Positions 1 through 64,000 of a DNA stretch of 64,000 nucleotides are shown here, piece after piece. Source of the stretch: Centroscyllium fabricii (lineage: Eukaryota). Made by a program: the position numbers and the translations under genes. The DNA lies in contig JBNRSN020000027.1 of NCBI GenBank assembly GCA_051313645.2, positions 53,320,001 to 53,384,000 on the forward strand, written 5' to 3'. A model generated the notes under the pieces. That model did not search any database and was not told the origin of the DNA. It saw only the letters and a list, made by a program, of their open reading frames with translations. Within the stretch, counting starts at the first letter, position 1. Each line of letters opens with the position of its first letter.

Positions 1-397
1 CCGCAGCATTCTTCCTGGCAGGCCAACACACTCAGGCTAAAATGATGCAGCCGTAAAGCGGACTTTCAGCTGTCTAATGGAGAGCAGCCAGGCCATCAAA
101 TCAGGCAGCTTTCTGTCTGCAACCAAAGCCTCTTGACAGTGAAGCACCTCAGGCATTTATCCCAGCTCCATTACTGCTCACAATGATCGCAAATTATGTG
201 TGTCGTTTTGAATGATTGAGAAACCTAGGTGAGTGGCCAAGGCCCAAAATGCAGGACACCCAGATTAAAAAGAACTGGCAGAAAGAGGAGATAAATCAAG
301 AGATAGTGACGAGATGGTGACAACCTTAATTTTAAAAGCCTGTATTTGTAGCTGACTTGGAGGCATCAGAGGAAACGATCTTCAAGCTTGCAAAGAA

Positions 398-880
398 ATG
401 AGCATCACTGCCTGGTATGGCAACAGCACTAAACAAGACCGTAGGGCCCTGCAGAGGGTAGTACGGTTGGCAGAACGTACCACCGGGGGTGCACTCCCTA
501 ACCTGCAGGATATCTACACCAGGCGGTGCATGACTAAGGCTAAGAAGGTCATTAAGGATCCTAGTCACCCGAACAACGGCCTCTTCTCACTGCTGCGGTC
601 AGGAAAACGCTACCGCAGCATTAAGACAGACACAGAGAGGCTTAGGAGGAGCTTTTACCCCCAAGTCATCCGGATCCTAAATGAAGACGCTGCCAAGGGT
701 CAGTATACTGACGATTGAATGCCTTTTCTTCTTAGAATTGTTAATTTATTATTTGAATTTATTGTTATCCGGAGAGCACAGACAAGGAGCTTGCGATTAA
801 GCATTTCACTGCACTTTATACATGTATAATGATGTATCTGACAAATAAAGTAAACTTGAACTTGCAAAACTTGAACTTGA
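398..880 (+). mobile_element. 5'-truncated Rex1/Babar-type LINE (C-terminal ORF2 fragment, 3'UTR, tail)
   Basis: ORF 398-718 (ITAWYGN...DRRALQRVVRLAERTTG...LQDIY...PSHP...SGKRYRS...SFYPQVIRILN) resembles the Rex1-clade C-terminus; ends TGACAAATAAA plus (CTTGAA)n; possible TSD CTTGCAAA at 387-394 and 861-868. Confidence 0.8.
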
Positions 881-1702
881 AGTTAGGATCTTAGATGAAA
901 GAAGTTTAATGGCATTTTATGAATCTGTTTCCCAGCTGTAGCCAGCAAAATTGAAAGGCTGGGTGGCTGTCGTGCGGGTAGGCCTGCGGCACTAGGCCGC
1001 GACCAGGGGTCGGGCATCGGGATGGGGCGGAGTCGGACATCGGGCTGGGGGGGGGGGGGTTGATCATGGAGGGGGGTGTCCGATCGCAGGGTGGGGGAGG
1101 GGGGGGGTCCGATTATGGGGATCCGATCGCAGGGATGGAAGCAGGTAAGCTCGGTAGGCCGGTGGGGGGTGAACCAACCTTGCTCCCTTTGGCACACAAG
1201 CGGTGCTGGAAAAGCACTCACCTGTTTCATCCAGACATTCTCGCCTCACTTCAGCTGTTGGGTTTCCCGACGCCCGGGAAACCCAGCCAGCCAACGTTAA
1301 ATCTGGAACAGAGATAAAATCTTCGGTGCGCAGCCTTGATGACCCATCTCTGGAGAGCAGGTTAGTCCCCCGCCGCACCCGCCAAACCCCTCCAAACACG
1401 TCTCCGTTAAAACCGGATGTAGGCGGGTTGGGGTTGGGATTCCCAATTTTTAATTTTTTAACCGTTTACTGTAGCAATTGATTAAGTGTCTGATTGGACT
1501 CCCTGCATTCTCCCGCTACACTGTCATGATGCAGAAGTTTCCCAAAACCCTTCCAGCAGTACAAAGTCCTCAAATAAAAAGGAAATGCAAATTTCATTCA
1601 CTTTTGTATTCTGAACCATGTGAATAGGGCCCACATACTGTAGACGTTACAAGGCTATCACAAACATTGTGACTAAACTAGAAAATACGGTAAATACACA
1701 AT

Positions 1703-2488
1703 GGGCGTGAAATTCGTGAGCGCATGTTTTCTGGCGCTAAAATTAGCGCCGGCGCTAAATTAGCACCGAGGCGCCCGATATTGGCGTTAGCGCCGGCCTT
1801 GCAAATTTCAGTGCTAATTCAGGTCTTGCACGGCTTCCAGGCGGCCAATTTTTTGCCGCTAATTACCGTTCCCGGGCACAGCGCTCTCTCACCAACTGCT
1901 TGCCTCCCCATGACCTCTGCAGCCGAATAGGACTTAAAGGGGAATAAGAGCAGCATCTTTTCCTCCCCGCTCTCTCATCAATTGACCGATCGGGGGCTGC
2001 CTGACCTCCCTCCCCGCTCTCTCATCAATTGACCGATCGGGGGCTGCCCGACCCCCCTCCGCACTCTCTGATCAGTGGCCGATCGGGGGTCGGGCGGCCC
2101 CCCTCCCCGCTCTCTCATCAATTGACTGCTCGGGCCAACTCCCCTCATCAGCTGGCCGCTCGGACCGAAGAGGGAGGGTGGCCCTTTTAGCAGCGCTGCA
2201 GCGGCCACTCAAACCCGCTGCAGCGCTTGCCGAAGCTGGCGCTGGCAGCGCGGGGCGGGGTGGACTGGCGCAAAAACGAATTTCGGGCGCAGCACGGCGG
2301 GCGGGCGTTGCACACACATTTCCACGAGGATGCTGATCGCTAATTAGCGCGTGCTAACGTTTAGTGCCAGCGCTAATCACTCTGCCAATTTAGCGCCCGC
2401 CGCTAATTTTGCCGCTAATTTGCCGCCGGCCCACTAGCGCTGATTTTCGGCGCCAATGGGCCGACGCTAAGGCGCCAATTTCACGCCC
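1703..2488 (+). mobile_element. GC-rich MITE, PIF/Harbinger-like (family A)
   Basis: Perfect TIR GGGCGTGAAATT (1703-1714) / AATTTCACGCCC (2477-2488); 3-bp TSD AAT; internal ~39-bp tandem repeats at ~1965-2150; homologous to 7490-8247 and 42093-42805. Confidence 0.8.
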
Positions 2489-2523
2489 AATGGGTTGATC
2501 AGCATCTAAAGGACGAAACCCGG

Positions 2524-2960
2524 TTAAGTTACGAGGAGGGATTACACAAACTAGGGTTGTATTCCCTAGAATTTAGAAGGTCAAGGGGTGATCTGATCAA
2601 AGTTTTCAGGATATTAAGGGGAACAGACAGGGTCGAGCGAGAGAAACTATTTCTGCTGGTTGGGGATTCTAGGACTAGGGGACAGAGTCTAAAATTAGAG
2701 CCAGACCTTTCAGGAGTGAAATTAGGAAACACTTCAACACACAGAGGGCGGTAGAAGTTTGGAACTCTCTTCCGCAAACGGCAATTGATGCTGGATCAAT
2801 TGTTAATTTTAAATCGGAGATTGATAGATTTTTGTTAACCGAAGGTATTGAAGGACATGGGCCAAAGGCGGGCATATGGGGTTAAGTCGCAGATCAGCCA
2901 TGATCTCATTGAATGGCAGAACAGGCTCGAGGGGCTGAATGGCCTCCTCCTGTTCCTATA
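2524..2960 (+). mobile_element. CR1 LINE 3' fragment
   Basis: YSLEFRR.RGDLIKVFRIL...SRTRG ORF2 C-terminus followed by CR1 3'UTR (GATCAGCCATGATCTCATTGAATGGC). Confidence 0.85.
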
Positions 2961-3345
2961 TCAATACTACATGCACGTGGACGGGAGTCTTGCGAGTAGT
3001 ATTTCTACTCCAAAGTGTTCCCTGTTAAAAAAAAAGATAGTTAAAAATTACTGTTGAGAACAGCTCTTTATTCAGTAAAATTGAGTTTTTACGGCCTGTT
3101 TCTCTTCAGATTTATACAGAAATATAAAATGACGAAAGTTCTTTTATCCTTCATCCTGCCATGTACAATTTGCACCTTCAACACACTCTATAACATCAGC
3201 AGCGAGCCACAAATCTGACACAATAAAGCTCTAAATTGCTTAAAAGAAAGTTTTGCATTTATATAGCACATTTCTCGACCTCAGGACACCCCCAAACGCT
3301 TTATAGCCAATGATATTTTATTTTGACATATATATTTTTTTATTT

Positions 3346-3784
3346 TTTATTTTATTTTATTCCTTGATGGGATGTGGGCATCGCTGGCTGGCTAGGCCTG
3401 CATTTAGTGCCCATCCCTAATTGCCCTTGAGAAGATGGTGGTGAGCCGCCTTCTTGAACCGCTGCAGTCCATATGGTGTAGGTACACCCACAATGTTGTT
3501 AGGAAGGGAGTTCCAGGATTTTGGCCCAGCGACAGTGAAGCAGCGGCGATACAGGTCCAAGTCAGGATGGTGTGTGGCTTGGAGGGGAACTTGTAGGTGG
3601 TGCTGTTCCCATGTGTCTGCTGCCCTTGTCCTTCTAAGTGGTAGAGGTCGCAGGTTTGGAAGGTGCTGTTGAAGGAGCTTTGGCGAGTTGCTGCAGTGCA
3701 TCCTGTAGATGGTACACACTGCAGCCACAGTGCGCCGGTGGTGGAGGGAGTGAATGTTGGAGGTGGTGGATGGAGTGCCATTCT
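3346..3784 (-). mobile_element. CR1-group LINE 3' fragment (NIHSLHHRR family)
   Basis: ORF NIHSLHHRRTVAAVCTIYRMHC...SWNSLP...FKKAAHHHLLKGN; same family at 47305-47432 and 56205-57440. Confidence 0.75.
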
Positions 3785-3813
3785 CAATCCAGCTCTTAGT
3801 AGCCCACAGTACT

Positions 3814-4085
3814 TGATGCACAATCAATTACGCCAGTTGATGGTTAGATGTAATCGAGGCTTTTATTCACATAGAAGTGGACACAGGTCCGACGATCTTC
3901 CAAGCCAAAGTGAGAGCACTCAGTTGTGCTGGCACTTTTATACCCAGTGGGCGGAGCCTGGGGAGGAAGCCGGGGAGCGGAGTCCTCCCAGGTGAGTCCT
4001 CCCTGGCAAGGAGGCGTTACGTACAGTTACAGGGAGGGGACACAAGGGGGAGACATATATATACTATATACAGTGGTTTACCACA
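3814..4085 (-). mobile_element. Gypsy solo LTR
   Basis: Minus strand TGTGGTAAACC...TATAAAA...AATAAAAGCC...TGCATCA; 5-bp TSD GTACT (3809-3813, 4086-4090); termini match LTRs at 53731 and 55493. Confidence 0.85.
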
Positions 4086-4250
4086 GTACTAACCTGACAA
4101 TTTCAGTTAGAGAGGACACAAGGTGGCTGGTGTGGGTGGGGGAGGGCCGTGGTTTGAAAAATATCAGACTGGTACAGCGGGGGTCTCTGCCGAGTTTGAG
4201 ACTGAGATACAGGCCCGGATATTAACAGGGGTGGGTCACGTAGGAGGAAG

Positions 4251-4832
4251 GCTGGTAAGGCCACAGCTGGAATACTGTGTGCAGTTCTGGTCGCCACACG
4301 ATAGGAAGGATGTGATTGCTTTGGAGAGGGTGCAAAGGAGAGTCACCAGGAAACATCTATGAAGAGAGACTGGACAGGCTGGGGTTGTTTTCCTTGGAGC
4401 AGAGAAGGCTGAGGGGGGACCTGATTGAGGTGTACAAAATTATGAGGGGCATAGATAGGGTAGATAGAAAGGAATGTTTCCCCTTAGTAGAGGGGTCAAT
4501 AACCAGAGGGCATAGTTTCAAGGTAAGGGGCAGGAGGTTTATAGGGGATTTGAGGAAGAACTTTTTCACCCAGAGGGTGGTTGGAATCTGGAACTCACTG
4601 CCTGAAAGGGTGGTAGAGGCAGGAACTCTCACAACATTCAAGAAGCATTTAGATGAGCACTTGGAATGCCATAATCCCTTGCCTTGTTAGTCCTTCCAAA
4701 ATGCATCACCTCACACTTTTCAGGGTTAAATTCCATTTGCCACTGTTCCGCCCATCTGACCAACCCATCTATATCGTCCTGCAGACTGAGGCTTCCCTCC
4801 TCGCTATTTACCACCCCACCAATTTTCGTGTC
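4251..4832. mobile_element. CR1 fragment (+, 4251-4675) joined to an inverted upstream piece of the same family (-, 4676-4832)
   Basis: + strand LVRPQLEYC...FFTQRVVGIWNSLP; - strand TKIGGVV...QWQMEFNPEKCEVMHFG; both match the CR1 at 40975-42090. Confidence 0.8.
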
Positions 4833-5467
4833 ACACCCAAGACTGATCCACTGCTCACTTGACGTCCACACATCCTGCTTTGGTTGCTGGATAGTGATCA
4901 GAAGCCGGAGGACTGGCTGATTGTCCTTTCCCTAATCAAGCAGTGTTAAGGTAAGCCCTGCAGCACTGTTGCCACCAGCCCGGCTAAGGTTAGCCATCTC
5001 GCTGCAGAGCGGGTATCAAACTTTAGACCTCCCTGATTCATGCGGATAAACTCCTGGGCATCAGTGGAGCTAAGAGAACATTTCGCAAATTTATTCAATG
5101 CAACATGTTTGAGGTTATATGACACACTATAAAAGTATCCAGGGACATAAATATCATTAAAGGTTGGCATCAATAAAATTTCTGTTCATAATCTGAAACT
5201 GCATCAACGACATTTACTCAAAGATTTATGTTACCTCGAAGACAAGTATAAACACATGCGGGTGTAAATTAATATTGACAGAGATTAAGATCAAGCGATA
5301 GCGATAGAATCTATTTGTATTAAGTTCCATTTTTATAGTAATCTTTATGGTTGAAAACCTAAACCTGGAATTCTGCAAATGCTTAACAGTACAATTTCTG
5401 TATGGAGGTCGAGAGCAGCCTGTTTTTGGGCCATTTAGAGCTTAAGTTTTCTGTTACTAACCATAAC

Positions 5468-7038
5468 AATATATTCTATGCCTTGCTAACGCTGCGCACC
5501 TCTCCTGGCCGATCTCCCATCTTCCACCCGAAATAAACTTGGGGGGAAAAATTTGGTTGATTAGTGCCTCCCGTTAGTGCGCTTATGGGGCGCAAAGCAA
5601 CCAGCGCCTGAGCGTGGCGATGTTTGTGCCGCTCGCGAAATTGACCAGACATTTTGCGGCAGCGTTAAATCCTACCGCCATGATCTGTGCCCGCAGATCA
5701 TGACGTCAGTGGAGCATGCAACGCCCCGGACCAGATATTGAGTCGTCTTTCTTCCTGCCGCTAGCAACGACAGGTAATGGGGAACGTTTTTGCATTCTGG
5801 AAGGGGCTTGAGGTGCGCTATTTAAAGGTGGCCACTTCCTGCCTTTTGTTGTCGGCAACATTTTTGGTACATGCAGGTTGAGAGGGAGAGAGAGAACTGG
5901 AAAAATTTAACGCTGTCCTAAAGAGTTTTGGCCCTCAGCACCACTTTTGGGGTTCCTAAGCGCCGAGCTCTTTCCCTGGGCCTATCCATTGGTGGTTTTA
6001 GCACAATTGCTTTACAGGTCGTTCCAGACCGAGATTCAAGGCTGCAATGAGCAGGGTGTGGCTGGACAGCAACATCGACCCTCCCCTTTAAGAACTGGCT
6101 GGTGCCAGTGCGTCTATGTTCCATTGCTAACTGACATCACATGAGCTTTGCCAGCGCTCTGAGGTACATAAGAACATAAGAAATAGGGGCAGGAGTAGGC
6201 CAATCGGCCCTTCGAGCCTGCTCCACCATTCAATAAGATCATGGCTGATCTGATCCGAACAACCAACCTACTATAGGATTACATAGGTCACAGAAGCATC
6301 TCCTGCATCTAACAGAATTCGACACACAAAATAGGAGCAAAATAGGTAGCGCCTTGCTCCTCGGCGTTAGCGCCTTAACGCAGGCGTGTAGCGCCGGACT
6401 TAGCGCTCAAATCACCTAAAGGAGTGATAGAGGCCAAGTTTGCAGTTGGAGGCAATAATTAGCGGCGGGCGCTAAACTTTGCGCCCGGCTGATATTAGCG
6501 CACCAAATGGGGCAATACCGAATTTCTCCCCCTTGATCTCAGCAAAAACGCTGCTGCCCTAACTCATATCAAGTCCCGTTCACCCATCATCGCTGTGTTC
6601 ACTGACCAGCACTGGTTCCTGGTCCTGGCAGCGCCTCAATTTTTAAATTTTCACCCTTGTTCTCAAATCCCTCCATGGCCCTCATCCTATTGCTCTCGCC
6701 TCCTCCAGCCCTGCAAGCCTTCGGGATTTCTGCGCTCTTCCAATTTTGGCCTCTTGCGCATCCCTGATTTTAATCATTTCACCATTGGTGCTCGTGCCTT
6801 CAGCTGCCAAGGCCCTAAGCTCTGGAACTGATTCCCTAAACCTCTCCGCCTCTCTACCTTTCACTCCTACTTTAAGATGCTCCTTAAAACCTCCCTCTTT
6901 GACCAAGCTTTTGGTCACCTGCCCTAATATCTCCTGATGTGGCTCGGTGTCAAATTTTATTTGATAATCGCTCCTGTGAAACGCCTTGGGACGTTTTACT
7001 ACGTTAAAGGCGCTATATAAATGTTGCTGTTGCTGTTG
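5468..7038 (+). mobile_element. L2 LINE 3' fragment interrupted by a MITE
   Basis: Degenerate L2 C-terminal coding (PIT..L..LHW, RAFS.QGP.LWN) continues across the MITE; L2-type end GGCGCTATATAAATG(TTG)n. Confidence 0.7.
5541..6531 (+). mobile_element. PIF/Harbinger-like MITE (family B) containing a small CR1 tail insertion (~6166-6255, -)
   Basis: TIR GGGGGGAAAAATT / AATTTCTCCCC; TSD CTT (5538-5540, 6532-6534); left part homologous to 27193-27550. Confidence 0.7.
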
Positions 7039-7489
7039 TCTTGGAACCATAGACACCAGAATAGAGAGATAAATGTTTAGCCAGCCTGGAACATCTTGCT
7101 ACACACAGATACACCCTGGTACCGGAAGTGGAATTATGTAAGTTATGGAATGCAGTTAGCTATGGAATAGTGCAGCTAGAAATAAAATAAATGGGGTGAG
7201 ATCATAGCCATAACGAGTGCTCCCCCAACTCTCACCACCCCCCTCCCCCCGATTCCACAGACCTGGTGATTGACAGCTCCACTGCAATCCCAACTTACCT
7301 GAGGGCTGCTGCCAGTGAAGCAGATGGCACAAAATTGTCTTTCTCATGGGGCGAGCTGACTGTGGAGGTGCGACAGGCATTGGCAGCTCTCTCTGATTAT
7401 GCAGATGAGGGCCCAAGGACCCATTCTTACCAATCCTCGGTCCTCTTGGTTTGGGCCTAGCTAAAAGCTACCACATCCTGTTGCTATTC

Positions 7490-8247
7490 TTTGGCTGGAG
7501 CTGATTGCGGCGCTAAATCTAGCGTTGCACGAGTGCAAACGCCCAATTTCGTGGCGCTAATTGCCGATCGCGGGCGCAGCGCTCCTTCAGCAACTCCTTG
7601 CTTTCCCATGAACATTGGAGGCGGAAAGGTCTTAAAGGGGGTAGGGGAATCAGTGCATGATGTGTCGGCACCCCTCCCTCATCATCTCCCTGATCTCTGC
7701 CAACGCCCCTCATCATCTCTCCGATCTCGCCCGACCCCCCTCATCATCTGCCCAATCTCAGGCTGCCCGACCCCCCCCTCAGCAGCTAGCCGATCTCAAG
7801 CTGCCTGACCCCCCTCAGCAGCTAGCCGATCTCAAGCTGCCTGACCCCCCTCAGCATCTGGCCGATCTCTGGCTGACCCCCCTCCTGCAGCAACTGGCCA
7901 ATCTCGGGGTGAAGAGGCTACCGAGGAAAGGGAGGGTCGCCCTTTTAGCAGCGCTGCAGCGGCCACTCAGACCCTCAGCAGCGCTTGCCATATCTGGCGC
8001 TGGCAGCGCTGCGCCAGGGGAACTGGCGCAAAGGCGAATTTCAGGCGCAGCCTGGCGGGCGGGCGTTGCACCCGGATATGCACGACGATTGCCGATCGCA
8101 AATTAGCGCGCGCTAACAGTTAGCGCCGGCGCTAATCACTGGGTGAATTTTGGGCACGCCGCCAAATTGGTAGCGCCCGGCGCTAAAACCTGTAGCGCCC
8201 ATTTTTTGGCGCGAAACGGACGGCGCTGAAGCGCCAATTTCACGTCC
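7490..8247 (+). mobile_element. Family A-related MITE, left end degenerate
   Basis: Shares CCTTTTAGCAGCGCTGCAGCGGCCACTCA core and right TIR AATTTCACGTCC with 1703-2488; internal ~33-bp tandem repeats. Confidence 0.7.
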
Positions 8248-8858
8248 ATAGAGTTATACAGCACAGAAAGAGGCCCTTCGGCCCATCGCGTCTGCGCCGG
8301 CCATCAAGCCCTGTCTATTCTAATCCCATTTTCCTGCATTTGGTCCGTAGCCTTGTATGCTATGACATTTCAAGTGCTCATCTAAATGCTTCTTGAATGT
8401 TGTGATAGTTCCTGCCTCTACCACCCTTTCAGGCAGTGAGTTCCAGATTCCAACAGATTCCAACCGCCCTCTGGGTGAAAAAGTTCTTCCTCAAATCCCC
8501 TCTAAACCTCCTGCCCCTTACCTTGAAACTTTGCCCCCTTGTTTTTGACCCCTCTACTAAGGGGAAAAGTTCCTTTCTATCTACCCTATCTATGCCCCTC
8601 ATAATTTTGTACACCTCAATCAGGTCCCCCCCTCAGCCTTCTCTGCTCTAAGGAAAACAACCCCAGCCTGTCCAGTCTTTCTTCACAGCTGAGCGCTCCA
8701 GCCCAGGTAACTTCCTGGTGAATCTCCTCTGCACCCTCTCCAAAGCAATCACATCCTTCTTATAGTGTGGCGACCAGAACTGCACACAGTACTCCAGCTG
8801 TGGCCTTACCAGCATTTTGTACAGCTCCATCATAACCTCTCTGCTCTTATATTCTATG

Positions 8859-9042
8859 TAAGAAGTCACACAACACCAGATTATAGTCCAACAGTTTTAT
8901 TTGAAATCACAAGCTTTCGGAACACTGGAGCAGCGCTCTGAAAGCTTGTGATTTCAAATAAAACTGTTGGCCTATAACCTGGTGTTGCGTGACTTCTTAC
9001 ATTTGTCCATCCCAGTCCAACACCGGCACCTCCACATCACCA
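8859..9042 (+). mobile_element. Hairpin retroelement family 1 (Penelope pseudo-LTR-like), centrally deleted copy
   Basis: Inverted arms 8858-8921 / 8937-9000, unique tail ...CCAACACCGGCACCTCCACATCA; exact 13-bp TSD CTTATATTCTATG (8846-8858, 9043-9055). Confidence 0.8.
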
Positions 9043-9557
9043 CTTATATTCTATGCCTCGGCTAATGAAGGCAAGTATCCCATATGCCTTTTTAACCACC
9101 TTATCCACCTGTCCTGCTGCCTTCAGGGATCTATGTACATGCACACCAAGGTCCCTCTGATCCTCTGTCTTTCCTAGGGTCCTACCATTCATTGTGTATT
9201 CCCTTGCTTTGTTAGTCCTTCCAAAATGCATCACCTCACACTTTTCAGGGTTAAATTCCATTTGCCACTGTTCTGCCCATCTGACCAACCCATCTATATC
9301 ATCCTGCAGACTGAGGCCTCCCTCCTCGCTATTTACCACTCCACCAATTTTCATGTCATCTGCGAACTTACTGATCATACCTTTTACATTTATATCCAAA
9401 TCAATAATGTAGACTACAAACAGCAAGGGACCCAGCACCGATCACTGCGGTACCCCACTGGACACAGGCTTCCAGCCGCAAAAACCTCCGACCATCATCC
9501 TCTGCCTTCTGCCACGAAGCCAGTTTTGGATCCACTGTGCCAAGGTGCCCTGGATCC

Positions 9558-9843
9558 TGTGGTGTATGTGAGTAGGCTAAGATGGACAGTCTGTGAGCCA
9601 ATGGCAATGCCGCTGTATCAGCCTGTGAGCCAATGGCATAGCAGCTGTATTGGGAACTATATTATATATTGGAAGGTTACTGTAGTACCGTTTTGGGCCA
9701 CAGCCTATAAATAGCGCTGTACCGAATGTATCAGTGGGCTTCCACCTGGATATCGATCAGTAAAGACCTTTGTTAGTAAGCTCTGTGCCTGTGTCTTATT
9801 TGCCTCACACACACCTCGAGAAACGGTAATCGAAAACACAACA
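9558..9843 (+). mobile_element. Gypsy solo LTR related at its termini to the 16435-22310 element
   Basis: TGTGGTGTATGTG...AAACACAACA; TSD GATCC (9553-9557, 9844-9848); two CCAAT boxes, TATAAATA, AGTAAA. Confidence 0.85.
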
Positions 9844-10306
9844 GATCCCATGGGCTCTTCTTACCTTCTTGACCAGCCTCCTATGCGGGACTTTATCAAA
9901 AGGATGACTTTATGCTAGAATGGTGCTTGAGAGAAGGACGCATTTGACAGAAAGATAATTAAGTTCATTGCCATCCAATGCATAATTGTCAGGCATGCAC
10001 CGATGCAAGTTATACAACACAAGAATTTTAAGCTACAGGAAAAGTCCATTCGGTGTAATAAGGCCCTCTATTGTGACAACAGAAAGTGCTAGAAACACTC
10101 GGCAGGTCAGGCAGCATCGAGGAGAGAGAAACAGAGTTAATGTTTTGGGTCGAACCCATCGTCAGAACTCAAGTTTATTTTTGACTTATCTCAACCCCAC
10201 CCACCCACCTTCGCACCATATCGCTCAACTGCTGGGATATTGTGTAAGAGGAAAGACAAAGGTCATCTGAGAGTCAGCAGGCTGTTCGACCAGAGTGTTT
10301 TTAAAC

Positions 10307-10750
10307 TGACGTATCGTCAATAAGACTGAAAGATGAAGAGTTACCTTAACTAAAGGCTTTTATTCGCTAAAGAATGGAGCGTGTCTCGGCTGACCCCGCC
10401 TCTGACTCCTCCCCTGGGTCTCGGTACATAGGTGGCTGCTTGCCATTGTTGAAAAATTTAGCGAATAAAATTGACGTATCGTCAATAAGACTAAAAGACG
10501 AAGAGTTACCTTAACTAAAGGCTTTTATTCGCTAAAGAATGGAGCGTGTCTCGGCTGAGCTCCGGGCTGTACTGACCGGGGGATGGTAAGCAGCCACCTA
10601 TGTACCTAGACCCAGAGGAGGAGTCAGAGGCGGGGTCAGCCGAGGCAAGCTCCTGCAATCAGGTATTTACAGGTATGTACAGCGTTAACAGCAAGGTAGT
10701 TACAGGTACATTACGGTACTATGGCAGTGGTATAACACCGGTTTACCACA
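10307..10750 (-). mobile_element. 444-bp miniature LTR element: full LTR, short leader, rearranged partial second LTR
   Basis: TSD TAAAC (10302-10306, 10751-10755); full LTR 10472-10750 (TGTGGTAAACC...TACGTCA); duplicated LTR end 10307-10393. Confidence 0.8.
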
Positions 10751-11059
10751 TAAACCAATCGTGATCGTAGGCCTCAACTGAAGCCTTATTTTTCTTCCCG
10801 ATCAGTACCTATGGGAACTTCTATTAATCTGGCGGATCTGAGAGGTGAGGCAGAAGGTGAAAAGTCTCCTCCTCTCAATGACCAGGAATTGACGAATAAT
10901 AAGAAATTGGAAAAAAAATCAAGAAAAGGCAGGGGGAAGAAAAAGAAATAGAAAAAATGGAACAAGCTGTTCAGATGGTTCAATGAGTTTATCCAGTGGG
11001 TACTTTAATTCAGCAGACATTTCTCAAGCTGCAGTCTTAATTTCTTCATGTGACCGAGT

Positions 11060-11760
11060 GAATTTTAAAATTCTTATCCTTGCTTTCAAATCCCTCCATG
11101 GCCTCGCCCTCTCCCTGTCTCTGTATACTCCTCCAGTCCTACAACTGTTTCGTTTTGTATTTGTGGGTTCCAAGATGACACATTTGTGAAGGAGAATGTT
11201 GTTTAATCTATTTAACTCCACATCTTGTTTAATCTAAAGTATATACAAGTAACTTACAGCTTTAACATGAGGCTTTTACACAGGCTGCACAGAGTCTCCA
11301 TCTTGGAGATCCAACTTAAACTGAAACCAAAACTAACTTATACAGCACTGGCTTCTTGTCACATGACCTCTGCTGGCCAGGCATGGATAATCAAACAGGC
11401 AACTATGATCCTTCTGTTAGCAAGGCATAGATAATCATTACAACAACCCTCCAAGATCTCTGCATTCCTCCAATTCTGGTCTCTTGGACATCCCTGATTT
11501 TCATCACTCCACCGTTAGCAGCCGTGCTTTCGGGTGCCTGGGCCCTGAGCTCTGGAATTCCCTCCCTAATCCTCTTCGCCTCTCTCTCCTCCTTTAAGAT
11601 GCTCCTTTAAACCTCCCTCTTTGACCAAGTTTTTGGTCACCTGCCCTAATATCTCCTTCAGTGGCTCAGTGTCAACATTTGTTTGATAATCGCTCCTGTG
11701 AAGCGCCTTGGGGCGTTTTACTACGTTAAAGGTGCTGTATGAATACACGTTGTTGTTGTT
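11060..11760 (+). mobile_element. L2 3' fragment interrupted by a solo LTR
   Basis: FKILILAFKSLHGLA motif and 3' end homologous to 6640-7038. Confidence 0.7.
11146..11442 (-). mobile_element. Solo LTR
   Basis: TG...CA termini; TSD ACAAC (11141-11145, 11443-11447); TATA-like and ATTAAA signals on the minus strand. Confidence 0.7.
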
Positions 11761-11981
11761 GAATTCCCCCAGGCTTCTCCAACTGATCTGCGACAACATT
11801 GGCAGATGAACCGCCGAAATCCCAAATTAACAGCGTCAGCAACATTTCTGCCAGAGATTCACCCCCACACGTATTGCCACTCACTGGTGCAAAGGCCATC
11901 AAGGGGCTTCAAACAAACTGAATTAAAGGGGAATTTTGATTGCAATGATACCACACTCAAAGTCATTTTCGTGATGCCATG

Positions 11982-12775
11982 ACATAAGAATATAAACTAA
12001 GAACATAAGAAATAGGAGCAGGAGTCGGCCATTCGACCCCTTGAGCCTGCTCCGCCATTCAATAAGATCATGGCTGATCTACCTCATCTCCACTTTCCTG
12101 AACTAACCCATATCCCTTGATTCCCTTATTATTCAAAAATCTATCGATCTCAGCCTTGAATATACTCAACGACTGAGCCTCCACAGCTCTCTGGGGTAGA
12201 GAATTCCAAAGATTCACCACCCTCTGAGTGAAGAAATTTCTCCTTATCTCAGTCCTAAATGGCCGACCCCTTATTCTGAGACTGTGACCCCTGGTTCTAG
12301 ACTCTCCAGCCAGGGGAAACATCCTCCCTGCATCTACCCTGTCAAGCCCTGTAAGAATGTTGTATGTTTCAATGAGATTCCCTCTCATTCTTCTAAACTC
12401 TAGAGAATATATCATAGAATCATAGAATCCCTACAGTGCAGATAGAGGCCATTTCGGCCCATCAAGCCTGCACCGACACATATCCCACCCTATCCCCGTA
12501 AACCCACATATTCAATTCCCCTAACACTAAGGGTCAATTTATCATGGCCAATCAACCTAACCCGCACATCTTTGGACTGTGGGAGGAAACCGGAGCACCC
12601 GGAGGAAACCCACGCAGACACGGGGGGAATGTGCAAACTCCACACAGATAGTCACCCGAGGCCGGATTTGAACCCGGGTCCCTAGCGCTGTGAGGCAACA
12701 GTGCTAACCACTGTGCCACCATGCCGCCCTAGTATAGGCCTAGTCTACTCAATCTCTCCTCATGGGACAATCCCA
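11982..12775 (-). mobile_element. CR1 3' fragment interrupted by an HE1 SINE
   Basis: ORF YSLEFRRMRGNLIETY...FFTQRVVNLWNSLP; (CTTATGTT)n tail. Confidence 0.85.
12411..12729 (-). mobile_element. HE1-type tRNA-derived SINE, canonical tail
   Basis: Head GGGCGGCATGGTGGCACAGTGGTTAGCACTG (box A) and GGTTCAAATCC (box B); V-domain-like TGTGGAGTTTGCACATTC...GGTTTCCTCCGGGTGCTCCGG; (ATTCTATG)n tail. Confidence 0.85.
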
Positions 12776-13080
12776 GGAACATATCTTCCCTTCTGCAGTG
12801 CTGTCCCCGTACCTTGTTCTCGCATTCTCTGGAGATTGCCTGATAACATTACCCAGACCATGACATCCAGTCAACTTATTCTCTATCATTGTGAGCACTG
12901 AATAGAATCAATGATTTCATTGTCAGTTATAAGATGCATTCAAATGAAACTAAGAAATACCGTCACAAAATGCAACCTGTCACTTGAGGATAAGTTCGCT
13001 GGTCCTGCACTCCCAGTGGGGGGCCTCACTCGAAGGCTGGATAATAAGCCCTCCAGTGATGTAGCCCTAGCTCTGATGTT

Positions 13081-13492
13081 ACATAGAAACATAGAAACAT
13101 AGAAACTAGGAGCAGGAGTAGGCCATTCGGCCTTTCGAGCCTGCTCCGCCATTCAATGAGATCATGGCTGATCATCCAAACCCAGCACCCCGTCCCCGCC
13201 TTGTCCCCATATCCCTCGATCCCTATCAAGCCTGCACCGACACATATCCCACCCTATCCTCGTAACCCCACCCATTTAATCTCCCTAACACTAAGGGTCA
13301 ATTTATCCTGGCCAATCAACCTAACCTGCACATCTTTGGACTGTGGGAGGAAACCGGAGCACCCGGAGGAAACCCACGCAGACACGGGGAGAATGTGCAA
13401 ACTCCACACAGATAGTACCCGAGGCCAGATTTTAACCCGGGTCTCCAGAGCTGTGAGGCAACAGTGCTAACCACTATGCCACCGTGCCGCCC
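13081..13492 (-). mobile_element. Chimeric HE1 SINE with a replacement CR1 3' tail
   Basis: HE1 head and body to CAGGCTTGAT, then AGGGATCGAGGGATATGGGG...GATCAGCCATGATCTC...(TTTCTATG)n. Confidence 0.85.
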
Positions 13493-13796
13493 CTATTGAG
13501 CAGAGCTCCTCCCTGGGATTGTGCGATCGGTCATTTCACCTACATTACCAGCTGGCGTCCAAGGTTGTAAACGCCGTTTACCAGAGTGGCCACTGACCAG
13601 TGCGCTTTGATCATGCCCACGAGCTCCAAATCCAAATCTGGATTTCTCCCACAATCAAATTTGTTTTAGAAATCTTCCAGTTGTTATCTGTTGCAGCATC
13701 TGTCATATACACTGCCCTGGAAATTGAAAATAAACCCTGAATTATATTAATGGGGCGCTCTTTTCTCAAGGAAGGAGCAGGCTGAGGTGTGGCCTA

Positions 13797-14187
13797 ATAG
13801 AAACATAGAAACTAGGAGCAGGAGTCGGCCATTCGGCCCTTCGAGCCTGCTCCGCCATTCAATGAGATCCTGGCTGATCATCCAAACCCAGCACCCCGCC
13901 CCTGCCTTGTCCCCATAGCCCTCGATCCCTATCAAACCTGCATATCCCACCCTATCCCTGTAACCCCACATATTCAATCCCCCTAACACTAAGGGTCAAT
14001 TTATCCTGGCCAATCAACCTAACACGCACATCTTTGGACTGTGGGAGGAAACCGGAGCACCCGGAGGAAACCCACGCAGACACGGGGAGAATGTGCAAAC
14101 TCCACACAGATAGTACCCGAGGCCGGATTTGAACCCGGGTCTCCAGTGCTGTAAGGCAACAGTGCTAACCACTATGCCACCGTGCCG
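13797..14187 (-). mobile_element. Chimeric HE1 SINE with a replacement CR1 3' tail (second copy)
   Basis: Same structure and junction as 13081-13492. Confidence 0.85.
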
Positions 14188-14485
14188 TATTTAAGATTAT
14201 GGAAGGGTTTGATAGAATACACGTAGAGAAGATGTTTCCACTTGTGGGAGAGTCCAAAACTAGGGGCCATAAATATAAGATAGTAACCAATAAATCCAAT
14301 GGGGAATGTGGAACTCACTACCATAAGGAGTTGAGGTGACTAGCATTGAACATTTAAGGGAAAGCTGGATAAACACACGAGGGAGAAAGGAATAGAAGGT
14401 TATGCTGATAAAGTTAGATGAAGAAGGGTGGGAGGAGGCTGGTGTGAAGCATAAACACCAGCACGGATCATTTGGGCTGAATGGC

Positions 14486-14734
14486 TGTGGTAGACCGTTT
14501 ACCACCAATACTGTATTGTATATAGTTACCTCTTGTCCACCAGGGATCTACCTGGGATGCCTCAGCCGGCTCCGCCTCCTGGCTCCACCCACAGATTGAG
14601 GTATAAAGGTGGCAGCCCTGCTGACCTCGTGGCATTCCAGGATCTGATAGTGACAAGACCTGTACTCCAGTTCTTTGTTAATAAAAGCCTCAATTGCTTT
14701 ACTTCGTCGACTCACAGTAATTGACCGTGCATCA
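14486..14734 (+). mobile_element. Gypsy solo LTR inside an old CR1 3' fragment (~14190-14760)
   Basis: TGTGGTAGACC...TATAAA...AATAAAAGCC...GTGCATCA; TSD ATGGC (14481-14485, 14735-14739). Confidence 0.85.
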
Positions 14735-15135
14735 ATGGCCTGTTTCTGTGCTGTACAATCTACGTAGTTCTGTGAACTTCAAGCTTAATTTGGAAAGAAC
14801 TTTGAAACCCACGGAAAGGTACAGGTGTGGAAAGCTATGATGTTCCAACTGACTAGTCTCAAAGTAAAACGATATCAAATTACATTTAATCTCATATACG
14901 GTTCAAACTCACTCTTACTCACCAGCTGAAGAGGATGTGATTAACAAAAATGTTCTGTAATAACAATGGACTCGTATTCCAGTCAAGGGGCCTGGTTTTA
15001 CTTCATTATGTCCCCATTAGGAGGTGTCAACTTCTAACTAGCAAAATGAGAGATGGCAACTGTCAGTGATCACCGGCTTCATGATCATTGGACCAGTCAC
15101 TGTGTAAGGCAGCTAAAATATCATTTAAATCTTAC

Positions 15136-15601
15136 CTATGTAGAGGGAGGAATCCTTCCTATGAACGTGATCATCTATGTAGGACACACCAAGTGGTTGG
15201 ACTGGCGTAGCACCAATACCCAGTAGGACTTGGGCTCCAATTAGCAGTAGGTACATCATGTTGGTATTAGTCCTGTTCCTGCAGATTAATTTTGCTTCCG
15301 GTCCTTGGCTGCTCGTTGATACATTCCCAATGCACAGGTCCCTGCCTTCCATGCCCCAGGGGATCTCCCCAGTTTCATACTCATACTGGTGGGTGAGGAA
15401 CTCTGGCAGGGCAGACAGCAAAGCCCCCAGGGCCATCACGATGCCCCCGCATCCTATCAGACGTGGCCTGTGCCCCTTTGCCCCAAAGTAGCTCACAAAT
15501 AAAATCAGGGCCAAATTTCCGATCTCAAAACTGCTGGCTATGACACCGACATCAGCGCTCTGTAGGTTAAACCTCCTCTCCAGAGTCGTCAGCACGCTGA
15601 C
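15136..15601 (-). CDS. SLCO3A1: Internal coding exon (likely exon 2) of solute carrier organic anion transporter 3A1 (OATP3A1)
   Basis: Translates VSVLTTLERRFNLQSADVGVIASSFEIGNLALILFVSYFG...RPRLIGCGGIVMALG...ATPVQPLGVSYIDDHV...SSLYI(G), recognisable as OATP3A1; polypyrimidine tract and AG acceptor (15603-15602); GTAAG donor from 15135; 466 bp, phase 0 to 1. Confidence 0.93.
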
Positions 15602-16060
15602 CTGGACAAGGGGGGGAAAAGAAAGTCTGGAGTTATACAGGTGTTACACAAAGCATTTAACAGCAAGGTACTAAGCAGTCATTCAACATAGACAAATGCT
15701 ATAAGGCAGGGTAACCAGTATTGCAGAGAGCAAGCATGAAGCATCCCCCAGCTGATGCCTGGAGAAAGTTCCATGTTGCCCTGTGTGGAACTCTATACAA
15801 TGATGATGAATGAAAATAAGAGGTTGAAATAAGCATTTGGGCAGTCTCAATCCAGCTTCTCACTGTCATTGCCCATAGCGCTAAAACCTCCCCTAATTCG
15901 GCACTAAATGGCACAAAATGGGAGTACTTGCTCATAAATCTGTCGTTGGGATTAGAAAGATGTCACACTGGTTTCACCACAGAGGCTTGGAATTCAGCCT
16001 AAGCTGATGGGATGGAAGTCCACTCCGTCTGCTGGCTGTGGTTTCAAGTCCCATTCCAGA

Positions 16061-16401
16061 ACATAAGAAATAGGAACAGGAGTCGGCCATTTGGCCCTTC
16101 GAGCCTGCTCCGTCATTCAATAAGATCACGGCTGATCTTCTACCTCATCCCCACTTTCCTGCACTATCCCCATATGCCTTGATTTCCTGAATATTCAGAA
16201 ATCTATCGATCTCTGTCTTGAATATACTCAACGACTGAGCCTGCACAGCCCTCTGGGGTAGAGAATTCCAAAGATTCTTCTCCCTCTGAGTGAAGACATT
16301 TCTCCTCATCTCAGTCCTAAATGACCGACTCCTTATCCTGTGACTGTGACCCCATGTTCCAGATTCCCCAGCCAGGGGAATCATTTTCTCAGCATTAACC
16401 T
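16061..16401 (-). mobile_element. CR1 3' fragment (continues at 22411 after nested insertions)
   Basis: RGHS.RIR...FTQR...LWNSLP; TTAACCT duplicated at 16395-16401 and 22404-22410. Confidence 0.8.
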
Positions 16402-17214
16402 ATCTTCTATGTTCTATAGAATGTTAGGGGGTGGTGTGGTGTATGTGTACACAGTGCACTATATTGTGAAGCCCGGAACTTCTTGCTGTGTAAGAATACA
16501 TTGTATTGTAAAGGAGTGGGCTCCCAGTATAAATAAGGGGCGGAGCCACACTCCTCACTTCTGATGACGACCACCAGTAAAGACATGTTCATTTTATCTC
16601 TGGTGTCCTTGTATTATTATACGATATAATACAAACACAATAAATGGCGACGAGATAGCGGAACTAACCCAGCCTCACACTTTGTGGATTTCTGTTTTTA
16701 AAAAAAATGAAAGCAGAAGCATTCCAGAACCTTCCAGCAGTGGGTCTCGAGCACAGCTCTCCACCTGCTGTACAGACAGGCTGCAAAATCTCACTGAGCT
16801 AGGCCCAGCACAAAGAAAGACTGCTGAATCTTCAACCAGCCATCAAGGACCAGGCTTGGTTCTCCAGTTTCAGCGGACAGAGATGGACACAGAGGTGAAG
16901 CCAGCACACGGACTGGCTGCAGGTACAACCGTTTACTTTTTCTCAAAAACTCTCCCGACCGGCGGCACGACCAAGACAGCCTGCCTGAGTCACGGAGCGG
17001 GGAAAAACGGAAAATAAATAGGGTGGAAGTCGAGAAGCCATTGCCGGCAGCGAAGCGCTCAGCACTGATTTCTGAGCCAGGGAAAACATAGAAGGGTTTT
17101 GGCAGCGGGGCACAATTGGCACCGACCAGAAAGCCACGAACCCAGAGCAAAGGGTTGCAGGCTTGCAGGAGAGGACATTTTGATGTCTGTTATTTCTTTG
17201 GGGGATTCCGGAGA

Positions 17215-17736
17215 AAGATGGCAGCGCGTGTACACGCAGCGGCTTTGCGTCTCCGGAGGTAACGCTGTCCGCTGCAGTTCTGGGTCTGTTCGCTCGGAGA
17301 GGACGGCATGGTCGGCGAGGTGGTGTACCGGGGTCGGCGCGGCGGAGTTGTCGGAGCACCGGGGTGTCTGCGGTCGGAGTATCGGGGCGCACTGAGGCCG
17401 GCATGGTCGGAGCGCCGAGGCCGGAGGCCTTGAGGACTGAGTGTTGTAGCCGGAGCCTGAGCCTGCGAGGTCGCTGAAGTCGGGGCGCCTGGCCCTGTGT
17501 GGGTGGAGTGCCGGGGCCTTGGTCGCCGAGGTCGGAGCGCCGGAGCCTGCGTGGTTGTGACGCCGGAGGTCGGCGAGTTCGTATTGCCCGGGCCTGTATG
17601 GTTGGAACACCGGGACTGACAGACTGGGACTTCAGTAGAGGACATTTAACATCAGCGTTAACATTTGCAAAACTACATTTCGTTGTATGGTAAAAAATAG
17701 CTGTACAATGACAAATAAATTGAAAATTGAATTGAA
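17215..17736 (+). mobile_element. Non-coding GC-rich retroposon with Rex1-like tail, in the Gypsy leader
   Basis: Starts AAGATGGCAGCG, ends TGACAAATAAA(TTGAA)n; homologous to the reverse complement of 48759-49301. Confidence 0.7.
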
Positions 17737-17950
17737 GACGCCGTGCATAAGCTTTGGTGCAGCGGAGGCAATTCTGCAGACAGGACACTGGGCAAACCAA
17801 AGAAATAAATAAAGGCGCGAAAACCCTGGGGAAGAAGGACAAGGGCGGGGAAAAGTGCCATCTTTACTCAGAAAGAGTGGGAAACCCCGGTGAAGAAGGA
17901 CAAAGAGTGGGAAAAATTGCCATTTTGGAAAGGATAAAAGGGTTAAGAAA

Positions 17951-20900
17951 ATGGCCAGAAATAATAGCTTGGCAGCTTTTGACAGCGAGATTGAGAATTG
18001 GGACACATTTATCGACAGAGTCGAGATATATTGCCAAGCTAATGAAATTGATGACGATTAAAAGGCTATAACCCTTTTAAATGCGATGGGTGCGAAGACT
18101 TTCGGGCTTTTAAAAAGTTTAGCGGTGCCGACGAAACCGATTGACAAGACTTATACACAGATAGTCACATTGCTTAAGGAACATTTAAGCCCTGCACTGT
18201 TGATAATCGCTGAACGTTTTAAATTTCATCGAAGAGATCAACATAGAGGGGAGTCAAATGCGGAATAATTCTCTGAATTAAGGAAACTAGCAGACCATTG
18301 TCAATATGGAGACATGCGTACAGAACTGCTAAGAGATAGATTTGTATGTGGATTCGTCAGCGAGAGCACGCAAAAACTGCTCTTAACAAAGAAAGACTTC
18401 ACTTTGGAAACGGCTTTTAATATAGCCTTGTCCCACGAATCGGCAGATAAAAGTGCCGCGGAAATTCAACACCAACCACGGGAGCGGGAGTATGAGGCAA
18501 ACAAGATGTCTCAGAGATTTGATAGATGCTACCGATGTGGCAGAACAACACACGACCAGAAAAGCTGCTGGTTTAAAGACAAACAGTGCAGACAATGTGG
18601 CAAAATTGGCCACATTGCCAGGGTCTGTAGAGCGGGGAATAAACCGAGTAAAGAAAGTAAAATATCCCCAAAATGGACAAACACCAAGGTCCACAGAGTA
18701 ACCGAGGGTAGTTCAGACTCGGAGGACGAAAAGGGTAAAACCGACAACTCCAGCACAGACCTGGGCTCTCTTAAGCTGAACAAGGTCAGCGTAAATGACG
18801 ATCGTGAGACCATCTGGGTCAAACTTAACATTGAAAAAGTCCGACTCGACATGGAACTGGACACAGGGTCAGCCCTCACTATTATAAATAAGAGAGACTA
18901 CGAGCGGCTCTTTTCACATATTCCACTGAAACAGACGGAGATAACCTTGAAGACGTACACAGGACAGAAAGTATGCCCCAAGGGAAATTTAAAGTAACCG
19001 TACGTTACCGCGGTAGAAACATACCTAACATGTACATCTACGTCTTACAGAATGGAGGTCCGCCACTACTTGGACGTGAGTGGATCAGGAAAATCCAACT
19101 TGACTGGCGCTCCATCCAGGCACTGACCATGGAGGCCAACAGGGATGCTAGCGACAATCCAGCTAGACTGGCGGAGATACTGGACAGAACGAAAGAGGTA
19201 TTCCAGGAAGGACTAGGAACCCTTAGAGGTATGACCGCCACCATTAAGATAGAAAGAAATGCCACCCCGAAATTCTTTAAGGCAAGACCTGTGCCTTATG
19301 CCATTCACCCGGCCGTGGAGGCGGAATTAGAAATTAGAGAGCCTCGAGCGGGCAGGGGTGCTTTCTAAAGTCGAGTATAGCGAATGGGCCACGCCAATTG
19401 TACCGGTTTTGAAGAAACCCTTAAGGGATACACCGGGGGAACCACAAAAAGTTCGAATATGTGGGGACTTCAAAGTCACCGTTAACCCAGTACTGCATAC
19501 AATACAGTACCCCCTACCCAGAATCAAGGACATATTTGACTCATTGGCGGGTGGTAGACGATTCACCAAAATCGAGCTGGCCCAGGCATACCTACAAATG
19601 GAGGTTGAAGATAAATCCAAAGAGTACCTCACGATAAACACACACAAGGGACTATATAGATACAATAGGCTTGTCTTTGGGGTGGCATCGGCCCCACGAT
19701 GGACCAAGTATTACAAGGGATCCCGGGTACCCAATGCTACCTGGATGACATCCTGGTGACGGGAGAAAGCGATACAGAACACCTGGCGAACTTGGAACAG
19801 GTACTCACTCGCCTAAAGAAATATGGTCTCCAGGCAAATAGGGAAAAATGCAAATTCTTTAGCAAACGAATCGCATATTGTGGACACATCATAGATGAAG
19901 AAGGACTTCACAAGTCCCCGGACAAAATTGAAGCGGTAGTGCAGGTGCCAGCACCGGAAAATGTAATACAGTTGAGGTCTTTCCTCGGGTTGGTCAACTA
20001 CTACCACAAGTTCCTGCCGAATTTATCAACGATCTTACACCCACTCAATACCCTCCTTAAGTCAGGAGTGCAGTGGAAATGGAGTGAGGAGTGTAAAAAG
20101 GCATTCCAAAAATGTAAAGGGTTGATTACTTCTAAAGAAGTCCTGGCTCACTTAAACACAACCCTACCACTGAGGTTGGCATGTGATGCATCACCCTATG
20201 GAATCGGGGCAGTGTTATCTCACAAATGCTTGGACGGATCAGAAAGGCCAATAGCCTTCGCGTCCAGGCCATTAACCATGGCTGAGCGCAATTACACGCA
20301 GATCGATAGGGAAGCGCTCAGCCTAGTGTGGGGAGTGAAGAAGTTTAACCATTACTTGCACGGACAGAGATTTACTCTCTTAACGGATCACCAGCCCCTG
20401 GTGTCCATCTTCAACCCGACCAAAGGAGTGCCTGTAATGACAGCACAAAGACTCCAACAATGGGCACTTTTCCTAGGGGCTCATCAATATAACATCGAAT
20501 ACAAGGGCACGAAGCAACATGGAAATGCCGATGGCCTTTCACGCCTACCACTGCCTGCAGTTGAAGAAGCACCAGTAGTAGATCCGGTAGAGATTTTCCA
20601 TGCAACTATTGTTGATGCCCTACCAGTCACCAATGCCGCAATAGAGACAGAGGCTAGGAAGGACTCGACACTGTCGCGGGTGTATGATCTAACGGTATTC
20701 GGATGGCCAGCACAGGGCGCCCACTGTTGCCAGCATTTTCTGCCAGAAGAGAACAACTGTCAGTGTGCCGAGGAACCCTAATGTGCGGCACATGGGTGAT
20801 CATTCCTCCCAAACTCCAAGAAAAAGTTCTCAAAGAACTCCATGAAGGACATCTGGGGGGAGTAAAGATGAAAAGCCTCGCCAAGGCATACGTTTGGTGG

Positions 20901-21930
20901 CCATGCATAGATAAACAGATAGAGGACCTGGCCAAAGGATGCAATGGATGCCAGAAGGTCCAAAACGCGCCGCCGCCAGGGCCCCTACATCCGTGGGAGT
21001 GGCCCTCCTCTCCTTGGCAGAGGGTACACATAGACTTTGCTGGTCCATTCATGAACTCAATCTTCCTTATCGCTGTCGACGCCCACTTGAAATGGCCGGA
21101 GGTCATCAAGATGTCCTCTACCACTACAGAGAATACCATTTCGGTCTTGAGGACTATCTTCGCCAGAAATAGATTGCCAGAGCAAATATGCTCAGATAAT
21201 GGGCCTCAATTCGTGGCGGAGGAATTCAAAAATTTCATGAAAATTAATGGAATCAAACACTTCACGTCAGCACCTTATCACCCAGCCACAAATGGTCTGG
21301 CTGAATACTTCGTCCAAACCTTCAAGAAAGGTATGAAGGCAATGTGTGACGACAACAGGAAATTGCAGCATAAACTTGACTGTTTTTTGTTTGCGTACAG
21401 AAATACGGCGCATTCTGTCACAGGGCAGCCACCTTCGATACTTATGTTCAACCGACGGTTAAGGTCAAAATTGGACCTGGTGAAACCAAACATAAGGAGG
21501 GAGGTAGAAGACCAACAGTACCAGAGGGTATATGAGGAACCCATGAAACCCACTAGAAATTTTCAGGTAGGGCAGCCGGTGTTAGCCCGAGACTACTGGA
21601 CGACGGAAAAGTGGCAACCCGGAACGATAAGTGAACATCCGGGGCCACTCACATATACCGTGAATGTGGGAGACAACACAGTACGCAGACACGCCGACCA
21701 ATTATTAAGCAGATCTCAGTCACACACTCAGATTGAAGAGCACAACAGATCGCATGCATATGCTCAGACGGAAGAATACAGCAGCAAGACTGAAGACCTC
21801 ATTGAGGTGCTAGACGATACAAATCATCCTTTAGATGACAGGGATACTAGCCCACATAGAGAGCTGGAAACAAGGGAACGATGATATCCCGTGAGGGCTC
21901 AAAGGCCTCCAAAAAGGCTGAACTTGTAAT
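17951..21930 (+). pseudogene. Disrupted gag-pol of the Gypsy element
   Basis: ATG 17951 with in-frame stops at 18059 and 18266; two CCHC knuckles (CYRCGRTTHDQKSC, CRQCGKIGHIARVC); protease LDTGS; RT YLDD; RNaseH CDASPYG; integrase HHCC, DFAGP, SDNGPQF, NGLAE; frameshifts near 18990, 19340, 19700, 20710. Confidence 0.93.
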
Positions 21931-22593
21931 GACTATACACGGACAACCAAAGCAATTATCATCATCGATTGTTTACTTTCTTTTACAAATGGATGTTATC
22001 CATAAAGACAGTAATTTCAAAAGTAGTGTATTGTTTATGGTTAACAAAGATTGTATTGTATATAGTTAACAAAGATTGCTGTAAAAACTAAAAGGGGAGG
22101 AGTGTGGTGTATGTGTACACAGTACACTATATTGTGAAGCCCGGAACTTCTTGCTGTGTAAGAATACATTGTATTGTAAAGGAGTGGGCTCCCAGTATAA
22201 ATAAGGGGCGGAGCCACACTCCTCACTTCTGATGATGACCACCAGTAAAGACATGTTCATTTTATCTCTGGTGTCCTTGTATTATTATACGATGTAATAC
22301 AAACACAATAGCTGGGATAGCTAGATCTTCGTATCGGGCAATGCTCGGCACAACATTGAGGGCCGGTGGGCCTGTACTGTGCTGTACTGTTCTATGTTCT
22401 ACGTTAACCTGGTCAAGCCCCTTAAGAATCTTATCTTTCAATTAGATCACCTCTCATTCTTCTAAACGCGAGGGAATATAGGCCTAGTCTACTCAACCTG
22501 TCCTCATAGGGAATTCCCCTCATTGCAGGAACCAGTCTAGTGAACATTCGCCGACCCCTTATTCTGAGACTGTGACCCCTGGTTCTAGACTCT

Positions 22594-23188
22594 TGTGAGC
22601 TATTGGGGCAGTCTGTGGTGGATGGGTGATATGTGGCCACTAGAGGGAGTCAATGTCCCCATTTCTCTCTACCCAATTTAGGTAAATCCACCACACCTGA
22701 AGCTAATCTTCCCCTTTAGCTCAACAGTTAAAAAGGGAGCTGGAGCAGTCCTAAGTGTCTCTTGCTGGGAGGCTCTCTTTAGGGGAGAGTCTCCTGATGG
22801 GAGGCGAGCCCCGAGGGGCTCTCGCCTCTGGTTGGAAGTCTCTTTATGGGTCTCTTACAGGAGAGTTAGAAGCTTGTTGAGCCGGTCGACAGAGCCAGGA
22901 CCTCAGCCAGCAGCTGTACGACGACCAAACCACCAGGGGAAGGCCTGAGGGCCGGAGTAGAGGGCAAAGTAAACCTCGAGCTTATGACTTTGGGCGGACG
23001 TGTGTAAAGGACGTATTGATTTAAACCTTTTGAGAAGACGAAGGACTCTGTAAGACGGGGGAATTGGGGCCCCGATGTTTGAATAAACCACAGCCAAGGG
23101 CTGCTTTCAGTAGACAACGTGTATTGTGCTTATGTCCTCCGACCCCGTGATGTCATTTCCCCTCTGACTCGGGAACGGGGTTGTCACA
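22594..23188 (+). mobile_element. 595-bp solo LTR (Gypsy or ERV-type) inside a minus-strand CR1
   Basis: TGTGA...TCACA termini; 4-bp TSD CTCT; AATAAA near 23082; host CR1 reads through when it is removed. Confidence 0.75.
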
Positions 23189-23402
23189 CTCTCCAGCCGG
23201 GGGGAACATCCTCTCTGCATCTATCCTGCCAAGCCCTGTAAGAATGTTGTATGTTTCAATGAGATCACCTCTCATTCTTCTAAACTCTAGAGAATATAGG
23301 CCTCGTCTACTCAATCTGTCCTCATAGGACAATCCCCCCATCCCAGGAATCAGTCTGGTGAACCTTCGTTGCACTCCCTCTATGGCAAGTACAGTATATC
23401 CT

Positions 23403-23711
23403 TCATAGAATCCCTACAGTGCAGATAGAGGCCATTTCGTCCCATCGAGCCTGCACCGACACATATCCCACCCTATCCCCGGAACCCCACATATTTAATC
23501 CCCCTAACACTAAGGGTCAATTTATCATGGCCAATCAACCTAACCCGCACATCTTTGGACTGTGGGAGGAAACCGGAGCACCCGGAGGAAACCCACGCAG
23601 ACATGGGGAAAATGTGCAAACTCCACGCAGATACTCACCCGAGGCCGGATTTGAACCCGGGCCCCTAGCGCTGTGAGGCAACAGTGCTAACCACTATGCC
23701 TCCGTGCCGCC
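23403..23711 (-). mobile_element. HE1-type SINE, canonical tail
   Basis: Closely similar to 12411-12729. Confidence 0.85.
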
Positions 23712-23937
23712 TCAACGCTCCTGCTTCATAGAAACTTGGAAACATAGAAGATAGGAGCAGGAGTAGGCCACTAGGCCCCTTGAGCCTGCTCCGCCATTCA
23801 ATGAGATCATGGCTGATCATCCAAACCCAGTACCCCGCCCCTGCCCTCTCCCCACATCCCTTGATCCCGAGTTAAGGAGACCAAAACTGTACACGATACT
23901 CCAGGTGTGGTTTCAACAGAGCCCTATATAATTGCAG

Positions 23938-24058
23938 TAAGATGTCTTTACTCTTCTATTCAAAAGACATCTTTACTCTTATACTCATAGACGTCTTTAC
24001 TCTTATACTCAAAAGACATCTTTACTCTTATACTCATAGATGTCTTTACTCTTATTCT
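23938..24058. repeat. Short tandem repeat (~24-25-bp unit, ~5 copies) derived from CR1 coding sequence
   Basis: GACATCTTTACTCTTATACTCAWA units; minus strand reads EYKSKDV repeatedly, adjacent to a CR1 fragment. Confidence 0.7.
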
Positions 24059-24084
24059 TAAAAGCTTATGCAACAAGGCTGATA

Positions 24085-25190
24085 CTCCAGTACTGTACTG
24101 AGGGAGGCCTGCATTGTTGGAGTTGCGATTCTTCAGATGAGGCATTGAACCGATGCACTGTCGTCCTGTTCCTGTGGTTATCTGAAAAATAGAAGTGATT
24201 TGTCCCTGTGACTCAACCAATATTTATCCCTCAATGATTCATGCTGAAGTGAGTTTGGGAATCTGAATCTCATTCCTGGTTTACGTGTGGAAGACAACCC
24301 CTGATTCAGCACTAAATGATCTCCTTAACGGTATCAGCTAGCCTTGTCTGGTAGCACTCTCCGTCTGAGTTACAAGGCTGTGAATTCATTCCCAGTTCAG
24401 GGTGATACATCAGTGCAGTATTGATATTGTGCTGCATTGTTGGAAGTACCATCCTTCAGATTAGGCAATAAAGCAAAACGCTGTCTGCCCGCTCCTGTGG
24501 TTTAGATGGACATGAAAGATCCCATGACACCATTCAAAGAATAGAAGAGAGATCTCCTCGTGTCTTGGCCAAGGTTCCTCCCTCAACTGACACACCTAAA
24601 ATTAGATTACCTGGTCATTCATCTCATTGCTGTTTGTGACATCTTGCCATGTGCAAATCGGCGACCACATCTGCTTACACAACAGTTAAAAAGAAAGAAC
24701 TTGCATTTCTATAGCGTCTTTTCATGACCTCAGGATATCCCAAAGAGCTTTACAGCCAATGAAGTACTTTTTGAAGTGTAGTCACTGTTGTAATACAGCC
24801 AACTTGCACACAGCAAGATCCCACAAACAGCAGTAAAATGAAAGAACGGCTAATCTATTTTGGTGCTGTTGGTTGAGGGTGGAATGTTGACTGGGACAGC
24901 ACCTCAGCACTTCTTCACACAGTGCTATGGGATCTTTTATATTCACTTGAGAGGGCAGATAGGGCCTCAGTTTATCATTTTTTCCAAAGGGCGGTGCCTT
25001 CAACAGCACAGCATTCCCCAGTAAAGAAAGACCTGCATTTAGAAAGCACCTTTCACAACCTCGGGATGTCCAAAGTGCTTCACAGCCAATGAAGTACTTT
25101 AAAAAAGAAGTATTCACTGTTGCAATGTAGAAAACGCAGCAGCGAATTTGCACACAGCAAACTCCCACAAACTGTAATTTGAAAATGACC
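24085..25190. mobile_element. Cluster of old Deu-domain SINE fragments (SacSINE/AmnSINE-like) with L2-type tails
   Basis: Motifs GGGATCTTTTA...GAGAGGGCAGA...GGCCTCAGTTTA and CCAATATTTATCCCTCAA in both orientations. Confidence 0.55.
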
Positions 25191-25195
25191 AAATA

Positions 25196-25719
25196 CAGGT
25201 TGAGCACCAGTAATCCGGTGCCCGATGGTCCGGCAGCTTCAGTGGTCCAGCACGATTGGAAACCGGCGCTCTTCATTTTGCGGAGCAGCCGCTCGGCAGC
25301 GCCACAGTTTCCCGCGAAGGGTGAGCGAGCGCCAAAGGCGTCGGGCGTTTGGGTTTCTATTTTTTCAGGTCTTGTAAGTGTTCTATCCCCGGGCCCCCTC
25401 CTGGGGAGTGTTCTACCCGCGCGCTCTGGGCCCCGGGGAGTGTTCTACCCGCGCGCTCCGGGCCCCGGGGAGTGTTCTACCCGCGTGCTCCGAGCCCCGG
25501 GGAGTGTTCTACCACGAGCACCGGGCCCCGGGGAGTGTTCTACCACGCATCCCGGGCCCCGGGGAGTGTTCTACCGCACGCTCCGGGCCCCGGGGAGTGT
25601 TCTACCACGCACCCCGGGCCCTGGGGAGTGTTCTACCGCGCGCTCCCCCTGAACCTTCAATGGTTTGGAATTTTCAGTGGGCCTGGTCCCGAGGTGCCGG
25701 ATTAACGGTGCTCAACCTG
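25196..25719 (+). mobile_element. Tc1/mariner (Tigger-like) MITE with an internal minisatellite
   Basis: TA then TIR CAGGTTGAGCACCAGTAATCCGG / CCGGATTAACGGTGCTCAACCTG; related ends at 49636-50105 and 63329. Confidence 0.75.
25389..25645. repeat. ~32-bp GC-rich minisatellite, ~8 copies
   Basis: GGGCCCCGGGGAGTGTTCTACC(C/A)CGCRCGCTCC units. Confidence 0.9.
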
Positions 25720-26004
25720 TTGTGTTTTAGTAATGTTGGTTCAGGGATAAATATTGGCCAGAACATGGGGGAGAACGCCTCTGCTCTTGTTCAGACTCGT
25801 GCCATGGGATTTATTACATCAACCTGAGAGAGTATTCAGGGCCTCAGTTTAATGTCTCATCCAAAAGACAACAGCCCCGACCTGTAAAAAAATCGCCGAA
25901 TTTACCTGGTGGTCCGGGAGGTACGGAGACTCGCACTCCTGGGCCTCACAGGGTACCCGCGGATAGAGGCCCACGTAGCTCCGGGGCCGGCCCAACCAAT
26001 AAAA

Positions 26005-26650
26005 GAAGGGAATCTCCAGGAGCTGCCGGGCCTGCACGTCCTCAGGCAGGTCGTGGGCCTGTAGTAGGCGTTCTTTCAAGGCCCCATACCTGTTCTCGCG
26101 CGGCGGTAGCCGCAGTAGATCAACGATGTCCGCACCGACGTGGCTGGGCAGGGCTGCCACGACGAGGAGGTAGCGGTCGGCATCGCTGTTGAGTCGCCAG
26201 AGCTTGAATTGGGCCTCCGCCTGGAGGATCCAAGTGGCTGCTTGGTGTTCCCAGAAGGTGGGGAGGCTGAGATTCCATGGCTGTTCAGCGGCTGGGCCCG
26301 GGGCGGCCGCGGTTTGCATGTTCGGGTCAGGCAGTTCGCTGTCTGGCATCGGGGTCACCAATTGTAGGGGTTATCCAACCTCCTACCTAAAGTTTTTACC
26401 AAAGAAACACAGTGCACCGGAGCACGAGTAAAACAGGTCTTTAATCATGAACTCCATACAATGACTGTTGGAAAAGGGCGCGAAAGCGCGAAGCATTGTG
26501 GGAAAAGAGATGGACAGTTCCTTAGGCCACTCAGGAACCAGGACAGGGACGCCGGCTGCCCAGTAGGGAAATGTAGGCGGGACTGACTGTGAAATGGGGA
26601 TTGTGACTTAAAGGGAAGACCCAGGGACTTCCCCCAGTAGCTACGCTACA
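26005..26650 (-). mobile_element. Truncated Gypsy element: 5' LTR, PBS-Trp and gag N-terminus
   Basis: LTR 26363-26650 (TGTAG...CTACA); PBS TGGTGACCCCGA complementary to the tRNA-Trp 3' end; gag LPTFW...W..QAEAQF...RY..VVAALP...YGALKERLL. Confidence 0.8.
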
Positions 26651-26744
26651 ATGCAATGATGTGGAGGTGCCGGTGTTGGACTCGGGTGGACAATTGTAAG
26701 AAGTCACACAACACCAGATTATAGTCCAACAGTTTTATTTGAAA

Positions 26745-26781
26745 TCACAAGCTTTCGGAGCGCAGCTCCTTCATCAGGTGA
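26745..26781 (-). ncRNA. Putative minimal type I hammerhead ribozyme
   Basis: Minus strand UCAC-CUGAUGA-A-GGAGC(UGC)GCUCC-GAAA-GCUU-GUGA. Confidence 0.65.
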
Positions 26782-27007
26782 AGTGACGAGATTCATTTAA
26801 ACACCGCATATATAGAGCGAGAGAACAATGTAATCTCTCCAACTGTTCAACATCACACCTCAGCAGAGAGACATTCATAGCAATCAAAGGTGTGAATGGT
26901 GTTTTAACAGATCAGTCAGGCAGGCACCACCCTGAGATCAATGAGGTGCAGTCACTAAGGGTCAAATCTCCCTCTATATATGCTGTGTTTAAATGAATCT
27001 CTTCACT

Positions 27008-27044
27008 TCACCTGATGAAGGAGCTACGCTCCGAAAGCTTGTGA
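27008..27044 (+). ncRNA. Putative minimal type I hammerhead ribozyme
   Basis: UCAC-CUGAUGA-A-GGAGC(UAC)GCUCC-GAAA-GCUU-GUGA: stem I UCAC/GUGA, stem II GGAGC/GCUCC, palindromic stem III AGCU. Confidence 0.65.
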
Positions 27045-27192
27045 TTTCAAATAAAACTGTTGGACTATAATCTGGTGTTGTGTGACTTCTTATACTTATG
27101 GAAGTTGAGTACAAAAGGAAGCCCCATAAGTATGAGTTGGAATCACTTAAAAAAATACACGAACACATGAAATAAAAAACTTTTTAAATTAC

Positions 27193-27550
27193 GGGGGGAA
27201 AATTCGGTTGCTTTGCGCCTCCCGTTAGAGCCCAGGTGTGGCGATGTTTGAGCCGCTCGCGAAATTGACCAGACATTTTGTGGCGGCACTAAATACTACC
27301 GCCACAATATCCTGCGCCCACAGATCGGATATTGAGTGGCGGCCCCTGCCTTACCGCCTGCCGCTAGCAACGACAGGTTGAGGGGAACGTTTTGCAGTCG
27401 GGAAGGGACTGGGGGAGCGCTATTTAAAGGCGACCGCTTCCTGACTTTTTTTGTCGGCGACATTTTTGCACCACGCATTCTGAGAGAGAGAGATTTCTGG
27501 AGAGATTCAACGCTGTGTGAAGGAGTTTTGGGTGCTGAGCAGCACTTTGC
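27193..27550 (+). mobile_element. Left part of a family B MITE
   Basis: GGGGGGAAAATTCGGTTG start; shares TGGCGATGTTTG.GCCGCTCGCGAAATTGACCAGACATTTTG with the copy at 5541. Confidence 0.65.
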
Positions 27551-28061
27551 AGGTTCATTTTGATTATGCATGCTTTTACCAGGTGCAAGAATTTCACGGT
27601 CATTCATCGGGCAGAAGTTGGGCAAATAGCACAACTCTCCGCCCGCAGGGACCCTTTTCCCGGGAATGCGGATCATCTGTCAAGAGAATTTTTGACAGAT
27701 CGCACGTTCCGGGTTTTCGCGCAAGTGCTTCACATGACTAAACCCAGAACTTGCACGGCCCCTTCGGGCGCGTGTGCTCATTGTACACACCCGTGGGGGT
27801 CGGAAGATGTGTCAGCCTTCGACTTTGTGCTGTCTGTCCTGGAGTGGAACTTGAACCTGCAGCTTTCTGAGATTAAAGTGAGAGCGCAAAACAGTTAATG
27901 CATTTCAAAGACATTCAATGTATTAGAAGTGTCTTGAGATGTATCTGAGACCTTATAAGGCACCAAATTCTTCTTCTTAAATTGGCAGCTTACTCAGGAA
28001 GGACACTGGATTGAATGCCGGGTGTGTGAAATGGAAGAATGTTGTTAGATACCCAACTGAC

Positions 28062-31000
28062 ACTCAGCCTGGGAGTGAGATACTCAGCCTGGGAGTGAGA
28101 TACTCAGCCTGGGAGTGAGATAACCAGCCTGGGAGTGAGATACTCAGCTTGGGAGTGAGATACTCAGCCTGGGAGTGAGATACTCAGCCTGGGAGTGAGA
28201 TACTCAGCCTGGGAGTGAGATACTCGGCCTGGGAGTGAGATACCCGGCCTGGGAGTGAGATACTCAGCCTGGGAGTGAGATACCCAGCCTGGGAGTGAAG
28301 ATACCCAGCCTGGGAGTGAGATACTCAGCCTGGGAGTGAGATACTCCGCCTGGGAGTGACGATACTCCGCCTGGGAGTGAAGATACTCAGCCTGGGAGTG
28401 AGATACTCCGCCTGGGAGTGAGATACTCAGCCTGGGAGTGAGATACTCCGCCTGGGAGTGAGATACCCAGCCTGAGAGTGAAGATACTCCGCCTGGGAGT
28501 GAGATACTCCGCCTGGGAGTGAGATACTCAGCCTGGGAGTGAGATACTCCGCCTGGGAGTGAGATACTCAGCCTGGGAGTGAGATACTCAGCCTGGGAGT
28601 GAAGATACTCAGCCTGGGAGTGAGATACTCAGCCTGGGAGTGAGATACCCAGCCTGCGAGTGAGATACTCAGCCTGGGAGTGAAGATACTCCGCCTGGGA
28701 GTGAGATACTCAGCCTGGGAGTGAGATACCCGGCCTGGGAGTGAGATACTCAGCCTGGGAGTGAGATACTCAGCCTGGGAGTGAGATACTCAGCCTGGGA
28801 GTGAGATACTCAGCTTGGGAGTGAGATACTCAGCCTGGGAGTGAGATACTCAGACTGGGAGTGAGATACTCAGCCTGGGAGTGAGATACCCGGCCTGGGA
28901 GTGAGATACTCAGCCTGGGAATGAGATACTCAGCCTGGGAGTGAGATACCCAGCCTGGGGGTGAAGATACCCAGCCTGGGAGTGAGATACTCAGCCTGGG
29001 AGTGAGATACTCAGCCTGGGAGTGAGATACTCAGCCTGGGAGTGAGATACTCAGCCTGGGAGTGAGATACCCAGCCTGGGAGTGAGATACTCAGCCTGGG
29101 AGTGAAGTACTCAGCCTGGGAGTGAGATACTCAGCCTGGGAGTGAGATACCCAGCCTGGGCGTGAAGATACCCGGCCTGGGAGTGAGATACCCAGCCTGG
29201 GAGTGAGATACTCAGCCTGGGAGTGAGATACTCAGCCTGGGAGTGAGATACTCAGCCTGGGAGTGAGATACTCAGCCTGGGAGTGAGATACCCAGCCTGG
29301 GAGTGAGATACTCAGCCTGGGAGTAAGATACTCAGCCTGGGAGTGAGATACTCAGCCTGGGAGTGAGATACCCAGCCTGGGAGTGAGATACTCAGCCTGG
29401 GAGTGAAGATACCTGGCCTGGGAGTGAAGATACCTGGCCTGGGAGTGAGATACCCAGCCTGGGGGCTGAGATACCCAGCCTGGGAGTGAAGATACTCAGC
29501 CTGAGAGTGAAGATACTCAGCCTGGGAGTGAGATACTCAGCTTGGGAGTGAGACACTCAGCCTGGGAGTGACATACTCAACCTGGGAGTGAAGATACTCA
29601 GCCTGGGAGTGAGATACTCAGCCTGGGAGTGAAGATACCCAGCCTGGGAGTGAGATACTCAGCCTGGGAGTGAGATACTCAGCCTGGGAGTGAAGATACC
29701 CAGCCTGGGAGTGAGATACTCAGCCTGGGAGTGAGATACTCAACCTGGGAGTGAAGATACTCAGCCTGGGAGTGAGATACTCAGCCTGGGAGTGAGATAC
29801 CCAGCCTGGGAGTGAAGATACCCAGCCTGGGAGTGAGATACTCAACCTGGGAGTGAAGATACTCAGCCTGGGAGTGAGATACTCAGCCTGGGAGTGAGAT
29901 ACTCAACCTGGGAGTGAAGATACTCAGCCTGGGAGTGAGATACGCAGCCTGGGAGTGAGATACACAGCCTGGGAGTGAGATACTCAGCCTGGGAGTGAGA
30001 TACCCAGCCTGGGAGTGAGATACTCAGCCTGGGAGTGAAGATACCCAGCCTGGGAGTGAAGATACCCAGCCTGGGAGTGAGATACTCAGCCTGGGAGTGA
30101 GATACTCAGCCTGGGAGTGAGATACTCAGCCTGGGAGTGAGATACCCAGCCTGGGAGTGAGATACTCAGCCTGGGAGTGAGATACTCAGCCTGGGAGTGA
30201 GATACTCAGCCTGGGAGTGAGATACCCAGCCTGGGAGTGAGATACCCAGCCTCGGAGTGAGATACTCAGCCTGGGAGTGAGATACTCAGCCTGGGAGTGA
30301 AGATACCCAGCCTGGGAGTGAGATACTCAGCCTGGGAGTGAGATACTCAGCCTGGGAGTGAGATACTCAGCCTGGGAGTGAGATGCTCAGCCTGGGAGTG
30401 AGATACCCGGCCTGGGAGTGAGATACCCGGCCTGGGAGTGAGATACTCAGCCTGGGAGTGAGATACTCAGCCTGGGAGTGAGATACCCGGCCTGGGAGTG
30501 AAGATACCCGGCCTGGGAGTGAGATACCCAGCCTGGGAGTGAGATACTCAGCCTGGGAGTGAGGTAATCAGCCTGGGAGTGAGATACTCAGCCCGGGAGT
30601 GAGATACCCAGCCTGGGGGTGAAGATACCCGGCCTGGGAGTGAGATACCCAGCCTGGGAGTGAGATACTCAGCCTGGGAGTGAGATACCCAGCCTGGGAG
30701 TGAGATACCCAGCCTGGGAGTGAGGTACTCAGCCTGGGAGTGAGATACTCAGCCTAGGAGTGAGATACTCAGCCTGCGAGTGAGATACCCAGCCTGGGAG
30801 TGAGATACTCAGCCTGGGAGTGAAGATACCCGGCCTGGGAGTGAGACACCCAGCCTGGGAGCTGAGATACCCAGCCTGGGAGTGAAGATACTCAGCCTGA
30901 GAGTGAAGATACTCAGCCTGGGAGTGAGATACTCAGCTTGGGAGTGAGATACTCAGCCTGGGAGTGAAGATACTCAGCCTGGGAGTGAAGATACCCAGCC

Positions 31001-32172
31001 TGGGAGTGAGATACTCAGCCTGGGAGTGAGATACTCAGCCTGGGAGTGAAGATACCCAGCCTGGGAGTGAGATACTCAGCCTGGGAGTGAGATACTCAAC
31101 CTGGGAGTGAGATACTCAGCCTGGGAGTGAGATACTCAGCCTGGGAGTGAAGATACCCAGCCTGGGAGTGAGATACCCAGCCTGGGAGTGAGATATCCAG
31201 CCTGGGAGTGAAGATACTCAGCCTGGGAGTGAGATACTCAGCCTGGGAGTGAAGATACCCAGCCTGGGAGTGAGATACTCAGCCTGGGAGTGAGATACTC
31301 AGCCTGGGAGTGAAGATACCCAGCCTGGGAGTGAGATACCCAGCCTGGGAGTGAGATATCCAGCCTGGGAGTGAAGATACTCAGCCTGGGAGTGAGATAC
31401 TCAGCCTGGGAGTGAAGATACCCAGCCTGGGAGTGAGATACTCAGCCTGGGAGCGAGATACCCAGCCTGGGAGTGAGATATCCAGCCTGGGAGTGAGATA
31501 CCCGGCCTGGGAGTGAGATACCCGACCTGGGAGTGAGATACTCAGCCTGGGAGTGAGATACTCAGCCTGGGAGTGAAGATACCCAGCCTGGGAGTGAGAT
31601 ACTCAGCCTGGGAGTGAGATACCCAGCCTGGGAGTGAGATACCCAGCCTGGGAGTGAAGATACCCAGCCTGGGAGTGAGATACTCAGCCTGGGAGTGAAA
31701 TACTCAGCCTGGGAGTGAGATACCCGGCCTGGGAGTGAGATACCCGGCCTGGCAGTGAGATACTCAGCCTGGGAGTGAGATACTCAGCCTGGGAGTGAGA
31801 TACTCAGCCTGGGAGTGAGATACCCAGCCTGGGAGTGAAGATACCCGGCCTGGGAGTAAGATACCCGGCCTGGGAGTGAGATACCCAGCCTGGGAGTGAG
31901 ATACTCAGCCTGGGAGGGAGATACTCAGCCTGGGAGTGAGATACTCAGCCTGGGAGTGAGATACCCAGCCTGGGAGTGAAGATTCCCGGCCTGGGAGTGA
32001 GTTACCCATCCTGGGAGTGAGATATCCAGCCTGGGAGTGAGATACCCGGCCTGGGAGCTGAGATACTCAGCCTGGGAGTGAGCTACCCAGCCTGGGAGTG
32101 AGGTACCCAGCCTGGGAGTGAGATACTCAGCCTGGGAGTGAAGATACCCAGCCTGGGAGTGAAGATACCCAG
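28062..32172. repeat. Homogeneous tandem array, 20-bp unit with 21-bp variants, ~200 copies
   Basis: (ACTCAGCCTGGGAGTGAGAT)n with ACCC/ACTC and GTGAAGAT variants; ~4 more units at 32800-32889. Confidence 0.97.
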
Positions 32173-32799
32173 TAGCATGGTCGTTGCGCATTTTGACCGG
32201 GAAAAAAATGGTAGTAAGCTGATTTTTGCACCAGATGAGCAGAATGTGCCATAAAACAACATATCCAAAATCCGCTAAAATCTTCTTTGGGGAAAAAATA
32301 TTATCCAAGATGAGATTTTTAGTGCCTTTGAAAAGGTGTAGGGGTCAAATAATTTAATTTTGTACTTATCTAAATCACTATAAATTCTTCTAATTCTTCT
32401 ATAATTTACTCTGGGTCGAGAAGATATGGTGGTTTTAGATCCGTTGTAGTTATGGTATTTCATGCGTAAAATGCATTTTTTGGGCTTTTATGAATTGTAT
32501 TTAGGTTCCAGTCATCGCCCCCGCCATTTTTTAAAATAATTTTTAACTACTAAGTCTTTGTATTTTCTTTAATGAAGGTGAATTAACCCCCAAAGTCAAA
32601 TAAAAATCTTACCTTTGACATTTTCGATACAAAAATATGCAAAATATTCCAACGCTCATTAAAAATTTTCCCCAGAGCGGAATTTGGCGGATTTTGGATA
32701 TGTTGTTCTATGATATATACTAATCATCTGGTACAAAAATCAGCTTACTACCATTTTTTTCCGGGTAGCACCACTCTTTCATCCTCAACAACCATACTA
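32173..32799. mobile_element. AT-rich non-autonomous DNA transposon with long imperfect TIRs (Academ-like)
   Basis: Termini TAGCATGGTCGTTG / CAACAACCATACTA; ~100-bp imperfect TIRs; 3-bp TSD CAG (32170-32172, 32800-32802); splits the array. Confidence 0.7.
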
Positions 32800-33556
32800 C
32801 AGCCTGGGAGTGAGTTACCCATCCTGGGAGTGAGATATCCAGCCTGGGAGTGAGATAACCGGCCTGGGAGTGAAATACTCAGCCTGGGAATGCTTGATAC
32901 TGACACCAGGTGCCTGAAATGAGAAAGTGTTGCCTTCTCAAGTACCAACATCCCACAGCTTAATAAGCAGAACATTTGCACAGAAACCGATATACAACCA
33001 CGCAAACAGAATTATTGAATCAATGTACACTCCTGAGAATGGCATGTTAGCAAAATGTACATCTGCACCATCATGGGACCAGTGTAAAATTGTTGCATTT
33101 GTTTTAAATTATAATGATATTTTTAAGTGTGAGTACCCTTTGGGTTTTTTATTAATGCCAGATTCCACTGAGGATTTTTCAAATAGCAACAGTAATGGGA
33201 ACTAATACTGCAGCATCAGTGACACAAATTCATTCAATGGGCTAGCAAGGGTCTTGACATTGCTCGCAGTTGCCAAAAAAATCAGTGATGTGTCCTTATC
33301 TCCATAGCAACAGCTGCTAAGTGGTTGTCTCACAAAAACACCTTCACTGGAAGTCCTTCCCTCGTGAAAGCTGTAGGCTTCCCTCCCTCACAGTGGCCTA
33401 GAAATTGGATCAGACAGTGCCCGTTCGTCATTCAAAAAATTGGCATTGATATGGCGTGCATGCTCAGTCTACACTGGTAGAGCGCTGCGTGTCAAATTGG
33501 TTAGTGCGCTCCGGAGTCGTCCAGTGAGCTCACCTGGAAATAACGTTAGACCCGTA

Positions 33557-34392
33557 GGGCAGGATTTTCATTGGGCCATGGAGGTGGGATTGGAGGCGTG
33601 TGGGGGGTTAAAATCTCGAAATCGGGGGGCACGAACCCATCCCGCCCCTACCCCGCCTCCATGCCAGTTTCAAAGGAGGCGGGTACCGATCCGCACTGGG
33701 ACCCACCTCCCCGAAGCGGGAAGAGGATTAGTGCCAATTAACTGCCTATTAACAGGTAGTTAACAGGCAATTTTTAGCCTAATCGCTATTTTCAATGATG
33801 AAATGTGGGATTCCCGACGGCTCCAAACCACGCCAAGTTAGCGAGGTGGACCGTCGGGCTGAAGGGCTTGGAGGGGTCGAGATGTCTGGTGTTCAGGTGA
33901 GTGATGGGTGCATGAGTGCAGAGGTAAATGTGTTTGGTGTGTAAAGTGTTTAATGAAGTTTTAATTACCTTTACTTACAGCCTACCTTCCTTCAGGTCTC
34001 TGGAGTCCCTCATCTCACCGGCACAGAAAGCAGAATGGCTGCGAACTGTCAAAAATTGCAGCATTCAGCTTTCTGTTCCTGGGAGATCTCTAAATCAGCC
34101 CGAGAGGAAGGAATTAACCTGGAGTACAGATTGCCAGTGTTTGACAGCTTCAAACAGCTGTGAAGCGCTGATATTTCATCTGTCTAAAGCTCTTGACAGA
34201 TGAAATGTCAATCTGTGACGCCACCTGTTACCGGGTGGCCCTTAATTGGCCTGCTGAGCCCACTGGGCGAGCTCAACAAGGTCAATCAAGTGAAAATCAC
34301 AAGTGGTTGGCAACAACTCGATGGAGGCGCGACTACAACCCCAAAAATTGTAGTCCCGCCTCCTATACGCCTCCAGTAACAAAATCCAGCCC
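33557..34392. mobile_element. PIF/Harbinger-like MITE
   Basis: TIR GGGCAGGATTTT / AAAATCCAGCCC; TSD not clear. Confidence 0.5.
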
Positions 34393-34534
34393 ATTGCCTG
34401 TGCAAATGAGAGGCCTAGTCCGCATTTCAGACATTTTGGGAAATCTCCTATCCCTCCACCCCTCCTCCAGCCCTGGAATCACCTGGTGCCGGCATCCCTG
34501 CCGGACACCTTTGCTCCCCTGCCTGACTGGTACA

Positions 34535-34977
34535 CTTCAGCCAAGGTTCAGTGGGTAGCACTCTTGCCTCAGAAGACCATAAAGTCAAATCCCACTCCAG
34601 AGACTTGGGCACATAATCCAGGCCGACACACCCAGTGCAGTGCTGAGGGGGTGCTGCACTGTTGGGGGTGCCATCTATTGGATGAGGCATTAAACCAAGG
34701 CCCCATCTGCCCTCTCAGGTGGATGCAAAAGATCCCATGGCCACTATTTTGAAGAAGAGCAGGGGGAGTTTTCCCTGTTGTCCTGGCCAATATTTATCCC
34801 TCAACCAACATCACTAAAACAGATTATCTGATGATTATCCCATTGCTCTTATTATCTCATTGGACCTTGCTGTGTTAAATTAGGCGGCCGTGTTTCCTAC
34901 ATTACCATAATGACTACACTTCAAAAAGTGCCTCCTTGACTGCAAAGTGTTTTGGGATGTCCTGAGGTTGTGACAGG
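34535..34977 (+). mobile_element. Deu-domain SINE (SacSINE-like)
   Basis: tRNA-like head, core CAGTGCAGTGCTGAGGG...GGATGAG...TAAACC...CTCTCAGGTGGATG.AAAAGATCCC, L2-type tail. Confidence 0.6.
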
Positions 34978-35452
34978 CCCCCCCAAAAATGCAAGTCTTC
35001 CTTTGGAACGGGACTGAAGCCTCCAGCACTCTGGTCATGACTTGACGACGGAAGAGGGCCGATTTCATGTGGTCCTCTTGCGCTTCAGTTTTGGCGCAGC
35101 GGTCGTTGTCACCGCTTGAGTTCAGGCCGAACCCGGGCGCCAACCAGTGTTTTTAGACTAAAGTTCCATTTAGGTCATTGGCTGAAGTTGCCTCTTCTAT
35201 TCTAAATAAAAATCTCGCCCACAAAAAAAACGATAAATAGAGCAGCAATTTGTACTCTGTAAAATTTGAAGTGACGCCATCTTCATGAAAAAGTGTTTGG
35301 TAGCAAGCCTTCTCATTGCCCATGACATCAAGTCCAAATTGATAGATCAATCGAAATTCAATTAAAGGGTTTGGCAAATTTGGTTTCATGAAGCTGTAGC
35401 GTGATCTCGCTAGGCCGCACCTCGTGCACTGCATTCAGTCTGGTCTCTAAAG

Positions 35453-35905
35453 CAGCGTTCCCCAAACGCCGGTCCGCGACCTGGTGCCGGGCCGCGGGAC
35501 ATTCTTACCGGGCCGCGGACGGGTCTGTGAATCGGCGCATGCGCAGATCAATTGGCGACGGGCCGCGGCAGGGTCTGTGAATCGGTGCATGCACCGATCA
35601 TTCACCGACGGAAGACGTTCGAGGTACAGACGGAAGACAGCACCCCGCCGGTCAGTCAAAAAATCTCCGCCAGCACCCCACCCCGTCAGTCAAAAAATCT
35701 CCGCCAGCACCCCTCCCCCTCCCCCCCGTCAGTCAAAAAATCTCCGCCAGCACCCCCCCCCCCCCCGGTCAGTCAAAAAATCTCCGCCAGCACCCCCCCG
35801 CCCCCGGTCAGTCAAAAAATCTCCGGCAGCACCCTCCCTGCCGGGCCGCGAAAAAATTGTGAACCTCAAAACGGGCCGCGGAGCAAAAAAGGTTGGGGAC
35901 CCCTG
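35453..35905. mobile_element. hAT (Charlie-like) MITE with internal tandem repeats
   Basis: CAGCGTTCCCCAAAC / GGTTGGGGACCCCTG; exact 8-bp TSD CTCTAAAG (35445-35452, 35906-35913); 5 copies of GTCAGTCAAAAAATCTCCG.CAGCACCC. Confidence 0.9.
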
Positions 35906-37871
35906 CTCTAAAGCACAATGAAAGCTTCGAACCCTGGAACACAGGCAGAGGCATGTCACGCTGCTCAGCCCTAAAGTGTCATCTTGTGAAATCACGCTCC
36001 CAGCATGGAGGTTTGCCATCTGAGAGTGCACAATGCGCGCTTAAGACAACCGTACTCATGACGTTCCCTCCATTAATTTGAATCGCAGTGAGCCAACTCC
36101 TGAGGGTGAGGTTGTACGAGCTCGAGAGACTACAAGCACACATACTTCAATTTAGTCAATAGACGGGTTATCTGCTGCTGTTACCTTGTCAGCTATCTAT
36201 GGAGTCTAATCCTAAATTAATCTCGCCAATTTATATCAATCTCAAACACTGATCTCAACTGTAAATTAAATCAGCGAGCTGCTAATGCGGAATTACTATG
36301 ACATAACTAAACTGCCTTTGTAACCTCTGTTATTTATCTCATCAATTATTCCTATCTGCTAATTATTTGCACATTCAACAGGGGTAATTTTGACTTTTGG
36401 GTAGTCAAAATTACCCCTAGTAAATGGAAATGCGAATCGGGTGGGATGAATAATGGACAACTGAATCGATATTGCTCGTTTTAGACCATCACCCAAAATC
36501 AAGATTAACCCCGATGTTTAGATTTAAGTGCTGCAAACTATGATTCTAAGGTTAGTTCATGATTTTGTTGTCTGACTTCTTCGGTAATTGGCAAGAAATG
36601 GTTAATTCATTCAGCAGCTTGTGTGGATTCCAATGGGAGGTTGGGAATGTAAATGCTAATGTAAGCCAAACTGGTTGAAGTATGGCAGTCTGGAGATCCC
36701 AAGTGTAGGTATCCTTCACTCCTAGGCATAAACTGGGTGGTAAAACCCAGATACTTTCTCATCAAGGAACTAAGGTGTTAAGGATTCAACTACTGCCCTT
36801 AATGAATAGTCTTGTCAAGTTATCCATTCCACTGTTCTTACATCTTATAGAAGTAGTTGAAGATAATAAGTGGGATAGAAATGGTTAACCTAGAGCACTA
36901 GTTAAACCAGAATTACTTAACAAGGGGACATAGGTAGAAACTGGTAAAGGGTAAGCTCAGGACTGGAGAACAGCTAACATAGTACCATTATTCAAGAAGG
37001 GTAGTAGGGATAAACCAGGGAATTACAGGCCAGTGAGCCTAACATCAGTGGTAGGGAAATTATTGGAAAAAATTCTGAGGGACAGAATTAGTCTCCACTT
37101 GGAGAGGCAAGGATTAATCAAGGAAAGTCAGCATGGCTTTGTCAAGGGAAGATCATGTCTGACCAATTTGATTGAATTTTTCGAGGGGGTGACTAGGTGT
37201 GTGGATGAGGGTAGTGCAGTGGATGTGGTATACATGGATTTCAGCAAGGCTTTTGATAAAGTTCCTCATAGGAGACTGGTATAAACTCGCACCTTATATT
37301 ACTGTATTATCTGGTGTAAACGCGCAATCAATACACGACATCCCCCTTTTCCTTGGAAACAAACTTGCAGTTTACAAACATTTTCTTACAACACTGTACA
37401 ACTTGTTTGGTTTATAAACCTTTTACACACTTGTGTCTTATAACAATAACTATATAATTCCATATTTACACTATACATTTAACATCCCCCCATGCAGTTC
37501 TTGCACAGTTTATGTTGTGACATAATCAGACAACCTTTGGAGTTTTCTTTTAATCCTTTGAGGTCTGGCTGTATTGGGTGTGGTAATATTGAACAGACTT
37601 CCGGGGGAAGACTAAGGGGTGAACTCTGTACATGTCACTTCCTGTTAGTATAAATACTGGAACTGCCCAGTATGGGGAGAAAGCTTCACCTGGAAGCATG
37701 GTAAAACTTGTCTTTGTACATAGTGATAATGTAGGGGATTTTGCTTTAAGTTATTGATGTATCAGACTCCATTATTACATCATTGGGTATGTCTGACATG
37801 TTGTTGTCCATGGGTATTGCCTGTGTCAGAGTGGTGTGTGTGTCAGGATCTACTATACAGTCCTCAGTCCT

Positions 37872-39494
37872 TTGTAGCTGTTGTTCCAGTATCTGTTTAT
37901 GGCTTTGACATTCATCCTCACCAAGATTTCTGGAATGTTCTGCTTTCTTCAATTCTGCTTGAAGAGCTAGATGAGCAGTGGTGGGTTGGTTTAGTATTTC
38001 ACACAATTTATGATTCATCAAGCTGTTTCCTCAGCACCTTGATCTCAGTATGAAGCTGTGCATTTTCTGTCTTCAACGGTGCATAGTTTGCAACGTCCTT
38101 TAACTTTTCATTTAGCAAATCATTCTGCTTCATTAACAGACAAACTTGGGATTTAGCTGCATCCAGTTCTACCTCCAACTTCTTAGATTGAGCATGGACA
38201 TATTCAAGTCCCTCTCCTTTGGAATGGATGATAGCAGACTCTTCGTGTAATCGAGCTGCCGCTGCTTCAATTCTTTCCTCATTTGCTGTCACTTTCTCCA
38301 GATTATCTTCTTTACGTAACAGTTCAGATTGGGCCCTGTTTTCCTGTGCTCCAGAAGAGCTGCACCCCCACGAAGGGGGGTCAGAAATGCCTCGTGGGGG
38401 TGCAGCTCGGGTGATTACCAGAAACGTGAACTTCCTGTGCTGATGGGCAAGGGGCTTCAGCTTCCTACCCAGGAAGACTTTGAGCTGCAGACTTCCTGTA
38501 GGCAGCTGCTCAAAATGCGGGTGTATCACGTGGGCAAGTCTCTCTTGAGCTGCACATATAAAAAGCAGTCTTAAGAGGCTGCAGGCAGCTTTGAGAAGTG
38601 AAAAAAACACGTTTAAAGTTTTAAAAAAATGGATTCCTTTGAGGATATTTGTCTGTGGTCTTTCAGCTTGTAAATGGGTAGGGTTTTATATTATTTGGTG
38701 AAAGTGAAAAAAAATCGGGATTTGAACGCGATGTCAGCAGCTGTGATGGCCATCGGAGCTGCTGACATCGCGTTCAAATCCCGATTTTTTTTCACTTTCA
38801 CCAAAAGATATAAAACCCTACCCATTTACAAGCTGAAAGACCACAGACAAATATATCCAAAGGAATCAATTTTTTTTTAACTTTAAACGTGTTTTTTTGA
38901 CTGGAGCAGAAAAAAACCCTAACATCAGAAAAGGCAGAAACTTAAAAAACCAGCTTCCTAGAAACTGAAAAAAAACAAAAAAAAGGTGCTTCCCTACCTG
39001 ATATTCTTCATCCCGCAGGCCGATTCTGTGCTTCGTTCGGGGGGAAAGCCGACCTCAGTGGGCGTGGCTTGCACCCCGCACCAAAAAAAAGACGTCCCCT
39101 CCGCTGGAAAAAAACCCGGCATTTCCCACAGGAAGTTGCCGTCGGAAAAAAAAAAAAGTACGTGCGCGTGTGCCGCGGGTGCTCGGGAGCGCGCACCAGC
39201 GGCAAATGGGCCACAGGAAGACATGGCCCAATAACAGCTGCTATACTGATGTTGCAAATCCTCTCTGCTGTTTTGCAAAGTAGAAAGTTTCTCCTCCCTG
39301 CATAAAATTTCAATGTGTATGTTTCCATACATCTCAATTGGTTCTTCTATTTGTTTGCGATATACAAGCAGTTTTGTTTCCCAAAAGTCGTCTTGCACGT
39401 TTGCTGGATGAAGTGCTGCATATTCTTCATCAACCATTTGAAGTTTATCAACAATAGATTCCTTGCACTATGGAATGCAGCTGGTCTGAGTTTC
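37872..39494 (-). pseudogene. OFD1: Captured fragment of an OFD1-like coiled-coil gene (interrupted by a MITE at 38331-39229)
   Basis: ETQTS...SIVDKLQMVDEEY...ETKL..YRKQIEE; KKLEVELDAAKSQ..LLMKQNDLLNEKLKDVANY..LKTE...LRKQLDES; QP......LQAELKKAE...HKQILEQQLQ are collinear with vertebrate OFD1 as I recall it. Confidence 0.8.
38331..39229. mobile_element. PIF/Harbinger-like MITE with a ~300-bp internal palindrome
   Basis: TIR GGGCCCTGTTTTCCTGTG / CACAGGAAGACATGGCCC; flanks ATT/AAT; palindrome 38602-38897. Confidence 0.75.
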
Positions 39495-42092
39495 TACCAC
39501 CGCTGAGACATCTGCGCCTATTTTTAAAACTCCCAGTTTCATGGCTGTCTCCCTTCCTAGCAATGGTTCTCCAGGGGCTTTAACTACAATGAACTCCACC
39601 TGCTGAGTTCTCTTGCCTATTGTAATCCCACATGTGAATACATCTTTAACTGACAGTGGTCGGCTCGAAGCATAAGAGAATAACTTTCTCTCTGTCTTAG
39701 GGATATGTAACTGACACTTAATGTGTTCTGACTTTAATCCTTGCCAGGTATTCTCATCTATTACGTTACTGGTTGCACCCGAATCAATTAACATTCTCAG
39801 GTTTACTCCCCCTACACAAAAGGTAAGTCTCTTTGTCACGTTATTTCCTGTAACAGTAAATGCAAAGTCATTTTGTTCCACTACATTGTTCACTCTGTGT
39901 TTCTTTGCATCCTTTGTGTGGCACATTTTGGAGAAATTATCCTTTCCCTTGCACTTATGACACGTTTGTCTGTGTGCTGGGCATTTCAGATGTCTGCCCA
40001 TGTGGTCTGTGTAGCCACATCTGTAGCATTTACTTTTGTTCTCTGACGAGCTTTTTGCATCATACTGTCTTTTCCCTGTAACACGATGAACAGTATCTGT
40101 CTCCGCCTTCTCTGTACATGACATGGCTGACATCTGCTCCTCGACGTTTTCACATTGTGAGGCCAGTTGCAAAGTGCGGGCGAGCATTAAATCTTGCCCT
40201 TCCTCTAGCAATTTCTTCCGCACATAGGCTGACCTGCACTGACTCAGGATAGCGTCTCTTACTTGATTATCCGCATCCCCCCAAAAGCACAGTCCTTCGC
40301 AGCCTGCCGCAAGCGAGTAGCAAATTGTTGCACACTCTCACCTGTCTTCTGAGACAACTTGTGAAAAGTCTGTCCAGCAAATGCTGCGTTGACCTGGGGC
40401 ACGAGGTAGAGATTTAAAGCACTAACCGCCGCCGCGTAGTCTGCCGGCTCTCCTGTGTCTGGTGGAGTCAAAAAGATATCCTGGACATCTCGTCCTGCTA
40501 AGTGTAGGAGTGAAGCTCTTCTTCTCTGCTTTTCGGCATCTGTAAAGGTATCATCGATAATGAGTCCTTTGCCATCGGCAAAAAGCTCAAAAGACATAAA
40601 CCACCTCGTCCATCTCGGACCCAACGTGGCTGGCTCGGCGAAACATTCAATATTTTGAATGCTGGTATTCTCCATCCTAACTAACTAAAGCTTGGGCACC
40701 TACCTATCTAAAACGATTCAGTTTATTTTCCTCATCGCCAATGTTGTATCTGTGCTGCAATACATTTAATCAAGCATGTAGATACATCGAATTAAATCAC
40801 AGCTCAGTCAGACAGATTCGAACACACTGTTCACTTTATATCGTTAGATGGCTTCCGCCTCATGGCTGTATATCTCCCACAATGCAATGCCCATTACATA
40901 CCATAATACCTGGTGTAAACTGAAACCTTATATTACCGTATTATCTGGTGTAAATGCGCAATCAATACACGACAGGATCCAGGACGCCTTGGCACATTGG
41001 ATCCAAAACTGGCTTAGTGGCAGAAGGCAGAGAGTGATGGTCAAAGGTTGTTTTTGTGACTGGAAGCCTGTGTCCAGTGAGGTACCGCAGGGATCAGTGC
41101 TGGGTCCCTTGCTGTTTGTAGTCTACATTAATGATTTGGATATCAATGTAAAAGGTATGATCAGTAAGTTCGCAGATGACACAAAAATTGGTGGGGTGGT
41201 AAATAGCGAGGAGGGAAGCCTCAGTCTGCAGGACGATATAGATGGGTTGGTCAGATGGGCGGAACAGTGGCAAATGGAATTTAACCCTGAAAAGTGTGAG
41301 GTGATGCATTTTGTAAGGACTAACAAGGCAAGGGAATACACAATGAATGGTAAGATCCTAGGAAAGACAGAGGATCAGAGGGACCTTGGTGTGCATGTAC
41401 ATAGATCCTTGAAGGCAGCAGGACAGGTGAATAAGGTGGTTAAAAAGGCATATGGGATACTTGCCTTCATTAGCCGAGGCATAGAATATAAGACCAGGGA
41501 GGTTATGATGGAGCTGTACAAAATGCTGGTAAGGCCACAGCTGGAGTACTGTGTGCAGTTCTGGTCGCCGCACTAGAGGAAGGATGTGATTGCTTTGGAG
41601 AGGGTGTAGAGGAGATTCACCAGGATGTTACCTGGGCTGGAGCGCTTCAGCTATGAAGAAAGACTGGACAGGCTGGGGTTGTTTTCCTTGGAGCAGAGAA
41701 GGCTGAGGGGGGACCTGATTGAGGTGTACAAATTTATGAGGGACATAGATAAGGTAGATAGAAAGGAACTTTTTCCCTTAGTAGAAGGGTCAATAATAAG
41801 GGGGCATAGTTTCAAGGTAAGGGGCAGGAGATTTAGAGGGGATTTGAGGAAGAACTTTTTCACCCAGAGGGTGGTTGGAATCTGGAACTCACTGCCTGAA
41901 AGGGTGGTAGAGGCAGGAACCCTCACAACATTCAAGAAGCATTTGGATGAGCACTTGAAATGCCACAGCATACAAGGCTATGGACCAAGTGCTGGAAAAT
42001 GGGATTAGAATAGACAGGGCTTGATGGCCGGAATGGACGCGATGGGCCGAAGGGCCTCTTTCTGTGCTGTATAACTATGACTATGACTCTAT

Positions 42093-42805
42093 GGGGGCTA
42101 AATTCGTCAGCGCACGATTTCTGGCACTAAAATGGGCGCAGCGCTAAAATTAGCGCCGAGGCACCCGATATTGGCGTTAGCGCTGGCCTTGCAGATTTCG
42201 GCACTAATTCAGGTGTTGCATGACTTCCAGGCGGCCAATTTTTTGCCGCTAATTGCCGTTCCCGGGCGCAGCGCTCACTAACCAACTGCTTGCTTCCCCA
42301 TGACCTCTGGAGCCGAATAGATCTTAAAGGGGTAGGGGAAGCAGACCATTATGTTTTGGTCCCCCCCTCCCTCATTATCTCCCCGATCCCGGGCCGCCCG
42401 ACGGCCCTCCCCGCTCCCTCATCAACTGCTCGATCTGGGGCCGCCCGACCCCCCTTCCCGCTCCCTTAGCAACTGGCCGATCTTGGGTTGAGGAGAGAGG
42501 GTCTCCCTTTTAGCAGCGCTGCAGCGGCCACTCAAAGGCGCAGCAGCGCTTGCCGAAGCTGGCGCTGGCAGTGCGGGGTGGGGTGGACTGACGCAAAAGC
42601 TAATTTCAAGCGCAGCCACGCGGGCGGGTGTTGCACACACATTTTAACGAGGATTGCTGATCGCTAAATTAGCGCGTGCTAACATTTAGCACCGACGCTG
42701 GGCAGGTGGCGAATTTAGCGATCGCCGCTATTTTTGACGCTAATTCGGTGCCGGCCCATTAGCACCCAATTTCGGCGCTAATGGGCTGGCGCCAATTTCG
42801 CGCCC
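42093..42805 (+). mobile_element. Family A MITE inserted in the CR1 microsatellite tail
   Basis: GGGGGCTAAATT / AATTTCGCGCCC; TSD TAT; homologous to 1703-2488. Confidence 0.8.
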
Positions 42806-43994
42806 TATGACTCTGTGACTGATGTGATATAAAGAGTGATTAACATCTGGAATGGTCCCTGGATAGGGTAATGAAGGCAAACACTTAATAATTCGAGAAG
42901 TAGTTAGCAGTGATTGGGGGATGTGGGAGAGACCGTGGGTTTCTATGAAATGCTGATGGGCCAAATGGCCTCCCTCATCTGTACTTACCTTTGTGATGAA
43001 CACAATGACCCTTATGAGGAAAGATTCGAGAGGTAATCTCTGCAGCCTGGGGAGAACGTTGGGGGGAGAGGAACCTCATTGAGATATTTCAAGTATTAAA
43101 TGGTACTGATGAAGTGAACTCTGGATATTACCTCAAGGACAACTGGGCCAGAGGACATAACTTTCAATTAGTGAAAAGTAAAATTAAATAAATAAAAAAT
43201 GAACCAGGGGGAAGTTGAGGAGAATTTTTTTTAAGCAGCTGTTACGATCTGGAATGCACAGCTTGAAAGGACGGTGGAAGCAGATTCAATAGTAACTTTC
43301 AAAAGGGAAAGGGATATCCACTTGAAAAGGAAAAATTTGCAGGGCTATAGGAAAAGGGCATGCGATTGGAACTAATTGGGTAGCTCTGTCAAATAGCCAC
43401 AGTTACTTTAACATGATGACTGTGAAGGGAGGAAGCTTGGTGTTAATTGTTTGCGCGCCTTGGTAGAATGAAGAATTGCCTTTCAGGACCAAAAAAAGTA
43501 GAATGAGAAGATGAAACATTGATTATTTGGTTTTAAAGTATCTATGGGAATCAAACATGCTGAAAAGAACATCTCCGTGGCGCAAGAAACTGTTTTTCCA
43601 TCATCAATACTCTGCGAGAATTATATTATATAGAATGTCCAACACAGAAACAGGCCATTCGGCCCAACTGGTCTATGCCGGTGTTTATGCTCCACACGAG
43701 CCTCCTCCCCCCTCTCTTCATCTCACCCCATCAGCATATCCCTCGATTCCTTTCTCCCTCATGCACTTATCTAGCCTCCCCTTAAAGGCATCGACGCGAT
43801 TCGCCTCAACTATAAACTGTATAAATGTAATCGCTCCTTGTTTTTCTTCTTCTAACTACTCCCTGTGGTAGCAAGTTCAACATTCTCACCACTCTTTGGG
43901 TAAAGATGTTTCTCCTGAATCTGTGATTGGGTTTATTAGTAACTATCTTACATTTATGACCCCAGGTTTTGAACACCCCAAAAGTGGAAATATC

Positions 43995-44797
43995 GGGGGG
44001 GATTTTCATGTCCCCGTGAGGCGGGGTTTTCAGCGGGTCGGCTGTCAAAGTCGCGGAACCGGCGGGTTGCGACCCCCCACCGCCGGATCCCTGCCGCTTT
44101 GACATTTCCCCCCGCCCTGACTCGCCGCCCCGAAACCTTCCCGCTGGCGGCCGGTGGGGATGGCTGGTCACCTCGTTAAGGGCCCTTAATTGGCATGTTT
44201 AATGCCATTTTAAGGGCCCTTCTGATTTTTCATCCCATTCCCACCCTAACCCCGCCAGCCTAAAATCCCGCTGGTGAAACCTAGCGGGAGCACAGCGCTG
44301 TTCATTACTTTCTCCTTCAAGGTGCTGAAGGACATGCTGCCAAATGCTTCGCTCGCCTTCAACACCTTAGAGGAGTAAGTCACTCCGTGGTGGATACACC
44401 AGCTGTGGGCAAAAACTGAGAAATCTCAGCTTTGCTCATTTCCTGACAGCCGGTGCTGAGCTGTCAAGGATTCGGAGCCCTCCCGCCCACCTGTCAGTCA
44501 CCAGCACTTGACCTTTCCCAATGGTTCCACTCGACTGTGATGTCACAGTGGAGTGTTTCCATGGGAACTGGCAACAACCAGTGCTGGAACTGTCAATCAA
44601 GCTGCGAGCAGCCGGCTGGACCTCCGACTCGACCTCCGACTCGATTGCGTCAATTACCACCGGCTGCCACACGCGGGGATTTAACAACTCAATTAAATGA
44701 GAATTGCGTGGGGTTCCCAGGTCTTTGGGCGGGCGGGACAGGAACCCGCCCTGACCAATCCCCGCCAGGTTCCCGCACTTCCGGCGAAATCCCCCCC
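43995..44797. mobile_element. PIF/Harbinger-like MITE inside a minus-strand CR1 fragment (~43635-46410)
   Basis: TIR GGGGGGGATTT / AAATCCCCCCC; exact TSD ATC. Confidence 0.75.
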
Positions 44798-44953
44798 ATC
44801 CTCTCTACAACTACCCTATCGAAGCCCTTCAAAATTTTAAAGACCTCTATCAGGTCACCCCTCAGCCTTCTCTTTTCTAGAGAAAAGAGCCCCGGCCTGT
44901 TCAGTCTTTCCTGATAGTTATAACCTCTTATTTCTCACATCATTCTTGTAAAC

Positions 44954-45911
44954 CTAAATAACAACAGAAAACACTGGAAAAACTCAGCAGGCCAGACAAC
45001 ATCCATGGAGAGAGAAATAGAATCAACGTTTTGGGTTGAAACCCTTCTACAGAACTGTACAAGGGTTTCAACCTGAAATGTTGACTCTATGAGGGAAAAA
45101 TTGGGTTGCGCCCCTTTTGGGACGCTAACCTCGGAAAGTAGCGCCCCGAAAAAGTTAGCGCCGTTCCGCCTTAAATTGGGTTTTAGCGCCCCAAGTAGGA
45201 GGTGAGGCGCTACTGCAGGCGCCCCACCTCGTTCCTTGAGCGCAACAACTGAATTTTGGGACACTGTGGGTCGCTGCGCCACGCTCTGCAGCACACTGCG
45301 CCGCGGTACTGCAGGCCTCCCTCCCCTTCTTAAAGAGGAGTGGCCTAGCGCGGCGCGGCCCGGCACCCCGCTGGATTGCCGGAGATCAGAGTGCCGGCAA
45401 AGGAGCCCGGCACATGAGGGAAGTGCCGGGCTCACGGAGCACAGCCAACACTCCGCGGGGGGGCATCGGGGAAGGCCGGGGACGGCAGAGGGGGCAGGTG
45501 CTAGCAGGCGGCCAGCAAGAAAAATGGCCGCCCGGCAACCCCCCCCCCCCTTTAAATAACGCTGGCCCGGCTGCAACTGTGTCCCCCTGACCCTGTCAGA
45601 AATAGCGTCCAGCGTTAAGTCAGGGGACGCGACTGAAGTTCGCCGCCAGGGCGCGAGCAAGACGCTGCGCACGGTGATGGCATCATTGCCGCCACCGCCA
45701 GCGCCCCGCTGAATATCACGGGAGGTGCCAGCCCAGGCGCTAGGTGCCTTGCGCCCCATTAGAACCCCTCTTAGGGCGCTAACTGCTGGCGCAAGCAACC
45801 CAATTTTTCCCCCTGTTTCTCTCCCCACGGATGTTGCCTGGTCTGCTGAGTTTTTCCAGCGTTTTCTGTTGTTATTTCGGATTTCCAGCATCTGCAGTAT
45901 TTTGCTATCGT
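44954..45911 (+). mobile_element. Hairpin retroelement family 2 (Penelope pseudo-LTR-like), split by a MITE
   Basis: Arm 44955-45048 is inverted relative to 45055-45090 plus 45817-45878; tail to 45911; exact 12-bp TSD ATTCTTGTAAAC (44942-44953, 45912-45923). Confidence 0.75.
45091..45813 (+). mobile_element. PIF/Harbinger-like MITE (family C)
   Basis: GAGGGAAAAATTGGGTTGC / GCAACCCAATTTTTCCCCC; flanks TAT/TGT; homologous to 50283-51048. Confidence 0.8.
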
Positions 45912-45975
45912 ATTCTTGTAAACTTACTTTGTCAGTGCCTCTATATGCTTTGTGTAATATGGAGACCAGAACTGT

Positions 45976-46380
45976 GGGTGGCACGGTGGTATAGTGGTTA
46001 GCACTGTTGCCTCACAGCACTGGAGACCCGGGTTCAAATCCAGCTCGGGTACTATCTGTGTGGAGTTTGCACATTCTCCCCGTGTCTGCGTGTGTTTCCT
46101 CCGGGTGCTCCGGTTTCAGCCCACAGTCCAAAGATGTGCGGGTTAGGTTGAGATTGGCCATGATAAATTGACCCTTAGTGTTAGGGGGATTGAATATGTG
46201 GGGTTGCGGGGACAGGGTGGGATATGTGACGGTGCAGGCTCGATAGGGATCAAGGGATATGGGGAGAAGGCAGGGACAGGGTGCTGGGTTTGGATGATCA
46301 GCCATGATCTCATTGAATGGCGGAGCAGGCTCGAAGGGCCGAATGGCCTACTCCTGCTCCTATCTTCTATGTTTCTATGT
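45976..46380 (+). mobile_element. Chimeric HE1 SINE with a replacement CR1 3' tail (third copy)
   Basis: Junction CAGGCTCGAT|AGGGATC at ~46244, as in the copies at 13081 and 13797. Confidence 0.85.
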
Positions 46381-47627
46381 GCATTATTTACTATTATAGA
46401 ACTAAGCTATTCTTTTCCTGAAATTATTAAAAAGGATTTCCCCCCTCTAACCTTTCTCTCTCCCTTCCTGCATGCATCTACCTCAAAGTAGAGTCGCGGA
46501 GGAAAGTTCCCAGGGGCCATTTAAGAATCAGTTGAATGATCCGATGGGGAGGGTACTGTAGGGTCTTTCTGGAGAGACATTCTGGGATAGGCTGAATAAC
46601 CTTCCTTATCGTATCTACCTCATGTTTCGTACTGGGATACAGTCCCACGGGCAGTGGTCAATATTTCCTGTCTGACCCTTCATCAGAACTGTTGTTGGAA
46701 AATGTTAATCTATCATTTCCTCTTTCAAATGTCGACAGACCTGCTGTGTATTTCCAGCATTTCCGGTTTCTATTTTAAATTCCCAGCGGTCGTGTGTTTT
46801 ATTTCTCTATTTTAACCTCTTAAGACTTCATATTACATTAGGAAACACAATTACAGCGGGTTTTTATGGGCAGCTTTTGTCGTGAAGCCGAGGCACTGTT
46901 TCGCTGCATGAAGCATAATTAGATCGTTTTCTGTTGTTTTTTTTTTCATAATTAGATCAGTTTACCTCAGATTCAGAAATGCTAAATGGAGTGAAAAAGC
47001 CGTGAGATTAGAGAATTGATCCCAAACATGAGGTAACGGTCCAGCTCGGGGAATCTCAGACACACGCACAATTGTTTTGATATAAAACTGAGCTTTGTTT
47101 TACATGTTGGCCCAGTGTTGTACATTTTTCACATGGTATCCTCCCTAAACCTCTTGGCCTCTCTACCTCTCTCTCTTTCTCCTCCTTTATAAGATGCTCC
47201 TGAAAACCTTCCGTTTTCACCAAGCTTTTGATCACCTGTCCCAATATCTCCTTAAAAAGGGAATTTTTCCAAGTTATAGGCGCTATATATTTTTTAATTT
47301 TTTTTATTCGTTGATGGGATGTGGGCATCGCTGGCTGGCTAGGCCTGCATCTTAGTGTCCATCCCTAATTGCCCTTGAGAAGATGGTGGTGAGCCGCCTT
47401 CTTGAACCGCTGCAGGTACACCCACAATGTTGCGTAGCGGTTGTTTTTGTTTACAACTGAGTGGCTTGCGAGGCCATTTCAGAGGGCATTAAGAGTCAAC
47501 CACATTGCTGTGGGTCTGGAGTCACATATAGGCCAGACCAGGTAAGGACGGCAGATTTCCTTCCCTAAAGGACATTAGTGAACCAGATGGGTTTTTGCAA
47601 CAATCGACAATGGTGTCATGGTCGCCA

Positions 47628-48205
47628 TGAGAGGGGATCTCATCGAAACGTATAAAATTCTAACTGGTCTGGACAAACTTGATGCAGGAAGAATGTTCCC
47701 GATGGTAGGAGAGTCCAGAACCAGGGGTCATAGTCTAAGGATAAGGGGTGACTCATTTAGGACAGAGATGAGGAGGAATTTCTTCAGCCAGAGGGTGGTG
47801 GGGCTGTGGAATTTGCTGCCCCAGAGAGCTGTGGAAGCTACTACTTTGAATAATTTTAAAACAGAGATAGACCGTTTCCTGGAAGAAAAGGGAATTAGGG
47901 GTTATGGTGAGCGGGCAGGCAAGTGGACGTGAGGATAGGTTCAGATCGGCCATGTGATCTCCTGGACCAGTTTTCGATCGCCTAGATGGGTCGGAGAGGA
48001 ATTTCCCAGATTTTTTCTCCCAAATTGGCTACTGGGTTTTTTATCTGGTTTTTCGCCTCTCCCGGGTGATCACATGGGTCTGGGCGGGGTGGAGAGTTAA
48101 AATAAAATTGAGGTTGGGATCAGATCAGCCATGATCTTGTTGAATGGTGGAGCAGGCTCGAGGGGCCGATTGGCCTACTCCTGCTCCTATTTCTTATGTT
48201 CTTAT
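47628..48205 (+). mobile_element. Young CR1 3' fragment
   Basis: Nearly identical to ~59901-60475. Confidence 0.9.
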
Positions 48206-48758
48206 GACTAAGACTAACATTTAATTCCAGAATTAAATTGAATTGAATTTAAATTCCACCAGCTGCCATGGTGGGATTTGAACCCATATGCTCAGAGCAT
48301 TTGACTGAGCCTCTGGCTTACTAATCTAGTGACATAACCACTACGCCACCGTCTCCCCCGTAAATGCAAGTTGTTGTTGTTTATTTGCAGGAGTACAGAA
48401 ATAAAGAATGAGCACGATCAGAAAAGACCAGTGCAGTCAATAGAATGTTGGCTTTCATTGTTAGGGGGATAGAATATAAAAATAGGGAGGTATTGCTTCA
48501 GTTGTACAAGGTATTGGTGAGACTGCACCTGGAATACTGCATACAGTTTTGGTGTCCATACTTAAGAAAGGACATACTCGCTCTCGAGTCAGTACAAAGA
48601 CGGTTCACTCGGTTAATCCCAGGGATGAGGGGTTGGACATATGAGGAGAGGTTGAGTAGATTGGGACTCTACTCATTGGAGTTCAGAAGAATGAGGGGAG
48701 ATCTTATTGAAACATATAAGATTGTGAAGGGGTTGGATCGGGTGAATGCGGGGAAGAT

Positions 48759-49301
48759 AAGATAAGATAAGATTCAATTTATTGTCATTGCAGAGTGAAT
48801 AAACACAATACAACGAAATGCATTCTTGCAAACTCCCAAGAAACGATGCAGATATCAAAATGTCCACCGCTCTAAGTCCCAGTCTGTTCCATTCCATGTC
48901 GGCCCTGGTGCTCCGACCACGCAGGCTCCGGCGCTCCGAACTCACCGACCTCCGGTGCAATGACCGGTGACCACGCAGGCTCCGGCACTCCGACTCTGCA
49001 GGCCCCGGCGATCCGAACCCGCCGACCTCCGGCGCTCCAAGCATGCCGACCTCGGTGACCACGCAGGCTCCGGCTCCAAACACAGCACCTCAAGGCCCCG
49101 GCGCTCCAACCGTGTCGGCCTCGGTGCGTCCCCAATGCTCCGATCGCAGACATCCCGGTGCTCCAACAACTCCGCTGTGCTGACCCCGGCACCACCACGC
49201 CGAACCCGCCGTCCCCTCCAAGCGAACAGACCCAGAACTACCAGCGGACAGCATCACCTCGGGAGATGCAAAGCCGCTGCGTCTATGCACGCTGCCATCT
49301 T
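48759..49301 (-). mobile_element. Non-coding GC-rich retroposon with Rex1-like tail
   Basis: Minus strand starts AAGATGGCAGCG, ends TGACAATAAATTGA(ATCTT)n; homologous to 17215-17736. Confidence 0.75.
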
Positions 49302-49635
49302 CCCAATGATGGGTGAAACTAGAACTAGGGGGCATAAACTTAGAATAAGGGGCTGCTCTTTCAAAATTGAGATGAGGAGAAACTACTTCACTCAGAGGGT
49401 AGTCGGTCCATGGAACATGCTGCCCCAAAAAGCTGTAGAAGCTTCTTCATTACATAAATTTAAAACACAAATAGACAGTTTCCTAATAGTAAAAGGGATT
49501 AAAGGTTATGGGGAGCTGGCAGGAACTTGGACATGAGTCTAGGTTCAGATGTCCCTGTGGGTAGTGGAGCGGGCCTGATCCTGCTCCTATTTCCTGTGTC
49601 GAATTTTGTTAGATGCAGGAGATGCTTCTGTGATA

Positions 49636-50105
49636 CAGGTTGTGCACCGAAAATCCGTGTCCCGAATAGCCGGCAGCTTCAGTCTGCCGGCACAAATTGC
49701 CCAGACTGCACTGCGCATGCGCAAGATGGCCGCCGCCATCGTGGCTTCGGCGAATGATCTGCGCATGCGTCGCCGGACGGTTAGCGCATGCGCAGATAAT
49801 TCAATACGGCCGCCGGTTATTTTCCCGACAGCTGAGCCCCGTGACTGAGGCGGACAGTCACTAGGCAACAGCTGTCAGCCTGAGTCCGGCTCGGCGGCAG
49901 CAGCAACCCGAAAGGCGATGGAGAGGGAACGCGGACCCGTGCCCGATCTGTGCATGCGCGCGCCAGCCAACCCCAATGCTGTGCGCATGCGCGTGGCCAT
50001 TTTGAATGGTGCGCATGCGCAGTGTCCAACCTCGTTCTCCCGGTTTTTTCTGTTTCCCGGCACGGGCCTGGTCCTGCCCGTGGCGGATTAATGGTGCACA
50101 ACCTG
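49636..50105. mobile_element. Tc1/mariner (Tigger-like) MITE
   Basis: TA-CAGGTTGTGCACC...GGTGCACAACCTG-TA. Confidence 0.85.
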
Positions 50106-50282
50106 TAGTAGGTTGGTTGTTCGGGTCAGATCAGCCATGATCTTATTGAATGGCGGGGCGGGCTCGAAGGGCCGATTGGCCTACTCCTGCTCCTATTTCT
50201 TATGTTCTTATGTTCTTAGTCCATCTGCTCAAGACCAAAGTTCAAATATATACTGTGCTGTACTCACGAAGGTAGATTTTAT

Positions 50283-51048
50283 GGGAGGAAAAATTGGGCT
50301 GCGCCCCATTTGGGGCGCTAACCTCAGAAACTGGCGCCCCGAAAAAGTTAGCGCCGTTGTGCCTAAAATTGAGTTTTAGCGCCCCAAGTAGGAGGTGGGG
50401 CGCTACTGCAGGTGCCCTACCTCGTTCCTTGGGCGCAACAGCTGAAGTTCAGGCCACTGTCTGTCACTGTGCCACACTCTGCAGCACGCCGCGCCACGGT
50501 ACTACAGGCCTCCCTCCCCTTCTTAAAGGGGAGTGGCCTAGCGTGGCGCAGCCCGGAGCCCCGCTGGACCGCCGGGGATCGGAGTGCCGTCAAAGGAGCC
50601 CGGCACTCGAGGGAAGTGCTGGGCTCACGGAGCACAGCCAGCACTCCGCGGGGGTGGTGGCGGGGGGGCGCATCAGGGAAGGCCGGGGACAGCAGAGGGG
50701 GCAGGTGCTGGCAGGCGGCCAGCAAGAAAAATGGCCGCCCACCAACCCCCCCCACCTTTAAATAACGCTGGCCCGGCTGCAACTGCGCCCCCCCTGACCC
50801 TGTCGGTGACAGCGTCCGGCGCTAAGTCAGGGGGCGCGAGTGAAGTTTGAGGCCGGGGCGTGAGTGAGGTGCTGCGCACGGTGATGACATCATCACCGGC
50901 AGCGCAGCACCACGGGGCGCTACCGGCTGCCGTCAGTGCCCAGCTGAATATCACGGGAGGCGCTTGCCCAGGCGCTGGGTGCCTTGCACCCCATTAGCAG
51001 TCCTCTTAGGGCGCCAACGGCTGCCGCAAGCCACCCAATATTTCCCCC
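50283..51048 (+). mobile_element. PIF/Harbinger-like MITE (family C)
   Basis: Collinear with 45091-45813; flanks TAT/CAT. Confidence 0.8.
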
Positions 51049-51573
51049 CATGAATTCGACTCCGGGAAATAACACTGGGTAATCGGTAAAATTACGGGAC
51101 AGAAAATTCTGTGAGGCCCGCTGACCTCAGCACCTGAACTTCTGATATGTGCTCCCGGCTGTGGAGCGCCATCCCGAGACCACTAGTTTGTAAAATCTAC
51201 TGTTATCACTTATACAAAAAGGTGTATAAGAAGGTATGGTGGTGCAATGGTTATGTTACTGGACTACTGATGTTAAGAAGGCGAGTTCAAATCTCACCAT
51301 GGCAGCTTGAGAATTTAAATTCAGGTTTTTAAATGTTATTATCGAACCGTCTTGGTCCACGTGACAGCTTCACAGTGGACAGCGGTGTTACCAACGGATT
51401 CATTAAGGAGCACCACAGCTTCTGTTTCAATGTCAGATTTTCAGCATTTGCAATTCTTTTCTCTCCCGCAGTGTAGCCTCGAATACACCAGACTGCAAAA
51501 TGACACGGCAACTGATGTATTTACGTAAGAAGTCACACAGCACCAGGTTATAGTCCAACAGCTTTATTTGAAA

Positions 51574-51610
51574 TCACAAGCTTTCGGAGCGCTGCCCCTT
51601 CGTCAGGTGA
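51574..51610 (-). ncRNA. Putative minimal type I hammerhead ribozyme
   Basis: UCAC-CUGACGA-A-GGGGC(AGC)GCUCC-GAAA-GCUU-GUGA. Confidence 0.6.
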
Positions 51611-51730
51611 AGTGAAGAGATGCATATAGGCACAGCATATATAGTCAGAAATTGCTGTGATTCTCTGCTGGGGTGTGATAAAGGGCAGTTGGAAAAGATT
51701 ATATGCTGTGCCTATGTGCATCTCTTCACT

Positions 51731-51767
51731 TCACCTGATGAAGGAGCAGCGCTCCGAAAGCTTGTGA
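51731..51767 (+). ncRNA. Putative minimal type I hammerhead ribozyme
   Basis: UCAC-CUGAUGA-A-GGAGC(AGC)GCUCC-GAAA-GCUU-GUGA. Confidence 0.65.
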
Positions 51768-52414
51768 TTTCAAATAAAGCTGTTGGACTGCAAGCTGGTG
51801 TTGTGTGACTTCATAAATTTGTCCACCCCAGTCCAACACCGGCATCTCCGCATCATGTACTTACCAGCAGAGATCTATAACGAAATGAGAACGAAAGTGC
51901 ACCTCCACGGATGGCAGTGACCCGTACCTTGATCTGCATTCATCTTACGTCTGCACAATCAATACCATTTCGCTTCTTCAACTGTTTAAATCAAACGGAG
52001 ATGGGATTTGTCTCCGCGGCTGGCTCAGGATGCGGAGGTGCTGTGATATTCAAACAGCCGAAGCTGAAAGGCCTCGGGTTTGATTGCTGATCTGTGCTGA
52101 TTGTAGCTAGAGTGGCAGTAAAGGGCCCCGATGCATGGGACGGCTGAGGTTTTGTAATATGAATCATCTCACACTAGATTAGGGTCTCCCACATGGCAGC
52201 TGTTTCTCATTCTGCCAGCGCATTTCACACTTTACACTGCATCCATTTAATAAACATCTAGAGCGGTCTTTTGTCTCTTTGCTTGTCCTATCACCATCTC
52301 GTCTCGTCTTGAATACCTCTTAATGTCTCTGCACTTCTCTTTTGTTCTGTCATCCCCATGTCCCAGCCCTCAAACTGGCCTTTTAATCTGTTTCATTTCC
52401 TGTGTTTTCTCCTG

Positions 52415-52448
52415 GTCCTGACGAAGGGTTTCGACCTGAAACGTTGAC
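52415..52448 (+). ncRNA. Putative minimal hammerhead ribozyme of hairpin family 2
   Basis: GUC-CUGACGA-A-GGGU(UUCG)ACCU-GAAA-CGUU-GAC; palindromic stem III ACGU. Confidence 0.55.
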
Positions 52449-53730
52449 TCTATTTCTCTCTCCACGGATGTTGCCTGGCCTGCTGAGTTTTTCCAGCATT
52501 TTCTGCTGTTATTTAGGGTCACCAACTCTGGATGAACGTATTCCTGGAGGTTTCATCGCATGACCTCCTGTCTCCAAGTGCCCTGCCTCCACCATTGGTC
52601 ACCCAACACGCCCATCCTCACAACGCACTGCCTTCCCATACCAATTGGAAAGCGAAAAGGCTCTTCGTTACCCAATTGGATGATTCTACACTGTCAGTCA
52701 AACAGCCCTTTTTCTCCATCGCTGATATTTTTATGGTTGTGTCTATTTGCAACACCAGATTTTTGATTGGTTCCCTTGGAGGATAAGACATGCCCAGCAG
52801 TTTTTCTGGAATGTGTAATTAGATTGTGCCTGCCTAAGTAATCAAGTACTTTGAATTGTGTAATTCGAGCCATTCATTCTGGCTGCCAGGCTCCAGACAG
52901 AGCTCACAGAGATCAGACAGGGCTTACCCTCACGGCTTAGGACATTCTCCCCAACCCCCACCCCCACTGCAAACAAGTTCCTGCCTCCTCCCGCAAGTTG
53001 CTAACATTCTCCCCACTCCCTGAGTTTATAACCTTTTCCTTCCCCAACAAATTCCTGACCTATCCTCCCACCCCCCCCCTCCCCCCCGCTGCCCCCAAGT
53101 TCCTGACCTTCCCTACTGGCCCCCTGATTACTGTCCTTCTCCCCCAGGGTTCCTGACCTTCCCTCACCATAGATGGGGCATTTTATGTGGGTCACGGACT
53201 GTTAACAGGTTTATTGGATATGAAGTCATGACTTCCGGATTTTGTCCAGTCCAATGATGTCACTTGCCACAAACGCATTGAGCTTTCCAAGAAATCAACC
53301 AGGTGTAGGGGGAGGAGAGGGAGTACGTGGTGCGGGTGTAAACGGGGTAGGGGTGGGGTTGGAAGAACGCGATCTGTCTTCCCATCTGGATCACGTTGTC
53401 ACTCTCATCCCCCCACCTTTACCTGGATCACGTTCTTCCCCCATCCCCACTGTGCTCTCCGTGCTATTTACGCAGCCCCCCCCCCTCTGAGTTCCTGACC
53501 TTCTCCTTTCTCCCCCTCCAATTCTCCCTCTCCCCCCTCCGATCCTCTCTCTCTCCCTCTGATCCTCCCTCTCCCCATTCCGATCCTCTCTCTCTCTCCA
53601 ATCCTCACTCTTCCCCTGCCACCAATGGATCCCCAGACCGGTCTTCTCTGCACAGAGCTGAGGAAAGCGTGGCCCACAGTGCAGGTCGCACCATTGGGTA
53701 CTGCAAATGCGCGGCTCCAGTATACCGCGC

Positions 53731-55748
53731 TGTGGTAAACCACTGTATTGTATATATTGTATTATACTTCACTATACCTGTTTGCATGTAACCTGCCTGG
53801 GCTTGCCTCTGCTGACTCCACCTGTGGCTCCTCCCCCGGACCCAGGTATAAGGCTGGCCGTCTCCCAACCCCCCTTCAGTCCTAGACCAGTCGATCAGCA
53901 GAGGCATGATCCTGTTCTTTAGCTAATAAAAGCCTATCGTTTATTCACATAACTTCTAGTCTTTTGAGGTTATTGATAGTGCATCAATTTTATTAACTAA
54001 TTTTTTTACCATGGAGCAAATCTTGAAACCTGCAACGCTTCAGCTGGATCCTCAATCGCCAGATGCTGCTAACACTTTTGAGCACTGGCTGAACTGCTTC
54101 GAAGCGTTCCTTCATGCCTCCAGCGTGACCGTCCGAACCGACGCCGACAAGCTGCTGGTCCTCAACTCCCGGGTGGGCCCTCGAGTGTACTTGCGAATCA
54201 GAGACGCTACGCCGTACAACGAAGCGATGCTTCCGATTTCGCCGTGGCCGCCACCCTTAACCAGGCAGGCGGTCCCGTGGCCTTCTTCTCACTCACCCTC
54301 CAGGGCCCCGAAATTTGACACTCCTCTGTCGAGAAGGAGGCCCAGGCCATTGTGGAAGCCGTACGGCAGTGGGGGCATTACCTGGCTAGTAGACGATTTA
54401 CCCTGCTGACTGACCAACGTTCAGTTGCCTTTATGTTCAATAATAAGCAGTGGGGCAAAATCAAAAATGGCAAGATATTGAGGTGGAGAATCAAACTCTC
54501 CACCTATAATTACGATATCTTGTACCGACCCGGGAAGCTCAATATCACCCAGATATCACGCGGTACATGTGCCAGCACACAAGTAGACCGACTGCAGGCC
54601 TTCCACACGGGGGTCACCAGGTTCTTCCACTTTGTCAAGGCCCGCAACCTACCCTACTCCATCGAGGAGGTCAGGACCATGACCAGGAACTGCCAGGTCT
54701 GCGCGGAGTGCAAACCACACTTCTATCGGCCAGACAGAGCACACCTGATGAAGGCCACCCACCCTTTCGAGCGCCTCAGCGTCGACTTCAAAGGGCCCCT
54801 CCCCTCCTCTGACCGCAACGTGTACTTCCTCAATGTCATTGATGAGTACTCACATTTCCCTTTTGCCATCCCCTGTCCGGACATGACCTCCGCCACGGTC
54901 ATTAATGTGCTCCACTCAATCCGATCGCTCCTTTGTACGGCCACCAACGCTACCCCTCACGAAAAACTGTTATTCTTCCCCAGGAAGTCCGCCTCAGGGG
55001 CCTCGCTGCCGTCATGGCTGACATCCCCGGGACCCGTCCTGCTCCGGAAGCATGTGAGGGGCCATAAGTCGGACCCCCTGGTCGAAAGGGTCCACCTCCT
55101 CCATGACAACCCTCAGTACGCCTACGTGGCGTTTCCTTACGGGCGGGAGGACACGGTCTCCATCAGAGATCTGGCACCCTCAGGAGCCCCCGAGACCAAC
55201 ACAGCCCACCACCCCGCACCTTCACCCCCCCACCGCTACCCACGATGCACCAGTACCACAGTATGTTGCCCCAGCCCCTGTGGACAGCACGTGGCCATGC
55301 ACCCGCCAACTCGACGCGGCTGAGGACGACACTCCGGACCGCTCCAGACCGCCCAGGATTCAACACCAGAACCTGCACCACGACCAGCTTTACGACGGTC
55401 GCAGCGGTGGACCAGACCCTCCGAAAGACTCAATTTATAGTGACTGTTAATCTGCTTCACCCCGCCGGACTCTTTTTTAAACAGGGGGTGAATGTGGTAA
55501 ACCACTGTATTGTATATATTGTATTATAGTTCACTATACCTGTCTGCATGTAACCTGCCTGGGCATGCCTCTGCTGACTCCACCTGTGGGTCCTCCCCCG
55601 GACCCAGGTATAAGGCTGGCCGTCTCCCGACCCCCGTTCAGTCTTGGACCAGTCGATCAGCAGAGGTATGCTCCTGTTCTTTAGCTAATAAAAGCCTATT
55701 GTTCATTCACATAACTTCTAGTCTTTTGAGGTTATTGATGGTGCATCA
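53731..55748 (+). mobile_element. Internally deleted Gypsy element (gag start fused to late RNaseH and integrase)
   Basis: 256-bp LTRs 53731-53986 and 55493-55748 (~13 differences by eye); TSD CGCGC; gag MEQILKP...HWLNCFE; FTLLTDQRS, CQVCAECK, SVDFKGP; no protease or RT. Confidence 0.92.
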
Positions 55749-56447
55749 CGCGCGCATGTGCAGAAGGCCGCAAAACTGCTTGTGCAAATAATCACAGCGT
55801 ATTTTTATAACCAATAAGCAGACGTGTTCAAGGATTTTTTTTTTTTTAAAGACAATCTTTTTTAATCCCCATTGATTTTTCTCCTGGGTTGCTCACGGCA
55901 GGGTCCTGGATATTAATCTTCAATTCCTGGAGGCTCCCAACCAAACCTGTAGGATTGGCAATGCTACATTAGACACACAGATCCCTTCCTGTATGCAAAG
56001 CTCTCCAGTTCTGTAAGACTTTACATGTGAGTTAAACTTGGTGAAGGTCCCTAACTTGTTTGCAACACAATGATGCACAGCAATCTTCAGCACTCTCTGG
56101 TGCTGCAGCACCATGGAATGGTGCAATATGTAATTTTTTTTTAAAATTATGATCAAGAAACCTGGGTATAAGATCAAGGCTTACATTACAACATAAGATA
56201 AGTCAAGCTTGATCGACAGCCCATCCACCACCTTAAACATCAACTCCCTGCATCAACTGCGGCTGCAGTGCGTACTATCTACAAGATGCACTGCAGCAAC
56301 TCGCCAAGGCTTCTTCGACAGCACCTCCCGAACCCACGACCTCCACCACTTAGAAGGACAAGGGCAGCAGGTGCATGGGAACACCACCACCTCCAAATTC
56401 CCTTCCAGTTCATACACCATCCTGATTTGGACGTATATATCCGTCCC

Positions 56448-56699
56448 TGTGATGAACCTTTTAGTGTGGTTCACACTGCGATTATTGTATATAGTTTGGG
56501 TTAATATATCTGTTAATATCTGTACATTTCTGTAAGGACCTGTACCGGCTGACCCCGCCTCTGGGTACTAGTATAAAGGAGAATGCTCCGCCCACTTATC
56601 TCTCATTCCGGGCGGGCTCATCGGAGACACGGTTCTGTTTCTTGTAAATAAAAGCCTTTTGTTGAGATCAAGCTGCCGTCTTTAATTTGAGGCTTCACA
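56448..56699 (+). mobile_element. Gypsy solo LTR inside a CR1-group fragment
   Basis: TGTGATGAACC...TATAAA...AATAAAAGCC...TCACA; TSD GTCCC. Confidence 0.85.
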
Positions 56700-56837
56700 G
56701 TCCCTTCATCGTCGCTGGGTCAGAATCCTGGAACTCTCTACCTAGCAGCACTAATGAGAGAACCTTCATCACATGGACTGCAGCGATTCAAGAGGAAGGC
56801 CCACCACCACTTTCTCAAGGGCAAATCTTGTTAGGTA

Positions 56838-57003
56838 AGTCCAAAGATGTGCGGGTTAGGTTGAATGGCCAGGATAAATTGACCCTTAGTGTTAGGGGGA
56901 TTAAATATGTGGGGTTACGGGGATAGGGTGGGATATGTGTCGGTGCAGGCTCGATGGGCCGAAATGGCCTCTATCTGCACTGTAGGGATTCTTTGATTCT
57001 ATC
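56838..57003 (+). mobile_element. 5'-truncated HE1 SINE, canonical tail
   Basis: Matches the 3' half of 12411-12729. Confidence 0.8.
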
Positions 57004-57053
57004 AAGGGTACCAAGGGATTATGGAGCCAAGGTGGGTAAATGGAGTTGAGGTA

Positions 57054-57300
57054 GGATGCGCAATTCAATTACGCCAGTCTTTGGTGAAAAGTAATCGAAG
57101 GCTTTTATTAGCTAAGAACTAGACCTGGTCCGCGATGAGTCCGCCCGGAATGAGAGTCAGGTGGGCGGAGCATCCTCCTTTATACTCATACCCGGAGGCG
57201 GGGTCAGCTGGTCCAGGTCCTTACAGAAAGGAACAGATTTATTAGCACAAACTATATACAATTATAACACAGTGTGAACCACACTAAATGGTTCACCACA
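57054..57300 (-). mobile_element. Gypsy solo LTR
   Basis: Minus strand TGTGGTGAACC...TTAGCTAATAAAAGCC...GCATCC; TSD AGGTA (57049-57053, 57301-57305). Confidence 0.85.
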
Positions 57301-57658
57301 AGGTACCGAGCCATGATCTAACTGAATGGCCGGACAGGCTTGAGTACTGAATGGCCTACTTCGGTTCCTATGTTCCTAACTAGGGATGGGCAATAAATGC
57401 TGGCCTTGCTAGCAACACCCATATCCCAAGAATGGATTAACAAAAAGCCACAAAGCTTGGTCTTCTACAGCCTGTTGATTAGAGAAGAAGGAGCGACCGA
57501 GTCCCGAGGTTACGGTAGGAGATGGAGCGATGAGAAGAAAGTCCAGCCATGACCTTTGGACGAATATGAAGAGTGCATTGTTTACAGGGCCACTGCCTTC
57601 TGGAAAACGTGTCACAACCCTTGTTCTTGTCGAGCTCACTGATAAATGATATGATATT

Positions 57659-58745
57659 GGCCAGGAATTTGCGGCAGTGGCGATATTGGCGCCGAACGCC
57701 ACAGGGTTAGACCGCTGGGCTGCCCCATTCCTCCAGTGGCAAATATCACGCCGCACTTCGCTGGGAAAATGATTGGAATTCATCGCAGCCAGCGGATCAG
57801 GAGCGGTGCGGACAACCGACAGTTAAGATTCCGCTTCGAACGTTGATTTCTGCGGGAATTTCAACCTTCAGATTGTAAAACGAAGTGCTCTGTGGGAGTG
57901 TGACGTCAATTATATGTAAACTAATAGCCTAATTAATCTCCATTCCCAGCATATTGTCCGTTATCAAAATAGAGTTGGTTGCAATCTTTCGAAAAGCTGC
58001 ATCTTATCTCCGCGGACTGTGACTGGGGCCAAATCGCTATTAAATCATTAAGGAATTGATGAAAACAAAGGAGGGCCTAATTCTAGTAGATTGCTGCCTC
58101 GAGCCAACATTTATTTATATCCGGCAGCAAATTACTAGACAATATAAACAGGGATAAATACTGAATAAATATTGCTGCAGAACAAACAGTTCTTCTGTGA
58201 CTCTCTCGCTGTGTCACGAGGCTCTGGCTGGGAGCTGTGGATTTTAAGAGTGCTGCACTTCACCCGTGATTGACATTAGAAGCAATGCAGCAAACAATCA
58301 CCCCCAAGTCACAGTCTTTCAAGGATTCTTCCGATTGCAGCATTTAGCAGCAAGTATAAAATAGCATTTGCATTGCAATAAATCTTCAGAAACGTGGGCT
58401 CTGTGGCGATCAATCTGGTCAAGGAAATATAGACGGGAGGCAGCAATTGCATGATGATGCCCAGGAGCGACGTGGCCTCTTTTAAATGCGTTCCTGTTAC
58501 GATTGCTGTACGCTCAGCCCACCAGCGCCATTCTGCAGTGATCGAAGTGGCTGTGGTGATCACAATGGCGTTAATTCAGCAAGCTCGATCTCGCATTGAT
58601 AGTAATGTGGTCGGAGTCATGACAATTAGCTGTTCAACTGTTTCGGTGAGGGAATGAGAAAGCATCAGGAAGTTTTGGCATCGTAATTTCCTGGAAACAG
58701 TAACGGCGCATGCCATAGATGCAGGTTTTCAGCAAATTCCAGCCC
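57659..58745. mobile_element. Possible old PIF/Harbinger-like MITE
   Basis: Imperfect TIR GGCCAGGAATTTGC / GCAAATTCCAGCCC; flanks ATT/AAT. Confidence 0.4.
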
Positions 58746-58778
58746 AATCGATTTTGACCTGGTTTACATAAGAACATA

Positions 58779-60492
58779 TTGCATTGCTGATTATCTTCCA
58801 GCAATCGATGGAATCTGGAACTGTACCCATGGATTGGAGGGTGGCAAATGTTACCCCACTATTCAAGAAGGGTGGTAGGGAGAAAGCAGGAAATTACAGA
58901 CCAGTAAGCCTGACATCGGTAGTGGGAAAGATGCTGGAGTCCATAATAAAGGATGAAATCACTGAGCACTTGAAGAGCAGCGGCAGGATTGGACAAAGTC
59001 AACATGGATTTACAAAAGGTAAATCATGCTTGACTAATCTGCTGGAATTTTTTGAGGATTTAACTGGGAAAATTGATCAGGGAGAACCAGTAGATGTGAT
59101 ATACTTGGACTTTCAGAAGGCATTCGACAAGGTGCCGCACAAGAGACTAGCATTTAAAGTTAAGGCACATGGGATTGGGGGCAAGGTATTGACTTGGATT
59201 GAAAATTGGTTGGCAGACAGAAAGCAGAGAGTGGGAGTAAATGGGTCTTTTTCTGGGTGGCGGGCAGTGACTAGTGGGGTACCACAGGGCTCAGTCCTGG
59301 GACCCCAGCTATTCACAATATACATTAATGATTTAGAAAAGGGAACTAAATGTAATGTCTCCAAGTTTGCAGATGACACAAAGCTGGGAGGGCGTGTGTG
59401 CTGCGAGAAGGATAGCAGGATGCTCCAGGATGATTTGGACAGGTTGGGCGAGTGGGCTGATACATGGCAGATGAAGTATAATGTGGATAAATGCGAGGTT
59501 ATCCACTTTGGGGGAAAAAATAGAAATGCCGACTATTATCTGAATGGCAATAGATTAGGAGAAAGGGAAGTACAACGAGACCTGGGTGTCCTGGTGCACC
59601 GGTCGCTAAGGGTGAGCATGCAGGTGCAGCAGGCGGTTAAGAAGGCAAATGGTATGTTGGCCTTCATAACGAGAGGTTTTGAGTACAGGAATAGGGAGGT
59701 CTTGCTGCAGTTGTACAGGGCCTTGGTGAGACCAAGCCTTGAGTACTGTGTGCAGTTTTGGTGTCCTTATCTAAGGAAGGACGTTCTAGCAATGGAGGGA
59801 GTGCAGAGGAGATTCACCAGGCTGATACCTGGGATGGCAGGATTGACGTATGGGGAGAGACTGGGTAGACTGGGTTTGTACTCTCTGGAGTTTAGAAGAT
59901 TGAGAGGGGATCTCATCGAAACGTATAAAATTCTAACTGGTCTGGACAGACTTGATGCAGGAAGAATGTTCCCGATGGTAGGAGAGTCCAGAACCAGGGG
60001 TCATAGTCTAAGGATAAGGGGTGACTCATTTAGGACGGAGATGAGGAGGAATTTCTTCAGCCAGAGGGTGGTGGGGCTGTGGAATTTGCTGCCCCAGAGA
60101 GCTGTGGAAGCTACTACTTTGAATAATTTTAAAACAGAGATAGACCGTTTCCTGGAAGAAAAGGGAATTAGGGGTTATGGTGAGCGGGCAGGCAAGTGGA
60201 CGTGAGGATAGGTTCAGATCGGCCATGTGATCTCCTGGACCAGTTTTCGATCGCCTAGATGGGTCGGAGAGGAATTTCCCAGATTTTTTCTCCCAAATTG
60301 GCTACTGGTTTTTTTTATCTGGTTTTTCGCCTCTCCCGGGTGATCACATGTGTTTGGGCGGGGTGGAGAGTTAAAATAAAATTGAGGTTGGGATCAGATC
60401 AGCCATGATCTTATTGAATGGCGGAGCAGGCTCGAGGGGCCGATTGGCCTACTCCTGCTCCTATTTCTTATGTTATGTTCTTATGTTCTTAT
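58779..60492 (+). mobile_element. 5'-truncated young CR1 with an uninterrupted RT-domain ORF (58784-60205, 473 aa)
   Basis: NYRPVSLTS, QHGF, DFQKAFD, GVPQGSVLGP, FADD motifs without stops; 3'UTR and (TTATGTTC)n tail. Confidence 0.95.
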
Positions 60493-60493
60493 A

Positions 60494-61080
60494 TGAAATA
60501 GGAGCAGGAGTAGGCCAATCGGCCCCTCGAGCCTGCCCCGCCATTCAATAAGATCATGGCTGATCTAATCCTAACCTGCAATCTACTTTCACTCTCCATC
60601 CCGCCCAAACCCATGTGATCTCCCGGGAGAGGTGAAAACTCAGTGACCAATTTGGGAGAAAAAATCTGGGAAATTCCTCTCCAACCCATCTAGGCGATTG
60701 AAACTCGTCCAGGAGATCACGCTGGCCCTGAATTTCCTGCAGAACCCTTCTGTAAGAGGTGACCAGGCCACACGGCCCCCGGCCCCGCTCTGCCACCCAC
60801 AAGACCATGGCCGATCCGAACCTAGACTCACGTCCACTTACCTGCCCGCTCACCGTAACCCCTAATTCCCTTTACTTCTAGGAAACTGTCTATCTCTGTT
60901 TTTAATTTATTTAATGTTGTAGCTTCCACAGCTCTCTGGGGCAGCAAATTCCACAGACCTACCACCCTCTGTATGAAGAAGTTTCTCCTCATCTCAGTTT
61001 TGAAAGAGCAGCCCCTTATTCTAAGGTTATGTCCCCTAGTTCTAGTTTCACCCACCATTGGGAACATCCTCACCGCATCT
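60494..61080 (-). mobile_element. CR1 3' fragment, tail-to-tail with the preceding copy
   Basis: DAVRMFPMVGETRTRGH...GKWT; the rest of its tail (ACATAAGAACATA) lies at 58766-58778. Confidence 0.9.
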
Positions 61081-61451
61081 TGCTGTTTGCAAGGAAACAT
61101 ACATAGTTTTTGACAGGCTGTCTCAGAAGGATTCTGCCCCCTTTAAACTCACCCCTATTGAATGGATTTTCTCTCCATTTCCATGCTGCATGTGGCCACC
61201 TTGTTTAAATTGGGCCAAATTTTGCAGGTGAAGTAACATGCGCATGCCTTTATTAATGTGCAAATCGACCAACAATTTGTGGCAAGGAAGAGATACCCCA
61301 TGAGTTGCGAATCGCCACAAATGTTTGGACCGTTTACGCGAGAAGCCACGCTCCAGTAAATTCTGGGCCATTATGAGTTTCTGGTCAGCAAGCCAGAAAC
61401 TCTGCTGCATAAATAAGCCCTTATGAAACTTTAACCATTTCTGAGTCAGTA

Positions 61452-62360
61452 CTGGGTGGGCGTGTGTGCTGCGAGGAGGATACCGAGAAACTCCAGGATG
61501 ATTTGGACAGGCTGGGTGATTGGGCAGAAGCGTGGCAAATGCAATATAACGTGGATAAATGCGAGGTTATCCACTTTGGTGTCAAAAACAGAAAGGCAGA
61601 CTATTATCTGAATGGCAATAGATTGGGAGAAGGGGAAGTGCAACGAGACCTGGGTGTCCTTGTGCACCAGTCGCTGAAGGTAAGCACGCAGGTGCAACAG
61701 GCGGTGAAGAAGGCAAATGGTATGTTGGCCTTCATAGCGAAAGGGTTTGATTACAGGAACAAGGATGTCTTGCTGCAGTTGTACAGGGCCTTGGTGAGAC
61801 CACACCTTGAGTACAGTTTTGGTCACCTTATCTGAGGAAAGATGTTCTTGCCAATGAAGGAGTTCAGTGAAGATTCACAAGGCTGATACCTGGGATGGCA
61901 GGAATTACGTATGAGGAGAGATTGGGTCAATTGGGGTAATACTCACTGGAGTTTAGAAGAATGAGAGGGAATCTTATAGAAAGTTATAACATTTTAAAAG
62001 GACTGGACAAACTAGATGCAGGAAGAATGTTCCCGATGGTCGGAGAGTCCAGAACAAGGGGTCATAGTCTAAGGATAAGGGGTAAGCCATTTAGGACAGA
62101 GATGAGGAAGAATTTCTTCACCCAGAGAGTGGTGAACCTGTGGAATTCTCTATCACAGAATGTAGTTGAGGCCAGGTCATTAAATATATTCAAGAAGAAG
62201 TTAGATATATTTCTTAGAGTTAAAGGTATTAAGGGATATGGGGAGAAGGCAGGTATGGGGTGCTGAGTTTGGATGATCAGCCATGATCTCATCGAATGGT
62301 GGAGCAGGCTCGAGGGGCCGAATGGCCTACTCTTGCTCCTATTTTCTATGTTTCTATGTT
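61452..62360 (+). mobile_element. CR1 3' fragment
   Basis: LQDDLDRL...WQMQYN...; tail GGGTGCTGAGTTTGGATGATCAGCC...(TTTCTATG)n of the type found on the chimeric SINEs. Confidence 0.9.
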
Positions 62361-62844
62361 TACTACAGAATGCTACCAAGCTAAAGTACCCCCAATGATG
62401 GAATATCATAGCCCTGAAGAGAAAACCATTTGTTGTTCCTTCCAAAGCCTTGCAGATGCTTGGACCTGATGAGATGCGCCTACTCCACCAAAGTCCACCC
62501 TCTACAACATTGGGAGATGTGACCAGGCTGCTGGCCCAACATAAATCAGGACCAAAGGGCTACAAGAGTTGGCAGTGCTCCATTGTTCACTTGTCAGGAA
62601 CTCAAGAGCTGATGCAGTAGCACCTCAGCATTCTCCATTCATCGGAAAGGTCCGCATGGAATACTGGTCGTGAAATTCACACATTTCTCCTTGTCTTCCC
62701 TCTGAGACTCTCTGCCAAACAGTATCACCACCCGGACTTCTGTTTCTTTTCAAAGTTCAAAGGTAATCATTGCTTGGTGACCAAGATTCCTTGAGCAATC
62801 ATTACACTATGGCAAATCTCTGGTCCGTTGGTCTGGGAAAATAG

Positions 62845-63325
62845 GTGAAGGAGGAGACCATTCAGCCCCTCGAGCCTGTTCCGCCATTCAGTTAGATCAT
62901 GGCTGACCTGCACTTCAACTCAATTTACCGCCTTTGCTGCATATCCCATGATACCCTTACCCAACAGCAATCTATCGATCTCAGTTTTGACATTTCCAAT
63001 TAACCCAGCATCCACATTCTTTTGGGGGAAGTGAGTTCTAGATTTCCAATACACTTTTGTGTGAAATAGTGCTTGCTGAATTCACCTCAAAATGCTCTAG
63101 CCCTAATTTTAAGATTATGTGCTCTTGTTCTGGATTCCCCTACCAGAGGAAATAGCTTCCGACCTGTCGAATCCCTGAATCATTTTAAATACCTTGATTA
63201 GATCACTGCTTAACCTTCTAAACTCAAGGGAATACAAACCGTTTATGCAACCTATCCTCAAAACGTAACCCTTTGAGCCCCGGTATCATTCATGTGAATC
63301 TGCGCTGTACCCCCTTTCAAAGCCA
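62845..63325 (-). mobile_element. Older CR1 3' fragment
   Basis: Degenerate CR1 3'UTR and C-terminal coding sequence. Confidence 0.7.
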
Positions 63326-64000
63326 ATACAGGTTGAGCACCGGTAATCCGGCACCCGATGGTCCGGCACCTTCAGTGTTTCGGCACAAATCGAAACCGGC
63401 GGTCTTTAGTTTGCGGAACAGCCGCTCGGCGCCGTCACCGTTTCCTGCTGTAAAGCATGTAAATTTATTTTTCAAAAAATTTAATTTTTGTTTTAAATAT
63501 TTAATTAAATGCCATTTTAATTAATTTTAAATATGTGTGTATTTTCTGGGGTTTTCCAATTCATACTTACGGGGTTTCCATACATACGGAATACCGATAA
63601 GAATGAATGAGGATTCCCTTCTCTCATTCGTTAGGCCGACCCACGTGATCCCAGGGACGCTTGCGAACCGCCTGCACCCCGGGATACGTGGGCCTCTACC
63701 CGCCAGCACCCGGAGAGTCCCAGGACCGCGAATCTCTGTACCTTCCGGACCACCAGGTAGGCGGGCAATTTATTTGTGGAAGCCTCTGACCACAAATTCA
63801 GCCCCATCAATTATCTCTGCCATTCCCTCACTCAAGGTAGCTCTGCTCATGGCCCTGTCACACCTTGACGTTTTAGCCAGCGTATGCAAATTTGGCTAAA
63901 ACGCTGGGTTACGTCGGATACGTTATGGGTACGTTTTGCATACGTTAAGAGCACGCTGGCATACGCTGGCCATAAGTTGCATACGTCGTTGTACTCCGAG

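Follow-up and report, generated by a model that had tools for sequence, protein, structure and literature searches.

A lineage of Ty3/Gypsy retrotransposons in the genome of Centroscyllium fabricii carries, directly behind the 5' LTR, a short motif complementary to a stretch of its own LTR that ends in the poly(A) hexamer, and this pairing is real, widespread and conserved. Self-priming of some kind is very probable for these elements. Judged from the genomic sequence, the form that we favour, and consider somewhat better than an even bet, is a single cut of the RNA right behind AAUAAAA, after which the capped front piece of ~50 nt would serve as the primer of minus-strand DNA. The original prediction that priming needs no tRNA and uses a segment lying far past the transcript start was backed by covariation, by stops of faulty copies at the start site and by the inheritance of the two LTR halves.

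The pairing was located in two elements of the window, the whole 64-kb stretch of DNA analysed here, and the features of these elements and of the related solo LTRs are as follows.

10472..10750, minus strand: 5' LTR of family A, 279 nt, TG...CA, with a 5-bp target duplication at 10751-10755 and 10302-10306
10599..10604, minus strand: TATA-like box TACATA of family A, recognised by sequence; the initiator A lies 31 nt downstream, and the spacing is the same across families
10571..10575, minus strand: initiator TCAGT of family A, with the predicted transcription start at 10573 (from motif and spacing)
10523..10536, minus strand: partner strand of family A in R, ending in the AATAAA hexamer (10529-10524) and one A
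10457..10470, minus strand: putative primer-binding site of family A, complementary to the partner over 14 nt and separated from the LTR by 1 nt
10376..10446, plus strand: inverted U3 copy, 71 nt, from the gag ATG, 93% identical to 10583-10653; a rearrangement specific to this copy
10307..10393, minus strand: terminal LTR piece, the last 87 nt of the LTR, closing the insertion
53731..53986, plus strand: 5' LTR of family B, 256 nt, with TATA-like box 53847-53852, initiator A 53878 and partner strand 53918-53931
53988..54000, plus strand: putative primer-binding site of family B, 12/13 pairing with one private change
54011..55477, plus strand: gag-pol of family B, internally deleted, with the gag start, the RNase H end and part of integrase
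55478..55492, plus strand: polypurine tract of family B, at the same position as in full-length copies
55493..55748, plus strand: 3' LTR of family B, sharing 95% identity with its 5' counterpart, with a 5-bp target duplication
3814..4085, minus strand: solo LTR of family C, with a 5-bp duplication
14486..14734, plus strand: solo LTR of family D
56448..56699, plus strand: solo LTR of a sister of family F
57054..57300, minus strand: solo LTR of family F

As first noted, the minus-strand motif at 10470-10457 is the exact reverse complement of 10536-10523 over 14 nt and starts 1 nt behind the LTR, which ends at 10472 in this copy, and 53988-54000 pairs with 53919-53931 at 12 of 13 positions. The mismatch in the 53.7-kb copy is private to that copy, and full pairing was observed in most relatives. 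We infer that 10523 is the 3' end of the primer, with the cut falling between 10523 and 10522; the base equivalent to 10573 is the stop point of aberrant run-through copies in sister families. The supposed minus-strand element at 10307-10750 lacks coding sequence and is a relic composed of the LTR, one A, the primer site, an ATG, the 71-nt inverted U3 piece and the last 87 nt of the LTR; in other family A copies gag continues past this point, without the inverted U3 piece of 10376-10446. An Rfam search of 10250-10800 returned three matches only, all far under the gathering score, of which the microRNA match stems from the inverted repeat. The suspected kinship of the solo LTRs at 3814, 14486, 56448 and 57054 was confirmed, since all belong to sister families whose full-length members pair likewise (C, D and F); for the 56448 type (cluster 9), the pairing was found only in run-through copies.

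A TGG-starting primer site, complementary to the 3' end of a tRNA, is absent from every family of the lineage. Two other Gypsy elements with such a site were found in the window (near 16647, plus strand, and 40739, minus strand), not three. The first is a full-length element of another lineage (16434-22310, plus strand) with 209-nt LTRs 98.6% alike, encoding a gag zinc knuckle, RT, RNase H and integrase. The second (~37300-40960, minus strand) is a deleted element with gag and protease, inside which lies an unrelated insertion with a 153-nt spacer-less inverted repeat (38597-38902). The window also contains a host exon with similarity to the organic anion transporter (OATP) family (15128-15643, minus strand; E 4e-51), a long array of a 20-nt tandem repeat (~28000-33000), and a repeat with inverted arms around a CTGATGA...GAAA core (26656-27097 and 51700-51856), which we take to recall the minimal hammerhead ribozymes of Penelope-like elements.

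Full-length members of the lineage are 4.3-4.9 kb long, have LTRs of 238-290 nt and encode gag, protease, RT, RNase H and integrase. The order protease-RT-RNase H-integrase, the TG...CA LTRs, the polypurine tract and the target duplication are those of Ty3/Gypsy elements, and the best relative with a solved structure is Ty3 Gag-Pol. In most families gag starts 14-35 nt past the LTR; in family F (L173-L200), its N-terminal sequence differs from the one found in the sister families. At the RT active site, 94 of the 123 proteins listed (P0001-P0123) have the motif YxDN and not YxDD, and no chromo family was detected in the four integrase-bearing proteins scanned (E<=0.01). The closest named proteins come from two rays (78-82% identity), followed at 47-63% identity by named proteins of sea anemone, whipworm and shrimp and by many unnamed contigs; no relative was confirmed among viral contigs, and an ESM Atlas search with gag matched generic retrotransposon gag clusters, none of them clade-named. 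A quick tree (62 RT-RNase H segments, midpoint root, rows without named references) separated the 58 rows of the lineage with SH-aLRT 100 from four other Gypsy rows, which include the TGG-type element of the window, and stem-bearing loci were present in two of the lineage's large subgroups.

A pattern running from the hexamer through GCC and the LTR end to the T-rich motif, with both variable letters (hexamer and primer site) left unfixed, matched 143,636 places in the 7.2-Gb genome, against none for the reversed control. The layout at the matches is LTR-CA, one A, and a 13-15-nt complement of an LTR stretch ending in AATAAAA or ATTAAAA. Among the 100 matches listed of the 143,636, ATTAAA occurred with TTTAAT in 33 of 34 cases and AATAAA with TTTATT in 66 of 66. 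In a set of 123 de-duplicated ordinary copies (loci L001-L230), in which stem positions 7-13 were unfixed by the selection, these seven positions pair completely in 85 copies, at six in 33 and at five in 5, and pairing drops to 54% at position 14 and 15% at position 15. For all 11 LTR alleles occurring at least twice in this set, the commonest primer site is the exact complement, whereas 100,000 permutations gave a mean of 1.0 and a maximum of 8. The predicted covariation between the post-LTR bases and the AATAAA region was thus observed, complementarity being kept across families both in these 11 alleles and in the listed matches. A complement of at least 13 nt arose in none of 20,000 Markov-resampled LTRs (maximum 12), which together with the covariation rules out chance complementarity.

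The stem was predicted in all eight natural copies folded, with a mean pair probability of 0.56-0.99, and in seven of them a second helix begins at or next to GCC. The partner lies in cis, 45-60 nt from the primer site, and its folding onto that site was predicted with high probability. The arrangement extends to metagenome relatives: of 80 loci fetched, 22 had a usable 5' end, and 12 or 13 of 13 positions pair in 15 of these (about eight families), the best partner being picked over a window and with no formal control; two further loci pair at 10 positions, and five at nine or fewer or lack the motif. Relatives of invertebrate type also retain the stem. In many of the metagenome loci a short hairpin with the ends GCCT..AGGC or ACCT..AGGT was present right behind the partner.

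Copies in which reverse transcription appears to have run through the primer site were collected, as in L188, where the LTR is followed by a 56-nt antisense LTR copy in place of the usual leader. Two patterns yielded 859 matches (control 8) and 160 matches (control 0). From these 1,019 matches, 180 were fetched and 179 parsed; excluding 7 duplicate junctions and 19 copies that either had no extension or could not be assigned left 153 run-through copies. A TATA-like box together with an initiator defined the start site, and the TATA rule was widened after the first pass had missed one large family; the boxes lie 27-33 nt before the initiator, and the predicted start lies ~50 nt upstream of AATAAAA. 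Among the 114 copies that reach the start site, 17, from seven LTR clusters, end on the initiator A or on the base preceding it, and 28 stop within -4 to +1, although junction microhomology blurs these ends by a few bases. The background stop rate is 1.0% per nt in R and 0.3% in U3, and the excess at the initiator is significant (P=9e-11). Among the 17 initiator stops, 10 have C as their first unmatched base, vs 12 of 74 stops elsewhere (P=7e-4); an extra C is expected when RT copies the cap G. The whole left LTR is present in 13 of the 17 and gag-pol is rejoined in 14 (11 in sense), and these copies look like plus-strand strong-stop DNA that was copied too far and then re-annealed.

A transcription start has no meaning for DNA that folds back on itself, and the stops would mark a capped RNA end ~50 nt upstream of the 3' end of the partner; from these genomic fossils we infer that transcription starts there, at the TATA-like box and initiator. 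Fold-back of DNA as the sole cause of the fossils was rejected, as it predicts neither the initiator stop nor the added C and cannot produce the chimeric locus L350 described below. The cap stops could also have arisen where a plus-strand end annealed to the capped end of a second RNA. The run-through patterns are blind to stops right at the edge of the partner, where a second, shorter form of the primer may occur. A larger share of the copies (84 of 114) goes past the start site beyond -10, and the LTR 5' end was reached by 51 of the 153. Before de-duplication, 12 of 54 LTR-end copies entered the polypurine tract; of the 11 measured, five stop within 14-21 nt and six extend 53-200 nt into internal sequence. 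The first of these groups is accounted for by fold-back of plus-strand DNA and the last by a jump to a second RNA, and copies passing the start site count against a capped primer in that they need one or the other. Private variants common to the run-through copy and its own LTR did not separate the classes.

For the cut itself, 63 copies with an assignable truncated left LTR were examined. Left ends lying exactly between AATAAAA and GCC (offset 0 or -1) were observed in eight, with 0.73 expected (P=1e-6); these ends could alternatively come from a DNA hairpin opened at the loop base. If the RNA is cut behind the hexamer, strong-stop DNA would lack the 5' half of R, and that half would have to pass on together with U3. 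In a comparison of 14 related subfamilies, the distance in 5' R tracked that in U3 (rho 0.76, Mantel P=2e-4, partial 0.74), while for the part behind the hexamer the values were 0.21, P=0.06 and 0.02. The corresponding correlations were 0.68 vs -0.12 in the eight closer subfamilies and 0.57 vs 0.44 in all 22 (partial 0.41 vs 0.07), the pairs in this test being non-independent and the segments short. The chimera L350, a single two-family case, combines the U3 and 5' R of one family with the U5, primer site and run-through copy of another, and its run-through ends 7 nt past the initiator; fold-back on its own LTR could not have produced it.

Mismatches between primer site and partner were used to look for further chimeric LTRs. 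They gave 403 matches, of which 60 were fetched, and none of the 58 distinct ones was a clear chimera: 51 were point changes or ambiguous and seven had no close reference. No mosaic emerged when 193 LTRs were scanned automatically. One subfamily (L552, L555, L557 and L576-L578) has a recurrent partner/primer-site mismatch at one position and could be the progeny of one parent with two differing LTRs. Separately, L380 has two inverted U3 ends within a 5-bp target duplication, where the integrase apparently used a palindromic product.

In the mechanism that we favour, the R segment ending in the poly(A) hexamer would pair with the 13-15 bases behind the 5' LTR, and the RNA would be cut once between AAUAAAA and GCC, by analogy with Tf1 presumably by the element's own RNase H, an enzyme with a reported role in Tf1. 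The capped front piece of ~50 nt would then prime minus-strand DNA, so that strong-stop DNA would consist of U5 and, from R, just the ~15-17 nt that follow the hexamer, and would jump to the 3' end of the RNA through this ~15-17-nt overlap. The 5' half of R would be inherited like U3. Plus-strand DNA would copy the primer and rebuild the primer site, by which the two strands of the stem would stay matched, and its synthesis would occasionally continue to the cap; the extra ~38 primer bases would normally be kept out of the DNA by a step outside the model. As a likely side effect, the primer-site duplex would hide the 5' poly(A) signal and leave the 3' copy, which has no partner, free. The joint reading is of a widespread animal Gypsy lineage with more than 140,000 insertions in one genome, in which one duplex hides the 5' poly(A) signal, marks the cut behind AAUAAA and makes the capped ~50 bases the primer, with 5' R joining U3 and transfer running through only ~15-17 bases, as a second, independent Gypsy self-priming with a geometry unlike that of Tf1. 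We give this whole an even chance of being right.

The copies that pass the start site would be produced directly, together with those reaching the LTR 5' end and entering the polypurine tract and internal sequence, if the primer were instead R from the 3' end of the genomic RNA, either the same molecule or another one, trimmed to AAUAAAA and annealed to the primer site. Deadenylation and 3' trimming back to a duplex need no endonuclease, which is a further merit of this explanation. However, an uncut template would let strong-stop DNA run to the cap and keep 5' R with U5, which the inheritance data contradict. Neither the left ends at GCC nor the cap stops with an added C are predicted, and the cis partner, 45-60 nt away and with high predicted pairing, would need displacing. 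The LTR-half inheritance and the cap stops thus speak against a far-end primer, which we consider unlikely. Priming in trans by short capped RNAs from the abundant solo LTRs or from 5' LTRs, trimmed to AAUAAAA, would account for the cap stops and the added C. Yet the run-through copy came from the LTR's own family in 87 of 88 copies compared and from another family only in L350, where it matches the U5 donor, and the travelling of 5' R with U3 is unaccounted for, making this route improbable.

A geometry as in Tf1, with the packaged RNA beginning at the partner, its first 13-15 bases as primer and the TATA-like box and initiator serving another RNA, would agree with a known system and with the ordinary copies, in which pairing covers no more than 13-15 bases and breaks off sharply at position 14-15. 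The fossil stops cluster instead at the initiator 50 nt upstream, with TATA-like boxes 27-33 nt before it, and we consider this geometry more improbable still.

Within this genome the hexamer is strictly constrained. Against 143,636 places with AATAAA or ATTAAA, double changes to ACTAAA or AGTAAA were found at 3 and a non-A first base at 19, of which 6 were complementary, equal to chance, whereas stem positions adjoining the hexamer differ freely between families. A poly(A) fossil of an RNA 3' end, with the tail 15-17 nt behind AATAAAA, was also found, as the single element-derived case from two search patterns (four other places were unrelated). From this constraint and the fossil, the hexamer is probably a working poly(A) signal, present in R at both ends of the RNA. 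Retroviruses need a means to silence the 5' copy of the signal, according to the available part of one report (PMC12789967). Here the complementary strand occurs only at the 5' end, and it is plausible from the sequence that it would hide the 5' site and leave the 3' copy free. In 9 of the 15 stem-bearing metagenome loci, however, the canonical hexamer is absent from the stem. Masking is therefore not universal across relatives; of the two functions, priming seems to be the conserved one and masking an addition. That the duplex only masks the signal while a host RNA, a tRNA half or other, does the priming fits the strict hexamer and the structural masking described for HIV-1 in the sources available, but is the least credible account and very improbable: TGG is absent, the LTR set holds 60 distinct primer-site 14-mers, no 3'-anchored tRNA match exceeds 5 nt (14 distinct tRNAs of five types, a very small sample), the stem is kept in relatives without a canonical hexamer, and the faulty-copy fossils are unaccounted for.

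Tf1 of fission yeast is the only element for which self-primed reverse transcription has been proven; for its chromovirus kin and a single plant copia lineage it has been deduced. The present lineage, which by protein similarity spans rays, sea anemone, shrimp and a nematode, appears not to be a chromovirus. If internal-cut priming is true, self-priming has arisen again in another form, priming is linked to the choice of poly(A) site, and a dominant vertebrate transposon is freed from control by tRNA fragments. With nothing but the genome sequence, the faulty copies offer a readout of where the RNA starts and where it is cut. Annotation software that requires a tRNA primer site would overlook the lineage or put it in the wrong class.

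No account of this pairing was found in the literature searched, which mostly excluded subscription papers and Repbase reports; the available parts of PMC3601003, PMC3587641, PMC6238403, PMC8556966 and PMC2774666 contain no match to it. Elements without a TGG primer site are known in dictyostelid Skipper, fungal GalEa and bivalve biv-TRIM, which lack the tRNA site in other ways (PMC5006619, PMC6934838): in the accessible text, a complement in the left LTR is not reported for Skipper, and the hairpins of GalEa and biv-TRIM sit inside the internal region. The plant TAR elements (Houba, Osr-1) share a self-priming predicted, in the excerpts available, from complementarity between LTR and primer site (PMC6317226, which predicts it for Tcn1 as well); unlike the present lineage, they belong to another superfamily, Ty1/copia, and the excerpts do not place the complementary stretch with respect to the start site or the poly(A) signal. 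With the 5' poly(A) hairpin of HIV-1 the lineage shares base pairing that could hide AAUAAA in the 5' LTR. As far as the sources at hand describe it, the HIV-1 hairpin is local, present at both ends, assisted by U1 snRNP and combined with a tRNA primer, whereas the masking strand here lies outside the LTR, at the 5' end only, and is the primer site itself. The Cigr-1 clade comprises elements of ~4.2 kb with 245-nt LTRs and one ORF in marine animals. By this description, the present lineage resembles it in size; a description of the Cigr-1 primer was not found in the accessible literature.

The closest parallel is the Tf1/sushi group. According to the parts of the reports available, Tf1 and Tf2 of S. 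pombe, Tj1, Tosmo and the Tf1/sushi and Tcn1 chromoviruses share with the lineage the Ty3/Gypsy domain order, a primer site right behind the 5' LTR that is complementary to the element's own LTR in place of a tRNA site, and extra helices beside the duplex. The primer is freed by a cut on the Tf1 side, as proposed here, and the cDNA end of Tf1 receives a copy of the primer site (PMC11042837). For Tf1 and its relatives, it is the RNA 5' end that acts as primer, and a chromodomain is present in all (bioRxiv 2022.12.06.519325, PMC4600332, in the portions available). In the present lineage, by contrast, the partner ends ~50 nt past the start and includes the poly(A) hexamer, so that the primer would extend to it from a capped 5' end that the fossil stops place ~50 nt upstream and the pairing bases would not be the first nucleotides of the transcript, and the four integrase-bearing proteins have no chromodomain. 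The lineage would work like Tf1 and yet departs from two features that define the Tf1/sushi group.

Follow-up and report, generated by a model that had tools for sequence, protein, structure and literature searches.

Two groups of Penelope elements are distinguished in vertebrates, Neptune and Poseidon (bioRxiv 10.64898/2026.07.22.740005, available portion), and a CX2-5CxxC linker between RT and EN is given as a mark of Neptune or Nematis (PMC8557442, main text as accessible). A dimer mechanism for minimal hammerheads is reviewed in PMC6155905, and CUU lies outside the two cleavage triplets described as fastest in the accessible part of PMC3138052. In the Penelope-like element (PLE) of a lizard, Poseidon_Ac, hammerhead cleavage needs the element's protein, and extension of both strands begins at two internal sites, one at each end of the tail; the accessible text reports no strand difference in RT start site in vitro (PMC11167929), so the presence of a single tail per insertion is left without explanation by that study. 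For the question of how inverted pLTRs with a one-sided tail arise, the shark family described here offers tens of thousands of insertions in which tails, target-site duplications (TSDs), and subfamily alleles can be scored.

The window, by which is meant the whole 64,000-nt stretch of Centroscyllium fabricii DNA analysed, contains three hairpin copies, A, B, and C (Table 1). We put at roughly 93% the probability that these are dead, 5'-truncated, head-to-head insertions of one abundant EN+ Neptune-type shark PLE; the figure concerns the identity of the element, and the dual-priming step is graded separately below. A preliminary description had located the three copies correctly and had given TSDs for A and C; when the copies are aligned, arm-to-arm identity is 88-100%. 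It had also ascribed them to Penelope, and this is borne out by alignment to pLTR-flanked ORF units elsewhere in the genome, at 76-97% identity and continuously to the unit's end. Its "variable spacer" between the arms does exist, but is the element's own 3'UTR on the strand of the tail arm: copy B aligns without a break from 26654 to 26967 with the full unit L052 (80.7%). The tailed arm of copy A is 94.7% identical to positions 1946-2058 of L056, where the ORF's ATG comes next. What had to be given up is the notion of a distinct ORF-less hairpin family: the ORF-bearing units share the same pLTR and the junctions vary widely, which makes the window copies truncation products of an autonomous element. 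They are truncated and code for nothing, and the reported absence of a Penelope ORF from the window was confirmed by tblastn with two proteins, which gave no match. Comparison of the flanks of copy B detected no TSD. An LTR-like sequence starts with TGTAG about 8 bp from its tail, and this insertion may have split or disrupted the TSD; a primer-binding-like site and a DUF7041 frame come after it, and its other end was not found.

Table 1. Coordinates of features in the window. Cut sites are predictions, and the numbering of the motifs follows the hammerhead consensus.
Feature	Position	Strand	Remarks
Copy A, left TSD	8846-8858	+	13 bp, exact repeat at 9043-9055
Copy A, inverted tail-less arm	8859-8927	-	Starts within stem II, without the catalytic CUGANGA box
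Copy A, tailed arm	8927-9039	+	Stem II to ORF start; tail ~9002-9039
Copy A, right TSD	9043-9055	+	
Copy B, tail	26657-26694	-	38-nt stretch of 5' leader; its end falls on the position of the ORF start codon
Copy B, tailed pLTR arm	26695-26822	-	TATA-like box near 26807-26814, hammerhead motif, AATAAA near 26734
Copy B, minimal type I hammerhead motif	26745-26781	-	C3 at 26777; predicted cut after 26749 (CUU); sense in SLCO pre-mRNA
Copy B, "spacer" (Penelope 3'UTR)	26823-26966	-	
Copy B, inverted tail-less arm	26967-27092	+	96.8% identical to the other arm
Copy B, minimal type I hammerhead motif in inverted arm	27008-27044	+	C3 at 27012; predicted cut after 27040
Copy C, left TSD	51515-51524	+	10 bp, one mismatch
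Copy C, inverted tail-less arm	51525-51651	-	Hammerhead motif 51574-51610, sense in SLCO pre-mRNA; C3 at 51606; predicted cut after 51578
Copy C, tailed arm	51651-51854	+	3'UTR piece 51651-51696, pLTR arm 51700-51817, tail from 51818
Copy C, hammerhead motif in tailed arm	51731-51767	+	C3 at 51735; predicted cut after 51763
Copy C, right TSD	51855-51864	+	Opening letters coincide with the ORF's ATG
Second hammerhead family	52308-52512	+	C3 at 52418
Second hammerhead family	44958-45057	-	
Second hammerhead family	45061-45090		
Second hammerhead family	45813-45875		
Second hammerhead family	10070-10169	-	
Second hammerhead family	34755-34827	-	
Decayed hammerhead-like core	46664-46686	-	
LTR-like sequence beside copy B	about 26350-26649	-	
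Primer-binding-like site and DUF7041 frame	25852-26370	-	
OATP/SLCO exon	15128-15643	-	Pfam E=4e-51
Minisatellite	28062-32172		20-bp unit, ~203 copies, 92% matches; SLCO intron 1
Further long inverted repeats	38597-38902, 59954-61079, 10376-10653, 56445-57303		
Broken LTR-retrotransposon frames (protease, RT, RNase H, integrase) and other RT fragments	18269-21884, 54319-55323, 40848-41576, 58772-60205	+	
Broken LTR-retrotransposon frames and other RT fragments	39471-40337	-	

The parent element was reconstructed from 20 long loci. In three of these (L052, L053, and L056) the pLTRs are direct repeats 3139-3159 bp apart around an ORF, giving a full unit of ~3.15 kb in the order pLTR, ORF, 3'UTR, pLTR; the linkage to ORFs with RT plus GIY-YIG, suggested earlier as a check, is present. 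None of the 20 has a complete intact ORF in one frame; L051 has an open frame of 772 aa, P0003. This protein contains DKG, GxAMG, a CX4CxxC linker (C634-x4-C639-x2-C642), and VVY..YIG, and the VVY..YIGET motif with its flanking Cys/His residues is kept in 80 aligned proteins. Its AlphaFold model has a pLDDT of 91.5, and the top two Foldseek matches are TERTs. Pfam RVT_1 matches the L052 frame (E=1.7e-7), and RVT_1 and GIY-YIG are found together in five of eight scanned proteins, all five homologs of P0003; P0003 itself has no Pfam GIY-YIG match. A PDB sequence search with P0003 gave no match, and a PDB profile search gave weak RT matches and a GIY-YIG nuclease match at E=0.5. The closest homologs of P0003 are from sharks (76-89%), followed by turtles (41-44%). 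The element therefore has what is expected of an EN+ PLE: a single ORF with telomerase-related RT and C-terminal GIY-YIG, pLTRs as direct repeats, and an inverted 5'-truncated copy with a 30-40 bp tail at one end and a TSD. The motifs, rather than a tree with named references, would place it as Neptune-type. Pieces of this Penelope ORF were also seen within annotated host gene models of a shark and a turtle (P0028, P0132, P0141: epn2, a divergent kinase-domain gene, and endothelin-3), either as annotation errors or by exonisation.

By exact pattern matching in the 7.2 Gb genome, a 31-mer of the hammerhead motif has 18,196 matches and a 32-mer downstream of it 92,814, with none for the reversed control of either. 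Among the first 30 loci, one runs from the tail into the ORF start, and others hold RT or nuclease fragments; of 34,114 candidates from a protein search of the genome, 150 were scored. The pLTR contains a TATA-like box and the putative minimal type I hammerhead; its 3' end falls at one of two fixed points, approximately 82 and 120 nt downstream of the hammerhead C3, the second at the ORF start codon. Alignment to full units identifies the tail as the 38 nt preceding the ATG.

As first described, four arms, those of copies B and C, carry CUGAYGA-A-stem II-GAAA-GCUU closed by UCAC/GUGA, and with it the whole core (CUGANGA, GAAA, UH, stems I and II), which copy A does not have. The claim that any read-through would carry one ribozyme fails for A. 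The bare pattern CTGANGA..GAAA is not enriched (7 in the window, 6.1 expected), and the Rfam covariance-model scan that had been suggested returned only generic hairpin matches, with no hammerhead family in the window up to E=10. The hammerhead motif therefore rests on comparison, not on scans. The comparison used 120 arms from 80 loci in the first 18 Mb of one contig, picked by a downstream anchor, with locus L097 left out of the arm table. Common second alleles occur at all four free sites (N7 and loop II) and at one of ten stem II sites (an A-U to G-U change), and at none of six stem I sites or of 15 core and adjacent sites (11 and 4); free and constrained sites differ at p=1e-4 with second alleles counted from 15%, a threshold chosen after the data had been seen. 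This extends to 120 arms the first impression that changes fall in the loop, at core position 7, or where pairing is kept. N7 is U in 34, C in 30, and G in 29; one subfamily has a 4-nt loop II; and U17 is invariant (113/113). Genome-wide, C7G8 has 11,765 matches, U7G8 6,431, and C7A8 906. CpG decay after insertion should hit both positions equally, as at C11.1-G12 (8 vs. 12 in the sample), and the skew at C7-G8 implies that master elements carried U7 but not A8. Two-sided stem changes occur only between families, none being found within this Penelope family in this genome. In contigs of sequencing run X1 the paired stem II positions 27021 and 27031 each vary in a compensatory direction; their linkage is not established, and they are not counted as evidence.

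Other observations weigh against the hammerhead. Mismatch in the core is 3.0%, not much tighter than the 5.0% of the downstream region, and by site count the core does not stand out from the upstream region (p=0.16). Monomer folds are no more stable than those of shuffled sequences, and the CUU triplet, in which U17 never varies, is not one of the two fastest. One of the 120 arms starts exactly at the predicted cut site, where arm 5' ends form no cluster. A cluster at -5 (23/120 arms) was considered as a transcription start and rejected, many of these arms being from subfamilies with upstream sequence unlike the reference. Taken together, the palindromic stem III and the pattern of variation, which leaves the core alone and maintains pairing, make the reading of the pLTR motif as a candidate hammerhead well supported, and the variant pattern shows that this putative ribozyme was kept by selection in the master elements.

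A second family has the same core with different stems: stem I is AGUY/GACU, stem II GGGU/ACCC, and the palindrome ACGU in place of AGCU. Its query left out its upstream stem strand. All stems are exchanged, palindrome included, and the core is kept, which fits catalytic plus dimer constraints. The family is linked to Penelope-like ORF pieces in four of 25 loci (L169, L174, L181, L184), 26-35% identical to the first family. It likewise forms inverted arms. A decayed hammerhead-like core in the window possibly belongs to a third or older Penelope family. In the 3'UTR of L056 (~4770-4810) a short stretch resembles, by eye, the sequence that follows the hammerhead in the second family; BLAST with the second family did not report it.

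An OATP/SLCO exon lies on the minus strand of the window, and the preceding exon, also minus, ~10 kb past its right end, which puts copies B and C in intron 1 and copy A downstream of exon 2. The analysis itself shows the OATP/SLCO family only; the gene is probably SLCO3A1, the name first given to it. With the gene on the minus strand, the predicted pre-mRNA sites are those after 26749 and 51578. The cuts first proposed, after 27040 and 51763, are on the plus strand. The minus-strand transcript of copy B folds as one long hairpin (-257.6 kcal/mol) that sequesters the hammerhead motif, in agreement with the earlier suggestion of masking; in such predicted folds the antisense arm masks the ribozyme of intronic copies B and C, and intronic dsRNA is plausible. 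The large shark genome carries very many hammerhead motifs that an Rfam scan does not detect, many of them in self-masking intronic hairpins. The minisatellite of intron 1 yields weak Rfam Gut-1 matches resembling chance hairpin matches, and the further long inverted repeats of these introns include a near-perfect 153-bp palindrome and nested inverted repeats.

Arm pairs were counted at 106 loci (5 overlapping ones of 111 dropped; 28 from a hammerhead-pattern search), which gave 52 inverted pairs pointing outward and left 58 arms without a partner. Exactly one tail is present in 46 of the 52 pairs, where 26 would be expected under independence (p=5e-9). TSDs, lengths, and alleles were tabulated for 49 one-tail insertions, these 46 plus the three window copies, excluding the six pairs with two or no tails, none of which has a TSD. 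The one-tail insertions have a TSD in 37 of 49 cases, of 7 bp (3), 9 (4), 10 (4), 11 (3), 12 (15), 13 (6), 16 (1), and 17 bp (1); the peak is at 12 bp, and 21 of the 37 are 12-13 bp. In 2000 trials with randomly paired flanks, a repeat of this kind turned up in 1.35%. Inverted insertions are 121-2911 bp long, with junctions at many different positions, and the arms mostly meet flush.

We incline, with some reserve, to a model in which both nicked strands serve as primers and two fixed start sites are used. The element's protein would nick both target strands ~12 nt apart; reverse transcription would be primed by each nicked end at an internal position, +82 for one and +120 for the other; and both cDNAs would stop early and independently, to be joined at their 5' ends, the outcome being head-to-head arms with one tail and a TSD. 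Because copies span the cut site, the RNA that serves as template would be uncut or re-ligated there. These copies do not tell a single RNA carrying two pLTRs from two separate RNAs. A stricter version, obligate asymmetric double priming, in which a dimer nicks 12 nt apart and uses +120 on one strand and +82 on the other, sometimes with two pLTR templates, seems to us an even bet. If it is true, every inverted insertion preserves a trace of two rounds of reverse transcription, and with ~1e5 such traces a shark genome would allow this part of the PLE cycle to be worked out from sequence data alone.

The main competitor is a fold-back, in which one cDNA or antisense RNA primes and copies itself and a nuclease trims the second end, leaving one tail. 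Self-priming has been proposed before (PMC3846280, accessible text). It would account directly for the one-tail rule and for near-symmetric short copies such as copy A (arms are of similar length in 15/49), and the arms of one insertion share subfamily alleles more than random pairs do; their non-CpG divergence is 4.4%, vs. 7.1% to other loci. A simple fold-back from the tailed arm, however, predicts nested identical arms, and the copies favour instead priming from both nicked strands: the longer arm is tail-less in 20/49 insertions and tailed in 14/49, and in 9/49 the tail-less arm reaches >100 nt further 5' than the tailed one, seven of these being fully element-covered. Arms of five insertions (L071, L098, L158, L024, L142) differ at linked sites of different subfamilies, and within insertions 14/138 diagnostic sites differ against 89/2422 invariant ones (p=0.001), with some junction artefacts among them (L132, L155). 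On this evidence a fold-back is rather unlikely. A distinct non-autonomous hairpin family, retrozyme-like or MITE-like and transcribed and copied as a unit, could be imagined from the size of the copies, about half of the 52 pairs being <300 bp, and non-autonomous PLE derivatives do exist (bioRxiv 10.64898/2026.07.22.740005, available portion); yet lengths form a continuum with differing junctions, the interior is Penelope 3'UTR or ORF, and the window holds no tandem array of the unit, where retrozymes are head-to-tail tandems of hammerhead units. We regard such a family as very improbable. Hardly any weight at all attaches to the arms being terminal inverted repeats of a DNA transposon: inverted ends and TSDs are present, but the ends are asymmetric, with one tail, the TSDs are neither short nor fixed (7-17 bp), 58 arms have no inverted partner in the examined flank, and the occurrence of the same sequence as direct repeats around an RT ORF refutes this reading. 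The preliminary description was right on the minimal type I hammerhead and its palindromic, loopless stem III, on the inverted arrangement of partial pLTRs, and on TSDs of variable, retro-type length.

What the motif does can be questioned separately. It may persist chiefly as a signal for reverse transcription, bound by protein or acting through its fold, and cleave scarcely or not at all in vivo: copies extend across the cut site, the region downstream is about as conserved as the core, and for Poseidon_Ac the accessible account reports that ribozyme mutants still insert and that no RNA-seq ends map to the site (PMC11167929). Against this, variation avoids the catalytic bases and not N7, the second family alters every stem around an unchanged core, and related motifs are reported to cleave weakly as dimers (PMC4209133, accessible text) or with protein (PMC11167929, likewise). 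A pure signal is doubtful to us, and by analogy with those motifs the hammerhead would probably cleave at a low rate, either dimerised or together with the protein of the element. That the intronic copies were retained to regulate SLCO pre-mRNA, by cleavage or dsRNA, is suggested by the intronic position of B and C, by copy A lying after exon 2, and by the long hairpin of the B transcript, but three insertions in 64 kb are nothing unusual when the family numbers 92,814 arms or more in 7.2 Gb, their orientations are mixed, copy A has no core, and the hairpin sequesters the ribozyme. Retention for this purpose is highly improbable, marginally more so than a separate hairpin family, and with tens of thousands of copies in existence a special effect on the SLCO transcript is unlikely.

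Set beside described systems, the shark element is closest to the Neptune EN+ PLEs (Craig et al. 2021, PMC8557442, as far as accessible), with which it shares a single ORF with RT and C-terminal GIY-YIG, DKG, the CX2-5CxxC linker, pLTRs, strong 5' truncation, and an inverted 5'-truncated copy with a 30-40 bp tail at one end; it is unlike the elements described there in its abundance, its exact arm matches numbering no fewer than 92,814. Adineta vaga Penelope (Arkhipova et al. 2013, PMC3846280, accessible text) has the same head-to-head inverted pLTRs, one of them tailed, and a TATA box; its TSDs are 8-10 bp, whereas the shark mode is 12 bp, its tail ends inside the ORF rather than at the ATG, and self-priming is favoured for it, whereas the shark copies favour two primed strands. 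The minimal hammerheads of metazoan PLEs (Cervera and De la Pena 2014, PMC4209133) have the extra base between A9 and 10.1, G10.1-C11.1, a palindromic 15.2-16.2, and a short stem I, as here; most copies are truncated, and pairs on opposite strands lie 100-700 bp apart. The shark motif differs in its 5-bp stem II and CUU cleavage triplet, and no shark is named in the accessible part of that survey. Poseidon_Ac of Anolis (Frangieh et al. 2024, PMC11167929, accessible part) belongs to a different clade but has two internal RT starts bounding the tail, an uncut RNA template, extension of both strands, and a protein-assisted hammerhead, the last three being features that the shark element may share. 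Its ORF starts inside the hammerhead and its tail extends 111-118 nt into the ORF, whereas in the shark element the hammerhead precedes the ATG by ~90 nt; that part of the paper gives no figures for a one-tail rule per insertion. Non-LTR retrozymes (bioRxiv 10.64898/2026.07.22.740005, available portion) share the type I hammerhead, an origin from PLE pLTRs, and short copies without ORF, but form head-to-tail tandem arrays, where the shark copies are single head-to-head insertions of variable length. Searches of the open-access literature, main texts only, found neither a description of the shark element nor a dual-priming model; either may be touched on in the supplements of PMC4209133 and PMC11167929. 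All architectural features of the shark element are already published, and it is an ordinary product of a known class. The detail that it adds is mechanistic: the one-tail rule, the TSD peak at 12 bp, the independent truncation of the arms, and an occasional subfamily mismatch between them.
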